From positions 1 through 50,433 of the forward strand of contig CAKAQP010000001.1 of assembly GCA_916720285.1 (NCBI GenBank): a stretch of 50,433 nucleotides of DNA. Reading direction: 5' to 3'. The notes beneath the pieces were generated by a model. The model saw nothing but the letters and a program-made list of their open reading frames with translations, did not search any database and was not told where the DNA came from. This DNA is from an uncultured Lachnoanaerobaculum sp. (GTDB lineage Bacteria; Bacillota; Clostridia; Lachnospirales; Lachnospiraceae). The translations under genes and the position numbers were made by a program. Below, piece by piece: positions 1-50,433 of this stretch; position 1 is the first letter of the stretch; each line of letters starts with the position of its first letter.

Positions 1-1
1 C

Positions 2-1144
2 CTATTTCAGCACTTCTCTGGCTATAACAACCTTGTGAATCTCTGAAGTACCTTCATATATTTCTGTTATCTTTGCATCTCTATACATTCTCTCCAAAGG
101 ATAGTCTCTCATATATCCATATCCTCCATGTATCTGTAATGCCTTATCTGTTACTTCAACCGCTACCTTTGATGCATTAAACTTTGCAATAGCAGCCTCT
201 TTTGTATATGGCATACCGCTCACTTTAAGGCTTGCAGCTCTATATGTCATCCATCTTGCACACTCAACCTTTGTAGCCATCTCCGCAAGATACCATTGCA
301 AGCCCTGCAATGAGGAAATAGGTCTGCCAAATTGTACTCTTTCTTTTGTGTACTTTATGCTTTCATCCAATGCACCTGCCGCAATACCCACAGCCTGCGC
401 CGCAATTCCTATTCTTGCACCGTCAAGTGCAGTCATTGCAATTTTAAATCCCTTACCGAGCGGTCCTATAAGATTATCCTTTGGAACTCTGCAATTATCA
501 AATATAAGCTCCGCTGTCTCTGATCCGTGAAGTCCCATCTTATCTTCTATCTTACCTATTGAAAATCCGGGTGTACCACGCTCTACCAATATACAGCTTA
601 GTCCCTTAGTCTTTAACTCCGGTGAGGTAAGAGCAAATACCAATACATATTTTGCCAATCCTCCACCTGTTATAAAACATTTTGTACCGTTTAGTACATA
701 TTCCTGTGTTTTCTCATCAAATATAGCTGTTGTTCTTGCACTTCCTGCATCAGATCCGGCATTCGGCTCGGTGAGGGCAAATGCCCCCAACTCGCCTCCT
801 GCACATACTACCGGCAAATATTTTTGCTTTTGTTCTTCAGTACCGAATTTTTCGATTACCGAAGCAAATATAGTATGTATTGAAAGTGTAGCTGCAGTAG
901 AACCGCAGTATTTAGCTATTTCTTCCACAGCAATTATCTTTTCGATATCGCTGCCTCCGCTACCGCCGTATTTTTCCTCAGTTCCTATACCGGTTAATCC
1001 CATCTTGGTCATCTCCAAAAATAAATCTTTTGGAAATTTTCCGCTTCTATCTATTTCTTCAGCTCTTGGTTTTACCACATTTTCACTGAAGTCGGCTACA
1101 GTTTTTTTAAGCATCAACTGTGCTTTGGAAAAATTAAAATCCAT
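2..1144 (-). CDS. Acyl-CoA dehydrogenase (Bcd/AcrC-like; candidate acryloyl-CoA reductase catalytic subunit)
   Basis: 380 aa with ACAD motifs ALTEPNAGSDA, NGTKCFITGG, ERVQFGRPI, QIHGGYGY and IYEGTSEI. GGAGGA RBS. Lies directly downstream of the lyase/CoA-transferase genes. Confidence 0.92.
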   Translation of the reverse strand: MDFNFSKAQLMLKKTVADFSENVVKPRAEEIDRSGKFPKDLFLEMTKMGLTGIGTEEKYGGSGGSDIEKIIAVEEIAKYCGSTAATLSIHTIFASVIEKFGTEEQKQKYLPVVCAGGELGAFALTEPNAGSDAGSARTTAIFDEKTQEYVLNGTKCFITGGGLAKYVLVFALTSPELKTKGLSCILVERGTPGFSIGKIEDKMGLHGSETAELIFDNCRVPKDNLIGPLGKGFKIAMTALDGARIGIAAQAVGIAAGALDESIKYTKERVQFGRPISSLQGLQWYLAEMATKVECARWMTYRAASLKVSGMPYTKEAAIAKFNASKVAVEVTDKALQIHGGYGYMRDYPLERMYRDAKITEIYEGTSEIHKVVIAREVLK

Positions 1145-1157
1145 TTCTTTTCCTCCA

Positions 1158-2726
1158 CTAGATTACGCCTTCTTCTTTTAATTGCTTCAATGTTTCATCA
1201 TCAAAGCCGTAAACCTCTTTATTATGTTGTCCAAGAAGCGGTGCCGGTGCATCTACACTTCCCGGTGTTTCGCTCAGCTTGATAGGACAACCCTGTATAT
1301 ACATATCACCTATTGTAGGATGCTCAACATGTACCATCATCTCTCTTGCCTGGAAATGTGGATGTTCTATTGCTTCCTTCATATCAAGTATCTGTCCGCA
1401 AGGTATTCCGACCTCCTCAAACAGTCTTTCTACTTCTGCCTTGCCTCTTTGTTTTACCCAATCTACAATTATCTCATGTAAACCGTCATTGTAATTTTTA
1501 ATTCTGAGATCATTGGTAGCAAACTTCTCATTTGTAACAAGATCAGGTCTGCCTATTACATCACAGAACAGCTTAAATAGTTTATCTGTACCTACTCCAA
1601 GTGCGATATATCCGTCCTTTGCCTCATATACATTGAATGGTGAAACTGTAGCATCAATATTTCCCTGTCTCTGAGGTATAATTCCTTTAAGAGTTGTATA
1701 GATTATTGCATTTTCAAGCAATGTAAATATAGTATCTGCCATAGCCACATCTACCTGCTGACCTTCACCGGTTACATTTCTTCTGTAAAGCGCCATAAGT
1801 ACACCGACACAAAGATAAATTCCTGTAACATTATCAGCTACCGATACTCCGCATTTTACAGGAGGAGCATCTGTATAGCCTGTAAGATTTATCATACCGC
1901 CAAGAGCCTGTGCAACGATATCATAGCACGGCCTGTTTGAGAAAGGTCCATACTGTCCGAAACCGCTACCTGAAGCATAAATTATTCTTGGATTTATCTT
2001 CTTTAATGTCTCATAGTCAACTTGTAATTTCTTTGTTACTCCGACTCTGAAGTTTTCTACCACTACATCAGCCTCTCTGACAAGGTCATAGAAAATCTCT
2101 CTTCCTTTTTCAGTCTTTAAGTTAAGAGTAACTCCTTTTTTATTTCTGTTTATAAATGCATAAAATCCGCTTTCACCGCTATTATCATCCATTGGAGGCC
2201 AATACCTTGACTGATCACCTGTAAGAGGCTCTATCTTTATAACCTCAGCACCGTTATCTGCTAAAAGAGCGGTACAGAAAGGACCGTTATATGCATGTGT
2301 AAGGTCAAGAACCTTAAGTCCCTCAAGCGCTTTTGCTTTCTTTTTCTCCTTCTTTGCAGGAATAATGTATTCAAAAATACATACTGTTGAAAGAGGAGGA
2401 TCTTCCAAAACATCTATGGAGCTCTCAAACTCGGGCTTCTCAGGGATAACCGCAATCTTAAATGAACGCACTTCAATGATTGCTCTACCGTTTTCCTCAC
2501 CTAAAAGCCTTGCCTTATACTCCATATAATCTCCGGCAAAACATGGTACAAACAGTCTTACTTTTCTTACCTTTGCACATCTGCTTTGATTTCCATAAAC
2601 CTTGGTCATCAATCTGTTTGCGGTATCTTCCATCAAAGTAATAGACCTTGCACCGTTTACAACACCTCCACCGTAGAAAACATCTCTATCTGACATTCTA
2701 TATCTTAATGTAACTTCAGTACTCAT
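1158..2726 (-). CDS. Fusion of an N-terminal Kal/Acl-type hotdog domain (aminoacyl-CoA ammonia-lyase-like) and a family III (CaiB/BaiF) CoA-transferase
   Basis: aa 1-125 contain RMSDRDVFYGGGVVNGAR...PCFAGDYME. A Lys-rich linker KKEKKKAK follows, then LEGLKVLDLTHAYNGPFC, NRNKK, DVVVENFR and a probable catalytic Asp in VSVADNVTG. Confidence 0.85.
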   Translation of the reverse strand: MSTEVTLRYRMSDRDVFYGGGVVNGARSITLMEDTANRLMTKVYGNQSRCAKVRKVRLFVPCFAGDYMEYKARLLGEENGRAIIEVRSFKIAVIPEKPEFESSIDVLEDPPLSTVCIFEYIIPAKKEKKKAKALEGLKVLDLTHAYNGPFCTALLADNGAEVIKIEPLTGDQSRYWPPMDDNSGESGFYAFINRNKKGVTLNLKTEKGREIFYDLVREADVVVENFRVGVTKKLQVDYETLKKINPRIIYASGSGFGQYGPFSNRPCYDIVAQALGGMINLTGYTDAPPVKCGVSVADNVTGIYLCVGVLMALYRRNVTGEGQQVDVAMADTIFTLLENAIIYTTLKGIIPQRQGNIDATVSPFNVYEAKDGYIALGVGTDKLFKLFCDVIGRPDLVTNEKFATNDLRIKNYNDGLHEIIVDWVKQRGKAEVERLFEEVGIPCGQILDMKEAIEHPHFQAREMMVHVEHPTIGDMYIQGCPIKLSETPGSVDAPAPLLGQHNKEVYGFDDETLKQLKEEGVI

Positions 2727-2737
2727 ATTACCCCCTA

Positions 2738-3193
2738 TTAAAGTTCAAGTTCTCTCCAAGGGTCAATAACTTCACCACTTGGCTGATTTCCACGTTGTAA
2801 TTCTTTCTTTACTACAAGTACTACAGTACCTTCAGTAATCAATTTTGGAGGATCGAAATAATACATATCTCCCGGATTAGCATCTTTGATACCCATTCTA
2901 TATGCAGGAGTTGCAACTTTATAAGTGCTTATTCTACATGTTCTTGATGTATTTCCCACCTTTAGCATCTCTGCTCTGAAATTAAGTTGATCACCTACAT
3001 ATGCATCTTCATACAGCTCAACATCCGTATATCCAAGGCACAAAGATTCATCACCGTCATTTAATATCATCAACTCTGTTTCAACATCACCGATAAAGTC
3101 AAACTGTCTCCCAAACGGTATTTTTCCGTCAACATTATTTGCATCGGCAGTTGTCATATTATAATTTAATTCCGCTACTTTTCTAACACTCAT
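2738..3193 (-). CDS. Beta-alanyl-CoA/3-aminobutyryl-CoA ammonia-lyase-like hotdog protein
   Basis: 151 aa with GDVETELM..NDGDESL, VGD, VGNTSR and C-terminal LQRG, which resemble Acl/Kal. GAGGTG RBS. Confidence 0.8.
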   Translation of the reverse strand: MSVRKVAELNYNMTTADANNVDGKIPFGRQFDFIGDVETELMILNDGDESLCLGYTDVELYEDAYVGDQLNFRAEMLKVGNTSRTCRISTYKVATPAYRMGIKDANPGDMYYFDPPKLITEGTVVLVVKKELQRGNQPSGEVIDPWRELEL

Positions 3194-3216
3194 TTTACAC
3201 CTCTGTTCTACTGTAA

Positions 3217-3245
3217 TGTTGGGGCCAAAATATTTGACCCCAACA
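3217..3245 (-). other. Intergenic RNA hairpin without U-tract
   Basis: Minus strand TGTTGGGGTCAAA-TAT-TTTGGCCCCAACA, 13-bp stem with one G-U pair. Confidence 0.6.
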
Positions 3246-3256
3246 CTTAAATCATA

Positions 3257-4513
3257 TTATTGAGCATCACACTTTAATACTGCATTCAAAAGTACGCTGG
3301 CACCCTTTGTACACTGCTCAACCGGAGTAAACTCCTCTTCACAATGAGAATGTCCGTCCTTTGAAGGTACAAATATCATTGTAGTAGGCATCATATAGCT
3401 TACAAACTGTGCATCATGTCCCGCACCTGAGTTGATTCTTTGATTTGAATATCCGAGCTCATTTACAGCCTCTGTTACATAACCTATAAGCTTCTCATCA
3501 TAGTAAACTGTATCTCTTGACCATGCTCTCTCATAACCTGTAGTACAGCCTACTATTTCCTTCGGTATATTCTTTATTACTTCAACAACCTGCTCTATAA
3601 CCTTAGGATCCTCATGTCTTGCATCTATTGAGAACTCTACAAAATCAGGAATAACTGTATGTACATTTGGATGACATACTATCTCACCTGTTGTATATAC
3701 GAGTGCCTTGTCAAGCTTATCAAGCTCATCATGAAGATACTGTAAAAGCTTTGCAGCTGCATATAATGCATCTTTTCTATATGGCATAGGAGTTGTTCCT
3801 GCATGATCTGACTGTCCGAACGCTTTGATTCTGTAGTTTATCATTCCAAGAACACAGGTAACTATTCCGATATCATTCTTTGCAGCCTCAAGGATAGGTC
3901 CCTGCTCAATATGAAGCTCGAACATTGCCTTATAATCCTTAGGATTTAATCTGTTTGCTACATCTCCCTTATAGCCGCTTGCTTCAAGGGCCTCTTTAAA
4001 TGTCTTATTCTTATCAAGAACTGAAGTTGATGCAAGCATATCCTCATGCTTAAACTTCTTTCCAATCTCTTCCGGTAAGTAATCATTACAGATAACTCCT
4101 GATGACATCATAGCTGGTGGATATAAAGATCCTTCCTCATTTGTCCAAATCATTGCTACGAGATTGTGCTTATGAGGTATCTTTTGTTCTGCAACAGACT
4201 CCAAAACTTCCATAGCTCCCATTACACCTAAAATACCGTCATAGTTTCCACCATTTCTTACCGAATCCGAATGTGAAGCCATAACAATTGCCGGAAGTGT
4301 AGGATCACTACCCTCTAATGTTGCATACATATTTGCCATATCATCGGTCTTAACCTTTGCACCGATAGCTTCCATTCTTTTCTTGAATTCAGCTCTTGCC
4401 ATTAGATTTTCTTTTGAAAGAGAATATCTCGTGATACCGCCATGTCCTGCATCACCAAACTGACTCATGGTTTTAATCTTATCTGCCATTCTATCTTCGC
4501 TACACTTATACAT
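3257..4513 (-). CDS. M20-family Zn amidohydrolase; beta-ureidopropionase (N-carbamoyl-beta-alanine amidohydrolase, PydC-like)
   Basis: Motifs SHSDSV, GGNYDG, NEEG, ELHIEQG, HAGTT and SGAGHDA. Follows the dihydropyrimidinase gene. Confidence 0.88.
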   Translation of the reverse strand: MYKCSEDRMADKIKTMSQFGDAGHGGITRYSLSKENLMARAEFKKRMEAIGAKVKTDDMANMYATLEGSDPTLPAIVMASHSDSVRNGGNYDGILGVMGAMEVLESVAEQKIPHKHNLVAMIWTNEEGSLYPPAMMSSGVICNDYLPEEIGKKFKHEDMLASTSVLDKNKTFKEALEASGYKGDVANRLNPKDYKAMFELHIEQGPILEAAKNDIGIVTCVLGMINYRIKAFGQSDHAGTTPMPYRKDALYAAAKLLQYLHDELDKLDKALVYTTGEIVCHPNVHTVIPDFVEFSIDARHEDPKVIEQVVEVIKNIPKEIVGCTTGYERAWSRDTVYYDEKLIGYVTEAVNELGYSNQRINSGAGHDAQFVSYMMPTTMIFVPSKDGHSHCEEEFTPVEQCTKGASVLLNAVLKCDAQ

Positions 4514-4553
4514 ATTTACCCCCTATTAAAACAATATATTCTTCATAAATTCA

Positions 4554-4588
4554 TACTGCCACTACCTATATATAAAGCAGTGACAGTA
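4554..4588 (-). other. Intergenic RNA hairpin
   Basis: Minus strand TACTGTCACTGCT...GGTAGTGGCAGTA; the mismatches are G-U compatible only on the minus strand. Confidence 0.5.
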
Positions 4589-4607
4589 AAACACAATCAT
4601 TGAAACT

Positions 4608-5978
4608 TTAACTTCTAGGTACTCTCTTTACGAATTTACCCATTCCCGGCTTTCCAACGAAATCTCCGTTATCATAGACAAGCTGTCCTCTGAGGAATGT
4701 CTTTACAGGATATCCGTGAAGCTTCTTTCCTTCCCATATAGTATGGTCATAGTCTGAATGCATATTATTTATACTTATGGTAAAATCCTTATCCCTATCA
4801 TAGATTACTATATCCGCATCATTTCCTACTCTGACTCCGCCTTTCTTATCACATCCGAATATTCTTGCAGGATTTGTTGAGCAAAGAGCCACAGCCTGTG
4901 AGAATGTGATCTTACCTGAATTCGCAGCATCAAGCATATATGGATACATATTTTCCACACCTGCACATCCGTTTGGAATCTTTGTAAAGTCATCTATACC
5001 CCAGTCCTTTTCATAGCTCTGGAACGGGCAGTGATCTGTCGCTACTACATCGATCTGATTTTTCTTGATTGCTTCCCAAAGAGCCTGTCTGCTTTCTTCT
5101 CCTTTTATAGGAGGTGAACATACAAAGTTTCTTCCGTCTTCTCTCTTATATACCTCACATGTGAACTCAAGATACTGTGGGCAGGTCTCAACATAAATAG
5201 GAACGCCCTCTTTCTTACCTTCTATACATGCTTCAAGTCCTTCCTTGTCAGCCATATGAACAATGTAGAGCGGTGCATCCAAATGCTTACACCAATGCAG
5301 AGCTCTTCTGTCAGCTTCAGCTTCAACAAACTCCTGACGTGCCAGATAGTGGTACCAAGGGCTCAAATTGCCTTCTTTTTTGAACTTAGCTTCAAAATAA
5401 TCTATCATATCGGAATTCTCTGCATGAACATTTACCAATGCTCCGAGTTCCTTTGCTCTAAGAAGCAAAGTTGCAAACATTCCGTCATCTACCATCATTC
5501 CGGCTTTTTTGTATACCATGAAGCATTTGTAAGATGTAATACCTTCTTTAACCGCTTCTTCCATTTCTTCAAGTATCTGACCATCATTGAAATCGGTAAT
5601 AATACAATGTGATGCCCAGTCTACACAGGCTTCTTTTTCAAGTATGGCTTTTTTTGAATTTACCAAATCCATAATAGTGCCACCTTTTCTCTGAACCGGA
5701 TAATCAAATATTGTAGTAACTCCTCCACAGGCTGCAGCTCTGGTACCTGAAAGGTAACTGTCCGCAGATATGGTTCCTCCAAAAGGCATAGCCAAATGAG
5801 TATGTACATCCAATGCTCCCGGAAGCACAAGCTTACCTGTAGCATCCACTACTTCTTTTGCCTCCATGTCAAGATTCAGACCCATCTCCACGATTTTTCC
5901 GTCTTTTACCCCTACATCACATGGGAACATATCCGTTGCTGTAACTACCACACCACCTTTAATAATTAAATCTAACAT
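4608..5978 (-). CDS. hydA: Dihydropyrimidinase
   Basis: Amidohydrolase motifs PGALDVHTH, AACGGVTT, VHAEN, VHM, ETCPQYL, SPP, ATDHCPF and IPNG. Confidence 0.93.
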   Translation of the reverse strand: MLDLIIKGGVVVTATDMFPCDVGVKDGKIVEMGLNLDMEAKEVVDATGKLVLPGALDVHTHLAMPFGGTISADSYLSGTRAAACGGVTTIFDYPVQRKGGTIMDLVNSKKAILEKEACVDWASHCIITDFNDGQILEEMEEAVKEGITSYKCFMVYKKAGMMVDDGMFATLLLRAKELGALVNVHAENSDMIDYFEAKFKKEGNLSPWYHYLARQEFVEAEADRRALHWCKHLDAPLYIVHMADKEGLEACIEGKKEGVPIYVETCPQYLEFTCEVYKREDGRNFVCSPPIKGEESRQALWEAIKKNQIDVVATDHCPFQSYEKDWGIDDFTKIPNGCAGVENMYPYMLDAANSGKITFSQAVALCSTNPARIFGCDKKGGVRVGNDADIVIYDRDKDFTISINNMHSDYDHTIWEGKKLHGYPVKTFLRGQLVYDNGDFVGKPGMGKFVKRVPRS

Positions 5979-5998
5979 AAATCAACCCCCCTGATATA

Positions 5999-7261
5999 TT
6001 ATAGATAACTATTAGTTTCCTTTAAATTAATTGTATGATTATCATTCTTATCCTTATATACAAGTTTACCCGGTGTTATACACTGCATTACCGGACAAAC
6101 ATTTAAGCAAAGATGACATCCTACACATTTATCTTCATTTATTGTAGGAACTCTGGTTGCATAATCATATTCAATAGCCTGATGTGCCGCATCAAAGCAT
6201 GATACATAGCATCTTCCACATCCGACACATTTTTCTTTATCGATCTGAACCAGGATCTTATATGATCTATCCAAATCATCAGCACCAACAATATTTCCTA
6301 CGGCGGTACCCACTATATCCTGAAGTTTATTTATTCCGTAATCATTCATATAATGTGATATACCGCTTATCATATCTTCAACAATTCTATATCCATATTG
6401 CATTACTGCAGTTGTTACCTGAAGATTTGATGCACCAAGCATCAAAAATTCCAAGCAGTCTCTCCAGGTTTCTATACCACCCATTCCGGTTATCGGAACT
6501 TTGCTTACAATAGGATCATGCATTAAGTCTGATATAAATCTGAGTGCAATAGGTTTTACAGCCGCTCCGGAATATCCTGATATTGCAGATTTTCCGTTTA
6601 CAACAGGCATACCTGTTCTAAGATTTATATCAAGGTTTGTGATAGATTTTACTGTATTTATGGCAGCTATTCCTTTTGCACCGCCTTCTATAGCTGCTCT
6701 TGCAGGAATTTCCATATTTCCAAGGTTTGGTGTCATCTTTGCTATTATCGGTAATTTTGTGCTTGAAGAAGCCACTTCACAATAATGCTTTACCAAATCA
6801 GGATTTTGTCCTACATCAGAGCCCATAGTTGATGATGTCATCTGCGGACATGAGAAATTACATTCAATCATATCCGCTCCGGCCTTTTCAGACTCTTTTG
6901 CAAGTATCGCCCACTCATCATCGCTTGCGCCCATGATACTTGAAACTATCACTTTATTCGGAAAGTCCTTCTTTAATTGCCTGATAAACTCAAAGTTTAC
7001 TTCATTCGGCTTGTCTGAAGTCATCTCCATATTCTTAAATCCGGTCCAAGGTGTTCCCTCTTTTGAAGCTATATCAAATCTTGGTGAACATTCATTTGGT
7101 ATAAAAACGCTTATTGTTTTATAAAAAATACCACCCCAACCGGCTCTCAGTGCCTTAGCACACATTTCATAATTACTGCCTACAGGTGAAGAAGATAGAA
7201 AAAAAGGATTCTCACAATCAACACCTAAAAAATTTATTGATAAATCTTTTTTCAAAGCCAT
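5999..7261 (-). CDS. preA: NAD-dependent dihydropyrimidine dehydrogenase subunit PreA
   Basis: FMN barrel with [19 protein letters not shown] and GYSGAAVKP, plus a C-terminal 2x[4Fe-4S] domain (CVGCGRC...C, CVGCHLC...CP). Confidence 0.95.
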
Positions 7262-7271
7262 ATTAATCTCC

Positions 7272-8480
7272 TCACCTTATATAATCTAATATTTGGTAAG
7301 CTGCTTCTTTTCCTTCATGAACAGACTCTACCACTGTTATACCGACACCATGTAATGCATCACCACCGGTAAATACTCCATTACCCGCAACAAAACTCTT
7401 ATAGTCTTCAACCTGATCCTGTCCTATTGCAAATACGACCATATCTGCCTTAAGTGTCATCTCATTATCATCTTTCATTCCCTTTGCGACAAGAGATGTT
7501 ACATGACCGTTTTCTCCACAAATCTTTTCAGGTGCAAATCCTGTGTAAATAGGGATACCCATCTCTCTTACAAAAGAAATCTCTTCAATATTTGCAGGTG
7601 CTTCTTCTATAGTTCTTCTATAGCAGATACATGCTTTTTCTGCACCCAACTGTCTTGCTGTTGTAGCACAATCCATTGCTACATCACCGCCTCCGATTAC
7701 GATTACTCTTTCCGGAAGTTCCTTTATCTCACCTGTTCTTGCCTTAAACAAAAACTCGATTGCCGACTCAACACCCTTAAGATCGCTACCTTCTATATCT
7801 ACTTTCTTTGAATTCCAAAGACCAACTCCGACAAATACAGCGTCATACTCACTCTTAAGTTTAGGAATGTCTTCAAATTTAATTTCCTTACCGAATTCAA
7901 ACTTTACTCCCAACTCCTTTATAAGTTCTATATCAAAATCCACAACACGGTCAGGAAGTCTTGTAGGTGTGATTCCATATCTCAAAACTCCACCTGCCTT
8001 AGCCTGTTTTTCAAAAATTGTTGTATCCACTCCCGCAAGTGCGAGCTCTCTTGCGCAAGCAAGTGATGCAGGTCCGGCACCTATCAGTGCTACCTTCTTT
8101 CCGATCTTTTCTCCGGCACTGACAAATTTTGCCGACATAGCCTGTTCTTCTTCAACCAGATATCTTTGTATTTTACCGATCTGTATAGGCTTATCTATTC
8201 CACATCTACTACATTCTTCTTCACACATTCTGTCATAAGGACATACCCAGGCACATGAACCACCTAAAGGATTGTTCTCTCTTATTGTCTCTGCGGCACC
8301 CTTTATGTTCTTAAATCTCAGTGAGCGAATGAACTTAGCCGGATCTGTCCCTGCAGGACAGCCCTTAGAACAAGGTGCATCTTCACATAGAAGACACCTG
8401 GATGCTTCCTCCATGGCAAGTCTGTAATTAAAGCCTTCCGACTTCTCCATGCCATATGCCAATTTTAAAATTTTGCTCAT
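7272..8480 (-). CDS. preT: Dihydropyrimidine dehydrogenase subunit PreT (GltD-like flavoprotein)
   Basis: [36 protein letters not shown] and GGGDVAMD. Adjacent to preA. Confidence 0.93.
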
Positions 8481-8506
8481 ATTTAAAACCCCTTACTTTT
8501 TGATTC

Positions 8507-9016
8507 TTAATCCTCTAAAAATTTAGCAATGACCCAGTCTTTTTTATCGGTCTTCTTGAAAAACTTTGCTAATATAAATCTACCCAGATAATCTGATGCG
8601 AGCCCAACGATATTTCCCAGGATAAAGCAAATAATCAACATCTTCCAATTACCACCTGATGCAAAAGCACTAAAGCCGCCCATAAATGTGCAAGTTGCAA
8701 ATCTGGTCAAATCACAATGTGTGATATAGATGATAACTCCACTGAAAATTCCTGTTATCAATCCGTTAAACCATAGACTTCCGTTTACATTTACACATAG
8801 CCAAATGATTGTACATCCGATAAAAATACCTGCGATATTGCTGCATAACGATCTGATAAAACCGTTTTTTCCACATCCTGCTGCATAATAAGATGTACAT
8901 CCTGCAAAGCCTACCCACGTTGCTATCAGCGGACCGGCAAACATAGCCGAAATATATGTCCATAGACCACATACAATTATGTTTGATATGGTATTTGATA
9001 TAATAAATCCCGCCAT
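8507..9016 (-). CDS. DUF1097 (YcdZ-like) membrane protein
   Basis: 169 aa, multi-TM, with WVGFAGCTSYYA, SNIAG and FMGGFSAFA. AAGGAGG RBS. Confidence 0.75.
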   Translation of the reverse strand: MAGFIISNTISNIIVCGLWTYISAMFAGPLIATWVGFAGCTSYYAAGCGKNGFIRSLCSNIAGIFIGCTIIWLCVNVNGSLWFNGLITGIFSGVIIYITHCDLTRFATCTFMGGFSAFASGGNWKMLIICFILGNIVGLASDYLGRFILAKFFKKTDKKDWVIAKFLED

Positions 9017-9101
9017 ACTGTCCTCCTTTCCTACATATTTTATTTTTAAATGTTAAATAATTAACTATCATCTGTTTAAGAACTTATTTTATTCAATTAT
9101 T

Positions 9102-9132
9102 ATCTTAGAATATACAGCTATTGTATATTCAA
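9102..9132 (-). promoter_or_regulatory. MerR-type promoter/operator: TTGAAT-19 bp-TAAGAT with a 9-bp dyad
   Basis: -35 at 9132-9127 and -10 at 9107-9102, 19-bp spacer. Perfect inverted repeat GAATATACA-N5-TGTATATTC at 9108-9130. A MerR gene is adjacent. Confidence 0.7.
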
Positions 9133-9360
9133 GTTAAATTTTTCTGAATTTAACATATATTTTATCTGTATTTCATTTTTATCTCCTATAAATTTATTAC
9201 TCAAAGCATAAATTTACATATAATTAATTCAACAAAAAGCAACTATAAGTCTTTTTTTGTGCATATTGCTATTTTTCGAAAGTAATCTTACACAATATCG
9301 ACTTTGTATTTTTGTTAGTTATGCCTATCACAAGTTTTTCTGAACAGATTTTTACATAGC

Positions 9361-9389
9361 AAAAAAGCCTCCACCAGGTGGAGACTTTT
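9361..9389 (-). terminator. Intrinsic terminator after the MerR gene
   Basis: Minus strand AAAAGTCTCCAC-CTG-GTGGAGGCTTTTTT. Confidence 0.7.
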
Positions 9390-9418
9390 AATCACAATAC
9401 CATTATATTTTATATAAT

Positions 9419-10276
9419 TTAGTTTCTCGGTTTTACAGGTACTATTATCTTTACAATATGCTGCTCGGTATTTGGCAAATCTACCGGTGAAAGCATAAAT
9501 CTTTCTGTTACAGGCCCGTCCACCATCAGCTCATTTTCTTCTATCCATCTTTTCAAAGAAATATATGTATGCACTATATCACTGTAATCACCGACATATA
9601 TAGCATTTGCGGCAAGAAAATTTCCAAATTTCTTCACTTCAGCATCTTTGATATCATTTTCCACCACAATGGAAAACTCTACCTCACAATCCCTGTGAAT
9701 GAATTGTCCAAACATTTCCGTATGATAAGACACTAGAATATCACCCTGGATATTCAGATTTCTTTCTTTTGCAGACTCTATAATATCAATCCATTTTTCA
9801 AGACTGACTTTTTCGTTCTTATAAGACTGCATCATGGTAGTTTTGCCAAATACATATACTTCTCTTTGCTTTTCAAGCTTAAATGAACTTTCTACATTGT
9901 AGTTATTACTGTTTTCAAGTATTCTTTGCGCAGATTCAAGCTTATTCTTTAGTGTAGCGGCTTCTTCATACTTTTTATTCAGCTCAATAATTTCATCTTT
10001 TATGGAGTTTTGTTTTTTTGTCACTATAAGTTCTATCTTTTGAATATCATCTTCTTTTAATATATTCCTAACTTCTTCCAGAGAAAATCCCAAATATCTG
10101 AGTCTCTTTATTATAAAAAGCCGTACCATTTGGTCATGACTGTAATATCTGTAATTATTGTTTTCCTGTCTGATACTTGGAACCATTACATTTATTTTAT
10201 CGTAATATCTTAAAGTCTTTATAGGAATATTACATATTTCCGATACTCTCCCAATAGAATAATATTTGTCTTTCAA
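9419..10276 (-). CDS. MerR-family regulator with C-terminal GyrI-like effector domain (BltR/BmrR type)
   Basis: YYSIGRVSEICNIPIKTLRYYD, NNYRYY, LRYLGFSLEEV, a coiled coil, and C-terminal YVGDY..I..TY..L..WIEEN. TTG start with GGAGGG RBS. Confidence 0.9.
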   Translation of the reverse strand: MKDKYYSIGRVSEICNIPIKTLRYYDKINVMVPSIRQENNNYRYYSHDQMVRLFIIKRLRYLGFSLEEVRNILKEDDIQKIELIVTKKQNSIKDEIIELNKKYEEAATLKNKLESAQRILENSNNYNVESSFKLEKQREVYVFGKTTMMQSYKNEKVSLEKWIDIIESAKERNLNIQGDILVSYHTEMFGQFIHRDCEVEFSIVVENDIKDAEVKKFGNFLAANAIYVGDYSDIVHTYISLKRWIEENELMVDGPVTERFMLSPVDLPNTEQHIVKIIVPVKPRN

Positions 10277-10312
10277 GTCTACCCTCCAAAATGAAACAAA
10301 GATGTCTCTATT

Positions 10313-11266
10313 TTATTTCTCTTCCAGCTCTTTATATGTAGCCCTAAGCTCCTCACAGGATTTTGCAAACTTTGCTTTTTCCTCATCTGTAAGAGAGAAT
10401 TCAAGTATTCTTTGGATTCCTGCACTGTTTATTACACATGGAACTCCAACAAATACATCGTTTTGTCCGTATTCACCACGAAGATTTGCAGATACTGTAA
10501 GAACCGAGTTTTCATCACCCAGTATAGCCTTTGTAATTCTTGTAAGGCTCATTCCTATACCGTAATAAGTAGCTCTCTTAGCTTCTATTATCTTATATGC
10601 AGCTGTTCTTACATCTTCTTCAATGCGGTCAAGCTCTTCTATATTCAGTTTGCCCTTTGATTCGGCTATAAGATCTGTTATAGGCTTTGTAGAAAGCATT
10701 GCATTTGACCACGGAACAAACTCGGAATCACCATGTTCACCTATAACATAGGCATGCACGCTTCTTGGATCTGCCTGTATATATGATCCAAGCAGATATC
10801 TAAGTCTTGCAGAGTCAAGTGCCGTACCTGAACCGATTACTCTTCTCGGATTAAACCCTGAAAGCTTATATGTAATCTCAGTCATTATATCTACAGGGTT
10901 TGTAGCCACAAGGAATATTCCGTTAAATCCGCTCTCTGTAATAGGGTCTATAATGGATTTAAACACTTCCATATTTCTCTTTAAAAGATCTCTTCTGCTC
11001 TCTCCCGGTGCCTGAGCCACACCTGCACATATTACGACAATGTCTGCATTTGTACAGTCACTGTAATCTCCTGCCCAGATTCTCATATGTGATCCTGAAA
11101 AAGCCAAACCATGGTTTAAATCCATAGCTTCACCCTCGGCTCTTAATTTATTCACATCTATAAGAACAAGCTCGTCCACAACATTTTGGTTTAACATAGC
11201 ATATGCGTAGCTCATGCCGACCATACCGCATCCTACAAGAACAACTTTTCTCTTATCATTTTTCAT
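10313..11266 (-). CDS. ldh: L-lactate dehydrogenase
   Basis: GCGMVG, GEAMDLNHG, ESRRDL, ATNPVD, GSGTALDSAR, GEHGDSE and ATYYGIG. Start moved to the ATG at 11266 behind AAAGGAG. Confidence 0.93.
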   Translation of the reverse strand: MKNDKRKVVLVGCGMVGMSYAYAMLNQNVVDELVLIDVNKLRAEGEAMDLNHGLAFSGSHMRIWAGDYSDCTNADIVVICAGVAQAPGESRRDLLKRNMEVFKSIIDPITESGFNGIFLVATNPVDIMTEITYKLSGFNPRRVIGSGTALDSARLRYLLGSYIQADPRSVHAYVIGEHGDSEFVPWSNAMLSTKPITDLIAESKGKLNIEELDRIEEDVRTAAYKIIEAKRATYYGIGMSLTRITKAILGDENSVLTVSANLRGEYGQNDVFVGVPCVINSAGIQRILEFSLTDEEKAKFAKSCEELRATYKELEEK

Positions 11267-12011
11267 ATATTGCTCCTTTCGCAATCCTCTGTCTGACTAT
11301 CTCATAAGCCAATACACCACAGGCAACAGATGCATTGAGTGAATCAATATCACCGTTCATAGGTATAGAAGCTATGAAATCGCAATTTTTCTTAACGCTT
11401 TCACTTACTCCGTCTCCCTCATTACCTATTACAAGTCCGATACTTCCCGTCAAATCAATATTATACATCCTTTCGCCGCCCATGTCTGCACAAACAAACC
11501 ACATTCCTGCATCTTTCAGCTCCTGCATGGTTTTATTTATATTGGTGACTTTGGCAACAGGCGTATAATTAATTGCTCCTGCAGAAGCTCTTGCCACTAC
11601 AGCGGTAAGTCCTACGGCTCTGTGTTTAGGTATAATCACTCCATGGGCACCGCTAAGATTGGCAGTCCTTATAATCGCACCGAGATTATGCGGATCCTCT
11701 ATGCCGTCTAAGATAAATACAAAAGGCGGCTCATTTTTTTGTATTGCCTTTTCTAATATATCCTCTACGCTTGCGTACTCATATGCCGCAACTATTGCAA
11801 TAACTCCCTGATGCTTTCCGGTCTCGCTCATTGCGTCAAGTCTGTCCTTACCGACAAAATTTACATATGTACCGTGCTTTTTGGCTTCTCTTAATATTGT
11901 AGAAACAGTGTAGTCCTTCAAGCCGTCCTGCAAATATAATTTATCAACGGTTTTACCGCTTCTGAAAGCCTCTATTACCACATTTCTGCCTTCTATGGCA
12001 TTTTCATTCAT
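11256..12011 (-). CDS. rlmB: 23S rRNA (Gm2251) 2'-O-methyltransferase
   Basis: SPOUT motifs HQGV, DPHNLGAIIRTA, IGNEG and SLNASVA; cysS-mrnC context. Confidence 0.93.
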   Translation of the reverse strand: MNENAIEGRNVVIEAFRSGKTVDKLYLQDGLKDYTVSTILREAKKHGTYVNFVGKDRLDAMSETGKHQGVIAIVAAYEYASVEDILEKAIQKNEPPFVFILDGIEDPHNLGAIIRTANLSGAHGVIIPKHRAVGLTAVVARASAGAINYTPVAKVTNINKTMQELKDAGMWFVCADMGGERMYNIDLTGSIGLVIGNEGDGVSESVKKNCDFIASIPMNGDIDSLNASVACGVLAYEIVRQRIAKGAIYEK

Positions 12012-12460
12012 ATAATCTTTACTCCGATATCATTATTTTCCAAAAATCTGTCAAGACCGATTTTGACAAGTTCAAGCGCTCTGTCAAACCGATTGTCCAG
12101 ATATAAAAAACCTATAAGGCTTTCAAATCCGGTAGCATATTTATAATCAGTCATACTGGCATTCTTTGCCATGGTATGCGGAGAAGAATTTCTTCCTCTT
12201 TTAAATATGGTGAACTCTTCCTCGCTTAACTCATCGCTTATAAGTTTTATAATCTGCGCCTGTGCTCCGGCTTTTACAAGAGAAGTGGCATCCTTATTGA
12301 GTTTATTTACCGGGCGGTTCCCACCTGATACCAGAATACTTCTTATAATAAGCTCATACACAGCATCACCTATATATGCCAGTACCAAGGGCGAAAATTC
12401 TTTTGCGTCCCTTTTTTCTATATTAAAAGGTTTTAGAAGATAATCTAAGATCTCTTCCAT
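12008..12460 (-). CDS. mrnC: Mini-ribonuclease III
   Basis: LAYIGDAVYEL, KRGRN and YKYATGFESLIGFLY; lies between cysS and rlmB. Confidence 0.92.
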   Translation of the reverse strand: MEEILDYLLKPFNIEKRDAKEFSPLVLAYIGDAVYELIIRSILVSGGNRPVNKLNKDATSLVKAGAQAQIIKLISDELSEEEFTIFKRGRNSSPHTMAKNASMTDYKYATGFESLIGFLYLDNRFDRALELVKIGLDRFLENNDIGVKII

Positions 12461-13854
12461 TTAACTCCCTCTCTTGTATCTTCAAGTACAATACCTCTTT
12501 CAAGAAGGTCATTTCTGATCTTATCGGCAAGTGCAAAATCCTTGTTCTTTCTGGCCTGAGTTCTCTGCTCTATCAGATCCTCTATTTCGCTGTCAAGGAT
12601 TTCCGTCTTTCTTTCTGTAATAATTCCAAGTACATCACAAAGCGGCTCTATTATATTTAAAAGTCCGTTTGCATACTCGAGTGTAGAGTTTTCATTCAAT
12701 GAAGTATTTGAAAGCTTTATAAGCTCAAATATAGCACTTATCGCATCAGCCGTATTGAAATCATCGTCCATTGCGGCTACAAACTTATCCTTTAACACCT
12801 TTGCCATCTCAAGATTTGAGAGCTCGGCATCTGTAATTGGAGAAGAATTATCCTTTTTTTGAACATCCTTTAAATTCTCAACTCCTGTAAGAATTCTCTC
12901 CAAACTGTTCTTTGAAGCTTCCATAAGCTCTGCAGAGAAGTTTAGAGGACTTCTGTAGTGTGCAGAGAGCATAAAAAATCTTAATACCTGAAGATCGTAC
13001 TTCTCACTGATATCTCTTACTGTAAAGAAATTACCTAAAGACTTACTCATCTTTTTATTGTCAATATTTAAGAACGCATTGTGCATCCAATAATTTGCAA
13101 AGCTCTTTCCGCTTGCACACTCTGACTGTGCTATCTCATTCTCATGATGAGGAAAGATAAGATCCTCACCGCCTCCGTGTATATCTATCTGCTCTCCGAG
13201 ATACTTCTTGCTCATTACAGAACATTCTATATGCCATCCCGGCCTTCCCTTTGACCATGGTGAATCCCAGTAAGGCTCTCCGTCTTTTTTAGGTTTCCAA
13301 AGCACGAAGTCATTGCTGTCTTCCTTTCCGTCCTCACCGGTTACCTTAATCTCTCTGAATCCTGACTGAAGTTCATCTATATTCTTATGTGAAAGTTTGC
13401 CGTACTCTTCAAAGCTCTTTACTCTGAAATATACCGTACCGTCCTTTGCCACATACGCATGACCGTTATCGATAAGAGTTGATATCATCTCCTCCATACC
13501 GCCTATCTCTTCTGTAGCCAGAGGATTTTTTGTGGCAGGAAGCACATTCATTGCTTCCATATCTTTCTTACATTCATTTATATATCTTGTGGAAATTACA
13601 GATGCATCAACTCCCTCTTCTATCGCCTTATTGATTATCTTATCATCAACATCTGTAAAGTTTGAAACATAGTTTACATCATAACCTCTGTATTCAAAAT
13701 ATCTTCTTACCGTATCAAAGAAAATCATAGGTCTGGCATTTCCGATATGTATCAAATTATATACTGTAGGTCCGCAGACATACATTCTTACTTTTCCCTC
13801 TTCGATAGGTACAAACTCTTCTTTCCTTTTAGAAAGTGTATTAAAAATCTTCAT
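12445..13854 (-). CDS. cysS: Cysteine--tRNA ligase
   Basis: YVCGPTVY, HIGN, GRPGWHIEC, FPHHENE and KMSKS. Start moved to MKIFNT at 13854. Confidence 0.97.
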   Translation of the reverse strand: MKIFNTLSKRKEEFVPIEEGKVRMYVCGPTVYNLIHIGNARPMIFFDTVRRYFEYRGYDVNYVSNFTDVDDKIINKAIEEGVDASVISTRYINECKKDMEAMNVLPATKNPLATEEIGGMEEMISTLIDNGHAYVAKDGTVYFRVKSFEEYGKLSHKNIDELQSGFREIKVTGEDGKEDSNDFVLWKPKKDGEPYWDSPWSKGRPGWHIECSVMSKKYLGEQIDIHGGGEDLIFPHHENEIAQSECASGKSFANYWMHNAFLNIDNKKMSKSLGNFFTVRDISEKYDLQVLRFFMLSAHYRSPLNFSAELMEASKNSLERILTGVENLKDVQKKDNSSPITDAELSNLEMAKVLKDKFVAAMDDDFNTADAISAIFELIKLSNTSLNENSTLEYANGLLNIIEPLCDVLGIITERKTEILDSEIEDLIEQRTQARKNKDFALADKIRNDLLERGIVLEDTREGVKWKRS

Positions 13855-13864
13855 AAAATTCCTT

Positions 13865-14407
13865 TTATCCTTTACTTTGGCATCCGCCGCAGCCGGCGCA
13901 ATCCTTTGAATCTGTAGACATATAAAAAGCATCTCTTACTGAATTCAACAGACAGACGCTGTGTGCAGATATACCGCTTTCATTTCCTGTAAAGCCAAGC
14001 CCCTCTTCCGTGGTTGCCTTTATATTCAATTGGTTTGGTGATATACTCAGTGTATCACATATCACTTCCTTCATCCTATCAATATGAGGAGCAATTTTAG
14101 GCTTTTGTGCAATAACAGTCGCATCTATATTTTCTATTATATATGCATTCTCGTCAAGTATATTAGCAACTTTTTTCAAAAGCACAACACTGCTTACATC
14201 CTTATATTCCGCTTTTGTATCCGGAAAATGTTTTCCTATATCTCCAAGTCCTGCAGCCCCAAGTAAAGAGTCCATTATCGCATGTAAAAGTACATCCGCA
14301 TCTGAATGCCCGAGAAGTCCCAGAGTATGCTCTATCTCCACTCCTCCGATTATAAGCTTTCTGCCTTCTACAAGTCTGTGAACATCATATCCATGTCCTA
14401 TTCTCAT
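13865..14407 (-). CDS. ispF: 2-C-methyl-D-erythritol 2,4-cyclodiphosphate synthase with a Cys-rich C-terminal tail
   Basis: [30 protein letters not shown] and [12 protein letters not shown]; tail DCAGCGGCQ. Confidence 0.95.
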
Positions 14408-14433
14408 AATTACCTTTCCGTCTCTTCTATATG

Positions 14434-14463
14434 AAAAAACAGGCAAGTCAAAGACCTGCCTGT
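14434..14463 (-). terminator. Intrinsic terminator between the HPr-like gene and ispF
   Basis: Minus strand ACAGGCAGGTC-TTT-GACTTGCCTGT-TTTTT. Confidence 0.7.
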
Positions 14464-14526
14464 ATGTTAAACAACACCGGTCAAGCCGGCTTATTTTAAA
14501 CTATTTATGATATATCATAAATATGC

Positions 14527-14769
14527 TTAAGCTATTTTTTCTATTCCCTTCATATGGTCATCTAAAAAAGCTTCCAATTCTTCGTTTTCACCTGAATATC
14601 TGACTGTCAAAACATGTCTAAGATCCATGCTCAGCACTCCTATAATAGATTTTGCATCAATCATAATACTGTTGTCATATAAATCCACATCAAAATCACA
14701 CCCGGTAGTAACTTTAACAAAGTTCTTAGCGTCTTCAACTGACAGAAGGCGGATTTTTCTTTCTTTCAT
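14527..14769 (-). CDS. HPr-family protein lacking His15 (Crh-like)
   Basis: 80 aa with the IDAKSIIGVLSM Ser46 motif and no GLHxRP motif. GAGG RBS. Confidence 0.75.
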   Translation of the reverse strand: MKERKIRLLSVEDAKNFVKVTTGCDFDVDLYDNSIMIDAKSIIGVLSMDLRHVLTVRYSGENEELEAFLDDHMKGIEKIA

Positions 14770-14823
14770 ATCTATACCTCATTTTATAACATTGTATTTT
14801 GGACAATCCAAAATACTTGCAAT

Positions 14824-14852
14824 ATTAAACCATCAAATATAGGCAATGTCAA
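14824..14852 (-). promoter_or_regulatory. Sigma-A-type promoter for the His-less HPr gene
   Basis: TTGACA-17 bp-TTTAAT with a TG extended -10. Confidence 0.6.
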
Positions 14853-14884
14853 GTATGATATGTTACAAATAGAAAAATTATTTA

Positions 14885-15151
14885 TTATTTTTCACCAAGG
14901 CCTGACTCGATAGCCTCTACCAAAGTCTTCATTGCTTCCTCTTCGTCATCGCCTTCAACTATCAGATTTACCTCTGTACCTGACTTGATGCCTGCAGCCA
15001 TAACATTAAGTACGCTCTTTGCAACTATCCTCTTCTCACCGTACTCAATTATTATATCTGATTTAAACTTCATCGCTGTCTGTGACAGAACTCCTGCCGG
15101 ACGTAGGTGCAAACCTGAAGGATTCTTGATAGTAATTTTTCTACTTAACAT
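14885..15151 (-). CDS. ptsH: Phosphocarrier protein HPr
   Basis: NPSGLHLRPA (His15), AKSVLNVM (Ser46) and GDDEEEA. Start at ATG 15151. Confidence 0.88.
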   Translation of the reverse strand: MLSRKITIKNPSGLHLRPAGVLSQTAMKFKSDIIIEYGEKRIVAKSVLNVMAAGIKSGTEVNLIVEGDDEEEAMKTLVEAIESGLGEK

Positions 15152-15235
15152 AATAATCTTCCTTTCATATTTCAAGATCTTCTGATCATTGATATAAACA
15201 TTACTTTTTAATTATAAATCAAAGTATACCAATCG

Positions 15236-15883
15236 TCAAACAATATTCTCTCTTGCCTTGGCTCTTTCAATTGACTCTCTTTTTGAAAATGAGCATCCGC
15301 AATAATCCTGCCTGTAAAGCTCATGTTCCTTAGACAAATCCACAGATCGCTTATATCCGTTTTTCTTCTTAAAATCACTTGGTAAATACTTTACATTATA
15401 TTCTTTAGCCACCTCTTCGCCTATTTCACAAAGTTTTTCGGCATTTTTCATTGGCGAAATGGTAAGTGAAGTTGTAAAATAGTCAAATCCGTAATCAGAT
15501 GCTGCTTTTGCCGCCTCGTGAAGTCTTAACTCAAAACAGATATCACATCTTTTTCCACCTTCTTTTTCATTTTCATAGCCCTTTATTCTGCTGTGAAAAA
15601 TACTCGGGTCATAATCCCCTTCAATAAATTTCACCTCGGAAGTAAAATCCATCTCTTCTATCAGCCTTTTTGCTTCTTCCACCCTAAGTTTATATTCCTT
15701 GGTATCATCAATATTCGGATTGTAAAAAAACACAGTCAAATCAAAATGCTTTTCCAAATATTCCATACAATATGATGAACAAGGTCCACAACAGGCATGT
15801 AGAAGAAGCCTTGGGCGATTGCCCAAAGCTTCTTCTTTCTTTATAATATCTTCCAATTCTTTTTGTAAATTTCTCTTCATCAT
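15236..15883 (-). CDS. queH: Epoxyqueuosine reductase QueH
   Basis: [31 protein letters not shown] and [15 protein letters not shown] overlap with the sigma-factor stop codon. Confidence 0.92.
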
Positions 15884-17121
15884 GCCAAAAAGTCCCTGAT
15901 TCTCTTTGATCTGACAGGATTTCTGAGTTTTCTCAAAGCCTTAGCCTCAATCTGTCTTATTCTTTCTCTTGTTACCTTGAACTCTTTTCCTACTTCCTCC
16001 AAGGTTCTCGGATGTCCGTCCTCAAGACCGAACCTAAGCACAATAACCTGTCTTTCTCTTTCTTTCAAGTCTCCAAGCAATGTATCGATATGCTCTCTGA
16101 GCATTACCGATTCTACATTTCCCTCAGGTGTCAAAACATTTGCATCGGCTACAAAATCTCCAAGGTTTGAATCATCTTCTTCACCTATAGGAGTCTCCAA
16201 AGATGCCGGCTCCCTTGCAATCTGCATTATTTCCATGACCTTTTCTTCCGTCATATCAAGTGCATTTGCAAGTTCTGTAACACTTGGCTCATAACCCAGT
16301 TCCAAAGTAAGTTTTCTTTGCATTTTGCTCATCTTGTTTATGGTCTCTACCATATGTACCGGAACTCTTATGGTTCTTGCCTGATCTGCAAGTGCTCTTG
16401 TTACAGACTGTCTGATCCACCATGTAGCATATGTTGAAAGCTTAAAGCCCTTTGTGTAGTCAAATTTCTCTACACCTTTTATAAGGCCTAAATTACCCTC
16501 CTGTACCAAGTCAAGGAAACTCATTCCCCTTCCTGTATATCTCTTTGCAATACTTACAACCAAACGAAGGTTAGCTTCTATAAGACGCTGCTTTGCGTAT
16601 TCATCGCCATCCTGTTTTCTTTTCGCCAATTCAAGCTCTTCATTTGCTGTCAAGAGAGGTACAGTACCTATTTCTTTAAGATACATTCTTACAGGATCCT
16701 CAGTACCTACACCTTCAAGCAGGTCAATCGCACTGAGATCTATGTCCTCTTCAGAGTCCTTGTCAAACTCATCATCGTCGTCTAAGAGTAGTGAATCATC
16801 ATCTGCAATACTGTCTATATTATCAATATTGTCTATATCAATATTAATATCATCCGAGATGTTTTCATTGATCTCAATACCCTTGTTCTCAAGGTAAGAA
16901 TAAATCTGCTCTACGCTGTCAGCATTCAGCTCCGTACCCGCAAAAAAATCATTTATCTCACCTATATCAAGTTTCATGTCAGAAGCCATGCCCTTATTTA
17001 CAAGTTCCTCCAGCTTCTGTAAGAACTCCTGCGGTGACATCTTTTTCTTATTTGCACTTTCACTGCCTTTTGATGCCTTAATTCCTGTAGTATTTCGGTT
17101 TTCTTTAGCCACTAAGATCAT
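15880..17121 (-). CDS. rpoD: RpoD/SigA-type sigma-70 factor (possibly a second copy)
   Basis: [44 protein letters not shown] and [21 protein letters not shown]. The start could instead be the GTG at 17112. Confidence 0.9.
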
Positions 17122-17250
17122 CCCTTCACAAATAGATGCCGATAATTGACATATCTATTTTTATTTTATCTGCAAACAATATAAAATAAATGCACATTCT
17201 TAAAATGAATATAATTGTCCATTGTATTTACCTCTACCATTTGCATTGAC

Positions 17251-17279
17251 ATTATAATGCTTTTAATATATTTTTTCAA
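17251..17279 (-). promoter_or_regulatory. Near-consensus sigma-A promoter upstream of the rpoD-like gene
   Basis: TTGAAA-17 bp-TATAAT. Confidence 0.7.
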
Positions 17280-17402
17280 GCGAATATTTATACAGTAAAA
17301 TAGAAAATACTGTCAAAAAATATTATCTTTTTACACCAAAAAAGCTTGTAAACTCCTTTGTCAGGTACAATACAAGCTCTTTACCGAATTTCCATATAAT
17401 AA

Positions 17403-18254
17403 TTATCTGGTCGGCCTTGACAGATAAAATCTTCTGTCATCTTCTTTCTTATTTAAAGTGGTAACTGTATCCTCCAAGATTGCACTCTTAAAAACAGGAT
17501 CGATATTTATGTACTCACTGTATATAAGGTCAAGTACAAGTAACATCGGGAACTGTGGAGAAATAAGATTTCCGTTCTCCAAATACTCAAGTGAAGCAAC
17601 CAATACAACTTCATCACAGAATTCATGCAAATGAGGGTTATCCGCCGCCGTGAAAAATACTGTCTTCTTACCCCTGTCATGTGCATGTTTTAAAAGGAAA
17701 ATAATATCCTCAGTCTTACCGCTTATACTGAATGCTACCACTGTATCTCCGTCTTTTAAAAATACGGACTGCATTCTTATTCTGTCGGAATCCGTAAGAG
17801 AGTCTATATCAAGTCCCACTCTCACAAAACGGCTCTCCATTTCACTTGCCGCATATCCTGAACTTCCCTTACCTACAGCTATGACCTTCTTTGAATTTAC
17901 AAGCATCTTCACTATTCTTTGTACCTGATCGTTGTCAAGCAGTGAATATGCCTTATTCAAAAGATCCTGATATGTATTAAATACATTTTGTGTAGTGCTG
18001 TTACCGTTCGGCTTTTTTACTCTTGCACTGTCCAGGTAGGCAAATATAAATTCTCTGAAACCTACAAAGCCGCACTTTTTTGCAAATCTTGAAATAGATG
18101 CCTGTGATACATAGAGCTGTTCAGCCACATTCTGGATATTTATATCCATATTTGCATCACATTGTAAAAAATAATCCGCTATCTTTTTTTCAGTATTTGT
18201 AAAAAGCGTATATTTTGATTCTATTATCGGAATCACTGATTTTTCGTATATCAT
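17403..18254 (-). CDS. RpiR/MurR-family regulator (NanR-like)
   Basis: EKKIADY, VSQASISRFAKKCGFVGFREF and SIS-domain motifs GKGSS and FSISGKT; nan context. Confidence 0.88.
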   Translation of the reverse strand: MIYEKSVIPIIESKYTLFTNTEKKIADYFLQCDANMDINIQNVAEQLYVSQASISRFAKKCGFVGFREFIFAYLDSARVKKPNGNSTTQNVFNTYQDLLNKAYSLLDNDQVQRIVKMLVNSKKVIAVGKGSSGYAASEMESRFVRVGLDIDSLTDSDRIRMQSVFLKDGDTVVAFSISGKTEDIIFLLKHAHDRGKKTVFFTAADNPHLHEFCDEVVLVASLEYLENGNLISPQFPMLLVLDLIYSEYINIDPVFKSAILEDTVTTLNKKEDDRRFYLSRPTR

Positions 18255-18276
18255 TTTCCCCTCTTTCCGCTACTTA

Positions 18277-19161
18277 CTAACCCTTTACAGCACCCAGAGT
18301 AATACCTTTTGTAAAGTATTTTTGAAGTGCAATAAACACTATCAGTATAGGTGCTGCGGCCAGTGTAGCTCCCGCCATTATAAGTCCGAAATCTGTCGAG
18401 TTTTCTGCTTGTAGTTTAGCAATTCCCAGAGAAATTGTCAAATTAGAAGTAGAACTTAGCATAATAAGTTGCATGAAATAATCATTCCAGCTGTTGATAA
18501 ATGTGAATATTGCCAAAGCACCCACTCCCGGCTTTACCATCTGGAAAACTATATCTGTAAATGTTTTAAATTCACTTGCACCGTCAATCCTTGCAGCTTC
18601 CAGCATTTCCGTAGGTATACCCTCAGAAAACTGCTTCATAAGAAATACACCGAAAGGCCATCCTACGGTTGGAAGTATAACCGCCCATATAGTGTTATAA
18701 AGCTTAAGTGCCGACATTTCTCTGATAAGAGGTATAAGAATAACCTGCTTAGGCAATGCCATAGCACATACTATAAGTGTAAAAAGTATTATCCTTCCAT
18801 GAAATCTTTTTTTTGCAAGTGCATATCCCGCCATAGATGCTGTAAGACACGTAAGTACCATGGCCATAACCGCCATAAATACCGTATTTATCATCCATCT
18901 TACTGCTGCCGGCGCCATAGGTCCCTTTATAAATCCCAATTCAAATATAGGTGCCGTCTGTCTTGAGAACAGCTTTTTAAAGTTATCAAGTACGAGCTCT
19001 TTAGGTATCCAATCAGGTACCGGTGAATTTATTGAAACAGGTGTTTTAAATGCACCTGTAACTATCCAATACAGTGGAAAAACAAAGCAAAACGCCAGTG
19101 CTATCAGTATAATTATCGATACAACAGTATACAGTTTTTTTAGTGTATTTGAAGTTTTCAT
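18277..19161 (-). CDS. Carbohydrate ABC permease (SatC-like, sialic acid)
   Basis: EAARIDGA EAA loop, LPKQVILIPL and C-terminal GAVKG. Confidence 0.88.
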   Translation of the reverse strand: MKTSNTLKKLYTVVSIIILIALAFCFVFPLYWIVTGAFKTPVSINSPVPDWIPKELVLDNFKKLFSRQTAPIFELGFIKGPMAPAAVRWMINTVFMAVMAMVLTCLTASMAGYALAKKRFHGRIILFTLIVCAMALPKQVILIPLIREMSALKLYNTIWAVILPTVGWPFGVFLMKQFSEGIPTEMLEAARIDGASEFKTFTDIVFQMVKPGVGALAIFTFINSWNDYFMQLIMLSSTSNLTISLGIAKLQAENSTDFGLIMAGATLAAAPILIVFIALQKYFTKGITLGAVKG

Positions 19162-19162
19162 A

Positions 19163-20071
19163 TTATCTCTCCTTTGCCACTCTAAACTGAATTGCAGACA
19201 ATACCGCTATAAATATTGCGAGTACAACACCCATTGCATTTCCGTATCCGTATCTGAACATCTTAAATGCCATATAATAGATATAATACATTACAGTATC
19301 TGTTGAATGATTCGGTCCGCCTGATGTTAAAAGCTGTATAAGAGCGAAACACTGAAAACTGTTAATAGTTGTTATAACAAGAATATATAATGTTGTAGGC
19401 ATAATCTGAGGCCATTTAATCTTCCAGAATAATTGCAATTCATTTGCTCCGTCCACCTGTGCGGCCTCAACCAATGAATTGTCCACATTTCCAAGTGCGG
19501 ATACATATAATACTATAGGCTGACCTACAGATGTGGTAAGCAAGATAAGTATGATACATGCCAGAGCAAATCTCTCGTCTCCAAGCCAGTTGATATTTGT
19601 TTTTAAAATACCTGTACCTTTTCCGATATAGTTGAAGATACCGTAATAATTATTGTACATCCACTTCCAAACCACTGTAACGGCAACCGAACCGGTAACT
19701 ACAGGGAGATAAAAGATACATCTGAAAACTGAAAGCACTTTATCATTTAGATTGTATATTACAGATGAAATCCACAATGAAAATATACAAACCACAGGAA
19801 CTGAAACGATAACAATAACAAAGGTATTTTTAAGTGCCTTTAGAAAAATTCCGTCTTGAAACAGTTCTATATAATTTCCAAATCCGATAAATACATCCTT
19901 AGCATCCTTGCCCATTGTAGAATCAAAGAAGCTGGTATATATACATATAATCATCGGTATTATTACAAAACCGATAAAGAATACAAGGCTTGGTAATAAA
20001 AACATATAAGCTGAAGCGGTTTCTCTTCTTACCAATTCCTTTGACCTGGTTGTATAAACACCCTTTGCCAT
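19163..20071 (-). CDS. Carbohydrate ABC permease (SatB-like, sialic acid)
   Basis: LPVVTGSVAVTVVWKW, LLTTSVGQPI, EAAQVDGA and TINSFQCFALIQLLTSGGP, recalled as typical of streptococcal sialic-acid permeases. Confidence 0.88.
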   Translation of the reverse strand: MAKGVYTTRSKELVRRETASAYMFLLPSLVFFIGFVIIPMIICIYTSFFDSTMGKDAKDVFIGFGNYIELFQDGIFLKALKNTFVIVIVSVPVVCIFSLWISSVIYNLNDKVLSVFRCIFYLPVVTGSVAVTVVWKWMYNNYYGIFNYIGKGTGILKTNINWLGDERFALACIILILLTTSVGQPIVLYVSALGNVDNSLVEAAQVDGANELQLFWKIKWPQIMPTTLYILVITTINSFQCFALIQLLTSGGPNHSTDTVMYYIYYMAFKMFRYGYGNAMGVVLAIFIAVLSAIQFRVAKER

Positions 20072-20084
20072 GTTTCCCCTTTCT

Positions 20085-20121
20085 AAAAAATGTTGCTAAA
20101 GAAAATCCTTAGCAACATTTT
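20085..20121 (-). terminator. Hairpin/leaky terminator between the SBP and permease genes
   Basis: Minus strand AAAATGTTGCTAAG...TTTAGCAACATTTTTT. Confidence 0.6.
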
Positions 20122-20176
20122 ATAACATGTTAGATCACCTAACTATTTTTTAAAGATCAGTATTTTACTACTGTTA

Positions 20177-21538
20177 TTATTGAGCTGCTGCAGCATTTGC
20201 GTTAGTTGTAAATGTTGCGACCTCTGTTGCCACATCGCCGCCTGCACCTATTCTCTGAAGCATGTTCCACCACTCTGTACGAGCTGTAGTCCATCCCTTT
20301 GTTACCTGATAGTAGTCACCCATTGAAGGCATGAACTTCTCTTCGAAAAGCTTCATTGCATCAGCTGTCTCTGTTCCCTCATATACACCTGTTACAGAAG
20401 GTCTTACAGGGAAGAATCCTGAAGCCTTAACGCTTTCCTTAACCTGTGCCTCATCATTACATACGAAGTCGATAAATGTCTTTGCAGCTTCAATCTTACC
20501 TGCATCTCCGTTGTCAAAGATTCCATATCCCCAGATACCGCCGCAAAGCTCTGTAACGCCGTCGTCACTTGGGAATAACATAGGTATAATCTCATCACCT
20601 GCATTTGTCTTTCCTGCAGGGCCGTTATCTGAATTTGTCTGCTGTGATGCATTCCAGCAAAGTGACATTGCCAAAGTACCGTTTCTGAACAATGTAATCT
20701 CGTCACCACCTGCTATAGAAGGATCAAAGTTTAAACCTGCCTGATCAACAATTGCCTGTAAAGCTTTCTTGTTCTCTTCAGAATCAACTGTATACTTTGT
20801 ATGATCCTTATCTGTAAATGTACCTGAGTAAAGATTGTTTACCAAAGCTCTTGTTCCCTGATCTCCACCCTGTGAAACACAGTATATAGCACCGACATTT
20901 TGCTGTCCTGAATCATATACCGCCTGAACAGCCTTAAGGAAGTTGTCTGTTGTCCATGTATGTGTATCTAAATCAAGATACTTTAATGCATCAGCCTTCT
21001 CAAACATTGTCTTATTTATAGCCATACAATGTGCAACCATAAATGCAGGATACTCATAAAACTCACCTGTAGGACTCTTACATGCAGCTTTTACAGGATC
21101 ATAGATATCTGATGCCGCATCCTTTTCAAACATATCCTTCAAGTCTACCATAAGTCCCTTTGCACCCCAGTTGGCTACAAGTCTTTCAGGTCCCTCAAGT
21201 ACGATATCAGGTGCCTGCTTTCCTTCTATAGCAGTATTGATCTGATCGTCACCGTTTTGATAGTCAAGATACTCTACAGTTACCTTAATATTCGGATACT
21301 TCTCATTGAACTTTTTGATAATTCCGTCAACTGTTGCAGAGTCTCCCCATTTACCTACAGGATATGTCCAGAGTGATATCTCAGCCGCATCTTTTGCCGC
21401 CTCACTTGCTCCCTCCTGCTTTGTATCCGCCTTTGAATCAGCCGCTGCACTTGTTTGATCTGCCGCTTTTCCTCCTCCACATGCTGCGAGCATACCCGCC
21501 GCTGTAAGTGTCAAACCTGTTAACAATAATTTCTTCAT
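20177..21538 (-). CDS. Sugar ABC substrate-binding lipoprotein (probably sialic acid/ManNAc)
   Basis: Lipobox LAAC, Ala-rich linker, then ISLWTYP...FNEKYPNIKV...APDIV...GGDQGTR. Confidence 0.85.
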   Translation of the reverse strand: MKKLLLTGLTLTAAGMLAACGGGKAADQTSAAADSKADTKQEGASEAAKDAAEISLWTYPVGKWGDSATVDGIIKKFNEKYPNIKVTVEYLDYQNGDDQINTAIEGKQAPDIVLEGPERLVANWGAKGLMVDLKDMFEKDAASDIYDPVKAACKSPTGEFYEYPAFMVAHCMAINKTMFEKADALKYLDLDTHTWTTDNFLKAVQAVYDSGQQNVGAIYCVSQGGDQGTRALVNNLYSGTFTDKDHTKYTVDSEENKKALQAIVDQAGLNFDPSIAGGDEITLFRNGTLAMSLCWNASQQTNSDNGPAGKTNAGDEIIPMLFPSDDGVTELCGGIWGYGIFDNGDAGKIEAAKTFIDFVCNDEAQVKESVKASGFFPVRPSVTGVYEGTETADAMKLFEEKFMPSMGDYYQVTKGWTTARTEWWNMLQRIGAGGDVATEVATFTTNANAAAAQ

Positions 21539-21637
21539 ATTTCCTCCTTAATGAGTCTTACACTCAAGATTATTCACAAATAATGCGTTACAACCGGTTT
21601 TATAAACTTATCTCTCAATGTTTAAAAACCTTGACCT

Positions 21638-22333
21638 CTACACAACTTGTTCAAGCGCTTTTGAAAATTCTTTTGTTATAAGTTGTGGTCTGGTAATAAT
21701 TGAACCTACCACCACACTGAACGCTCCAAGTTCTATTACTCTCCTACATTTCTCAGGTGTATTGATATTACCCTCAGCTATTACTTTATGCTTTACTTTA
21801 GCGAGGATATTTCTCAATATCTCAAAATCGTTCTCCTCAATCCTTAGACCTTCACTCTCCTTAGTATATCCGACCATAGTAGTACCGATGAAGTCAAAAC
21901 CTAATTCGTCCGCAAAGATTGCCTCCTCTTCTGTTGAACAATCCGCCATAAACAGCTTATCAGGATACTTTGCTCTAACTTCTCCAAAGAACTCCTTCAA
22001 GCTTTTTTTGCCCGGTCTGAGTCTGCTTGTCGCATCCATTGCTATTATATCAACTCCCGCTTCTACCAAAGCATCTACCTCGTCCATTGTAGGTGTGATA
22101 TAAATCTCACTGTCATCATAATCTTTTTTAATGATTCCGATTATCGGCAAATCCACCTGTTTTTGTATCTCTTTGATATCCACAACAGAATTTGCTCTGA
22201 TGCCGAAAGCTCCGCCCATCTTTGCCGCAAGAGCCATTCTCCCCATAATGAAGTCTGAATGTAACGGTTCATTTTCCAGTGCCTGGCATGAAACAATCAG
22301 TTTCCCTTTTAGGTTTTTGATTCTGTCATTCAT
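21638..22333 (-). CDS. nanE: N-acetylmannosamine-6-phosphate 2-epimerase
   Basis: LIVSCQA, GIRAN, PIIGIIK, YITPT, IAEG and VVVGSIITRP. Start at ATG 22333 behind GGAGGT. Confidence 0.95.
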   Translation of the reverse strand: MNDRIKNLKGKLIVSCQALENEPLHSDFIMGRMALAAKMGGAFGIRANSVVDIKEIQKQVDLPIIGIIKKDYDDSEIYITPTMDEVDALVEAGVDIIAMDATSRLRPGKKSLKEFFGEVRAKYPDKLFMADCSTEEEAIFADELGFDFIGTTMVGYTKESEGLRIEENDFEILRNILAKVKHKVIAEGNINTPEKCRRVIELGAFSVVVGSIITRPQLITKEFSKALEQVV

Positions 22334-22347
22334 TTTTACTACCTCCA

Positions 22348-22385
22348 TCTGAAAGTATCTTACCATTTCTGAAAATAAATTTCAA
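22348..22385. promoter_or_regulatory. Candidate NanR (RpiR) operator boxes
   Basis: Tandem TCTGAAAGTATCTTACCA and TCTGAAAATAAATTTCAA directly upstream of nanE; another half-site ACTTTCAGA at about 22501-22509. Confidence 0.45.
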
Positions 22386-22539
22386 TACTCCTGTCGCATT
22401 CTGTTTCTACTTTCCCGTGCTTGCCAAGCTGTTATTAAAAGTAAACATTTTAAATTGTATTTATTTGTGCACAAAGTACTAATATACATATTTATCCCAC
22501 ACTTTCAGATATTGAAAAATTAAAGTCTCCTTTTTCATT

Positions 22540-22572
22540 AAAAAAGAGATACGAGTCTCCCCATATCTCTTC
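22540..22572 (-). terminator. Intrinsic terminator after the NCS2 permease
   Basis: Minus strand AAGAGATATG...CGTATCTCTTTTTT. Confidence 0.55.
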
Positions 22573-22615
22573 ATTTATTAAAAACTATTCAAGGCAGTGA
22601 AAATATAAGTAAAAC

Positions 22616-24001
22616 CTAGAGTAATATATATTTCAATATAAACAATATTGAAAGTATATACATAAGCGGTGTAACCTTCTTAGCTCTTCCTGTAAGGGCA
22701 TTGATAAATACATAAGATATAATTCCCATTGAAATACCCTCTGAAATACTGTAGAAGAGCGGCATTGCAACTATACAGATATAGCAGGGAATGGCTTCTG
22801 TCATATCTGAGAAATCAATATGTACAACGTTTGAGAACATATAGAATCCTACCACTATAAGTGCCGGTGCTGTTGCAAAAGAAGGTATTGCAAGGAATAT
22901 AGGTGATAATAACAATGAAGCCGCAAAAAGAACTGCTGTTGTCATTGCTGTAAGACCTGTTCTTCCACCTTCTGAAACGCCTGAAGCGGACTCAACGAAT
23001 GTTGTAACTGTTGTTGTACCAAGCATTGCACCTGCTGTGGTAGCTACGGCATCCGCAAGTAATGCACCCCTGATATTTGGAAGCTTACCGTCTTTATCAA
23101 GCATTCCGGCCTTTGTAGATACACCTATCAATGTACCGATAGTATCAAACATATCTACAAATAAGAATGCGAACATAACTACAACAAACTCCAATGTTGC
23201 AATCTTGTGGAACTCAAGCTTGAATAAAACCGGTCCTATACTCGGTATACTGAGTCCGTTTGAAAAATCAGGTAATACACTGTAAAAACCCAGTGCAGGG
23301 TTTGGAACATACAAACCTGTAATCTGAGCGATTATACCTAGAACCCATGTTGCCAATATACCGAGTAAGATATTTCCCTTTACTTCTTTTACAACCAGGA
23401 ATGCTGTAATAAGCACACCGATTATAGCAATAACAACTGTAATACCTGCATCATTTCCTGTAGCAATTACACCTTCAACGCCATGTACCTTGTTGTATCC
23501 TCCAAGTGAGAATAATTGTACAAGTGTTTTACCAGCGCCTATAACGATCTTAGCATTTTGAAGTCCGATAAATGCGATAAAAATTCCGATACCCACACTT
23601 ACAGCTGATTTTAAGTTTCTTGGAACCGCATTAAAGATAGCCTCACGCACATTTGTAACTGAGAGTGCTATAAATATAATACCTTCTACAAATACCGCTG
23701 TAAGAGCTGTCTGCCAGCTATATCCCTTACCTAAAACTACACTATAAGTAAAATATGCATTAAGTCCCATACCCGGTGCAAGTGCAAAAGGATAGTTTGC
23801 AAACAATGCCATAAGTGCAGTACCTAAAAATGAAGCTATTGCAGTTGCTGTAAACACGGCACCTCTGTCCATATCTGCATAACTTAAGATATCCGGATTA
23901 ACTGCTAAAATATATGCCATTGTCATAAATGTTGTAATACCGGCAATAATCTCGGTTTTTACATCGGTTCCGTTTTCTTTCAGTTTAAAAAACTTTTCCA
24001 T
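22616..24001 (-). CDS. NCS2/AzgA-type purine permease (PbuG-like)
   Basis: TEIIAGITTFMTMAYIL.VNP, APGMGLNAYF, FDTIGT and ESASGVSEGGRTGL. Confidence 0.92.
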   Translation of the reverse strand: MEKFFKLKENGTDVKTEIIAGITTFMTMAYILAVNPDILSYADMDRGAVFTATAIASFLGTALMALFANYPFALAPGMGLNAYFTYSVVLGKGYSWQTALTAVFVEGIIFIALSVTNVREAIFNAVPRNLKSAVSVGIGIFIAFIGLQNAKIVIGAGKTLVQLFSLGGYNKVHGVEGVIATGNDAGITVVIAIIGVLITAFLVVKEVKGNILLGILATWVLGIIAQITGLYVPNPALGFYSVLPDFSNGLSIPSIGPVLFKLEFHKIATLEFVVVMFAFLFVDMFDTIGTLIGVSTKAGMLDKDGKLPNIRGALLADAVATTAGAMLGTTTVTTFVESASGVSEGGRTGLTAMTTAVLFAASLLLSPIFLAIPSFATAPALIVVGFYMFSNVVHIDFSDMTEAIPCYICIVAMPLFYSISEGISMGIISYVFINALTGRAKKVTPLMYILSILFILKYILL

Positions 24002-24129
24002 ATATAGTCTCCTTTTTTTTATTATACTCCGGTGATACTCGGCCCGGAGTTTTTAGTTTTCTTGTAAGTCAAATTTAATTAAAGATATTTAAGTCTATAT
24101 ATCACTGCCATTCAATATATTTTAAAAAT

Positions 24130-25863
24130 CTAATTTGCCTCAATGTCTATGAACTTATTTTCAAAAATATCGAATAACCCCCCGGCAGTGAGTTTCAACT
24201 CGGGAATAACCATAAGTGACATAAACGTAAGTGACATAACAGGCTCAAGGCTTTCGTTAACCCCTAATTCAACTACAGCCTTTTTGTGAAGACTTAAAAG
24301 TTTCTTTGAAACCTCTTCACCGCTTAAATCACTCATAAGTCCCGCTACAGGCAAAGACAGGCTTTCAATCACCTTTCCGTCCTTTACCAGCGCAAAACCT
24401 CCACCGTTTTGTTTCACATTCTCTATAGCAAGATCCATTTCATCATCATTTACGCCTACGCAGATAATATTATGTGAATCATGTGCTACGGATGCCGCTA
24501 TGGCACCGCTTTGTATACCATATCCTTTTATTATTCCCAGTCCGATCTTACCTGTATTGTGATGCCTCTCTATGACCGCACATTTGCAGGCATCTATATT
24601 TTTATCAAAGACAAAAAGACCGTTTTCATCTCTTTTTATCTTTATCCTTGTTTTCTTTGAAAGCACTCCTCCCGCAATCATTTCAATTGCATAAACCTCA
24701 TCGGATTTCAGCCACATTTGTAGCATTTCCTTTTTGAAGTTATCCAGATGTACAGTATTTGACACATCTGTAATATCATGCTTTTTTAACTCTTTGAGAT
24801 ACTCTCCCTCTCTTGCAACTTCCTCACCGAGGATATATACCGATGATACTTTAAAATCTTTCAGTTCATCGAATATAACAAGATCAGCCCTCTTTCCCGG
24901 AACTATCATTCCCCTGTCTTTTAATCCATAGCAATCGCTTACATTTACAGTAGCCATTGCAATTGCCATAACAGGTGAGATTCCGGCATTTACCAGAGTT
25001 TTCAAATGATATTCAAGATGTCCGTCCTCAAAAATTGTCTTCGGTTGTCTGTCATCCGAACATAATAAACATCTTCTGAAATTAAACTCGTTTATTCCGG
25101 GTATCAGTGCCTCAAGATTGTGACAGGCTGATCCCTGTCTCAGCTGTACATAGATGCCTCTGCTCAATCTGTCTTCCATCTCTTCAAGTGTGGAGCACTC
25201 ATGATCCGTGTCAATTCCGGCGCAGGCATATGCATTTAATGCCTTACCGAACAGATTAGGACTGTGTCCGTCTACAATTTTCCCGTGATCCTTTGCTAAA
25301 ATAAGTTTATCAATGGCAATGTCGTCATTTTCAATAACGGCATTGTAGTCCATGAACTCACCAAGTCCCGGAACATCTTTTGATACTATATCATCTGCCA
25401 TATCCTCAGCCGATATCACACATCCCGAATCCTCCATCTTTGTTGCAGGTACACAGGACGGCATCATATATTCTACGGACAGGCAGGTGTTTTTTGCGGC
25501 CTCCTGCATATAGTGAAAGCCCTTTATCCCACATACATTCACTATCTCATGAGGATCCGCTATGACAGTGGTAGTACCGTGAGGTACCACCATTCTGCCG
25601 AATTCTTCAGGAGTACAGTATGATGACTCTATATGAATATGTGCATCCATAAGACCCGGTGCGATATATTTCCCATCTATATCCACCTCTATTTCACCAT
25701 CATACTCTCCAAATCCTGCAATATAACCTTCTGCTATAGCGAGGTCCGCTTTGAATATTTTTCCGCTGCAGACATCCACTATAGAGCCGTTTTTTAGTAC
25801 AAGATCAGCTTTTTTATTCCCATTTGCCACATCAATCAGTCGCTTTAAACTATCTTTGTTCAT
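24130..25863 (-). CDS. ade: Adenine deaminase
   Basis: DAHIHIESS, DPHEIVNV, PSCVPAT, DGHSP, DHEC and SVAHDSHN. Start at ATG 25863. Confidence 0.95.
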   Translation of the reverse strand: MNKDSLKRLIDVANGNKKADLVLKNGSIVDVCSGKIFKADLAIAEGYIAGFGEYDGEIEVDIDGKYIAPGLMDAHIHIESSYCTPEEFGRMVVPHGTTTVIADPHEIVNVCGIKGFHYMQEAAKNTCLSVEYMMPSCVPATKMEDSGCVISAEDMADDIVSKDVPGLGEFMDYNAVIENDDIAIDKLILAKDHGKIVDGHSPNLFGKALNAYACAGIDTDHECSTLEEMEDRLSRGIYVQLRQGSACHNLEALIPGINEFNFRRCLLCSDDRQPKTIFEDGHLEYHLKTLVNAGISPVMAIAMATVNVSDCYGLKDRGMIVPGKRADLVIFDELKDFKVSSVYILGEEVAREGEYLKELKKHDITDVSNTVHLDNFKKEMLQMWLKSDEVYAIEMIAGGVLSKKTRIKIKRDENGLFVFDKNIDACKCAVIERHHNTGKIGLGIIKGYGIQSGAIAASVAHDSHNIICVGVNDDEMDLAIENVKQNGGGFALVKDGKVIESLSLPVAGLMSDLSGEEVSKKLLSLHKKAVVELGVNESLEPVMSLTFMSLMVIPELKLTAGGLFDIFENKFIDIEAN

Positions 25864-25892
25864 ACTCCCTCCAAAAGCCAAGCTCCTATCGA

Positions 25893-26384
25893 TCAGTCAA
25901 CACCAAGTCTCTTCTTCATTGTCTTTTCAACTGCTACAAGTATGTTCTCATAACCTGTACATCTGCAAAGATGCCCTGAGAGTAACTTTCTCAGCTCTTC
26001 TTTTGAATAGAGTTTTCCACTGTTAAGAATCTCCGTAGCCGACATTACAAATCCGGGTGTACAGAAACCGCACTGTATAGCAGCCTCATCTATAAATGCC
26101 TGCTGCAAATCCGATATCTCACCGTTTGGTCCCATAAGACCTTCCAATGTAAGGATATCTTTGCCCTCGGCCCATACTGCCAGATAAATACATGAGTTAA
26201 ATGCCTCTCCGTTTATAAGAACATTACATGCTCCGCACTCTCCTACCTCACAGCCTTTTTTTACGGAAGTAAGTCTATAGTCATTTCTAAGCATATCTGT
26301 AAGTGAACTTCTTACATCTACCATTTTCTCACATTTCTTGCCGTTGATGGTACAACTGACCAATTTATAACTCTGTCCTGTCAT
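25893..26384 (-). CDS. xdhC: Xanthine dehydrogenase 2Fe-2S subunit
   Basis: KKGCEVGECGAC, QCGFCTPG and HLCRCTGY. Confidence 0.92.
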   Translation of the reverse strand: MTGQSYKLVSCTINGKKCEKMVDVRSSLTDMLRNDYRLTSVKKGCEVGECGACNVLINGEAFNSCIYLAVWAEGKDILTLEGLMGPNGEISDLQQAFIDEAAIQCGFCTPGFVMSATEILNSGKLYSKEELRKLLSGHLCRCTGYENILVAVEKTMKKRLGVD

Positions 26385-27264
26385 CGACCTTACCTCCTGC
26401 CTGCTTTACAGCCTTTTCACAAGCTTTTCTTGCCATAACAACACCGATATGACATCTGAAAGCTTTACTTGCTCTCCATGAATCACGAGGATTGATATCT
26501 TCCAAAACTTTCTGTGCAAAAGCTTCTATATTCTCCTCATTAACTTCTTTTCCTCTGATAAAGTTTTCCGCTGAAGGAACTCTCATAGGAATAGGACCGG
26601 CTACACCGTAAGCTATTCTTACATCCTCAAAGCTCTTTTTATCTTCTGAGAGCTTTACATTTACCGAACAGCCGGTAGTAGCAATATCCATTGCCTCTCT
26701 CATTGCATACTTTATATAATGACCTTTATAACCTTCATATGCCTTCTTTGGGATAATAATAGCTGTCTGTATCTCTCCCTCTTTTAAATCCACTGTTCCG
26801 GCCTTTATATAAAATTCATTTATAGGTACTAATCTTCTGTAGCCCTCTCCGGCTATCTCAACCTGTGCATCCCATGCAAAAAGTGTGGAAGCGGAGTCTG
26901 CCGATGTAACACCGTTACATGTATTTCCACCGATAGTTCCTATATTTCTGATCTGCGGTCCACCTATCTGATCCACGGCTTCACCAAGTACATTTATGTA
27001 TTTTTGTATAATAGGATTCTTTGTAATATGTGAGAAGCTTGTTAAAGATCCTATTCTTATATTTTCATCGGCATCAAGGCAGATACCTCTAAGCTCATCA
27101 AGCATATAGATACTTACAAGCTCCTTACCCGCTCTCTTTCCTTCTCTTATCTGTACCAAAACATCACTTCCTCCGGCAATAACCTGTGAGCCCGGATGTT
27201 CTTTTAAAAGTCTGCAAGCATCATCTACGCTTGTCGCCTCATATAAAGCTTTTATATCGTACAT
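26365..27264 (-). CDS. xdhB: Xanthine dehydrogenase FAD subunit
   Basis: IAGGSDV, QIRNIGTIGGN, SADSA and RDSWRAS. Confidence 0.92.
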   Translation of the reverse strand: MYDIKALYEATSVDDACRLLKEHPGSQVIAGGSDVLVQIREGKRAGKELVSIYMLDELRGICLDADENIRIGSLTSFSHITKNPIIQKYINVLGEAVDQIGGPQIRNIGTIGGNTCNGVTSADSASTLFAWDAQVEIAGEGYRRLVPINEFYIKAGTVDLKEGEIQTAIIIPKKAYEGYKGHYIKYAMREAMDIATTGCSVNVKLSEDKKSFEDVRIAYGVAGPIPMRVPSAENFIRGKEVNEENIEAFAQKVLEDINPRDSWRASKAFRCHIGVVMARKACEKAVKQAGGKVDDRTEL

Positions 27265-27273
27265 TTCTTCCTC

Positions 27274-29565
27274 CTACTTAAGTAAACCTGCTTTGTCAAA
27301 ATATTCATACAGTTTTTCCGGACGTAAAGGTAATTCATTAACACCTACACCTGTAGCATTCATAATAGCGTTTCTTATAGCCGGTGCCACAGGACAAACC
27401 GGTGGCTCACCCAATGATTTTGTACCGAATGGTGATGTAGGCTCAGGATTTTCAATAAATGCCGTCTCAAGATGTGGATGATCCATGCATGTAGAAAGCT
27501 TATAATCAAGCAGGTTATCATTTAAGACTTTTCCTGTCTTCTTATCTACAAGCTGTACCTCCGAGAGTGCATATCCTATACCCATACTCATACCGCCTTC
27601 AACCTGTGCCTTAGCAAGTGCAGGGTTGATAAGCTTACCGCAGTCATGTACATTTATTATCTTTGTGAGCTTTGCTTTACACATATCTATATCAACTTCA
27701 ACCTCTGCAAAACAGCATCCGAATGAATATGCATTTGACTTAATCTGTGCTGTAGACTCCGCTGTAATATGTCTGCTGTCACTTAGAGAATAAAGTGCTT
27801 CTGTTGCCAGATCTCTTAATGAAATAAGCTCTCTGTTATCTGTAGTTCTTATTATCATAGAATTCTTTATATCTGTAATTGCCGGTGGCATATTTGTCAA
27901 AATATAAGCATAGTCAAGAATCTTCTGCTTCAAAAGTCCTGCTGTCTTTGCAATAGAGAAACCACCTACATAGGTCTGTCTTGAAGCATATGAACCTGTA
28001 CCGAAAGGTGTAATATCGGTATCCTGGTTTGAAACAACATGCACTTCATCCGTGCTGATTCCAAGAACTTCTGCAGCCATCTGTGAGAATGCCGTATCAG
28101 CTCCCTGTCCTATCTCAGTCTCACCAAGCTGTAATGTTACAGAACCGTCCTGATTGAGTACCATTCTTGATGATGACGACTCAAGTGATATAGGCCAAAC
28201 CGCAGTATTATACCAAAATGCAGCCATTCCTATACCTGTTCTTACTCTGCCTGTCTGTTTTGAAAGCTCTTTGACTCTGTTATCATAGTCCATATAAGCT
28301 TTACCTTTTTCGATACATTGTCTGAATGTATCATAGTAGTTTTCATTCTTTGAAAAAGCGTCCTTATATCCCTGTGGCATAAGATTCTTAAGTCTGAAGT
28401 CGATAGGTGGAATACCCATTATCTTCGCAACATCTTCCGTATGAGACTCTACCGCAAACATAGCCTGCGGAATTCCGTATCCTCTCATAGCTCCCGCTAC
28501 AGGTCTGTTTGTAAATACCGTATATGCATCACCTTCAACATTATCACATGGATAAAGCTGTGGGAAGGCTCCGAGTCCCTTTGCCGCGATAGAATGTCCG
28601 TGTGAAGCATATGCACCCTGGTTTGAGAATGCTTCTATCTTTCTTGCGGCATATGTACCGTCTTTTCTTACATGTGAAATTATATGGAACTTTATACCAT
28701 GTCTTGTTCTGTTTGCAAAGAAAGTTTCCTCTCTGCTGCAATCAAGCTTTACAAGATGTCCTCCCACCTGTAATGAAAGGAATGCACAAAGCGGCTCATA
28801 TAATATATCCTGCTTATTTCCGAAGCCACCACCGATATAAGGCTTAATAACTCTTACATCTCCCCAAGGAATACCGAGAGCCTGACCTACAACTCTTCTT
28901 GCAATATGAGGAATCTGCGTAGAAGCTACTATCGTAATTCTTTTGCCTTCTGCATATGCGTAGCAGATAAAGTTCTCTATATGGCAATGCTGTACAGGTT
29001 CGGTATTATACCATCTGTCAACTACCGTAAGGCCCTCTTCTTTGATTGCCTCAGCATAATTACCTCTGCTAAGACTTGTGTGCTTTAAAATATTGTTAGG
29101 GTAATCCTTATGAATCTGTGGTGCACCGTCCTTCATAGCTTCCAAAACATCTGTAACCACAGGGTACTCTTCATATTCCACCTTTATAGCTCTGAGCGCC
29201 TGATTTGCAGCCACCTCATTTTCAGCTATAACAGCCGCAACATCATCACCGTAAAACTTAACTTCATCAGTGAGAAGTAATCTGTCTGCAACGTCCTGAT
29301 GGCTTACGTCTGTAGACCATGGATGTCCTGCTGTAGGGAAGTAATTTCTATACTGTCCAAGATCAAAGCAAGTGACAATCTTAACAACTCCCTCAATCTT
29401 CTTTGCCTCACTTGTGTCAACAGAAAGAACTTTTCCGTGAGCTATTGTGGAATGCACTATTTTTGCCACATATGCTCCCGCATCACATAAATCGTCAGTA
29501 TATTTTGTTCTACCTGTGACCTTGTCAAACGCATCCACTCTGGTGATACTTTTTCCAACCTCCAT
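27274..29565 (-). CDS. xdhA: Xanthine dehydrogenase molybdenum-binding subunit (E. coli XdhA-like)
   Basis: KVTGRTKY, GGGFGNKQ, GAMRGYG, EIGQG, YASRQT, QVEGG and KSLGE. Confidence 0.93.
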   Translation of the reverse strand: MEVGKSITRVDAFDKVTGRTKYTDDLCDAGAYVAKIVHSTIAHGKVLSVDTSEAKKIEGVVKIVTCFDLGQYRNYFPTAGHPWSTDVSHQDVADRLLLTDEVKFYGDDVAAVIAENEVAANQALRAIKVEYEEYPVVTDVLEAMKDGAPQIHKDYPNNILKHTSLSRGNYAEAIKEEGLTVVDRWYNTEPVQHCHIENFICYAYAEGKRITIVASTQIPHIARRVVGQALGIPWGDVRVIKPYIGGGFGNKQDILYEPLCAFLSLQVGGHLVKLDCSREETFFANRTRHGIKFHIISHVRKDGTYAARKIEAFSNQGAYASHGHSIAAKGLGAFPQLYPCDNVEGDAYTVFTNRPVAGAMRGYGIPQAMFAVESHTEDVAKIMGIPPIDFRLKNLMPQGYKDAFSKNENYYDTFRQCIEKGKAYMDYDNRVKELSKQTGRVRTGIGMAAFWYNTAVWPISLESSSSRMVLNQDGSVTLQLGETEIGQGADTAFSQMAAEVLGISTDEVHVVSNQDTDITPFGTGSYASRQTYVGGFSIAKTAGLLKQKILDYAYILTNMPPAITDIKNSMIIRTTDNRELISLRDLATEALYSLSDSRHITAESTAQIKSNAYSFGCCFAEVEVDIDMCKAKLTKIINVHDCGKLINPALAKAQVEGGMSMGIGYALSEVQLVDKKTGKVLNDNLLDYKLSTCMDHPHLETAFIENPEPTSPFGTKSLGEPPVCPVAPAIRNAIMNATGVGVNELPLRPEKLYEYFDKAGLLK

Positions 29566-29670
29566 ATTATTTCCTCTCTAATTTAATATTTTATATTATT
29601 TAATTTATATACCTTTACCATCTTGTAGCAATTAGCTTCCTCGTCTTTGTAAGTTGATAAAAATATAAAA

Positions 29671-30939
29671 TTAAACAGTGACCGTTTTTACTCCGGATAC
29701 ATATTTTGCTCTCAATGAGCATTCATCCGACAGATATAAGAATCTTTCAAATCTCTTTCTTATATCATCAATATCCTTATTCAATTCCTCATCATTTATT
29801 ACAAGCATATCCGCTTCAAATCCTTCTTCAAAGGCTCCCACCTTTCCGAAGTAACTTCCCGGAATCCTTGTTGCTATAGCAAATGCCTCAGCAAGCTCCA
29901 GAGGTTTTGAATTTTCATCTATATATCTCCAATAAAGCTTTGAAAGCCCTATTGCTTCTACCGCCTGGTTTAATATATTCAGCGAGTATCCCGCCGCTAT
30001 ATCACTTCCAAGCCCTACTTTTATACCCTTATCAAGAAATTTCCTTATAGGCGCTATTCCCGATGACAGACATATATTTGACTGCGGACAATGAGCTACA
30101 TACACATTTTTCTCCTTTAAAAGTTCAATCTCCTTATCATCAGAGTATACACAATGTGCCATAACCGTGTCTACCTTACTTTTATTCAGATTACCTCTTT
30201 TATTGTAAGCATCAAGATATCCGTCCGAATCCGGGCAAAGCTCCCTTACCCATTCGACTTCCTTGGGATTTTCCGATAAATGTGACTGTAATCCGTAAAT
30301 ATCTCCTCTAATCTTTCCAAGTTCTTTCATCAATTCATCACTGCAACTTGGAATAAATCTTGGAGTAATTATCGGCTTTATATTCTTATATCTGTCTTTA
30401 CAGATATCAAGCCATTTAACTGTAGAATCTATAGATGACTCTGTAGTTTCAATAAGTTCATCTGTAGAATTTCTGTCCATGTTTACCTTACCTACAAAAC
30501 ATTTCAATCCGCTCTTTTCCAGCATATCCATCAACAGTATTGTAGCATCCGTATGCAAGGTCGCAAATACTACCGCTCTTGTGGAATAACTTTTAGACAA
30601 TGTATCCACGAATTTTTTATAGGCTTTTTTTGCATATTCTATATCCTTGTATTTGGCTTCTTCGGGAAATGTATATGTATTGAGCCAATCTAAAAGTTCC
30701 ATATCCATTCCAAGCCCTCTGAAGGCAAATTGAGGTGCATGAAGATGCATATCTATAAGTCCCGGTAATATCAAAGAATCTCCGTAATCTTCTATCTCCT
30801 CATTCTTTAAAGCATCAGGAAGCTCGTCTTGCGAATATATTTTTGATATAACGCCGTTTTCAACTACTAAAAAGCTGTTTTCTCTTATCCTGATCGTACC
30901 TTTTTTTGTACAATCCACCAAATTTCCTTTAACTATCAT
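29671..30939 (-). CDS. guaD: Guanine deaminase
   Basis: PGLIDMHLHAPQ, LLDWLNTYTFPEE, ITPRF, QSHLSEN, MAHC, HCPQSN and GLGSD. Start at ATG 30939 behind AGGGGAG; the longer ORF runs into the riboswitch. Confidence 0.92.
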   Translation of the reverse strand: MIVKGNLVDCTKKGTIRIRENSFLVVENGVISKIYSQDELPDALKNEEIEDYGDSLILPGLIDMHLHAPQFAFRGLGMDMELLDWLNTYTFPEEAKYKDIEYAKKAYKKFVDTLSKSYSTRAVVFATLHTDATILLMDMLEKSGLKCFVGKVNMDRNSTDELIETTESSIDSTVKWLDICKDRYKNIKPIITPRFIPSCSDELMKELGKIRGDIYGLQSHLSENPKEVEWVRELCPDSDGYLDAYNKRGNLNKSKVDTVMAHCVYSDDKEIELLKEKNVYVAHCPQSNICLSSGIAPIRKFLDKGIKVGLGSDIAAGYSLNILNQAVEAIGLSKLYWRYIDENSKPLELAEAFAIATRIPGSYFGKVGAFEEGFEADMLVINDEELNKDIDDIRKRFERFLYLSDECSLRAKYVSGVKTVTV

Positions 30940-30953
30940 ATTCTCCCCTAATA

Positions 30954-30995
30954 AAAATATGAGGTGCTTTCCATTGTGCATGGAAACACACCTCA
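30954..30995 (-). terminator. Terminator-like hairpin of the riboswitch expression platform
   Basis: Minus strand TGAGGTGTGTTTCCATGCACAATGGAAAGCACCTCA-TATTTTT. Confidence 0.65.
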
Positions 30996-31015
30996 CTCCA
31001 CCCACAATTTCTGTG

Positions 31016-31081
31016 GGCCTATAGTCAATTATTACGGTAATTGGTAGAGACGCTCAACCGATTATGAGCTTATATTAGGCC
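31016..31081 (-). ncRNA. Purine (guanine-type) riboswitch aptamer, compact variant
   Basis: Minus strand GGCCUAAUA-UAA-GCUCAU AAUCGG UUGAGC-GUCUCUAC-CAAUUA CCGUAA UAAUUG-AC-UAUAGGCC. Three-way junction, GG/CC kissing loops, discriminator C74. Confidence 0.88.
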
Positions 31082-31156
31082 TCTAAATCAATATTTTTAT
31101 GTATTTCTTCTAAAAGAACACATTCAAATATAACTCAAGTATCAATTTATATATAA

Positions 31157-31185
31157 AGGATATCACCTAATTAATTTTTAGTCAA
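31157..31185 (-). promoter_or_regulatory. Promoter for the riboswitch-guaD transcript
   Basis: TTGACT-17 bp-TATCCT with a TG extended -10. Confidence 0.55.
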
Positions 31186-31272
31186 ACTTTTTTAGAGTTT
31201 TTTATATGAATTATGCCATATATTTATTTAAATTATCAATATATCTATAAGATTTGTCCTATTATATTTTTT

Positions 31273-31863
31273 TCAATGTATTTTCTCAAGTACATGAGAG
31301 TACGCCTCTTTTGTATCAATATCCAAAAGCTCATCCTCATTTTCTATATCCACGAATAAAACCTCGCAAATATGCGCTTTTATAAGCTTTTTACCACCTT
31401 CTTCTTCTCCAAGTAAGAGAAGTTCATCAAAGCATTCACTTGAAAATATACATGGATTTCCAAGCCTGTTTTTGCATCTTACACTACTTATAGTTTTATT
31501 CGATTTTTGAAATTCATCTATTATCTTTGATATCGTTTCGGACCTTAGCAAAGGCTGATCGCATACACCGAAAAGTACACTGCCTGAATTCTCAATATTT
31601 TTCAGTTTACTCACCGCAAGCTTTATTGATCTTGATTTACCAAGCTCCGGCTTGTCATTATATATGGTTATAAATCCGTTCTTTTTATAATAATCTAAAA
31701 TCTCGGTGTCCTTACCGACTATTATCTTATTGTCAAAGTCATATGCCCTTTTATATATCTTTTCCATATATTGATAGAGCTTAACACCTTTTATATCTGC
31801 CAAAAGCTTGTCTCCGCCAAATCGTTTACCTTCTCCTGCGGCCAAAATCACCAGATCCATCAA
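31273..31863 (-). CDS. Molybdenum cofactor cytidylyltransferase-like nucleotidyltransferase (MocA/YgfJ)
   Basis: ILAAGEGKRFGGDKL, CDQP, GNPCIF and DIDT; yqeB/yqeC/xdh context. Confidence 0.82.
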   Translation of the reverse strand: MMDLVILAAGEGKRFGGDKLLADIKGVKLYQYMEKIYKRAYDFDNKIIVGKDTEILDYYKKNGFITIYNDKPELGKSRSIKLAVSKLKNIENSGSVLFGVCDQPLLRSETISKIIDEFQKSNKTISSVRCKNRLGNPCIFSSECFDELLLLGEEEGGKKLIKAHICEVLFVDIENEDELLDIDTKEAYSHVLEKIH

Positions 31864-32663
31864 GCTCTCCTGCCGCTTATTTTGCTAAGTATAGCTTCGA
31901 GTACTCCACCGCCTATGGCGCTTGCCTTATCCGATACACTGAAGCAATATTCCCTTTCGGCTCTCGGATCCACATCACCGGATTTCATACCTTTCTTTAC
32001 CTTTACACCGTCTTGCAAAAGTCCTCTTACAATACCGTCAATGTTCGCATATACAGGTGTTTCATCACAGTATGCCAGCAAATCTCCGGCCTTTACAAAG
32101 TCTCCGATATTTACCTTTGCGCTGAATATTCCGTCTGCAGTTGCTCTTATGATTCTTTCCACAGTGTATCCGCCTATATTTCCGGGAACTCCTGTATTTG
32201 GATAAGCACTTCCGCTCCATATTACTCTTCCAAGATTATGTCCTCTTTTGGTTTCAACTACGGCATGACAGTCAACTCCTGCTTCAAATCCCGGACCGAC
32301 ACCTATTACAATATCCGCATCGGTTATTTTAGTACCTATATTTGTCTTTGCAATAATTGCATCCACTATAATATCAGGCTTATATTCCTTCATGATCTCA
32401 CCACTTGGATCCACTATTACAGGTATACATCCCGACTCAATTACAGTTTCAATCATTGAAGTATTTTCGCAGAGTTTTCCGGTTATTCCTTCAACCTGTG
32501 TCTCACCTGTATAAACGGCAGGTGAAAATGCAACCGTTCTTCTTACTGTAGTTGGTATGGCGATATCCGACATAATTATGTCAAATCCCGATCTGTACAA
32601 CCTTAAAGCAATTCCTGTTGCCAAATCCCCGGCACCTCTTATCCAAATTTTTTTGTCCATCAT
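31860..32663 (-). CDS. yqeB: Selenium-dependent molybdenum hydroxylase system protein YqeB
   Basis: RGAGDLATG, VRRTVAF, DAIIAK, GPGF, ETKRGHNLG and GDVDPR...SDKASAIGGGVLEA. Confidence 0.92.
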   Translation of the reverse strand: MMDKKIWIRGAGDLATGIALRLYRSGFDIIMSDIAIPTTVRRTVAFSPAVYTGETQVEGITGKLCENTSMIETVIESGCIPVIVDPSGEIMKEYKPDIIVDAIIAKTNIGTKITDADIVIGVGPGFEAGVDCHAVVETKRGHNLGRVIWSGSAYPNTGVPGNIGGYTVERIIRATADGIFSAKVNIGDFVKAGDLLAYCDETPVYANIDGIVRGLLQDGVKVKKGMKSGDVDPRAEREYCFSVSDKASAIGGGVLEAILSKISGRRA

Positions 32664-32674
32664 AAACCTTCTCT

Positions 32675-33376
32675 CTAAGCTAGAAATTCAAAATCACAAA
32701 ACTCTCTGTTATTATTATATGAAGTTATTGAAACTTTGAAATTTTTAAAACTGTTTTCTTCACAAAAAATATTTATATATTTTTCTATCTCTAAAGCCTT
32801 TCTCACCTCTTCTTTAGTGTCGGCCTTATTTATAATAAATAAAGTTTTTCTGTTATTTATTCCTTTAAACTCCGCCCTCTTATCTGTCAATATCCTTGCA
32901 GCATCCTCTTCACTGAGTATATGATCTTCATCCCAACCAAAAATTTCTGCAGCTCTTTCATACCTGAAACATTTTTCGCTTATCTTTTTTCCGACAGCAT
33001 CAATACCAATACATACTATACAAATATCTGTATTTTCAGGTATTACCGGCTCTCCTTCTCTTGGAATTTTTATCGGTAAGCGCTTTGCTCCGTCCGCTTC
33101 AACCAATACTATATCGGCAAATTTGTCGAGCTCCTGCACCTCTATTATATCAAGAGATGATAATTTTTCACCTGCATTTTTTCCTATAACCACAGGTTCA
33201 TCCCTAAACTCCAATTTTTCAAGTTCTTTTGCGGAATCAATCAGAGTATATACATCCGGTTTTACTATATGAGTTGTTGTGGTAATAACTACTTTTTTGC
33301 CCTTTTTGGCAAAATATCTCCCTATATAAAACATGGTGGTGGTTTTTCCACCACCACCAACTAATGAAATTATCAT
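32675..33376 (-). CDS. yqeC: Selenium cofactor biosynthesis protein YqeC
   Basis: VGGGGKTT, TTTTHI and LVEADGAKRLPIK.P...EPVIP. Confidence 0.9.
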   Translation of the reverse strand: MIISLVGGGGKTTTMFYIGRYFAKKGKKVVITTTTHIVKPDVYTLIDSAKELEKLEFRDEPVVIGKNAGEKLSSLDIIEVQELDKFADIVLVEADGAKRLPIKIPREGEPVIPENTDICIVCIGIDAVGKKISEKCFRYERAAEIFGWDEDHILSEEDAARILTDKRAEFKGINNRKTLFIINKADTKEEVRKALEIEKYINIFCEENSFKNFKVSITSYNNNREFCDFEFLA

Positions 33377-34756
33377 TTATTGCATACCAACCAATTTCTT
33401 TACATCCATATCCTTCGGCAATACGAAGTTTAATATCATTGAAAGTACAAATACACCTGCCACAGAGTTACCTGCAAAAATATCTCCTATAACCTTCGGG
33501 AAATAATCAAATATACCCGGTGTCTGAGTAAATCCTATTCCGATACTTATAGCCAATGCCACAATTACAGTATTTCTCTGATTGAATCCACATTTTCCGA
33601 TCATGTTCATACCGCTTACTACGATAGTACCGAACATCATTATTGTACATCCGCCAAGTACAGGCTGTGGCAATGTTGAAAAGAATGCTCCTATAGGAGG
33701 GAACAATCCTGCAAGAATAAGTGTAAGTGCACCAAACATAATAGTAAATCTGTTTACTACCTTTGTCATTGCGATAAGTCCTACATTCTGTGAAAATGAT
33801 GTTATAGGAGTACAACCGAACAATCCTGATACGGCACTTAAGAAACCGTCACATGCAAGTGATCCTGATATTTCCTTCTCTGTGATATCTCTGTCAAGTC
33901 CGCCTGCAACAACCGCTGTGGTATCACCTATAGTCTCTGCTGCAGATACAAGAAAAACAACCACTATAGATAAAATTGCACTTATATTAAACATAGGCTT
34001 ATATGGTAATATTCTAGGTAATGCTACAAAACCTACTTCCTTTATTGTTTCTGCAAAATGTGAGAAATCAACTATTCCAAATATGAAAGAAGCGATATAT
34101 CCAACTACAAGACCGAACATTACATTAAGCTGCTTCCAAAATCCTTTAGCTAATGAGCTAAATGTTATACATGATACCAGTGTTATAAGTCCTACAAGCA
34201 TATATTTAGGAGCACCGAAATCATCAACATATCCGCCTCCGAAGCTTTTTGCACCTACTCCAAGCAACGAAAATCCGATTGTAGTAACAACGCTCGCCGA
34301 CACTATAGGTGAAATTATCTTCTTCCAGTACTTATAGGTCAGGCCCAGACAACCTTCTACACATCCGCCAACTATTACCGCACCTATCATCGTTTGGTAA
34401 TTAAAGTTCGAGGCTATGTAGGTCAGAGTTGCAACAAAGGTAAAACTTACACCCATTACAACCGGCAGCCTTGCACCTACTCTCCATACCGGATACAGCT
34501 GAATCAATGTACCCAGACCTGCTATAAACATAGCACTTTGCAAAAGTCTTGCAAGATCAACACCGCTGATACCCGGCACATCGCTTCCAAGCAACTTTGC
34601 CACACCACATACCATAGCTATCGGCGCAAGATTTGAAACGAACATGGCCATAACATGTTGCAGTCCGAAAGGTATTGCTTTTGCCACAGGAACTCTTCCG
34701 TCCAATTTGTAAATATTGTCAATACTTACATTTGAACTGCTTGTCTTTTCACTCAT
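33377..34756 (-). CDS. NCS2/NAT xanthine-uracil-type permease
   Basis: GLQHVMAMF, LPVVMGVSF, ETIGD, NAT motif FSQNVGLI and PVLGG. Start at ATG 34756. Confidence 0.9.
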   Translation of the reverse strand: MSEKTSSSNVSIDNIYKLDGRVPVAKAIPFGLQHVMAMFVSNLAPIAMVCGVAKLLGSDVPGISGVDLARLLQSAMFIAGLGTLIQLYPVWRVGARLPVVMGVSFTFVATLTYIASNFNYQTMIGAVIVGGCVEGCLGLTYKYWKKIISPIVSASVVTTIGFSLLGVGAKSFGGGYVDDFGAPKYMLVGLITLVSCITFSSLAKGFWKQLNVMFGLVVGYIASFIFGIVDFSHFAETIKEVGFVALPRILPYKPMFNISAILSIVVVFLVSAAETIGDTTAVVAGGLDRDITEKEISGSLACDGFLSAVSGLFGCTPITSFSQNVGLIAMTKVVNRFTIMFGALTLILAGLFPPIGAFFSTLPQPVLGGCTIMMFGTIVVSGMNMIGKCGFNQRNTVIVALAISIGIGFTQTPGIFDYFPKVIGDIFAGNSVAGVFVLSMILNFVLPKDMDVKKLVGMQ

Positions 34757-34982
34757 TTTAATCCTCCTTAAAAAAGACATTTATTTTTACATCTCTTAGA
34801 GATGAAATGTACTAAGGATCAATATTTAAATTCCCCTTTGTTAAAAATATATCAATTCAAAAAGTTTAAATACGCATCAGATATTCTCTGATGCGTCAAA
34901 TATCTACATATTGATTATTTAATTGTAAACTTTCCTTTGGTATATTTAATAAAAAAATATTGTTACAGCTTTTATTTTTTAT

Positions 34983-35011
34983 ATACTATCATTTTTTCTT
35001 ACAAAAATCAA
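34983..35011 (-). promoter_or_regulatory. Candidate promoter for the permease-yqeC-yqeB-mocA operon
   Basis: TTGATT-17 bp-TAGTAT with a TG extended -10. Confidence 0.45.
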
Positions 35012-35106
35012 TCTAAATATTATTTTTTATGAGCGTATCATACTATTTTTTAGACCAAACATATTAATATTTTACATATTTGTTTAACACTGTTTATTAT
35101 ATAGTT

Positions 35107-35343
35107 TTAATGCCAAACCTTACTTGCTTTATCATACAGAGGATTTTCTTTTTTAATCAAGTTATCTATTAAATCCGCCGACTCAAAAGGAACACACCAT
35201 GCCAGTCCGCAACCTGAGGAAAGTTCTTTCGGAACAGGTATCAACCTTCCCGGTACATTTTCTTTTGTACACAAACTTTCAAATGCCATTGCGGCTGTGG
35301 TGGTTTGAAAGGTCACTATATATTTCCAACTTTTTTCTCTCAT
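35107..35343 (-). CDS. DUF3343 small protein (putative Se/S carrier)
   Basis: TFQTTTAAMAFE and RLIPVPKELSSGCGLAW; 1-nt stop/start overlap with the desulfurase gene. Confidence 0.82.
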   Translation of the reverse strand: MREKSWKYIVTFQTTTAAMAFESLCTKENVPGRLIPVPKELSSGCGLAWCVPFESADLIDNLIKKENPLYDKASKVWH

Positions 35344-36503
35344 TATTCTTCCACTATTTCTTTTAACGCTTTTATAACAGCATCTATTTCTTCCTCTGTA
35401 TTAAAATATGAGAACGAAAATCTTGCTATTCCCTCGTCAGCCGTTCCCAACGCCTTATGCATCAAGGGCGCACAGTGCGCACCTGCCCTTATGGCTATAT
35501 CATAATCCTCACCAAGATAATCAGCCAAATCTCCAGAATGAATTCCGTCTATATTTATCGGCAAAATACTTCCATGCCTTATATACTCCGGTTCTTTTTC
35601 AAATTCGGAACAATCCGTATAAAACTTTATACCTTTTATATCCTTTACACCGTTATAAAGCCTTTTTAACAGACTCATCTCTTTTTTATGAATATTTGTA
35701 ATTCCAATTTCATTTATAAAATCAATTCCGGCACCAAGTCCTGCAATACCCATAATATTTAAAGTTCCTGCCTCTAATCTTGTGGGATACTCATCAGGTT
35801 GCTCCTTATTAAAGGATTGCACACCGCTTCCTCCTACCTTAAAGGTATCTATCAAAATATCGGAATTTATAACTATACCTCCTGTACCCCCCGGTCCGAA
35901 CAGTCCCTTATGACCTGTAAAACAAAGGATGTCTATCCCCGTTTTATTCATATCTATCTTGATATTTCCGGCACTTTGAGATACATCCACTATAAAATAC
36001 AGATTATTCTTCCTTGCTGTTTTTCCAATGTACTCTAAATTCGCTATTTCTCCGGACACATTAGATACATGGTTTACAATTATAGCCTTTGTATTTTCTT
36101 TTATATGCTTTTCAAATTCGTCATATTTTAATTTGCCGCTTTCATCTATTCCGATAAAATCAATGTCTATATTCTTGGTTTTTTCAAGCTTATAGAGCGG
36201 TCTAAGCACGCTGTTATGCTCCGTTACCGTACTTATTACATGATCGCCGCTACCGAATAGTCCGAACAATACGATATTTAAACTCTCTGTGGCATTGGAC
36301 GTAAAAATCACTTTTGAGGGGTCGCTGCTTCCGAAAAATTTTGAAATCTTTTCTCTTGTTTCATAGACCATTCTACCCGAATCAAGTGCGGCCCTGTATG
36401 CACCTCTACCACTGTTTCCATAAGATGTAAGTGCATGATTTATAGCTTCTATTACATTTATCGGTTTTTTGAATGTAGTGGCAGCATTATCCAAATAAAT
36501 CAT
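35343..36503 (-). CDS. Cysteine desulfurase/selenocysteine lyase family PLP enzyme
   Basis: IYLDNAATT, NATESLN, EHNSV, DVSQ, TGHK and RAGAHCAP. Confidence 0.9.
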   Translation of the reverse strand: MIYLDNAATTFKKPINVIEAINHALTSYGNSGRGAYRAALDSGRMVYETREKISKFFGSSDPSKVIFTSNATESLNIVLFGLFGSGDHVISTVTEHNSVLRPLYKLEKTKNIDIDFIGIDESGKLKYDEFEKHIKENTKAIIVNHVSNVSGEIANLEYIGKTARKNNLYFIVDVSQSAGNIKIDMNKTGIDILCFTGHKGLFGPGGTGGIVINSDILIDTFKVGGSGVQSFNKEQPDEYPTRLEAGTLNIMGIAGLGAGIDFINEIGITNIHKKEMSLLKRLYNGVKDIKGIKFYTDCSEFEKEPEYIRHGSILPINIDGIHSGDLADYLGEDYDIAIRAGAHCAPLMHKALGTADEGIARFSFSYFNTEEEIDAVIKALKEIVEE

Positions 36504-37120
36504 TATGGTCTGATCACAAGGTCCGCTTCCATGAGATAACTTACAATATCATACATATTTGTTACCTCGCCTACCGAAAGCTTCTCGCTGAGTCCGTAGT
36601 TGTTAAGACATGCACCGCAGGAATAGATTTTTGCACCTGCTTTTTCCAAAACCTTCAAATCTTCAATACTTGCAGAACCCTCCGTAGTAATTCTTACACC
36701 TGTATTGTAGAACAGAATTTTTGCAGGTGGTATATCCTGTGAACTGAGAGCATAGATAAAGCCCTTTAAAAGAGTCTTACTGAACTCTTCATCACCGTCA
36801 CCCATCTTATCTGAATCTATTACCACAATTGTTTCTTTTAATTTTATCTCATCAGACTTTGCATTTGTCTTAGCAACAGGCTTAGCATCAAAAACTTCTC
36901 CACCGTTTACATTTATAGTAACGATGTACTCTGTATTTGACTTTTTCTCAAAAGAAGCCTCATACTCTTTTTGCTTTGCCATCTTTAAAAGGTTTTGTAC
37001 CGCAATCTCATTGTCAACACTGACCTCTACTACTCCGCTTCCTCCAAGCTCTCTTATTGCATTCTTTGTCTTAACTACAGGTATAGGACATGCATCCCCT
37101 ATTGCATTTACTTTTATCAT
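36503..37120 (-). CDS. yedF: Selenium metabolism protein YedF (TusA-like + DsrE-like domains)
   Basis: GDACPIPVV at the N-terminus; SCGACL and VTNMY at the C-terminus. Confidence 0.88.
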   Translation of the reverse strand: MIKVNAIGDACPIPVVKTKNAIRELGGSGVVEVSVDNEIAVQNLLKMAKQKEYEASFEKKSNTEYIVTINVNGGEVFDAKPVAKTNAKSDEIKLKETIVVIDSDKMGDGDEEFSKTLLKGFIYALSSQDIPPAKILFYNTGVRITTEGSASIEDLKVLEKAGAKIYSCGACLNNYGLSEKLSVGEVTNMYDIVSYLMEADLVIRP

Positions 37121-37129
37121 ATTATCCTC

Positions 37130-38155
37130 CTATTTATCAGCTACTTTTATAGCTGTATTTTCTCTTTCTCTTATTTCTCCTACAATTGCTGCAGGCATTC
37201 CTGCCTCTTTTAATTCATTTAAAAGTTCATCCGCCTCTTCTTTTCCTACGGCAAGTAAGAGCCCTCCCGATGTCTGAGGGTCGAATAAAATTTCTTCCAT
37301 TGCGAAAGGTACATCCTCAAAAATCACATTTTCACCCACATAATTTCTGTTTCTCTGTCCTCCGGCTGTAATAAGAAATTCATCAGCCAAAGCTTTTGCC
37401 GCCTCAAATACCGGAATCTGTTTTGCATAAATTTCACATGACTTATCATCACCCATCATTTCCATCAGATGGCCTAAAAATCCGAAACCTGTTATATCGG
37501 TGCATGCATGAATATCGTATTTTTTTGATATATCACAGGCATATTTATTTAATGTCCTCATGGAATCAACAGCTTCATTTAAGGTATTCTCATCCGCCTC
37601 ACCTATTCTTGCGGCAGTACATATTATTCCTACTCCAAGCCTTTTTGTAAGTATCAGTCTGTCTCCGGGTTTTCCTGTGTTATTTGAATATATCTTCTTA
37701 GGATTTACAATACCGGTAACACTGAGACCGTATTTTACATCCGTATCATCTATTGAATGTCCTCCGGCAAGTACTCCGCCTGCTTCTTTTACCTTTTCAA
37801 GTCCGCCTCGCATTATTTCTCCAAGGATATTCAAATCACTGCTTTGCGGAAAGCATACTATATTTAATGCGGTTTTTACTTCACCTCCCATGGCATATAT
37901 ATCACTTAAGGCATTTGCTGCCGCTATCTGTCCGAATGTGTACGGATCTTCTACCATCGGCGGAAAGAAATCAAGTGTTTGAACAAATGCGATGTCATCT
38001 GTAAGCTTATATACCGCCGCATCATCTTTTGCATCAAATCCTACCATTAAGTTCTCATCAAAATTTTGCTTTGGCAATCTCTCAAGTATATGGCTGAGTA
38101 TTCCCGCTCCCAGTTTTGCAGTACAACCGCCGCCTTTGCAGTAAAGTTTTTCCAT
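37130..38155 (-). CDS. selD: Selenophosphate synthetase (Cys-type)
   Basis: [43 protein letters not shown] and DPQTSGGLL. Confidence 0.96.
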
Positions 38156-38208
38156 ATTGCCTCCTAAAATATTACTTATCTATATCGTCAATATATAAAC
38201 TAATGACT

Positions 38209-38238
38209 ATTATAACCCCTTTATACTTATTTTCGCAA
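38209..38238 (-). promoter_or_regulatory. Candidate selD promoter
   Basis: TTGCGA-18 bp-TATAAT. Confidence 0.5.
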
Positions 38239-38311
38239 TCAAATCAGGCAAACATTTTATATAATGTAACATTTGATAACAAACGAAAGATTTATGTAAT
38301 ATTTAAATCAA

Positions 38312-38340
38312 TTGAACAAAATTTATTTATATGTTATAAT
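38312..38340 (+). promoter_or_regulatory. Sigma-A promoter for the L,D-transpeptidase gene
   Basis: TTGAAC-17 bp-TATAAT with a TG extended -10. Confidence 0.7.
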
Positions 38341-38393
38341 TTTAAACCATAGTGACTTTAGTTTACTAATGTATTCTTTTTTTAGGAGGAAAT

Positions 38394-39869
38394 ATGCATT
38401 TAAAAAGAATTTCAGCTGTATTTGCGTCCGCATTGATGATTTCTTCAGTATTATCATCCAACGTATTTGCAGCAACAATAAGAAAAAATGTTACAGGTGG
38501 CTCGGTAGCTGTAGAAACATCAGCTCAGACTGAGACAGCTGAAAGCACAGAGGCTGCAACTTCTGCAGCTACAGGTGAGGTGGTATCTACAAACGATTAT
38601 ATACCTTCCACTATTAATAATGTAAATATGCCGGAAAACCTTGACCTTGACAGCGTAGTTGCCAATGCAGGTCTTGGTAATGTAGGTAACGGAAATACAA
38701 ATCCCGAGCCTGTGCTTGGTGAAACTCAGATGGTTCACTTCGGACTTTGGAATACTGCAGATCAGGAGATCTCAGGTGCCGAGACAAACACAAGTGCTTA
38801 TGCTTATGCAAAAGACGGTTTTAACAAGCTTTACCTTAATCATTCAGGTATAGGAAGATATTACTACAGAACTTACAATATGAACTCAGGTTGGTCTACA
38901 TGGATGAACTCTAAAGAGACTGCACCTATAACAGATCCTGCAAACAAGGTTCAGGCTGTTCAGATAAGAGTAAAGGGATATACAGGTGTACGAAGCGACC
39001 TTTATTACAAGGCTGTTTTAAATGACGGAACTGTACTTGACTGGGCAAAGAACGGTCAGACTCTCGGTACTATCGGTACAGACAGATATATAGTAGCTCT
39101 TAAGCTCACACTTTGGGACAAGCAAACAGCGTTTACAGAGCCTACAAAGGTACTTATGGAAGCCCCTGTTTATGAGGGAACTTATGTAGATGCCAACGGT
39201 CAGGTTCAGTACTCATCAAAAGATGCCTATACCGGATGGGGATTTTATAATAATGATCAGTACTATTTTAAAGACGGTGCAACTCAAAAGGGATGGCAGT
39301 ATATAGACGGATACAAGTATTATCTTGATGAGAATACAGGTGCCGTTGTAAGAGATCTTGAGCCTGTTATGGGATTACAGGATTCTTATGAGATTAAGTA
39401 CAATAAGGCAACAATGACCATGTACATCATGGCTAAAGACGGTGCAAACGGATATATAATTCCTTACAAGACTTTCATGTCAACTGACGGACCTGCTACA
39501 CCTGTGGGTACATTCAAGACATATGTTAAGTACAGATGGAAAATAATGCATGACAATATCTATTGTCAGTTCCTTTCAAGATTTAAGGACGGATATATCA
39601 TTCACTCTCTTATCTACTATGATAAGGCTGATTCAAACAGACTTGATGCATCTACATACAACTATATTGATGATGCAAGATCTGACGGATGTTTAAGACT
39701 CCGTGCAGGTGATGCGGCTTGGGTATATTACAACACCAAGATGAACACACCTGTTACAGTTTACAACGATCCTACAAATAAGGGTCCTGTTGAGAAGGAT
39801 GCTATAGAGCAGCCAATTCCTGCAAACCAGACATACGATCCTACAGATCCTATAATGCAGGGAAGATAA
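38394..39869 (+). CDS. Secreted YkuD-family L,D-transpeptidase with ChW-like and cell-wall-binding repeats
   Basis: Signal peptide ending VFA, Thr/Ala/Glu-rich linker, Trp repeats, TGW..Y..QYYF and KGWQYIDGYKYYL, then TPVGTF and HSL...SDGCLRL. Confidence 0.85.
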   Translation: MHLKRISAVFASALMISSVLSSNVFAATIRKNVTGGSVAVETSAQTETAESTEAATSAATGEVVSTNDYIPSTINNVNMPENLDLDSVVANAGLGNVGNGNTNPEPVLGETQMVHFGLWNTADQEISGAETNTSAYAYAKDGFNKLYLNHSGIGRYYYRTYNMNSGWSTWMNSKETAPITDPANKVQAVQIRVKGYTGVRSDLYYKAVLNDGTVLDWAKNGQTLGTIGTDRYIVALKLTLWDKQTAFTEPTKVLMEAPVYEGTYVDANGQVQYSSKDAYTGWGFYNNDQYYFKDGATQKGWQYIDGYKYYLDENTGAVVRDLEPVMGLQDSYEIKYNKATMTMYIMAKDGANGYIIPYKTFMSTDGPATPVGTFKTYVKYRWKIMHDNIYCQFLSRFKDGYIIHSLIYYDKADSNRLDASTYNYIDDARSDGCLRLRAGDAAWVYYNTKMNTPVTVYNDPTNKGPVEKDAIEQPIPANQTYDPTDPIMQGR

Positions 39870-39895
39870 TTTGGTATATTAATATATGTAAACTT

Positions 39896-39931
39896 AAAAA
39901 GGGGATGCCGAATGAATACGGCATCCCCTTA
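39896..39931. terminator. Terminator between the convergent LDT and potD genes
   Basis: AAAAAGGGGATGCCG...CGGCATCCCCTT. Confidence 0.8.
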
Positions 39932-39939
39932 TCTATTTC

Positions 39940-41040
39940 CTAATTTGTTTCCTGTCTGAACTCTTCCCAGAGCTTATTGTGAAGCTCATTTGCCTCATCA
40001 CTGATATTCTCAATCAGCTCTCCGCCCTCAATAAGTGATATCTTATCCTCAGGGAATACTATAAGGTCCTTCCAATCATCTGATACATAGCTTTCAGCAG
40101 CCTTATTTGTAACAAAGTATCCTATATACTCAAAGCACTTTGCAGCCACTTCAGGCTCATTGATATACTCAAGGAATTTATAAGCTGCTTCGGCATTCGG
40201 TGCATTTGACGGAATAAAGCTTCCCATTACTCCGAATCCAAGTCCCTCTTTAGGATATACAACTTTTAAATCAGGATTTGCTTTGATTGCCTGAGTTACC
40301 TGTGATGTATACATAAATGCCGCTCCAACTTCACCACTTAAGAGATAATCCTGAAGATTATTGTCATTTATAAGGCGGATATTTGGCGCCAAGGTCTTTA
40401 ACTTATCTCCTGCTTCCTGTATCTGAGTAAGATCATTTGTATTAAATGAATATCCGAGAGATTTCAAAGTAATACCGTCTATTACTCTGTAGTTTCCTAT
40501 AATACCTACATTACCTGCAAGCTCAGGATTCCAAAGATCGTTATAACCTTGAATATCCACTTTCACAGTCTCAGGATTATATACTATCAAAGGTATACCT
40601 GCACCGTAAGGCATTGTATACTTATTGTCAGGATCATAGAACTTACTTTGGAACAAAGGATTTATATTGTCATATGTAGATATCTTTGACTTATCAAGTT
40701 CTTTAACAAGTCCTTCCTTTATTGCAAGCTGTATAATATAATCATCTGCAACAACAATATCATAATCACCACCCTTAGTCTCTTCAAGCTTTGCCAGCAT
40801 TGTCTCATCAAGGTCAAAATTTGAATAATTTACCTTAACTCCTGTCTTCTCCGTAAAACCGTCCAAAACCTCTTGTGGGAACATTCCGTCCCATGTGTAC
40901 AGATTTAAAGTTGTCCCCTTAAGAGCGCTGTCTGTGGCAGCTCCTGTGCTTTGCTGTGCGGCATCTTTAGAACCGCCTCCACATGCTGTAAGAGCAAGTG
41001 CCGCTCCCAAGCCAAGTAAACCTAATACTTTAGATTTCAT
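39940..41040 (-). CDS. potD: Spermidine/putrescine ABC substrate-binding lipoprotein
   Basis: Lipobox LTAC, LNLYTW, ETMLAKL, YDIV and YPKEG. Confidence 0.88.
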   Translation of the reverse strand: MKSKVLGLLGLGAALALTACGGGSKDAAQQSTGAATDSALKGTTLNLYTWDGMFPQEVLDGFTEKTGVKVNYSNFDLDETMLAKLEETKGGDYDIVVADDYIIQLAIKEGLVKELDKSKISTYDNINPLFQSKFYDPDNKYTMPYGAGIPLIVYNPETVKVDIQGYNDLWNPELAGNVGIIGNYRVIDGITLKSLGYSFNTNDLTQIQEAGDKLKTLAPNIRLINDNNLQDYLLSGEVGAAFMYTSQVTQAIKANPDLKVVYPKEGLGFGVMGSFIPSNAPNAEAAYKFLEYINEPEVAAKCFEYIGYFVTNKAAESYVSDDWKDLIVFPEDKISLIEGGELIENISDEANELHNKLWEEFRQETN

Positions 41041-41057
41041 TTAATTTACCTCCAAAA

Positions 41058-41825
41058 TCAATCTTTCCTTGTTCTTTCCGAAATAAATATCACAAGCACC
41101 GTAATCACCAGTATAACGGTTGCGAGTGCATTTATTTCAGGAGTAATACCTGTCTTCATCTTTGTATATATCTTTATTGCAAGAGTATTTACTGAAGGAC
41201 CGGTCGTAAATATAGATATTACCACATCATCAAAGGACATTGCAAATGATAATAATAATCCGGATGCAATTCCCGGCAAAATATATGGTAATGTTACATC
41301 TCTGAATGTTTCAAACTCACTTGCCCCCAGGTCTCTTGCCGCCTCCTCAAGCGAAAGATCCATTCCCATAAGCCTTGCCCTTACAATCAAAAATATATAA
41401 GGTACGCAGAATGAACTGTGTGCAATCGTCATGGTTACAAAGCCGAAAGGCAAATTCATATATGAAAATATAGCCATAAAGACCATTCCGAGAATTATCT
41501 CGGGAATCATTATAGGCAGAGATGCAAAACCGCTGATGAAATCATCAAAAATAAGCTTTTTCCCTCTCATGGCAAGAGCCGCACTGACACCTATTACAAG
41601 TGAAAGCATACATGTCAGCACCGCCAGTATTATACTGTTTAACAACGCTTTCTTTATATCACCGTCATTAAAAAGCATCTTATACCAGTCGAGAGAAAAT
41701 CCTTCCCATACACTTGTAAGCTTGGATTTATTAAAGGAATAAACTACAGTGAGTATAATGGGAAGATAGTTTAAAACAGTTACCAGCCCCAAAAATATAA
41801 TGGCCGCTTTTGATACCTTTTTCAA
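41058..41825 (-). CDS. potC: Spermidine/putrescine ABC permease
   Basis: YSFN, PEII, EEAARDLGA, SFDD and PEINA. Confidence 0.9.
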   Translation of the reverse strand: MKKVSKAAIIFLGLVTVLNYLPIILTVVYSFNKSKLTSVWEGFSLDWYKMLFNDGDIKKALLNSIILAVLTCMLSLVIGVSAALAMRGKKLIFDDFISGFASLPIMIPEIILGMVFMAIFSYMNLPFGFVTMTIAHSSFCVPYIFLIVRARLMGMDLSLEEAARDLGASEFETFRDVTLPYILPGIASGLLLSFAMSFDDVVISIFTTGPSVNTLAIKIYTKMKTGITPEINALATVILVITVLVIFISERTRKD

Positions 41826-42676
41826 AATAATCCCTCCAATTCTCCTGTACCTGAAACCTTCTTATAAAGTCTTAAGAATACTATGGTAAGTAACATTAAA
41901 ATCACACTCAATGCCGCCGCAAAAGGTATATTTCTCAGCTTTGTAAGCTGCTCCACTATAACACTTCCGATAAGAACTATTTTATTTCCACCAAGTATAT
42001 CTGAGATATAGAAAAGTCCCATACTGGGTACAAATGTAAGTACCACACCGCTTAAGAGTCCCGGCATTGTAAGTCTAAGAGTAATAGTAAGGAAGGATTC
42101 AAGTCTACTTGCTCCCAAATCTCTGGAAGCTTCTATTAAGCTCCAATCCATTTTTTCCACACTTGAATACACTGAAAGTATCATAAACGGCAGTAAAAAA
42201 TATACCATACCTACAAGTACCGCAGGATATGTATACAGCAGTTTAAGCGGAGTCTTTGTTATACTCAAAAACATTAAAAGTTTATCAAGCACTCCGTTAC
42301 TTCTAAATATTATTATCCAACCGTTCAGTCTGATAAGACCGCTGGTCCAAAAGGGAATCATAAGAAGCATCATCATTCTTCTCTTCCATCTCTCACTGAG
42401 CCTTCCCATAAAATATCCGAAGGGATATCCTATCAGAGTAACCAAAACAGTTGATGCAAGCGCCAGTTTAACGGATTCCAAAAATATATTCAAATAAAAA
42501 GGATCAAATACTTTTTTATAATTTTCCAAAGTAAATGTAAAATCAAATCCCCAGGTCTTTGCCTTTGTCAAAAAGCTGATAATTACCATATAGGCCAGAG
42601 GCAATATTACAAAAAGTGTTGTAAAAATATATATTGGTATTCTTAGCAGGTATTTGTTAAGCTTCTTATTTTTCAC
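41822..42676 (-). CDS. potB: Spermidine/putrescine ABC permease
   Basis: [27 protein letters not shown] and ILGG. Confidence 0.9.
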
Positions 42677-43634
42677 CTTGAACCTCCACCATATCTTTTT
42701 TATCCCAGCCGATACTTATTGCATCACCCGGATTCAAATTGATGTTCATTCCCATATGTGAAGAGGTAATCTCTTGATTATCTTTCAATCTCACCTTTAC
42801 TTTTGAAAGGCCGGCAGTAAAACTGTTTTCAATTACTATACCGTCATAATCACCTGCTCCAAGCCTTACATGTTCCGAACGTATTGCATATGTCTTACCT
42901 TCGTTTTTATAGAGATTTGCACCTCCCACAAACTCGGCAACAAAAGCGGTTGCAGGAGTGTCATACACCTCACTTGGAGTACCTATCTGTTCTATATTAC
43001 CGTCTCTCATAACAACTATTCTTGAGGACATATTTAAAGCCTCTTCCTGGTCATGAGTTATATATATAAATGTAATACCAAGTGCTTTTTGAAGCTTTTT
43101 TAACTCCATCTGCATCTGTCTTCTAAGCATCAGATCAAGTGCACCAAGAGGCTCATCAAGCAATAATACACTAGGCTTATTTACAATAGCCCTTGCTATT
43201 GCGACTCTCTGTCTTTGACCACCTGAAAGCTGTGTAGGATTTCTTTTTTCAAAGCCCTCCAACTGTACCAAAGACAGCGCTTTCTCCACCTCTTTTTTTA
43301 TTTCATCGGCCGGCTTCTTTTTCAGTCTTAATCCATAGCCTATATTTTTTTCAACATTCATATGAGGGAATAGAGCATAATTTTGGAATACCGTATTTAC
43401 ATCCCTTTTTTCCGGTGCCAGTCCTGTGATATCCTTTCCGTTAAGTATCACCTTGCCGCTGTCCGGACTCTCGAGCCCTGCAATTATTCTTATCGTAGTG
43501 GTTTTTCCGCAACCACTTGAACCCAAAAGAGTGATAAACTCTCCTCTACCTATATCAAGAGAGATGTTCTTTAAAACATTCTCACCGTCAAAACTCTTCT
43601 TTATATTTTCCAGACTTAGTATAGTATCTGTCAT
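42666..43634 (-). CDS. potA: Spermidine/putrescine ABC ATPase
   Basis: [33 protein letters not shown] and THDQEEA. Confidence 0.92.
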
Positions 43635-43728
43635 CTAAATTCCCTCCTAGGGTTATTTGGCTTTATACAATAAAATATAATACCATCTTTTTTAATATAA
43701 TTCACTAAAAATATTATTTTATCTTGGC

Positions 43729-43757
43729 TTTACTTTTACAAGTTAAAATGCTAAAAT
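43729..43757 (+). promoter_or_regulatory. yerC promoter with an overlapping TrpR/HisR-like dyad
   Basis: TTTACT-17 bp-TAAAAT with TG extension; imperfect dyad TACTTTTACAAGTTAAAATG at 43731-43750. Confidence 0.5.
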
Positions 43758-43786
43758 GTAATTACTATTTGAATGGAGCAATTTGT

Positions 43787-44095
43787 ATGAATAATAAGAT
43801 CAGGACTGACGCGGTAGACCATCTATTTGACGCCATCCTTACACTAAAAGATAAAGAGGAATTTTATATTTTCTTTGAGGATGTTTGCACAGTAAATGAG
43901 TTGCTCTCCATCTCTCAAAGATATGAAGTAGCTAAAATGCTGCGTGAAAAGAAAACATATTTGGAGATTGCCGAGGAAACCGGCGCTTCTACAGCTACCA
44001 TCTCCAGAGTAAACCGTTCATTAAACTATGGAAATGACGGCTATGACCTTGTCTTTAACAGACTCGGTTTATTTGAAAATAATAAGGAAAAATAA
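43787..44095 (+). CDS. TrpR-like YerC/YecD regulator
   Basis: LFDAILTL, FFEDVCTVNEL, QR..VAKML and TGASTATISRVNRSL.YG.DGY. Start at ATG 43787 behind GGAG. Confidence 0.9.
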   Translation: MNNKIRTDAVDHLFDAILTLKDKEEFYIFFEDVCTVNELLSISQRYEVAKMLREKKTYLEIAEETGASTATISRVNRSLNYGNDGYDLVFNRLGLFENNKEK

Positions 44096-44125
44096 TTTTG
44101 CCGGAGTTTATACTCCGGCAAAATT
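44093..44125. terminator. Bidirectional hairpin between the convergent yerC and RNase H genes
   Basis: TAATTTTGCCGGAGT-TTAT-ACTCCGGCAAAATTA. Confidence 0.75.
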
Positions 44126-44732
44126 ATATAAGTCCAAGTGCTTTTTTGGCAAGTTCATCCGCCATATCATTATACTTATCTCCCGAATGTCCTTTTACCT
44201 TTATAAAATCCACATCCACATGCTTTGAAGCATTTTTATAAAATTCAACATAATGCATGGTACCGGGCTTTTTGGCTTTCCAATCTCCGTTGCACCACTT
44301 CTCTATACCCTCATAGTCATAAAAAATACTGATACTCTTTATATCATGATCCAGACAATATTGCATGGCCGCCATAGAACCCTGTATCTCACCTGCAACA
44401 TTTCTCATATCACTCATATCATCCTTATCAAACTTTTTTGAAAAATAAAGTTCTTCATCTTTATGCATCATAACCATACCGTATGAATATGACTTTGTAG
44501 TGTCGTCATAACTTCCGTCAACATATGCAAATGCTTCCGACTGCTTCTCATCCTGTTCTTCTTTATCATTTTTACTGTTTGTACCGTTTACAAAATCAAA
44601 AGCCTCTTCTCTGGTTGTAAAACTTTTATATGCGGCTCCCGAAAAGCCGCTTACAGACTGCTTACATTCATCCCATGTCTCAAAGACTCCCGTCTTTCTT
44701 CCTTTTTTTACCGCGTAATATTTCTTTGCCAT
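44124..44732 (-). CDS. Ribonuclease HI with N-terminal hybrid-binding (caulimovirus viroplasmin-like) domain
   Basis: KYYAVKKGRKTGVF.TW.EC...V.GF.GA.YKSF, then YVDGS, RNVAGE, DYEG and KVKGHS....N..AD.LAK. Confidence 0.9.
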   Translation of the reverse strand: MAKKYYAVKKGRKTGVFETWDECKQSVSGFSGAAYKSFTTREEAFDFVNGTNSKNDKEEQDEKQSEAFAYVDGSYDDTTKSYSYGMVMMHKDEELYFSKKFDKDDMSDMRNVAGEIQGSMAAMQYCLDHDIKSISIFYDYEGIEKWCNGDWKAKKPGTMHYVEFYKNASKHVDVDFIKVKGHSGDKYNDMADELAKKALGLI

Positions 44733-44734
44733 AA

Positions 44735-45733
44735 TTACCTGTTCCAAAATATATTTTTCTCTTCTTCACTCAAATTTGCAGCAAATTCCCTTTTTATTTC
44801 AAGGAACTGCTCAAAATTTACTACCATTGAATGAATTATTGCTCTGTCTTCAAATTCCTCTCGACTCTTTGGAAGCTCTGAGTTTTTCATCTTTTCTTTT
44901 ACAAAATATAAGTCCATCAGGGCATTTAGAGCATTATTTGACTCATGCAGTTTGGGTACAAGATTAAAAATAAGTTCAGCCACATCTCTTGCCTGACTCG
45001 GTCTTGTTTTCATTCCCTTCCCCTGATCAAAAATATATCTAAGTGTCATGATTTGAGACTTTCTCATTTCCATATAGTTTATAAAGTACTCCAAATCATA
45101 GCTTAGTATATTGTCTTTATCAATATATGCCTTTGAGATTGCACTGTCTATCAGCTTATCAAGCGAAGCAAAATCGTATTCAAGCTTTACTCTGTCATTC
45201 TCATCACTTAAAAAGCCTACCAGAGTATCCAGCATGTACTTTATTTCATTTTCTATTTTAACTTGATACTCCCTTATATGTTTCAAGTTTCTCGGCATAT
45301 ACATATTTAAGAATATTCCCACAGATGTTCCTATAAGCATCAAAGCCGCTTCATTTTTTACAATATCAAAGCTCATATACTTTTCCGCCATAATATGCGT
45401 TACCAAAACAGTACATGGAGAAAGTCCTTCATTTAAGTCAAATAACATACAAACCGACACAAATATAAGCAAATAGCAAACCAAAGCCCATATATCATAT
45501 CCGAATAAAGTAAATACGGCAAGGGAAATCAACATGGCCAGCACGAATGCGGCAATCCTTTTTACTGCAATCTTTATTGTGGATTTTTTTGTATCCTGTA
45601 TACTTAGCAAGGTAATAATACCTGCCGATGCACTGTAGTTTAATCCGAAAATTCCGGCAATAAATATTGCAAGTCCTGTTCCGACAGCAATTTTTATTAC
45701 CTTTATAAGATTTATATTTTTAAAATATGCCAT
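44735..45733 (-). CDS. Aromatic acid exporter family (ArAE/FUSC-like) membrane protein
   Basis: KIAVG, SAGIITLLSIQDTK, VLVTH, Y..MR..Q and LPKSREEFEDRA. Confidence 0.8.
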   Translation of the reverse strand: MAYFKNINLIKVIKIAVGTGLAIFIAGIFGLNYSASAGIITLLSIQDTKKSTIKIAVKRIAAFVLAMLISLAVFTLFGYDIWALVCYLLIFVSVCMLFDLNEGLSPCTVLVTHIMAEKYMSFDIVKNEAALMLIGTSVGIFLNMYMPRNLKHIREYQVKIENEIKYMLDTLVGFLSDENDRVKLEYDFASLDKLIDSAISKAYIDKDNILSYDLEYFINYMEMRKSQIMTLRYIFDQGKGMKTRPSQARDVAELIFNLVPKLHESNNALNALMDLYFVKEKMKNSELPKSREEFEDRAIIHSMVVNFEQFLEIKREFAANLSEEEKNIFWNR

Positions 45734-45742
45734 AGCCCTCCA

Positions 45743-46705
45743 TCATCTTTTAAAATATAATGCTGTACTCCTCACAAACTTATATAATGCAGGTAAGAAA
45801 TATTCAAACTTTATAAAAAATCTTTCTCTAAAATCCAGCTCATTATATTCTTTTTTAAAGTCCTTTGACAATATATTTTTAAAATCTCTTGTATTTACAT
45901 AAGTAAGAAAACGCAGCCTCTTTGCGGCACATACAACTTCTTCATGAAATCTGTGTCCGGAGTCCTCATCATATGCCTTATACATAGCCTCCATATTTTG
46001 ATAGTACTCTTCCTGCTTTCTTTTGTAATCACCGCTAAACTGTGAGGCTGTCCATGAAGTCGGTACTCCCATTCTGTACACACTCATAACCTTGTCAATA
46101 TAATATGCATCACCGTATTTTACAGATATTATTTGCATCGGTATATCTCCCACCTTACAGTCAAAATAATACTTTGGCAGACTTTTCATATACTCTGTTC
46201 TAAGTAGCAATGAAGCTGTGGGATAATGTGCTCTTTTATTTATAACCTCTTGTGCACTGATTACAGAGTCTCCTATATAAGGTCTTATAAGGTTTGGAGA
46301 AAATGTGGCATCCATATTTTCAACCTTCGCAGCATGAAAGCAAAAGCTTATTTCAGGATGTGCATCCATATAATCCACCTGCATTTGAAGTTTATTCTCA
46401 TCACACCAGTAATCATCACCCTCACACATTGCTATATATTCTCCGCCGGCTCTCGGAAAATTATATTTCCCGCTTGGATTTGTAACCCCCTGCGAATACA
46501 TATTCTCCTCATGAAATAAGGGCTTTATAATATTAGGATATCTTTTTTCATATTCTCTTATAATATCTGCAGTATTATCTGTTGATGCATCATCATTTAT
46601 CAAAATTTCTATATCAAAGTTTCTTTTCTGCGCCAAAAATGAATCTATTGCCTTTTTGATATATTTACCGTGATTATAGGTAATACAGCATATACTTACT
46701 TTCAT
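45743..46705 (-). CDS. Glycosyltransferase family 2
   Basis: VSICCITYNH, DDASTD, YIAMCEGDDYW, KLQ.Q and SVYR. Start at ATG 46705. Confidence 0.9.
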   Translation of the reverse strand: MKVSICCITYNHGKYIKKAIDSFLAQKRNFDIEILINDDASTDNTADIIREYEKRYPNIIKPLFHEENMYSQGVTNPSGKYNFPRAGGEYIAMCEGDDYWCDENKLQMQVDYMDAHPEISFCFHAAKVENMDATFSPNLIRPYIGDSVISAQEVINKRAHYPTASLLLRTEYMKSLPKYYFDCKVGDIPMQIISVKYGDAYYIDKVMSVYRMGVPTSWTASQFSGDYKRKQEEYYQNMEAMYKAYDEDSGHRFHEEVVCAAKRLRFLTYVNTRDFKNILSKDFKKEYNELDFRERFFIKFEYFLPALYKFVRSTALYFKR

Positions 46706-46883
46706 ATTTTTACTCTCTTTATATAATATTTGCATGCACGGCGGCATGCTGTTTTTACTTCTACTTCAATATCATACTATAACATAAAAGTTGATTTAAA
46801 GTGAGCTTTTATTATCTTTATAAAGCTTCAAAACTTGTAGATAATGTACTACTGTGGTATTATTGTTCTCATTGGAGGTGATT

Positions 46884-47831
46884 ATGACCAAGTACACCCT
46901 ATTGCAATGGATTGCATTTTTTTATATATATTGTTTTTTCGGATGGTGTTTTGAATCCGGATATGCAAGTATCAAGGAGAGAAAACTTACAAACAGAGGT
47001 TTCCTTCGCGGTCCCTACATTCCTATATATGCCTTCGGCGCTTTGTTTGTTCTTATTATTACAGACAATTTTCATAGGAATAATTTGGAAGTTTACTTTT
47101 CAGGAATGATTGCTGCTACAATACTTGAATATATCACAGGCTATGTGATGGAAAGACTCTTTAAAGTCAAATACTGGGACTATAGCGATCACAAGTTTAA
47201 TTTGAGCGGATATATATCGCTCTCCACCTCTATAGCATGGGGATTTTTATCACTCCTGCTTACCAATTTTTTACAGGTAAATGTATACAGATTTGTATCT
47301 ATGATAAATGAATCAAATTTGAAGACTTCTATAACAGTCGTGAGTATTATCTTTTTCTCGGATTTGATTCTTTCAATAAAGGCCGCATTCAATCTTGCAA
47401 AAGCCTATGCGGCACTTGAAAGGGCTAAGGTTGAATTCCTTGAAGTTAAAGAAAAATTATCACTTGTAGCAGATGACCTTGTAAGTGAGACTCAAAATAA
47501 GCTTGTAGGTATCAAAGACAGTGTGGCAGGACGTGTGAGTCAGGCAAATGAATATATATCAAACGGAATGGTGAGTTTCTCATCTTTAAAATCCGATATT
47601 GAAAATGCTCTTTCGTCACTTTCAAACACGGTTGCTTCAAAGAGTCCGGCTTATCTTGAACTTAAAATAAAATATGAAGTTGCAAGAGAAAAGGTATCTC
47701 TAAGCTTACCTAAAACCGGAAAAATCATGTCCTTCTTTATAAGAAATATGATAAAAGGAAATCCGGGACTTAACAAAAAGTATATTTCTCAGATGAAGGA
47801 GCTCAGTGAAATAAGAAAAAGAAATAAATAA
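46884..47831 (+). CDS. CmpB/TMEM229-like membrane protein (putative ABC permease) with a C-terminal coiled coil
   Basis: Y.FFGWCFE, NRGFLRGPYIPIY, LEY and WDYS...N..GYI. GGAGGTG RBS. Confidence 0.78.
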   Translation: MTKYTLLQWIAFFYIYCFFGWCFESGYASIKERKLTNRGFLRGPYIPIYAFGALFVLIITDNFHRNNLEVYFSGMIAATILEYITGYVMERLFKVKYWDYSDHKFNLSGYISLSTSIAWGFLSLLLTNFLQVNVYRFVSMINESNLKTSITVVSIIFFSDLILSIKAAFNLAKAYAALERAKVEFLEVKEKLSLVADDLVSETQNKLVGIKDSVAGRVSQANEYISNGMVSFSSLKSDIENALSSLSNTVASKSPAYLELKIKYEVAREKVSLSLPKTGKIMSFFIRNMIKGNPGLNKKYISQMKELSEIRKRNK

Positions 47832-47835
47832 AGTT

Positions 47836-47870
47836 AAAAGCTACAGGTTTGTACCGACCCGTAGCTTTTT
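47836..47870. terminator. Bidirectional terminator
   Basis: AAAAGCTACAGGT...ACCCGTAGCTTTTT between convergent genes. Confidence 0.75.
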
Positions 47871-47871
47871 A

Positions 47872-49077
47872 TTACTCTTTTTTTGCTATATCAACAAGCA
47901 GTTCTTTATTATTAAGTTTAGGTTCTTCAATAACTCTTTTTAATAATTCTTCCAAGATCTCACCGATTTTAGGTCCTTTCGGTATTCCAAGATTAATCAG
48001 ATCTTTTCCGGTAATATCAAGCATAGAGATATCAAAAGCATGATTTTCTTCTTTAATCTTTTCATATCTTGTTTCGATTTCGTTTATCTCTTCCAATATA
48101 CCCGCATTTTTCCTGTCCGACTTGCAAATCTTTATATAGTCCTCAAAGAGTTTTGTACCGAGTCTGTGCAATGACAGTCTTATATCCGAATCCTTCTTCG
48201 GTAAAGGTAATTTCAGTTCCTCTATAAGCAGACAAGTATTTATTTTTGTAGCATTATCCGACTTCAATTCCGAAAGAATCTTCTTTACCGAATTTATATT
48301 TTCTGCATTTTGCAAAAATACAGTCCAGTACATATGTTTTTCATCACCGAGATCTCTTTTGTAAAACTCATAAAAACTTTCATCAAGCTTTGCAAACTCT
48401 TTACCGATATATTTGTACAGCCCGCTGCTGTATATATACTTTACATTTTCTGCAAAATTTCCGGAAAGTGTCTTATTCAGCTCTACAAATATTCTCTCTT
48501 TGCTGACATTTGATAAAAGTGAAGATTTTTTATTTATTGCATCAAATGTGGCTTTTTCTATTTGAAACCCGAGTTGAGCTGAAAAACGTATTGCCCTAAG
48601 CATTCTCAGAGCATCCTCATCAAATCTCTTACTTGGATCTCCTACAGCTCTTATAATCCCGCTTTTTAAATCCTCCTGACCTTCATAGAGATCCACTATA
48701 CCCTTTTTATGTGAATAGGCCATAGCATTAATTGTAAAATCTCTTCTGCAAAGATCTTCAGAAAGACTTTTGCTGAATGAAACACTGTCGGGATGCCTTC
48801 CGTCAGAATAGTTTCCGTCTATTCTGTATGTAGTCAGCTCATAGCCTACGCCATCCATAAGTACTGTTATAGTTCCGTGTGCAATGCCTGTATCAAAGGT
48901 CTTTTTAAATATCTTCTTCATTTCTTCCGGAAGGGCATTTGTAGTGATATCCCAGTCCTTAGGCTTCCTGTAAAGCATGGAATCTCTTACACAACCTCCT
49001 ACCGCAAATCCTTCAAAGCCGTTCTCTTCCAACTTTTCTATAATATTTTCAACATTCTTAGGCAAATCTATTCTCAT
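47872..49077 (-). CDS. cca: Class II CCA tRNA nucleotidyltransferase
   Basis: VGGCVRD, DWDITT, DL.RRDFTINAMA, RFDEDALRMLRA and S.ERI. Confidence 0.88.
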   Translation of the reverse strand: MRIDLPKNVENIIEKLEENGFEGFAVGGCVRDSMLYRKPKDWDITTNALPEEMKKIFKKTFDTGIAHGTITVLMDGVGYELTTYRIDGNYSDGRHPDSVSFSKSLSEDLCRRDFTINAMAYSHKKGIVDLYEGQEDLKSGIIRAVGDPSKRFDEDALRMLRAIRFSAQLGFQIEKATFDAINKKSSLLSNVSKERIFVELNKTLSGNFAENVKYIYSSGLYKYIGKEFAKLDESFYEFYKRDLGDEKHMYWTVFLQNAENINSVKKILSELKSDNATKINTCLLIEELKLPLPKKDSDIRLSLHRLGTKLFEDYIKICKSDRKNAGILEEINEIETRYEKIKEENHAFDISMLDITGKDLINLGIPKGPKIGEILEELLKRVIEEPKLNNKELLVDIAKKE

Positions 49078-49141
49078 TCTTATCTCCTTAACAAAAGCTT
49101 ATACCCGGGACATAAGTATATGAATGCTAAAAATTAATATG

Positions 49142-49167
49142 AAAACCGCAGCCTTTTGACTGCGGTC
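49142..49167 (-). terminator. Terminator after proS
   Basis: Minus strand ACCGCAGTC-AAAA-GGCTGCGGTTTT. Confidence 0.65.
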
Positions 49168-49178
49168 TCCTTATTATT

Positions 49179-50433
49179 TTAATATGCTTTTCCCCAGTAA
49201 ACCATCTTTGTAGCCTTCTTGCCACAGCAAACGCATACATCGCTAAGCTGCTCCTGTGCCTCAGGCATACATCTTGATGTGGCTCCTGCCTCTTCCTTTA
49301 TCTTGTCCTCGCAAGCTCTGTCACCGCACCACATAGCCTTGATAAATCCCGGCTTGTTATCTGCAATATCCTTGAACTCTTCCATAGTTCTTGCCTCATA
49401 AGTATGAGCTTCTCTATGCGCAAGGGCTGTTTCATACATATTTGTCTGAATCTTTTCAAGGCATTCCTTAGCTTCACTTTCAACATTTTCAAGTGATACA
49501 AAGATCTTTTCACCTGTATCTCTTCTGACAAATACACATTGATTATTTTCAATATCCTTCGGTCCGATTTCAATTCTAAGAGGTATACCTCTCATCTCAG
49601 ATTCTGCAAACTTAAATCCCGGACTCTTCTCGCTGTCATCAAGCTTTACTCTTACACCTGCCGCATACAGTCTGTCTTTTAGCGCATTAGCCGCCTCAAG
49701 TACACCTTCCTTATGTGCAGCTACAGGTATGATATTTACTTGAACAGGTGCTATATGAGGTGGTAACTTAAGACCTGAGTCATCACCATGTACCATTATA
49801 ACAGCTCCTATTATTCTTGTAGTCATACCGAATGAGGTCTCAAAAACAGGCTTGATTTGATTGTCCTTATCTGTAAATGTTACGTCAAAAGCCTTTGCAA
49901 ATCCGTCTCCGAAGTAGTGGCTGGTACCTGACTGTAATGCCTTACCGTCATGCATAAGTGCCTCTATGGTATAGGTCGCCTCGGCTCCGGCAAACTTTTC
50001 CTTATCTGTCTTTATACCTCTTATAACAGGTATAGCCAAATCCTTTTCAAAGAAGTCTGCATACACTTCAAGCATCTGTACAGTTCTGTCATGGGCTTCC
50101 TTGGCTGTGGCATGAACTGTATGTCCCTCCTGCCATAAAAACTCTCTTGAACGAAGGAAAGGTCTGGTTGTCTTTTCCCATCTTACTACGGAACACCACT
50201 GATTTAAAAGCTGCGGAAGATCTCTATAGCTCTTTACAACCTTTGAGTAGTAGTCACAGAATAATGTTTCCGATGTAGGTCTGACACAGAGTCTCTCCTC
50301 AAGCTCCTCCATTCCGCCATGAGTTACCCATGCAACCTCAGGTGCAAAGCCTTCAACATGGTCCGCCTCTTTTTGTAAAAGGCTCTCCGGTATGAACATA
50401 GGCAGATAACAGTTTTGAATTCCTGTTTCTTTA
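49179..50433 (-). CDS. proS: Proline--tRNA ligase, archaeal/eukaryote-like type (5' end beyond the window)
   Basis: [41 protein letters not shown] and a C-terminal Zn-binding domain ending in AY. The frame is open to the window edge. Confidence 0.95.

What the first reader, a model, noticed from the sequence alone, without database searches (positions are those of the whole stretch)
2..9016. Pyrimidine reduction joined to CoA-dependent beta-alanine fermentation: candidate uracil-to-propionate (thymine-to-isobutyrate) operon
Seen: eight co-oriented genes separated by gaps of only about 10-95 bp: DUF1097, preT, preA, hydA, M20 ureidopropionase, Acl-like hotdog, hotdog/CoA-transferase fusion and acyl-CoA dehydrogenase. 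Established: PreTA, HydA and ureidopropionase convert uracil to beta-alanine + NH3 + CO2. Characterised pathways then usually stop or use a beta-alanine aminotransferase. Separately, Clostridium (Anaerotignum) propionicum ferments beta-alanine through a CoA-transferase, beta-alanyl-CoA:ammonia lyase and acryloyl-CoA reductase. Inference: both halves are joined here into a single route, uracil to beta-alanine to beta-alanyl-CoA to acryloyl-CoA to propionyl-CoA to propionate. CoA would be recycled by the transferase without ATP. The route would release 2 NH3 and include two reductive steps, so it could act as an electron sink, nitrogen source and alkali source. I know of no description of this combined operon but cannot verify novelty. 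EtfAB genes are predicted just beyond position 1.
Basis: partly seen in the sequence, partly recalled or inferred. Interest (0 to 1): 0.88.

Follow-up and report, generated by a model that had tools for sequence, protein, structure and literature searches.

The report
Pyrimidine fermentation operon with two-subunit lyase
An anaerobic bacterium carries one operon that appears to break the DNA and RNA bases uracil and thymine all the way down to short fatty acids and ammonia, using an ammonia-releasing enzyme built from two complementary half-proteins; the route is predicted from genes and has not been tested in the lab.

Summary
Confirmed and extended. The eight genes are real, and the predicted etfB-etfA follow 8 bp after the last gene on an overlapping contig of the same genome. 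A MerR-type activator and a conserved 19-bp-spacer promoter head the unit. The acyl-CoA dehydrogenase passes the acryloyl-CoA reductase (AcrC) model and is 64% identical to the Anaerotignum propionicum AcrC (G3KIM8), which itself lies in a homologous cluster with pyrimidine genes. They keep complementary halves of the Acl/Kal-invariant residues, co-occur in 53 of 53 loci, are naturally fused in some genomes and model as a dimer. The likely enzyme is a heterodimeric beta-aminoacyl-CoA ammonia-lyase with one altered active site (His18 to Phe, new Glu37), plausibly able to take 3-aminoisobutyryl-CoA from thymine. Best reading (0.8): pyrimidine to beta-amino acid to CoA ester to enoyl-CoA to propionate and/or isobutyrate, releasing 2 NH3 and consuming 2 NADH. 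No activity or expression data exist. Ten literature searches found no description, but several key papers were not readable. This scan noted the same pathway idea earlier in Anaerotignum (e1-4292731); the heterodimer and the regulon are not in the lines shown from that note.

The parts
9419..10276 (-). MerR-family activator with GyrI-like ligand domain (BmrR/EcmrR architecture); probable regulator of the operon
   Evidence: Pfam MerR_1 + GyrI-like; nearest solved proteins BmrR and EcmrR; a homologue in 34 of 53 hotdog loci
9357..9389 (-). Intrinsic-terminator-like hairpin plus U tract ending the merR transcript
   Evidence: -17.9 kcal/mol, z -3.63, 0 of 200 shuffles as stable; arms 9363-9375 and 9377-9389
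9102..9132 (-). MerR-type promoter/operator: -35 at 9132-9127, 19-bp spacer holding a 9-bp dyad (9130-9122 / 9116-9108), -10 at 9107-9102
   Evidence: Conserved in 4 aligned promoters; matrix scan: 38 of 40 sites directly upstream of pathway genes, 0-3 sites in shuffles; the only site within the operon
8507..9016 (-). DUF1097 (YcdZ-like) membrane protein; transporter or channel role is a guess
   Evidence: Pfam PF06496; atlas adds no function; also upstream of preT in Anaerostipes hadrus (PMC11036815 passages)
7272..8480 (-). PreT-type FAD/NAD(P)H subunit of dihydropyrimidine dehydrogenase
   Evidence: PF14691 + PF07992; adjacent to preA
5999..7261 (-). PreA, FMN/Fe-S subunit of dihydropyrimidine dehydrogenase
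   Evidence: NF006183 586 bits, cut-off 335
4608..5978 (-). HydA/PydB dihydropyrimidinase
   Evidence: TIGR02033 458 bits, cut-off 393
4556..4588 (-). Weak intergenic hairpin between hydA and pydC
   Evidence: z -2.25, 5 of 200 shuffles as stable
3257..4513 (-). PydC, M20-family beta-ureidopropionase (substrate inferred from family and context)
   Evidence: TIGR01879 360 bits, cut-off 204; fails AllC; N-carbamoyl-beta-alanine amidohydrolase 8c46 at E 2e-64, behind two unassigned amidases
3216..3246 (-). Strong 14-bp hairpin without U tract between pydC and HD1; more like an mRNA-stability or processing element than an intrinsic terminator
   Evidence: -22.6 kcal/mol, z -4.45, 0 of 200 shuffles; kept in L001-L006
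2738..3193 (-). HD1: Acl-family hotdog subunit that keeps the GDxxTE / DGDESL / QR half and has lost the HY..VNG half
   Evidence: sister to canonical Acl in a quick tree, SH-aLRT 95
2352..2726 (-). HD2 (residues 1-125 of the fusion): Acl-family hotdog that keeps RM..D.(H to F)Y..VNG and has lost TE / DGDESL / QR
   Evidence: modelled dimer with HD1; fused to HD1 in other genomes
1158..2336 (-). Class III CoA-transferase domain of the 522-aa fusion (1158-2726)
   Evidence: PF02515 residues 134-502; 66% to the pyrimidine-linked paralogue, 49% to the transferase beside acl2; fused to HD2 in 8 loci, L001-L006, L012, L015
2..1144 (-). AcrC-type acryloyl-CoA reductase (acyl-CoA dehydrogenase subunit)
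   Evidence: NF042972 702 bits, cut-off 640; 64% to UniRef100_G3KIM8
1..55 (-). Overlap with contig C268, which continues the operon with etfB, etfA and a MATE transporter beyond the window
   Evidence: 55-base exact overlap, 8-bp gap to etfB; 97-98% to the genes that follow the ACAD in L001

Best explanation
A single MerR-activated operon for anaerobic fermentation of pyrimidines to short-chain fatty acids. Step 1 (family-level, established chemistry): PreTA reduces uracil or thymine with NAD(P)H; HydA and PydC hydrolyse the ring to beta-alanine or 3-aminoisobutyrate plus NH3 and CO2. Step 2 (inferred): the class III transferase moves CoA from the end product (propionyl- or isobutyryl-CoA) to the beta-amino acid, without ATP. 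Step 3 (inferred): an HD1/HD2 heterodimer, whose one intact active site is built from the HD2 loop and the HD1 helix, eliminates NH3 to give acryloyl- or methacrylyl-CoA; here HD2 is tethered to the transferase, which could limit release of the toxic enoyl-CoA. Step 4 (strong homology for acryloyl-CoA, inferred for methacrylyl-CoA): AcrC with EtfBA reduces it to the acyl-CoA. Net per base: 2 NADH consumed, 2 NH3 and CO2 released, so an electron sink and nitrogen source. My split of the 0.8: both bases 0.5, uracil product only 0.17, thymine product only 0.13. That the two hotdogs form a heteromer: about 0.85.
For: Tight co-oriented genes and etfBA continuation. ACAD passes the AcrC model while the genome's other two ACADs do not (457, and 413 for a partial sequence). 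A protein identical to G3KIM8 AcrC sits in a cluster acrC-acrB-acrA-CoAT-HD1-HD2 with merR and divergent hydA-NCS1-pydC-preT-preA (L197). pydC at 55% identity or more in 42 of 53 HD1 genomes (25 seen in the locus; 17 of 28 searched whole); 14 of 14 HD1-type genomes of an order sample have pydC; background preA 28 of 399 class genomes, with all 4 other HD1 genomes of that sample among them. No PydD-like aminotransferase in the 53 loci; the only class III hit is bioA. Shared promoter upstream of both pyd genes and lower module where they are separate (L009, L017, L200), and of acrC and acl2. HD1 and HD2 together in 53 of 53 loci, complementary residues, natural HD1-HD2 fusions of 281-297 aa. Complex model: score 0.79, best of 3 controls 0.11, runs agree in at least 98% of contacts, partner pLDDT at least 85; the mark was reached by 51 of 78 solved complexes and 2 of 108 mismatches; the Acl homo-oligomer is solved, so the pass may be from memory. 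Hotdog sites use residues of both subunits and double hotdogs generally keep one site and take bulkier substrates (PMC2698920 passages).
Against: No enzyme here has been assayed and no RNA evidence was obtained. His18, invariant in the Acl and Kal sequences aligned, is Phe in 91% of HD2, so the chemistry could differ. 11 of 53 HD1 genomes gave no pydC match (many are small or fragmented assemblies), so the lower module can stand apart from pyrimidines. The window's EtfA and EtfB fail the AcrA and AcrB models (400 of 600, 292 of 475). Several homologous clusters have an ACAD below the AcrC cut-off (10 of the 15 cluster-locus ACADs tested, 408-627 bits) or none nearby (14 of 53 loci). The transferase matches no curated substrate model and is only 49% identical to the one beside acl2. 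A strong hairpin lies at the pydC-HD1 junction. Counts across related genomes are not independent: 11 of the 14 order-sample HD1 genomes are one genus and 6 of the 53 loci are Lachnoanaerobaculum-like.
Confidence: 0.8

Rival explanations
1. Variant inside the best reading: the pair is specialised for 3-aminoisobutyryl-CoA, so thymine goes to isobutyrate while uracil stops at beta-alanine unless a His-type Acl is present.
For: Altered site (Phe18, new Glu37 in 98% of HD1). His-type lyases co-exist with the pair in the same cluster (L039, L092, L088, L122) and in a genome whose Acl2 is identical to PDB 4mtu. 14 of 50 HD1 genomes hold a second, non-lysine His-type lyase.
Against: In 29 of 50 HD1 genomes the Acl query found no other Acl-family gene and in 7 only Kal; the reductase is AcrC-type; the same promoter type precedes acl2.
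Confidence: 0.13
2. Variant inside the best reading: only the beta-alanine branch runs; 3-aminoisobutyrate is excreted.
For: AcrC-type reductase; HD1 groups with canonical Acl; the pair is the only Acl-type lyase found in most genomes.
Against: Does not explain why genomes with working-type Acl keep the pair, nor the changed active-site residues.
Confidence: 0.17
3. The HD1/HD2 pair is not an ammonia-lyase but an enoyl-CoA hydratase or thioesterase that removes toxic acryloyl- or methacrylyl-CoA.
For: Next structural neighbours after Acl are YciA-type acyl-CoA thioesterases; His18 is lost; the pair sits in the acr operon of a genome that already has Acl.
Against: The residues kept by the pair are those invariant in Acl and Kal; in 29 of 50 genomes no other lyase was found to supply the enoyl-CoA; no aminotransferase or 3-hydroxyacid route genes in the loci.
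Confidence: 0.08
4. The lower genes serve imported beta-amino acids and are merely neighbours of the pyrimidine genes, transcribed separately from an internal promoter after the pydC hairpin.
For: 11 of 53 genomes gave no pydC match; such loci often carry BrnQ-like or BCCT transporters; hairpin at 3216-3246.
Against: 63-bp spacer, no U tract, no second regulon site in the operon; gene orders that interleave upper and lower genes (L037, L041, L047). Even if transcribed apart, the enzymes would meet the same beta-alanine pool.
Confidence: 0.07
5. The hotdogs are Kal-type 3-aminobutyryl-CoA lyases with a butyryl-CoA dehydrogenase (lysine fermentation).
For: Automatic names in databases; weak Kal model hits (62.5 and 50 bits).
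Against: Far below the Kal cut-off of 160; Kal forms its own clade (96); the genome has a separate lysine operon with kal on C5 and a separate Bcd-like ACAD-etf locus on C277.
Confidence: 0.03

Closest known systems
Reductive pyrimidine degradation (Pyd: PydA or PreTA, PydB/HydA, PydC) and its extensions PydD/PydE or PydD/MSDH
   Same: The three ring-opening steps; ycdZ-preT-preA-hydA order as in Anaerostipes hadrus (PMC11036815 passages).
   Different: No beta-alanine aminotransferase in 53 loci; beta-alanine nitrogen would be released by CoA-dependent elimination and the carbon reduced to a fatty acid. A. hadrus lacks the ureidopropionase. The PydD/PydE/MSDH extensions were seen only in a figure legend and reference list (PMC7332683); Yin 2019 and Zhu 2020 were not readable.
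Beta-alanine fermentation of Anaerotignum (Clostridium) propionicum: Act, Acl1/Acl2, AcrABC
   Same: Class III CoA-transferase, Acl-fold lyase, AcrC-type reductase with Etf; same promoter type before acl2 and acrC.
   Different: Acl2 carries both half-sites in one chain (homohexamer, recalled from Heine 2014); here they are split over two divergent genes with Phe18/Glu37. The transferase is a different paralogue (49% against 66%). Etf subunits are not AcrA/AcrB equivalogues. The genes are joined to pyrimidine reduction.
[quoted passage not shown]
   Same: Fold and beta-elimination chemistry on a CoA ester.
   Different: Separate clade, below cut-off, no lysine genes nearby; true kal elsewhere in the genome.
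Double-hotdog enzymes such as acyl-CoA thioesterase 7
   Same: Two divergent hotdog domains that together form the working site (Asn24 and Asp213 in mouse Acot7; PMC2698920 passages).
   Different: Thioesterase chemistry; here two genes (sometimes fused) of the Acl family.
Beta-valine pathway of Pseudomonas SBV1 (BvaA, BvaB1/B2)
   Same: CoA-dependent deamination of a methyl-branched beta-amino acid.
   Different: ATP-dependent ligase and enoyl-CoA-hydratase-fold lyases, each active alone; aerobic; no pyrimidine link (PMC4619459, parts 1, 3, 4 of 6).

Membership tests
Reductive Pyd pathway | Dihydropyrimidine dehydrogenase (PreA plus NAD(P)H subunit) | tested here: met
   NF006183 passed; adjacent Fer4_20 + Pyr_redox_2 gene
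Reductive Pyd pathway | Dihydropyrimidinase | tested here: met
   TIGR02033 458, cut-off 393; allantoinase TIGR03178 failed
Reductive Pyd pathway | Beta-ureidopropionase activity of the M20 enzyme | tested here: inconclusive
   Family met, AllC failed; PDB relatives include N-carbamoyl-beta-alanine amidohydrolase and allantoate amidohydrolase at similar scores; substrate rests on context
Extended Pyd (PydD/PydE/MSDH) | Beta-alanine aminotransferase in the cluster | tested here: not met
   Two class III queries hit 1 of 53 loci, a bioA
[quoted passage not shown] | Acl-type hotdog fold | tested here: met
   4mtu is the top structural hit for both models
[quoted passage not shown] | All Acl/Kal-invariant residues in one chain (homomeric enzyme) | tested here: not met
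   Each subunit keeps only one half; His18 is absent from both
[quoted passage not shown] | NH3 elimination from beta-alanyl-CoA | not testable with these tools
   Needs an assay
Kal (NF052388) | Score at or above 160 bits and lysine-pathway context | tested here: not met
   62.5 and 50.1 bits; separate clade
AcrC acryloyl-CoA reductase (NF042972) | Score at or above 640 bits | tested here: met
   702 bits; 64% to G3KIM8
AcrABC complex | AcrA and AcrB equivalogue Etf subunits | tested here: not met
   Adjacent Etf genes score 400 of 600 and 292 of 475
Act beta-alanine CoA-transferase | Class III transferase with the catalytic Asp | tested here: met
   PF02515; Asp aligned with YfdE and SUGCT; its catalytic role is recalled
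Act beta-alanine CoA-transferase | Orthology to Act (CAG29276) | tested here: inconclusive
   49% to the 397-aa transferase beside acl2, which I take to be Act from its position; the accession CAG29276 itself did not appear
MerR-family activated promoter | 19-bp spacer with dyad symmetry and a cognate MerR gene | tested here: met
   the feature definition is recalled; binding not tested
Electron-bifurcating ACAD-Etf complexes | Ferredoxin reduction coupled to enoyl-CoA reduction | not tested
   RnfC is present in the genome; Etf motifs were not analysed

The most novel reading that the evidence does not exclude
The HD1/HD2 pair is a heterodimeric 3-aminoisobutyryl-CoA ammonia-lyase (alone or besides beta-alanyl-CoA activity), an activity I found in no paper searched, and the operon is a complete anaerobic thymine-to-isobutyrate and uracil-to-propionate fermentation in oral, gut and other anaerobes, with the A. 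propionicum acrABC operon belonging to the same regulon.
Probability: 0.55. Interest if true: 0.85.

Novelty: new variant of a known kind. Interest (0 to 1): 0.76.

Why it matters
It would add an anaerobic ending to pyrimidine breakdown: bases used as Stickland-like electron acceptors, giving ammonia plus propionate and a non-valine source of isobutyrate in host-associated anaerobes. It supplies a new enzyme architecture (an Acl split into two complementary subunits) that databases misname as Acl or Kal, and a candidate catalyst for beta-aminoacyl-CoA to acryloyl- or methacrylyl-CoA, of interest for acrylate and methacrylate biosynthesis. It places the A. propionicum acryloyl-CoA reductase genes in a pyrimidine/beta-amino-acid regulon. 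Since PreTA and HydA act on 5-fluorouracil in gut bacteria (PMC11036815), carriers with PydC and the lower module may process the drug further than reported so far (inference).

Tried and rejected
Expression: no RNA holder listed; the one small-share run laid was probably DNA and bridged nothing informative; no evidence either way. Generic sigma-70 and terminator scan: 29 promoter-like sites against 35 expected, 5 terminators against 4.5, uninformative, and its 16-18 bp spacer cannot see the MerR site. Rfam: 0 matches in 1-12000. ESM atlas gave no function for DUF1097. BvaB1/B2 checked as a precedent for a two-gene lyase and rejected (different fold, each active alone). The careful tree did not finish; only the quick tree is reported, with long-branch warnings. 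Look-ups in earlier findings by the HD1 sequence and by lyase/hotdog words returned nothing. Kal/lysine reading rejected. PMC4832176 reports three identical acrABC copies, but my search of G627 found one identical copy and two ACADs at 55% and 45%; unexplained. Yin 2019 and Zhu 2020 were not held; Herrmann 2005, Hetzel 2003, Heine 2014 and Kreimeyer 2007 were not read. No supplements were opened; supplementary cluster tables of the Pyd papers could already show this arrangement.

Full report
1. The observation. The eight ORFs are present on the minus strand at the coordinates given, separated by 10 to 94 bp. Curated models support PreA (586 bits, cut-off 335), dihydropyrimidinase (458, cut-off 393), a hydantoinase/carbamoylase-family amidase (360, cut-off 204; allantoate deiminase failed) and acryloyl-CoA reductase AcrC (702, cut-off 640). 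Pfam gives DUF1097, a PreT-type subunit and a family III CoA-transferase at residues 134-502 of the 522-aa fusion. The 151-aa protein (HD1) and the first 125 residues of the fusion (HD2) have no Pfam match, score far below the Kal cut-off (62.5 and 50 of 160), and have Acl2 (PDB 4mtu) as nearest solved relative by sequence and by fold. The closest named relatives are Lachnoanaerobaculum genomes, 96-100% identical in HD1. GC content does not set the operon apart from the window.

2. Limits of the unit. The window starts at a contig end. Contig C268 of the same genome overlaps it by 55 exact bases and carries etfB 8 bp after the ACAD stop, then etfA and a MATE gene, the order seen in L001-L006. 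Upstream lies a MerR protein with a GyrI-like domain (9419-10276) followed by a terminator-like hairpin. At 9132-9102 there is a -35 box, a 19-bp spacer with a perfect 9-bp dyad and a -10 box, conserved in four aligned promoters; this is the MerR promoter layout (recalled). A fixed pattern found 30 sites in the 53 loci against 1-7 in five shuffles. A matrix built from 13 of those sites found 40 sites in 68 loci, 38 of them directly upstream of a pathway gene (25 of 27 non-seed sites, three of which are near-copies of a seed), against 0-3 in shuffles. Where upper and lower genes are separate units, both can carry the site (L009, L017, L200); it also precedes acrC in L197 and acl2 in L199. The window's operon has one site only. 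The pydC-HD1 spacer holds a strong hairpin without a U tract, so read-through is likely but not shown.

3. Linkage across genomes. HD1 retrieved 53 loci. preA, hydA and pydC are all within 10 kb in 22 of 53, and 17 of these also have the transferase and an ACAD; 33 of 53 have at least one pyrimidine gene. Counting whole genomes, pydC at 55% identity or more is present in 42 of 53 (25 read from the locus; 17 of 28 searched whole); 11 gave no such match, and these loci often carry BrnQ-like or BCCT transporters instead. In an even sample of the class, preA occurs in 28 of 399 genomes and HD1 in 5 of 399 including this one; the other four all have preA. In an order sample, 14 of 14 other HD1-type genomes have pydC, against 13 of 32 genomes of family f3 with only other Acl-type hits; 11 of the 14 belong to one genus, so this is not an independent test. 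No beta-alanine aminotransferase candidate appears in the 53 loci. Gene order varies and sometimes interleaves upper and lower genes.

4. Link to characterised enzymes. In L197 the ACAD is letter for letter UniRef100_G3KIM8, named acryloyl-CoA reductase of Anaerotignum propionicum, and its neighbours carry consecutive accessions for HD2, HD1, the transferase and AcrA; all three Acr models are passed there, and merR plus hydA, an NCS1 permease, pydC, preT and preA follow divergently. The window's ACAD is 64% identical to it. The same genome keeps a protein identical to PDB Acl2 elsewhere, beside a 397-aa class III transferase. The window's transferase is 66% identical to the pyrimidine-linked paralogue and 49% to the one beside acl2. 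So the lower module is a sister of the Act/Acl system, not the same system.

5. The two hotdogs are probably one enzyme. HD2 is found in 53 of 53 HD1 loci and beside HD1 in 14 of 15 order-sample loci, the exception being cut by a contig end. In Acl numbering (135 distinct sequences, grouped by best reference, one dropped for a stop), residues invariant or nearly so in 3 Acl and 20 Kal sequences divide between the subunits. HD2 (47 sequences) keeps R11, M12, Y19, V24, N25, G26 at 100% and has lost E39 (Arg 94%), D47 (Asn 98%), E48, L50, Y54, R83, Q129 and R130. HD1 (54 sequences) keeps G34, D35, T38, E39, G46, D47, E48, L50, Y54, R83, Q129 and R130 at 100% and has lost R11, H18, Y19, N25 (Pro 93%) and G26. 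Hotdog active sites take residues from both subunits, and double hotdogs generally hold one site and bulkier substrates (PMC2698920 passages). Natural HD1-HD2 fusions of 281-297 aa exist (L202, L173, P0317, P0321, P0322). A complex prediction scored 0.79 against a best control of 0.11; the runs agreed in at least 98% of contacts and partner pLDDT was at least 85; this mark was reached by 51 of 78 solved complexes and 2 of 108 mismatches. The interface is the standard hotdog dimer, with HD2 residues 17 and 24-27 and HD1 residues 31-35 in it. Because the Acl homo-oligomer is solved, the pass may come from memory and shows likeness only. A quick tree places HD1 with canonical Acl (95), Kal apart (96) and HD2 in its own clade (100).

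6. Which substrate. Two changes mark the rebuilt site: His18 becomes Phe (91%) and position 37 becomes Glu (98%); the canonical Acl, Kal and second-pair sequences printed keep His and lack that Glu (one distant Acl-like protein, L205, was not scored). His-type lyases stand in the same cluster as the pair in L039, L092, L088 and L122. Of 50 HD1 genomes searched (L002-L004 left out), 14 have a second non-lysine His-type lyase, 7 only Kal, and 29 nothing else at E 1e-25. Co-existence argues for a different substrate, and the obvious one is 3-aminoisobutyryl-CoA from thymine; sole occupancy in most genomes argues that the pair also handles beta-alanyl-CoA. I put both substrates at 0.5, beta-alanine only at 0.17, 3-aminoisobutyrate only at 0.13, and other chemistry or context at about 0.2. 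This is inference.

7. Mechanism. Shown by sequence: gene content, order, promoter, residue complementarity. From established chemistry of the families: base plus NAD(P)H to dihydro base, to ureido acid, to beta-amino acid plus NH3 and CO2 (PMC7332683, part 1 and passages); CoA transfer then ammonia elimination for beta-alanine (as summarised in PMC4619459 and PMC10266731 passages); NADH-dependent acrylyl-CoA reduction by AcrABC (PMC4832176, whole text). Inferred: that these steps run in series here, that CoA is recycled from the product, and the thymine branch. The Etf subunits fail the AcrA and AcrB models, so whether the reductase bifurcates to ferredoxin is open; RnfC is present. The genome has separate lysine, Had-like and Bcd-like loci, so this module is not needed for those.

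8. What is known. Ten full-text searches listed no paper joining pyrimidine reduction to CoA-dependent deamination, none on an aminoisobutyryl-CoA lyase with thymine (0 papers) and none on a two-subunit Acl. The library lacks most subscription papers; Yin 2019 and Zhu 2020 were not held, and Herrmann 2005, Hetzel 2003, Heine 2014 and Kreimeyer 2007 are known to me from citing papers or recall. Seen as passages only: PMC10266731, PMC13067684, PMC11036815, PMC2698920, PMC12888040 and bioRxiv 10.1101/2024.06.04.597471. No supplements were read. This scan recorded the same pathway idea for an Anaerotignum genome (e1-4292731); that note is not independent support, and my reading was formed before I saw it.

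9. Verdict. Real, conserved and coherent: a new variant built from known chemistry, with one new element, the split lyase. Core route 0.8; heteromer 0.85; 3-aminoisobutyryl-CoA activity with the full thymine branch 0.55. Interest 0.76.

Noticed in passing
window 22616-38155 (-): Purine catabolism and selenium-cofactor cluster 13 kb away: two NCS2 permeases, adenine deaminase, three xanthine-dehydrogenase-type subunits, an amidohydrolase, MobA-like, YqeC, cysteine desulfurase-type, TusA-domain and AIRS-domain (SelD-like) genes. Nucleobase catabolism is concentrated on this contig.
   Followed up: no
window 17403-22366 (-): NanE, sugar ABC transporter and RpiR regulator: probable sialic acid or N-acetylmannosamine use.
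   Followed up: no
window 10313-11284 (-): L-lactate dehydrogenase 36 bp upstream of merR, seen only in the six Lachnoanaerobaculum-like loci.
   Followed up: partly
L088:17811-18690, L091:9606-10513, L147, L150, L157: A second, less diverged tandem hotdog pair that keeps His18 and lacks Glu37; in G357 both pairs flank one pyrimidine cluster. It may show an earlier stage of the split, or the beta-alanine-specific version.
   Followed up: partly
L039:8954-9861, L021, L022, L026, L200, L201: Recent duplications: two identical canonical Acl genes beside the pair (L039), a second HD1 (L021, L022, L026), or the whole pair twice (L200, L201).
   Followed up: no
L197 (G627:C1:2241000-2260900): The acrC gene identical to G3KIM8 is co-oriented with CoAT-HD1-HD2 and a small conserved ORF, next to merR and divergent pyrimidine genes; only one identical copy was found although PMC4832176 reports three.
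   Followed up: partly
L127, L128, L194: Pyrimidine genes next to a canonical His-type Acl, so the route may also exist with the homomeric lyase.
   Followed up: no
L027, L044: The pair occurs in assemblies labelled Desulfovibrio and Bacteroidaceae: gene transfer or binning error.
   Followed up: no
G000:C115:1470-7404 and G000:C5: The genome also has a Had-like (2-hydroxyacyl-CoA dehydratase) reductive operon and a full lysine fermentation operon, so it is a Stickland-type fermenter (names from sequence likeness, recalled).
   Followed up: partly

Follow-up and report, generated by a model that had tools for sequence, protein, structure and literature searches.

Introduction

The ammonia-lyases Acl1/Acl2 and Kal, the CoA-transferase Act and AcrCBA are already described, reportedly by Herrmann 2005, Hetzel 2003, Forwood 2007 and Heine 2014. 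The beta-alanyl-CoA:ammonia lyases Acl1/Acl2 of Anaerotignum (Clostridium) propionicum (4MTU, 4MZQ) have the hotdog fold and are paired with a family III CoA-transferase and an acryloyl-CoA reductase, as are the two hotdog proteins, A and B, that are the subject of this report. In hotdog enzymes the active site is formed where the N-terminal loop of one subunit meets the central helix of its partner. Two diverged hotdogs with one site are described for the heterodimeric HadAB dehydratase (PMC4491049) and for the tandem ACOT7/ACOT12 (PMC2698920), HadAB and ACOT7 (Asn24/Asp213) being the single-site precedents; PMC2698920 also describes hotdog dimers as having sites to which each subunit contributes, and double hotdogs as usually having one site and bulkier substrates. 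A-B differs from HadAB and ACOT7 in chemistry and shares only 12-14% identity with them, the likeness being an analogy of architecture and not membership. The beta-valinyl-CoA lyases BvaB1/B2 were considered as a two-subunit precedent and set aside, as PMC4619459 has them as crotonase-type enzymes that are each active alone. The Kal-Kce fusion (NF052389) illustrates that the same hotdog also fuses to pathway neighbours. In the full-text literature searched, most of it from outside subscription journals and patents, we found no description of a two-subunit Acl/Kal, of a fusion between B and a CoA-transferase (B-CoAT), or of the operon reported here.

Results

A hotdog domain and a CoA-transferase share one open reading frame

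The window (the whole stretch of 50,433 nucleotides analysed, from contig CAKAQP010000001.1 of the uncultured Lachnoanaerobaculum sp. assembly GCA_916720285.1) encodes on its minus strand a fusion of hotdog subunit B with a family III CoA-transferase (P0001, 1158..2726). The single 522-aa ORF noted in the initial annotation was borne out: 522 uninterrupted codons run from 2726 to 1158 on the minus strand, and the plus strand there is rich in stops. An assembly artefact, which a stop or frameshift near 2330-2350 in related genomes or reads would have betrayed, is ruled out as the source of the fusion. The junction is in frame and open in six other independent assemblies of Lachnoanaerobaculum, isolate genomes among them (L001-L006); 7/8 matching genomes (12 Lachnoanaerobaculum genomes checked, G000 included) carry an uninterrupted frame of 525-529 aa; and positions 2330-2350 are spanned gap-free by contigs from two of the four public runs (contigs only; substitutions listed in part). 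The fusion protein of L004 has 364 members in its 90% cluster. Both domains are under purifying selection, with dN (0.002-0.025) far below dS (0.15-1.05). Scans for promoters and terminators gave counts at chance level (29 against 35 and 5 against 4.5, respectively). Coverage by RNA run X12 is limited to 2160-2346 and has no bearing on expression.

The CoA-transferase domain (CaiB/BaiF, Frc-type; 1161..2336, minus strand) is complete, as had been proposed, with fusion residues 134-502 covering the entire Pfam model CoA_transf_3 (PF02515; model positions 1-366/366, 441.6 bits, above the gathering score) and Asp298 (codon 1833-1835) aligning to the catalytic Asp169 of formyl-CoA transferase (1p5h). 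Foldseek with the full fusion model returned only CoA-transferases among the matches listed. Over 397 aa the domain shares 48.6% identity with the protein that A. propionicum encodes beside acl2; the N-terminus of that protein matches the Cp_act gene in the PMC13067684 supplement, and domain and protein share the catalytic Asp. Act is a stand-alone gene next to acl2, whereas the domain in the window is joined to B and falls into a separate clade of 75 rows apart from Act; the earlier statement that activation and ammonia elimination are assigned to separate proteins is correct for Act and Acl of A. propionicum. The identity to Act, together with the operon context, makes CoA transfer to beta-alanine the putative activity of the domain.

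The two domains are connected by the linker KKEKKKAK (residues 125-132; 2331..2354, minus strand), which is present as initially noted and appears to be the translated relic of an intergenic, ribosome-binding spacer. The sequence AAGGAG (2346-2351) sits 9 nt before codon 131 (GCA), which corresponds to the ATG start codon of unfused relatives, and the fusion therefore looks like a read-through of two adjacent genes that arose when the stop codon before a purine-rich spacer and the start codon after it were lost. A separate transferase made from a hidden internal start was rejected, as no in-frame ATG, GTG or TTG occurs from codon 110 to codon 178. Across the B-CoAT fusions the linkers vary from 8 to 45 aa and are charged and unconserved in sequence. 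In the AlphaFold2 single-chain model of the fusion (pTM 0.60) the linker has pLDDT <50 and the interlocked transferase dimer is absent, and the model is uninformative about domain packing.

Active-site motifs are divided between the fused and the upstream hotdog

Subunit B makes up residues 1-124 of the fusion (2355..2726, minus strand). A stand-alone hotdog protein of 151 aa, its predicted partner A (P0002; 2738..3193, minus strand), is encoded directly upstream, gene A ending 11 nt before the start of the fusion. Acl2 (4MTU) is the sole meaningful PDB sequence match of both proteins (E 1e-16 for A and 2e-7 for B), and Pfam gave no match for either. Kal (3-aminobutyryl-CoA ammonia-lyase, NF052388) belongs to the same family: residues 4-115 of B match its model at E 3e-13 and 50.1 bits, and A scores 62.5 bits, against a cut-off of 160. 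Acl2 itself reaches just 121 bits, so the model is specific to Kal. The AlphaFold2 model of B has the strand-helix order of the hotdog fold, and residues 2-124 align with the hotdog acyl-CoA hydrolase 2gvh_B (Z 15.0, rmsd 2.2, 110 aligned). The Kal/Acl-like hotdog of the initial annotation is thus confirmed as to its fold, but its active site is not intact, E39, D45, D47, E48 and Y54 (Acl2 numbering) having been lost.

Conservation was compared over the distinct sequences of A (71) and B (76), in Acl2 numbering, with a canonical set of 128 domains. The latter are the rows that are neither A nor B among 162 domain rows from the best 150 of 841 matches (E 0.001 or better) in a mixed-profile search of 1.84 billion representatives. 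Thirty-four positions are at least 80% conserved in the canonical domains, and 11 of these are kept in A only, 11 in B only, 5 in both and 7 in neither. The N-terminal loop is occupied by B-only positions (Acl2 9-27: 7/7), and the helix with the loop after it by A-only ones (34-54: 9/11), a block pattern with a Fisher p of 0.002 for blocks that were picked after inspection of the data. Taken over all positions, the split into both, only and neither is no greater than expected from independent loss (p 0.10), and a runs test is likewise not significant by itself (p 0.06).

In B the loop motif D-x-H-Y-x-G-x-x-V-(N/D)-G-A retains D (D16), Y, G, V, N, G and A in 76/76 sequences, while His is replaced by Phe in 76/76; G66 and D67 are also retained. 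The helix/loop motif G-D-x-x-T-E ... D-G-D-(E) ... Y is broken, E39 being R and D47 being N in 76/76, and E39, D45, D47, E48 and Y54 are retained in 0/76 B sequences as against 82-94% of canonical members and 71/71 A sequences. D35, the best-conserved acidic residue, persists in 73/76 B sequences, so that the second site is incompletely erased. The converse holds for A: G34, D35, T38, E39, D45, G46, D47, E48, L50 and Y54 are present in 71/71, but the loop motif has failed, with H18, Y19, G21, G26 and A27 in 0/71, Pro at position 25 in 71/71 and a bulky residue in place of Gly at position 26 (Gly in 0/71). The proteins in the window follow this division (own numbering). B retains the loop Y18-G-G-G-V-V-N24-G25-A26 and D34, the canonical His and Glu being replaced by F17 and R38, and the DGD(E) motif by Y44/N46; A retains G35-D36-x-x-T39-E40, D46-G-D-E49-S-L and Y55, with a degenerate loop (P26-F27-G28, no His or Tyr). 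Acl carries both motif sets in one gene, whereas A (36-38% identical to Acl) and B (26-32%) carry one set each. The canonical His18 (101/116 family members) is lost in both subunits, and the site that survives therefore does not simply replicate that of Acl. The notion that B is a decaying pseudo-domain was rejected, as dN is far under dS and mean column identity is 79%.

A and B are predicted to pair

Gene A lies directly upstream in 58 of the 62 B genes that are not fused to A, B directly follows 58 of the 60 unfused A genes, and the two are joined into one A-B polypeptide in 19/71 loci. Of the four B genes that depart from this order, one is a duplicate preceded by a frameshifted A (L029), one is a surplus copy next to an intact pair (L048) and one sits at a contig edge (L070); the last (L036) is a true lone B, with no A within its 8.4-kb contig. 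Additional lone copies of A occur in L030 and L042.

The model of a natural A-B fusion (pLDDT 75, pTM 0.78) has as its best structural matches the double hotdogs ACOT12 and ACOT7 (Z 20.2, rmsd 3.7, 238 aligned). The prediction for the A+B complex of the window, with CoA included, scored 0.63 against 0.00 for the best control, a mark reached by 116/157 solved complexes and 2/215 mismatched pairs, although similarity of the pair to the Acl homodimer of known structure (4MTU/4MZQ) may account for this score, which is also compatible with homodimers. The A+B runs show at least 96% contact agreement, with a partner pLDDT of 88. In the predicted complex the subunits pair through strand 2 (interface strands A 51-60 and B 49-58) and antiparallel helices, and the interface comprises residues 18-19, 22 and 24-27 of B and 31-35, 49 and 51 of A. 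It thus holds the loop of B and the helix and acidic loop of A, as a composite site requires.

When 46 genomes were searched with Acl2, 16 yielded no canonical Acl/Kal (no match stronger than E 1e-18), which leaves A/B as the only lyase candidates in those 16. The remaining genomes tested have one or more canonical Acl/Kal genes. A. propionicum has three, located elsewhere than the A/B pair, which lies in its pyrimidine cluster, and in L060 a canonical Acl is found inside the same operon as A/B. This coexistence, even within one operon, hints at a different substrate range for A/B. The genome of the window has a true Kal (196.5 bits on NF052388) on contig C5, in a neighbourhood of the lysine-fermentation type.

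The pair lies in a probable reductive pyrimidine-degradation operon

The genes around the fusion are all on the minus strand of the window. Downstream of it lies an acryloyl-CoA reductase-type acyl-CoA dehydrogenase (AcrC, 2..1144; NF042972, 702 bits, cut-off 640). The etfB/etfA genes that come next after AcrC in relatives are found on contig C268 of the same genome, and in L004, a close relative, the Etf subunits score below the AcrB/AcrA cut-offs (293/475 and 400/600). Upstream of gene A follow an M20 Zn amidohydrolase (3257..4513; TIGR01879 and NF006771 above cut-off) that is a putative beta-ureidopropionase (PydC), its substrate being assigned from context, a dihydropyrimidinase (PydB/HydA, 4608..5978; TIGR02033, 457.7 bits, cut-off 393), the dihydropyrimidine dehydrogenase subunit PreA (PydA, 5999..7261; NF006183, 586 bits, cut-off 335), its partner subunit of the PreT/PydX type (7272..8480; PF14691 and PF07992, named from its position beside PreA) and, as the first gene of the run, a DUF1097 membrane protein (YcdZ-like, 8507..9016; PF06496). 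A MerR/GyrI-like gene (9419..10276), with a homolog in 60/71 related loci, is the probable pathway regulator. The order ycdZ-preT-preA-hydA is the same as in Anaerostipes hadrus, and the module for CoA-dependent deamination and reduction to which it is joined here is not described for A. hadrus in the available portion of PMC11036815.

Of the 71 loci, 53 have an AcrC-like gene (at least 55% identity) and 39 have a pyrimidine-degradation gene. The other 32 genomes, many of which are incomplete MAGs, have a PydC ortholog (59-83% identity) in 20 cases, distant relatives only in 3 and none that we could find in 9, so that a close PydC is missing in 12/71. In A. propionicum AcrC, AcrB and AcrA pass the NCBIfam cut-offs and directly precede CoAT-A-B, after which come the pyrimidine genes.

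Fused and split forms are scattered over the Bacillota

A GTDB genome scan with B confirmed 103 of 153 candidate stretches, and the best 80 gave 71 loci, all Bacillota by their titles. The transferase is present in 67 of these. The hotdog plus CoA_transf_3 architecture singled out in the initial annotation occurs in six, B being fused to A in 19 and alone in 46, and B and transferase are separate in 65/71. The B-CoAT fusion is found both in Lachnoanaerobaculum assemblies and in other lineages. In a protein search 10 of 12 matches were B-transferase fusions (70-98% identical in B), and among 400 other sampled genomes of the family to which the window belongs, five have a B-type gene, fused in two. 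In the 77-row transferase tree the B-CoAT fused state requires 4 changes, at least 2 of them forced by well-supported branches, and on the CoA-transferase tree the A-B fusion requires 6, at least 3 of them forced. One origin of the B-CoAT fusion was rejected, a single clade failing the AU test at p 2e-48 (32/77 rows, without outgroup and near-duplicates, LG+G4, quick tree). The fusion has more than one origin or loss, gains being indistinguishable from losses.

Discussion

The division of motifs, the adjacency of the genes and the folds lead us to favor, with a probability of roughly 70%, a reading in which A and B are the two obligate subunits of a beta-aminoacyl-CoA ammonia-lyase that has a single composite site, both the activity and the substrate being predicted from sequence and models. 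We infer an A-B heterodimer in vivo, to which A would give the acidic helix/loop residues and B the Tyr/Gly-rich loop, so that each A-B pair would have one working and one dead site. By analogy with thioesterases the loop of B would bind the thioester carbonyl, and the acidic residues of A, selected by their conservation, would take the C2 proton and aid the departure of ammonia.

Placed in its operon, the predicted lyase would complete a cycle. PreTA, HydA and PydC would convert uracil (thymine) to beta-alanine (3-aminoisobutyrate), the CoA-transferase would load the beta-amino acid onto CoA through Asp298, with propionyl-(isobutyryl-)CoA as the probable donor, A-B would remove ammonia to give acryloyl-(methacrylyl-)CoA, and AcrC/Etf would reduce this product to propionyl-/isobutyryl-CoA, closing the CoA cycle. 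The substrate of A/B may be beta-alanine, 3-aminoisobutyrate or both.

The place of the fusion in this scheme is smaller than was at first supposed. The initial annotation held that it couples activation and deamination of beta-alanine; the pathway context agrees with this, but the fused hotdog has lost E39, D45, D47, E48 and Y54 and is not supported as the lyase itself. The suggestion that it channels intermediates finds no support either, as the fusion occurs in just six of 71 loci, has more than one origin or loss and has linkers of 8-45 aa that are not conserved. By pathway logic the intermediate between the lyase and transferase domains is beta-alanyl-CoA. The reactive acryloyl-CoA would leave the lyase for AcrC, which is not part of the fusion, and would therefore not be shielded by it. 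It would tether the transferase to the lyase and fix their ratio, and it is optional. Its proposed use in engineered beta-alanine-to-acrylate routes has to be amended, since the fusion alone is predicted to be without lyase activity and gene A must therefore be co-expressed. Taken by itself the fusion is a real but modest gene-order accident, and it is the least important part of the finding.

Three other readings bear on the same data. That the fusion is self-sufficient and bifunctional, in line with the initial annotation, its hotdog homodimerising as a lyase that channels intermediates to and from the transferase, could appeal to the retention of D16, Y19, G21, G26, D35, G66 and D67 in B under strong purifying selection and to the occurrence of the B-CoAT fusion on at least two separate branches. 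We consider it very improbable, however, because Arg at E39 and Asn at D47 are universal among the B sequences, B almost never occurs without A, the linker is a spacer relic of variable length modelled with low confidence, and B and transferase stand apart in 65 of 71 loci. It is likewise unlikely, if less so, that A is catalytic and able to act as a homo-oligomer, with B a non-catalytic scaffold or adaptor bound to A that also recruits the CoA-transferase when fused. A retains every conserved acidic residue, is closer to Acl2 than is B (E 1e-16 vs 2e-7), bears the NCBI name 'beta-alanyl-CoA:ammonia lyase' (B being a 'hotdog fold domain-containing protein') and has lone extra copies in L030 and L042; yet Pro at N/D25 in 71/71, the bulky residue at G26 and the missing His18 and Tyr19 should spoil its own loop, and the invariant residues of B are exactly the loop that A has lost.

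The pair might instead be a heterodimer with other chemistry, such as that of an acyl-CoA thioesterase or a hydratase/dehydratase, or act on a beta-amino acid from outside pyrimidine breakdown, a reading to which we give little credence. It would accommodate the loss of His18, the thioesterases to which the double hotdog is structurally most similar, the scores of A and B far under the Kal cut-off, the canonical Acl genes also carried by many genomes (three in A. propionicum) and, for another substrate, the 12/71 genomes that have no close PydC. Set against it are Acl2 as the only meaningful PDB sequence match, a fold likeness to ACOT that at 12-14% identity reflects the tandem layout, and an operon that needs a deaminating step between its beta-alanine source and its acryloyl-CoA reductase, for which 16 of 46 genomes have no other candidate.

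The two-subunit ammonia-lyase that we prefer, with its operon, would be a variant of a known enzyme kind, Acl/Kal, Act and AcrCBA themselves being known. The reading corrects an annotation trap. Databases name A as a complete lyase, B as a generic hotdog and the fusion only as 'CoA transferase', whereas neither A nor B is predicted to have lyase activity by itself. With its two-gene, A-B-fused and B-CoAT-fused forms the subfamily offers a natural series in which to follow the division of a homodimer into subunits that each carry half a site. The four lyases other than Cp_acl2 in the accessible part of the PMC13067684 supplement are all canonical, and as far as that source goes the A/B subfamily looks untried for acrylate/methacrylate engineering.

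A more tentative proposal is that A-B is an obligate heteromeric lyase in which one site and His18 were sacrificed so that 3-aminoisobutyryl-CoA, an alpha-methyl substrate, could be accommodated, the operon being a complete thymine-to-isobutyrate (and uracil-to-propionate) fermentation of oral and gut Bacillota. If true, this would be an amine-eliminating route to methacrylyl-CoA, and the B-CoAT fusion would assemble lyase and transferase oligomers into one complex. More generally, A and B are candidate genes in many anaerobic Bacillota for the step that leads from pyrimidine-derived beta-amino acids to the acryloyl-CoA reductase, and A and B together probably let anaerobic bacteria of the mouth and gut turn the products of pyrimidine breakdown into short-chain acids.

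Copy number and neighborhood of the A and B genes

Within the genus, only one member has an unfused B, the hotdog half of the 522-aa fusion (genome G471, L007/L112, positions 884-1270; 84% identity), and on its 2.4-kb contig no transferase lies behind it. A single-member fusion protein, P0004, has 44 aa deleted inside its transferase domain, probably through an assembly error. At L015, L016, L018, L033, L038, L040, L041 and L043 B and the stand-alone hotdog gene A are doubled as a unit that flanks the CoA-transferase gene.

Canonical genes, in which one gene carries both motif sets, accompany A and B in some genomes. The operon of Peptoniphilus stercorisuis includes, directly ahead of A and B, a pair of canonical Acl-like genes that are identical to each other (L060:7453-8360). 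The genome of the window encodes a canonical Kal exceeding its cut-off on another contig (G000:C5:11356-11709, L072), among neighbors that we take to resemble kce and kdd of lysine fermentation.

In Anaerotignum propionicum DFI.7.94 the acryloyl-CoA reductase and Etf genes AcrC, AcrB and AcrA, each exceeding its NCBIfam cut-off, are positioned directly upstream of CoA-transferase, A and B (L028:4091-9360); this gene cluster adjoins pyrimidine genes, and the canonical act/acl2 pair is located elsewhere. Elsewhere in the window, the products of a minus-strand gene run (22616-38155) have N-termini that appear to resemble those of purine permeases, of deaminases acting on adenine and guanine, of a molybdenum hydroxylase with three subunits and of proteins that handle selenium.

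A MAG titled Anaerostipes hadrus encodes an M20-type PydC 81% identical to that of the window (L024:10612-11868), adjoining hydA/preTA with CoA-transferase, A and B close by. This conflicts with a study of 527 A. hadrus genomes, which reports a beta-ureidopropionase homolog as absent (PMC11036815). The MAG may represent a sister species of A. hadrus; alternatively, the query of the study may have come from a different enzyme family.

Distant tandem hotdog proteins

P0079, P0111 and P0135 are tandem Kal-like hotdogs of 270-276 aa in a distant family (19-35% identity to A/B), and the P0111 cluster includes a Dehalococcoidia MAG protein. The N-domain retains E and DGxD, and the C-domain retains D-T-H-Y-x-G and has lost DGD, the same division of motifs as between A and B. 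The family may have arrived independently at a single-site lyase.

Follow-up and report, generated by a model that had tools for sequence, protein, structure and literature searches.

Conserved residues of acyl-CoA ammonia lyases divided between two paralogous hotdog subunits: a candidate heteromeric beta-aminoacyl-CoA ammonia lyase of bacterial pyrimidine operons

Gene content of the locus

The window, that is, the whole analysed stretch of 50,433 nucleotides, begins with a run of minus-strand genes encoding a MerR-type regulator, a DUF1097 protein, PreT, PreA, a dihydropyrimidinase, an amidohydrolase, a stand-alone hotdog protein (hereafter A), a 522-aa protein and AcrC. The regulator (MerR/GyrI-type, 9419-10276) and the DUF1097 membrane protein (8507-9016), which together span 8507..10276, both recur in loci of this kind. 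Dihydropyrimidine dehydrogenase (5999..8480; NF006183, 586 bits, cut-off 335, and PF14691) consists of a PreT-type subunit (7272-8480) and PreA (5999-7261), and is followed by the dihydropyrimidinase PydB (4608..5978; TIGR02033, 458 bits, cut-off 393) and the beta-ureidopropionase-type amidohydrolase PydC (3257..4513; NF006771, 483 bits, cut-off 399), which, judging from the operon, would be the source of beta-alanine and 3-aminoisobutyrate. AcrC, the catalytic subunit of acryloyl-CoA reductase (2..1144; NF042972, 702 bits, cut-off 640), is followed in the near-identical locus L001 by EtfB and EtfA, which in the window fall past the end of the contig; the closest named locus, with EtfB and EtfA after AcrC, is from Lachnoanaerobaculum, and its A protein is 100% identical. 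Between PydC and A, on the same strand, lies a 14-bp hairpin without a U-tail (3216..3246; -22.6 kcal/mol, z -4.5, 0 of 200 shuffles equally good), a possible processing or stability element that may give the flanking halves of the operon, on the pydC side and the A side, unequal mRNA levels.

Protein A (2738..3193, 151 aa) is a stand-alone hotdog of the Acl/Kal family. Its stop codon is separated by 11 nt carrying a GGGGG ribosome-binding site (2727..2737) from the start of the 522-aa gene, and the two genes are out of frame with each other. The 125 N-terminal residues of the 522-aa fusion form a second hotdog domain with matches to Acl2 and Kal (2352..2726; hereafter B), whereas the remainder (1158..2351) comprises a Lys-rich linker and a family III CoA-transferase domain (PF02515, residues 134-502, 441 bits, above the cut-off and covering the full length of the model). 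From the gene context, the latter is predicted to be a beta-alanine CoA-transferase; it is 48% identical to a transferase adjoining a canonical Acl.

Both A and B belong to the Acl/Kal family by homology to Acl2 and Kal, with a hotdog fold like that of Clostridium propionicum Acl2 (PDB 4MTU), which A matches with an E value of 1e-16 and B with 2e-7. A and B are 24% identical (hhalign 98%, no gaps over the first 90 residues), and share 34% and 25% identity, respectively, with an Acl2 relative that itself is 96% identical to Acl2. Kal of lysine fermentation (3-aminobutyryl-CoA ammonia lyase, NF052388) is a member of the same family, but the two domains, scoring 62.5 and 50.1 bits, are far below the cut-off of 160, and their neighbours are pyrimidine and acryloyl-CoA genes rather than Kce, the lysine-fermentation neighbour of Kal; the true Kal of the same genome is encoded elsewhere, on contig C5, beside Kce (196 bits). 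The similarity to YciA/ACOT-type thioesterases is remote (E 1e-4): in place of the Asn, HGG loop and helix Asp of those enzymes in register, B has Tyr, NGA and an Asp one residue later, and A has Asn or Asp but PFG. Source databases leave A/B-type proteins unnamed or annotate them as Kal, Acl or acyl-CoA hydrolase, depending on the entry.

Conserved residues are divided between A and B

Canonical Acl is homo-oligomeric, each dimer having two equivalent sites, and Acl2 was reportedly found to be a homo-oligomer by Heine in 2014. In the Acl1/Acl2 enzymes of Clostridium (Anaerotignum) propionicum (PDB 4MTU, 4MZQ), the Acl2 chain contains both half-sites, whereas A and B contain one each. The earlier note on this DNA had quoted two motifs from each domain and proposed that their losses are complementary; all four occur in the sequence as written, namely RMSDRDVFYGGGVVNGAR (residues 10-27) and EDTANRLMTKVYGNQSR (residues 33-49) in B, and MTTADANNVDGKIPFGR (residues 13-29) and GDVETELMILNDGDESL (residues 35-51) in A. 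We set 46 A and 46 B sequences against 86 canonical Acl/Kal sequences, of which two came from loci and the others from the best 150 of 701 matches, with residues numbered as in Acl2. Neither A nor B has all the conserved residues, and the losses are indeed complementary. Of the canonical residues, Y19 (93%) and G26 (90%) are retained by B alone, and T38 (95%), E39 (94%), D47 (98%), L50 (97%) and Y54 (94%) by A alone. Overall, the B-only columns are R9, R11, Y19, G21, G26 and P62; the A-only columns are T38, E39, D45, D47, E48, L50, Y54, G79 and S82; and D16, D35, G66 and D67 are common to both, with six further conserved canonical columns lost from both and eight mixed. Thus, the full canonical set in one chain (Y19, N/D25 and G26 together with T38, E39 and D47) is found in neither protein, each of which has one of the two subsets, whereas the pair together holds both.

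The same division holds across 67 A/B pairs (44 loci and 23 fusions). The half-site retained in A, residues 35-55 (GDVETELMILNDGDESL...Y; 3029..3091, minus strand), contains D36, T39, E40, D46, D48, E49, L51 and Y55 (A numbering), which are invariant in 67/67 A sequences and 84-100% conserved in the canonical ones. By contrast, the preceding loop (residues 13-29; 3107..3157, minus strand; register taken from the hhalign A-B alignment) is degenerate: the position of Y19 is occupied by N, D, S or T, that of N25 by P (62/67) and that of G26 by V, F or I (62/67), although D16 of this motif is still present in 63 of the 67. In B, the loop and helix N-terminus are retained (residues 8-27; 2646..2705, minus strand), with R8, R10, D15, Y18, N24 and G25 (B numbering) invariant in all 67, whereas the helix end is degenerate (residues 33-49; 2580..2630, minus strand), E39 being replaced by R (R38, 64/67) and D47 by N (N46, 66/67). 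The proposal that B has lost its second motif therefore holds for T38, E39 and D47 but not for D35, which is invariant in the canonical sequences and in 67/67 A, and is still present in 63/67 B (as D34). Both genes are under purifying selection: dN/dS in comparisons with close relatives was 0-0.04 for A in five of six cases and 0.01-0.09 for B. The complementary motif loss is neither chance nor decay.

Linkage, fusions and descent of A and B

An A-based search yielded 53 genome loci, all of which contain B. In 50 of them B lies directly downstream of A; in the other three it lies upstream, with the transferase in between. Of these loci, some of which are short, 50 have a transferase gene, 39 an acyl-CoA dehydrogenase gene and 32 a pyrimidine gene. 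In the reverse direction, B-based searches of overlapping samples of 301, 401 and 401 genomes recovered 19 B loci in 15 genomes; A was present in all 15 genomes and near B in 18 of the 19 loci, whereas in the remaining one both genes are truncated, each by a different contig end. No genome with A alone or B alone was found in either search direction. Both domains also are present in 80 of the 80 metagenome loci that were kept from 105, most of which are near-copies of one lineage; because kin are not independent, all these counts are patterns rather than statistics. Matches to canonical enzymes were found in 75 of 401 genomes, 74 of which have a single match at that threshold. Gene dosage is unequal in a few loci, with the order A-B-CoAT-A in L021 and L022, and B-CoAT-A-B in L093.

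A and B are, furthermore, repeatedly fused. We identified 37 longer homologues, including 23 full-length A+B proteins (270-289 aa), 10 B-transferase fusions, one chimeric protein and three others. The single-chain A+B fusions represent 23 protein clusters, one of which occurs on 57 contigs, and five full-length fused A-B ORFs were located in DNA (L112-L114, L159, L179) with unchanged neighbours; an A-B-transferase triple fusion was not among the matches of the fusion search. The B tree implies four changes for each kind of fusion, with at least two of them forced by well-supported branches. It should be kept in mind that neighbouring pathway enzymes can co-occur and fuse without binding one another. 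The suggestion that the lyase docks onto the CoA-transferase is supported only in part: B is fused to the latter in 8 of the 53 loci but is a free protein in 45, so that tethering is a recurrent add-on and not the cause of the split. Family III CoA-transferases are dimers, and the fusion of a presumed three-fold lyase to a dimeric transferase in the window (1158-2726) poses a symmetry puzzle: the mismatch implies that the fused lineages either build a larger assembly or have lost the hexamer. Several other Kal-family double hotdogs (P0264, P0267, P0268, P0282) are unrelated to A/B in their motifs, suggesting repeated internal duplication within the family, and in P0354, P0356 and P0367, a Kal-like domain follows what we take, from its motifs, to be a phosphopantetheinyl-transferase (AcpS-like) domain.

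In phylogenies, A and B each form a single clade (support 99-100), and the two trees mirror each other, with the pairs from genomes G1198 and G1443 branching first, followed by those of L047 and L048, that of L211 and the derived forms. The earliest A proteins keep HY but have QP in place of N25-G26, and the earliest B proteins keep the loop and T38-E39 but have N in place of D47. Such a ladder would be the expected trace of complementary loss following duplication. The sister grouping of A and B has a support of only 74, and a tree without the early forms placed A inside an Acl-like clade. Both early-branching pairs have minimal lesions. That of G1443 (L209:17811-18690) is encoded beside pydC, in an operon that farther along also encodes a derived pair; that of G1198 (L208:8606-9513) lies apart from pathway genes. 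Early intermediates, derived pairs and re-fused forms all survive in this clean natural case of the active site of a symmetric homomer divided between duplicates, and the living intermediates of G1198 and G1443 would allow a stepwise replay of the split.

A predicted composite-site lyase and alternative explanations

We consider it likely that A and B together constitute a beta-aminoacyl-CoA ammonia lyase that is heteromeric and has a single composite site in each A:B pair, as the earlier note had proposed, and that neither partner probably functions alone; the co-occurrence in both directions, the A-B fusions, the mirrored trees and the double-hotdog model of a fusion all lend support to this reading. 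The two proteins would be paralogous Acl/Kal subunits sharing out the two symmetric sites of an ancestral homodimer, and the pairs would assemble, probably as an A3B3 hexamer. By analogy, B would supply Y19, N25 and G26, located in the N-terminal loop and where the helix starts, for thioester binding and the oxyanion hole, and A the acids of the helix end and beta2 (D35, T38, E39, D45, D47) for proton transfer. The opposite site would be dead, with A bringing a loop Pro and a bulky side chain to the oxyanion hole, and B bringing Arg and Asn in place of two acids. In hotdog dimers, the helices are antiparallel and both subunits contribute to each site (as described in the accessible part of PMC2698920); in the family profile, Y19 aligns with the thioesterase Asn, N25-G26 with the HG of the HGG loop, and D35 falls one residue past the catalytic Asp of thioesterases. 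Combined, this geometry and alignment suggest that the B loop and the A helix end rebuild one complete site. The retention of D35 in B counts against the composite site, given that a B homodimer would hold both the loop and D35, and so does the unequal gene dosage of L021, L022 and L093.

A natural A-B fusion from a relative, rather than the A or B of the window, was modelled, yielding a packed double hotdog (pTM 0.90) that matches the 2GVH chain over both domains. However, Foldseek comparison of the model with ACOT7, ACOT12, FatA and TesB-type chains gave only single-domain alignments, with an rmsd of 15-19 Å over both domains, so that the model may show a hexamer-forming interface and not the catalytic dimer. 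A first, 23-row model of the fusion had a pTM of 0.62 and a domain docking unlike any solved chain.

The dividing principle is already known from other hotdog families. Like A/B, the double hotdogs ACOT7, ACOT12 and Agrobacterium 2GVH have two unequal hotdog domains, but these thioesterases are single-chain hydrolases, with 10-14% identity, whereas A and B are predicted to eliminate NH3 and usually are encoded by separate genes. According to the accessible part of PMC2698920, double hotdogs generally retain one site and accept bulkier substrates, the trimer of a double-hotdog thioesterase resembles a YciA-type hexamer, and ACOT7 catalysis, as summarized there, depends on Asn24 and Asp213 from different domains. 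The mycobacterial HadAB, HadBC and HadBD dehydratases are heterodimers of separately encoded hotdog subunits that form a double-hotdog-like pair with one working site (available part of PMC10949391). They are, however, Hydratase-2 subfamily members, and HadB alone has the catalytic dyad while its partner binds substrate, whereas in A/B the residues themselves are divided.

Within the lyase family, the available part of PMC4619459 lists, apart from its own crotonase-type BvaB, no earlier beta-aminoacyl-CoA ammonia lyases other than Acl1/Acl2 and Kal; PMC10266731 employs a single-gene lyase, and as Acl enzymes serve in engineered routes to acryloyl-CoA, a variant that accepts other substrates could be of use; and PMC12888040 contains Kal annotations and pyrimidine degradation in Anaerostipes, the two being unlinked. 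The accessible parts of PMC9806908 and of bioRxiv preprints added nothing further. A literature search that covered few subscription papers, and neither primary Acl paper, found no heteromeric Acl and no report connecting the reductive breakdown of pyrimidines with acryloyl-CoA and propionate; nor did the term '3-aminoisobutyryl-CoA' appear in the sources covered. A/B represents a real, widespread and apparently undescribed variation on a known enzyme family, most probably a heteromeric one. Without any mutagenesis, the partition moreover singles out candidate catalytic residues for the Acl/Kal family as a whole (D47; N25-G26), and the composite site predicts that each gene, expressed singly, would look dead.

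The operon context agrees with the predicted elimination of NH3 from beta-alanyl-CoA. Uracil would be reduced and hydrolysed to beta-alanine, which the family III transferase would convert to beta-alanyl-CoA; the A:B lyase would remove NH3 to give acryloyl-CoA, and AcrC-ETF would reduce this to propionyl-CoA, which gives back its CoA. Thymine, if accepted, would yield 3-aminoisobutyryl-CoA, methacrylyl-CoA and finally isobutyrate. In this fermentation of pyrimidines to propionate, predicted across gut and oral anaerobes, A/B is the probable deaminating step.

An unlikely alternative is a HadA-HadB-like arrangement in which A performs all the chemistry and B shapes the pocket, stabilizes the fold or tethers the CoA-transferase. 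Every invariant acid except D35 sits in A, B is the subunit fused to the transferase, and a catalytic/accessory division is documented for HadAB, HadBC and HadBD (in the part of PMC10949391 available), but B holds exactly the Y19, N25 and G26 lost from A, in 67/67 cases, and the earliest lesion in A, NG to QP, affects the helix N-terminus, so that the oxyanion hole should be gone from an A-only site. The earlier note had itself offered another explanation, two homomeric lyases specialized for beta-alanyl-CoA and 3-aminoisobutyryl-CoA, respectively. The operon would deliver two beta-amino acids, both genes are conserved, and in some loci the copy numbers differ or there is another acyl-CoA dehydrogenase; nevertheless, each homodimer would be without a block of residues 90-98% conserved in canonical enzymes, the complementarity of the losses goes back to the earliest branches, searches in both directions found no genome with just one partner, and the pair occurs also in the 21 of 53 loci without a nearby pyrimidine gene, some of which are short contigs. 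This explanation is quite improbable; it may instead be the heteromer that accepts a wider range of substrates. Very improbable is a homomeric B thioesterase or hydratase clearing acryloyl-CoA, called toxic in the accessible part of PMC4029986, through its loop and D35, close to a minimal YciA-type set, with A as the lyase: A would be without a loop, D35 is replaced in 4/67 B, and the GNTSR strand-turn motif present in A and the canonical sequences is gone from B.

Returning to the composite-site heteromer, its role appears to extend beyond that of homomeric Acl. In genus g663, 5/5 genomes searched have, alongside A/B, complete or partial Acl genes that share 90-100% identity with the above Acl2 relative; with two more genomes, the count for this genus is 7/7 tested, which hold 1-3 canonical Acl-type genes and keep A/B in the pyrimidine operon. 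Canonical Acl-like genes even occur within the A/B operon (L039:6954-8861, two identical copies, and L211:8169-9676), whereas 0/5 canonical-only loci have pyrimidine genes, compared to 32/53 A/B loci. In this small sample, the simplest such role suggested is turnover of thymine-derived 3-aminoisobutyryl-CoA. With more doubt than conviction, we propose that A:B is an undescribed 3-aminoisobutyryl-CoA ammonia lyase, in which losing one site let the other take alpha-substituted beta-amino acids, enabling gut and oral anaerobes to ferment not only uracil, to propionate, but also thymine, to isobutyrate. If so, A:B might act on alpha-fluoro-beta-alanine from 5-fluorouracil. Neutral subfunctionalization accounts for the split equally well.

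Several loci bear on substrates more loosely. Four loci with canonical Acl-like genes (L242-L245; genomes G682, G615, G438, G1229) have an adjoining acyl-CoA dehydrogenase gene in two cases; their neighbours presumably include 2-oxoacid:ferredoxin oxidoreductase-like genes, and one locus follows what we take, from N-terminal sequences, to be an ornithine-degradation cluster. Two acyl-CoA dehydrogenases, 63-74% and 40-46% identical to AcrC, are encoded near the pair in L013, L014, L019 and L035, where the second could serve methacrylyl-CoA. Finally, in L043 (356-8859) and L044, a divergent A/B pair is accompanied by genes for a BCCT transporter, for AcrABC and for two CoA-transferases of family III; pyrimidine genes are missing from these loci, the L043 genome gave no match to pydC, and this pair could act on a betaine-type compound, for example beta-alanine betaine or DMSP.
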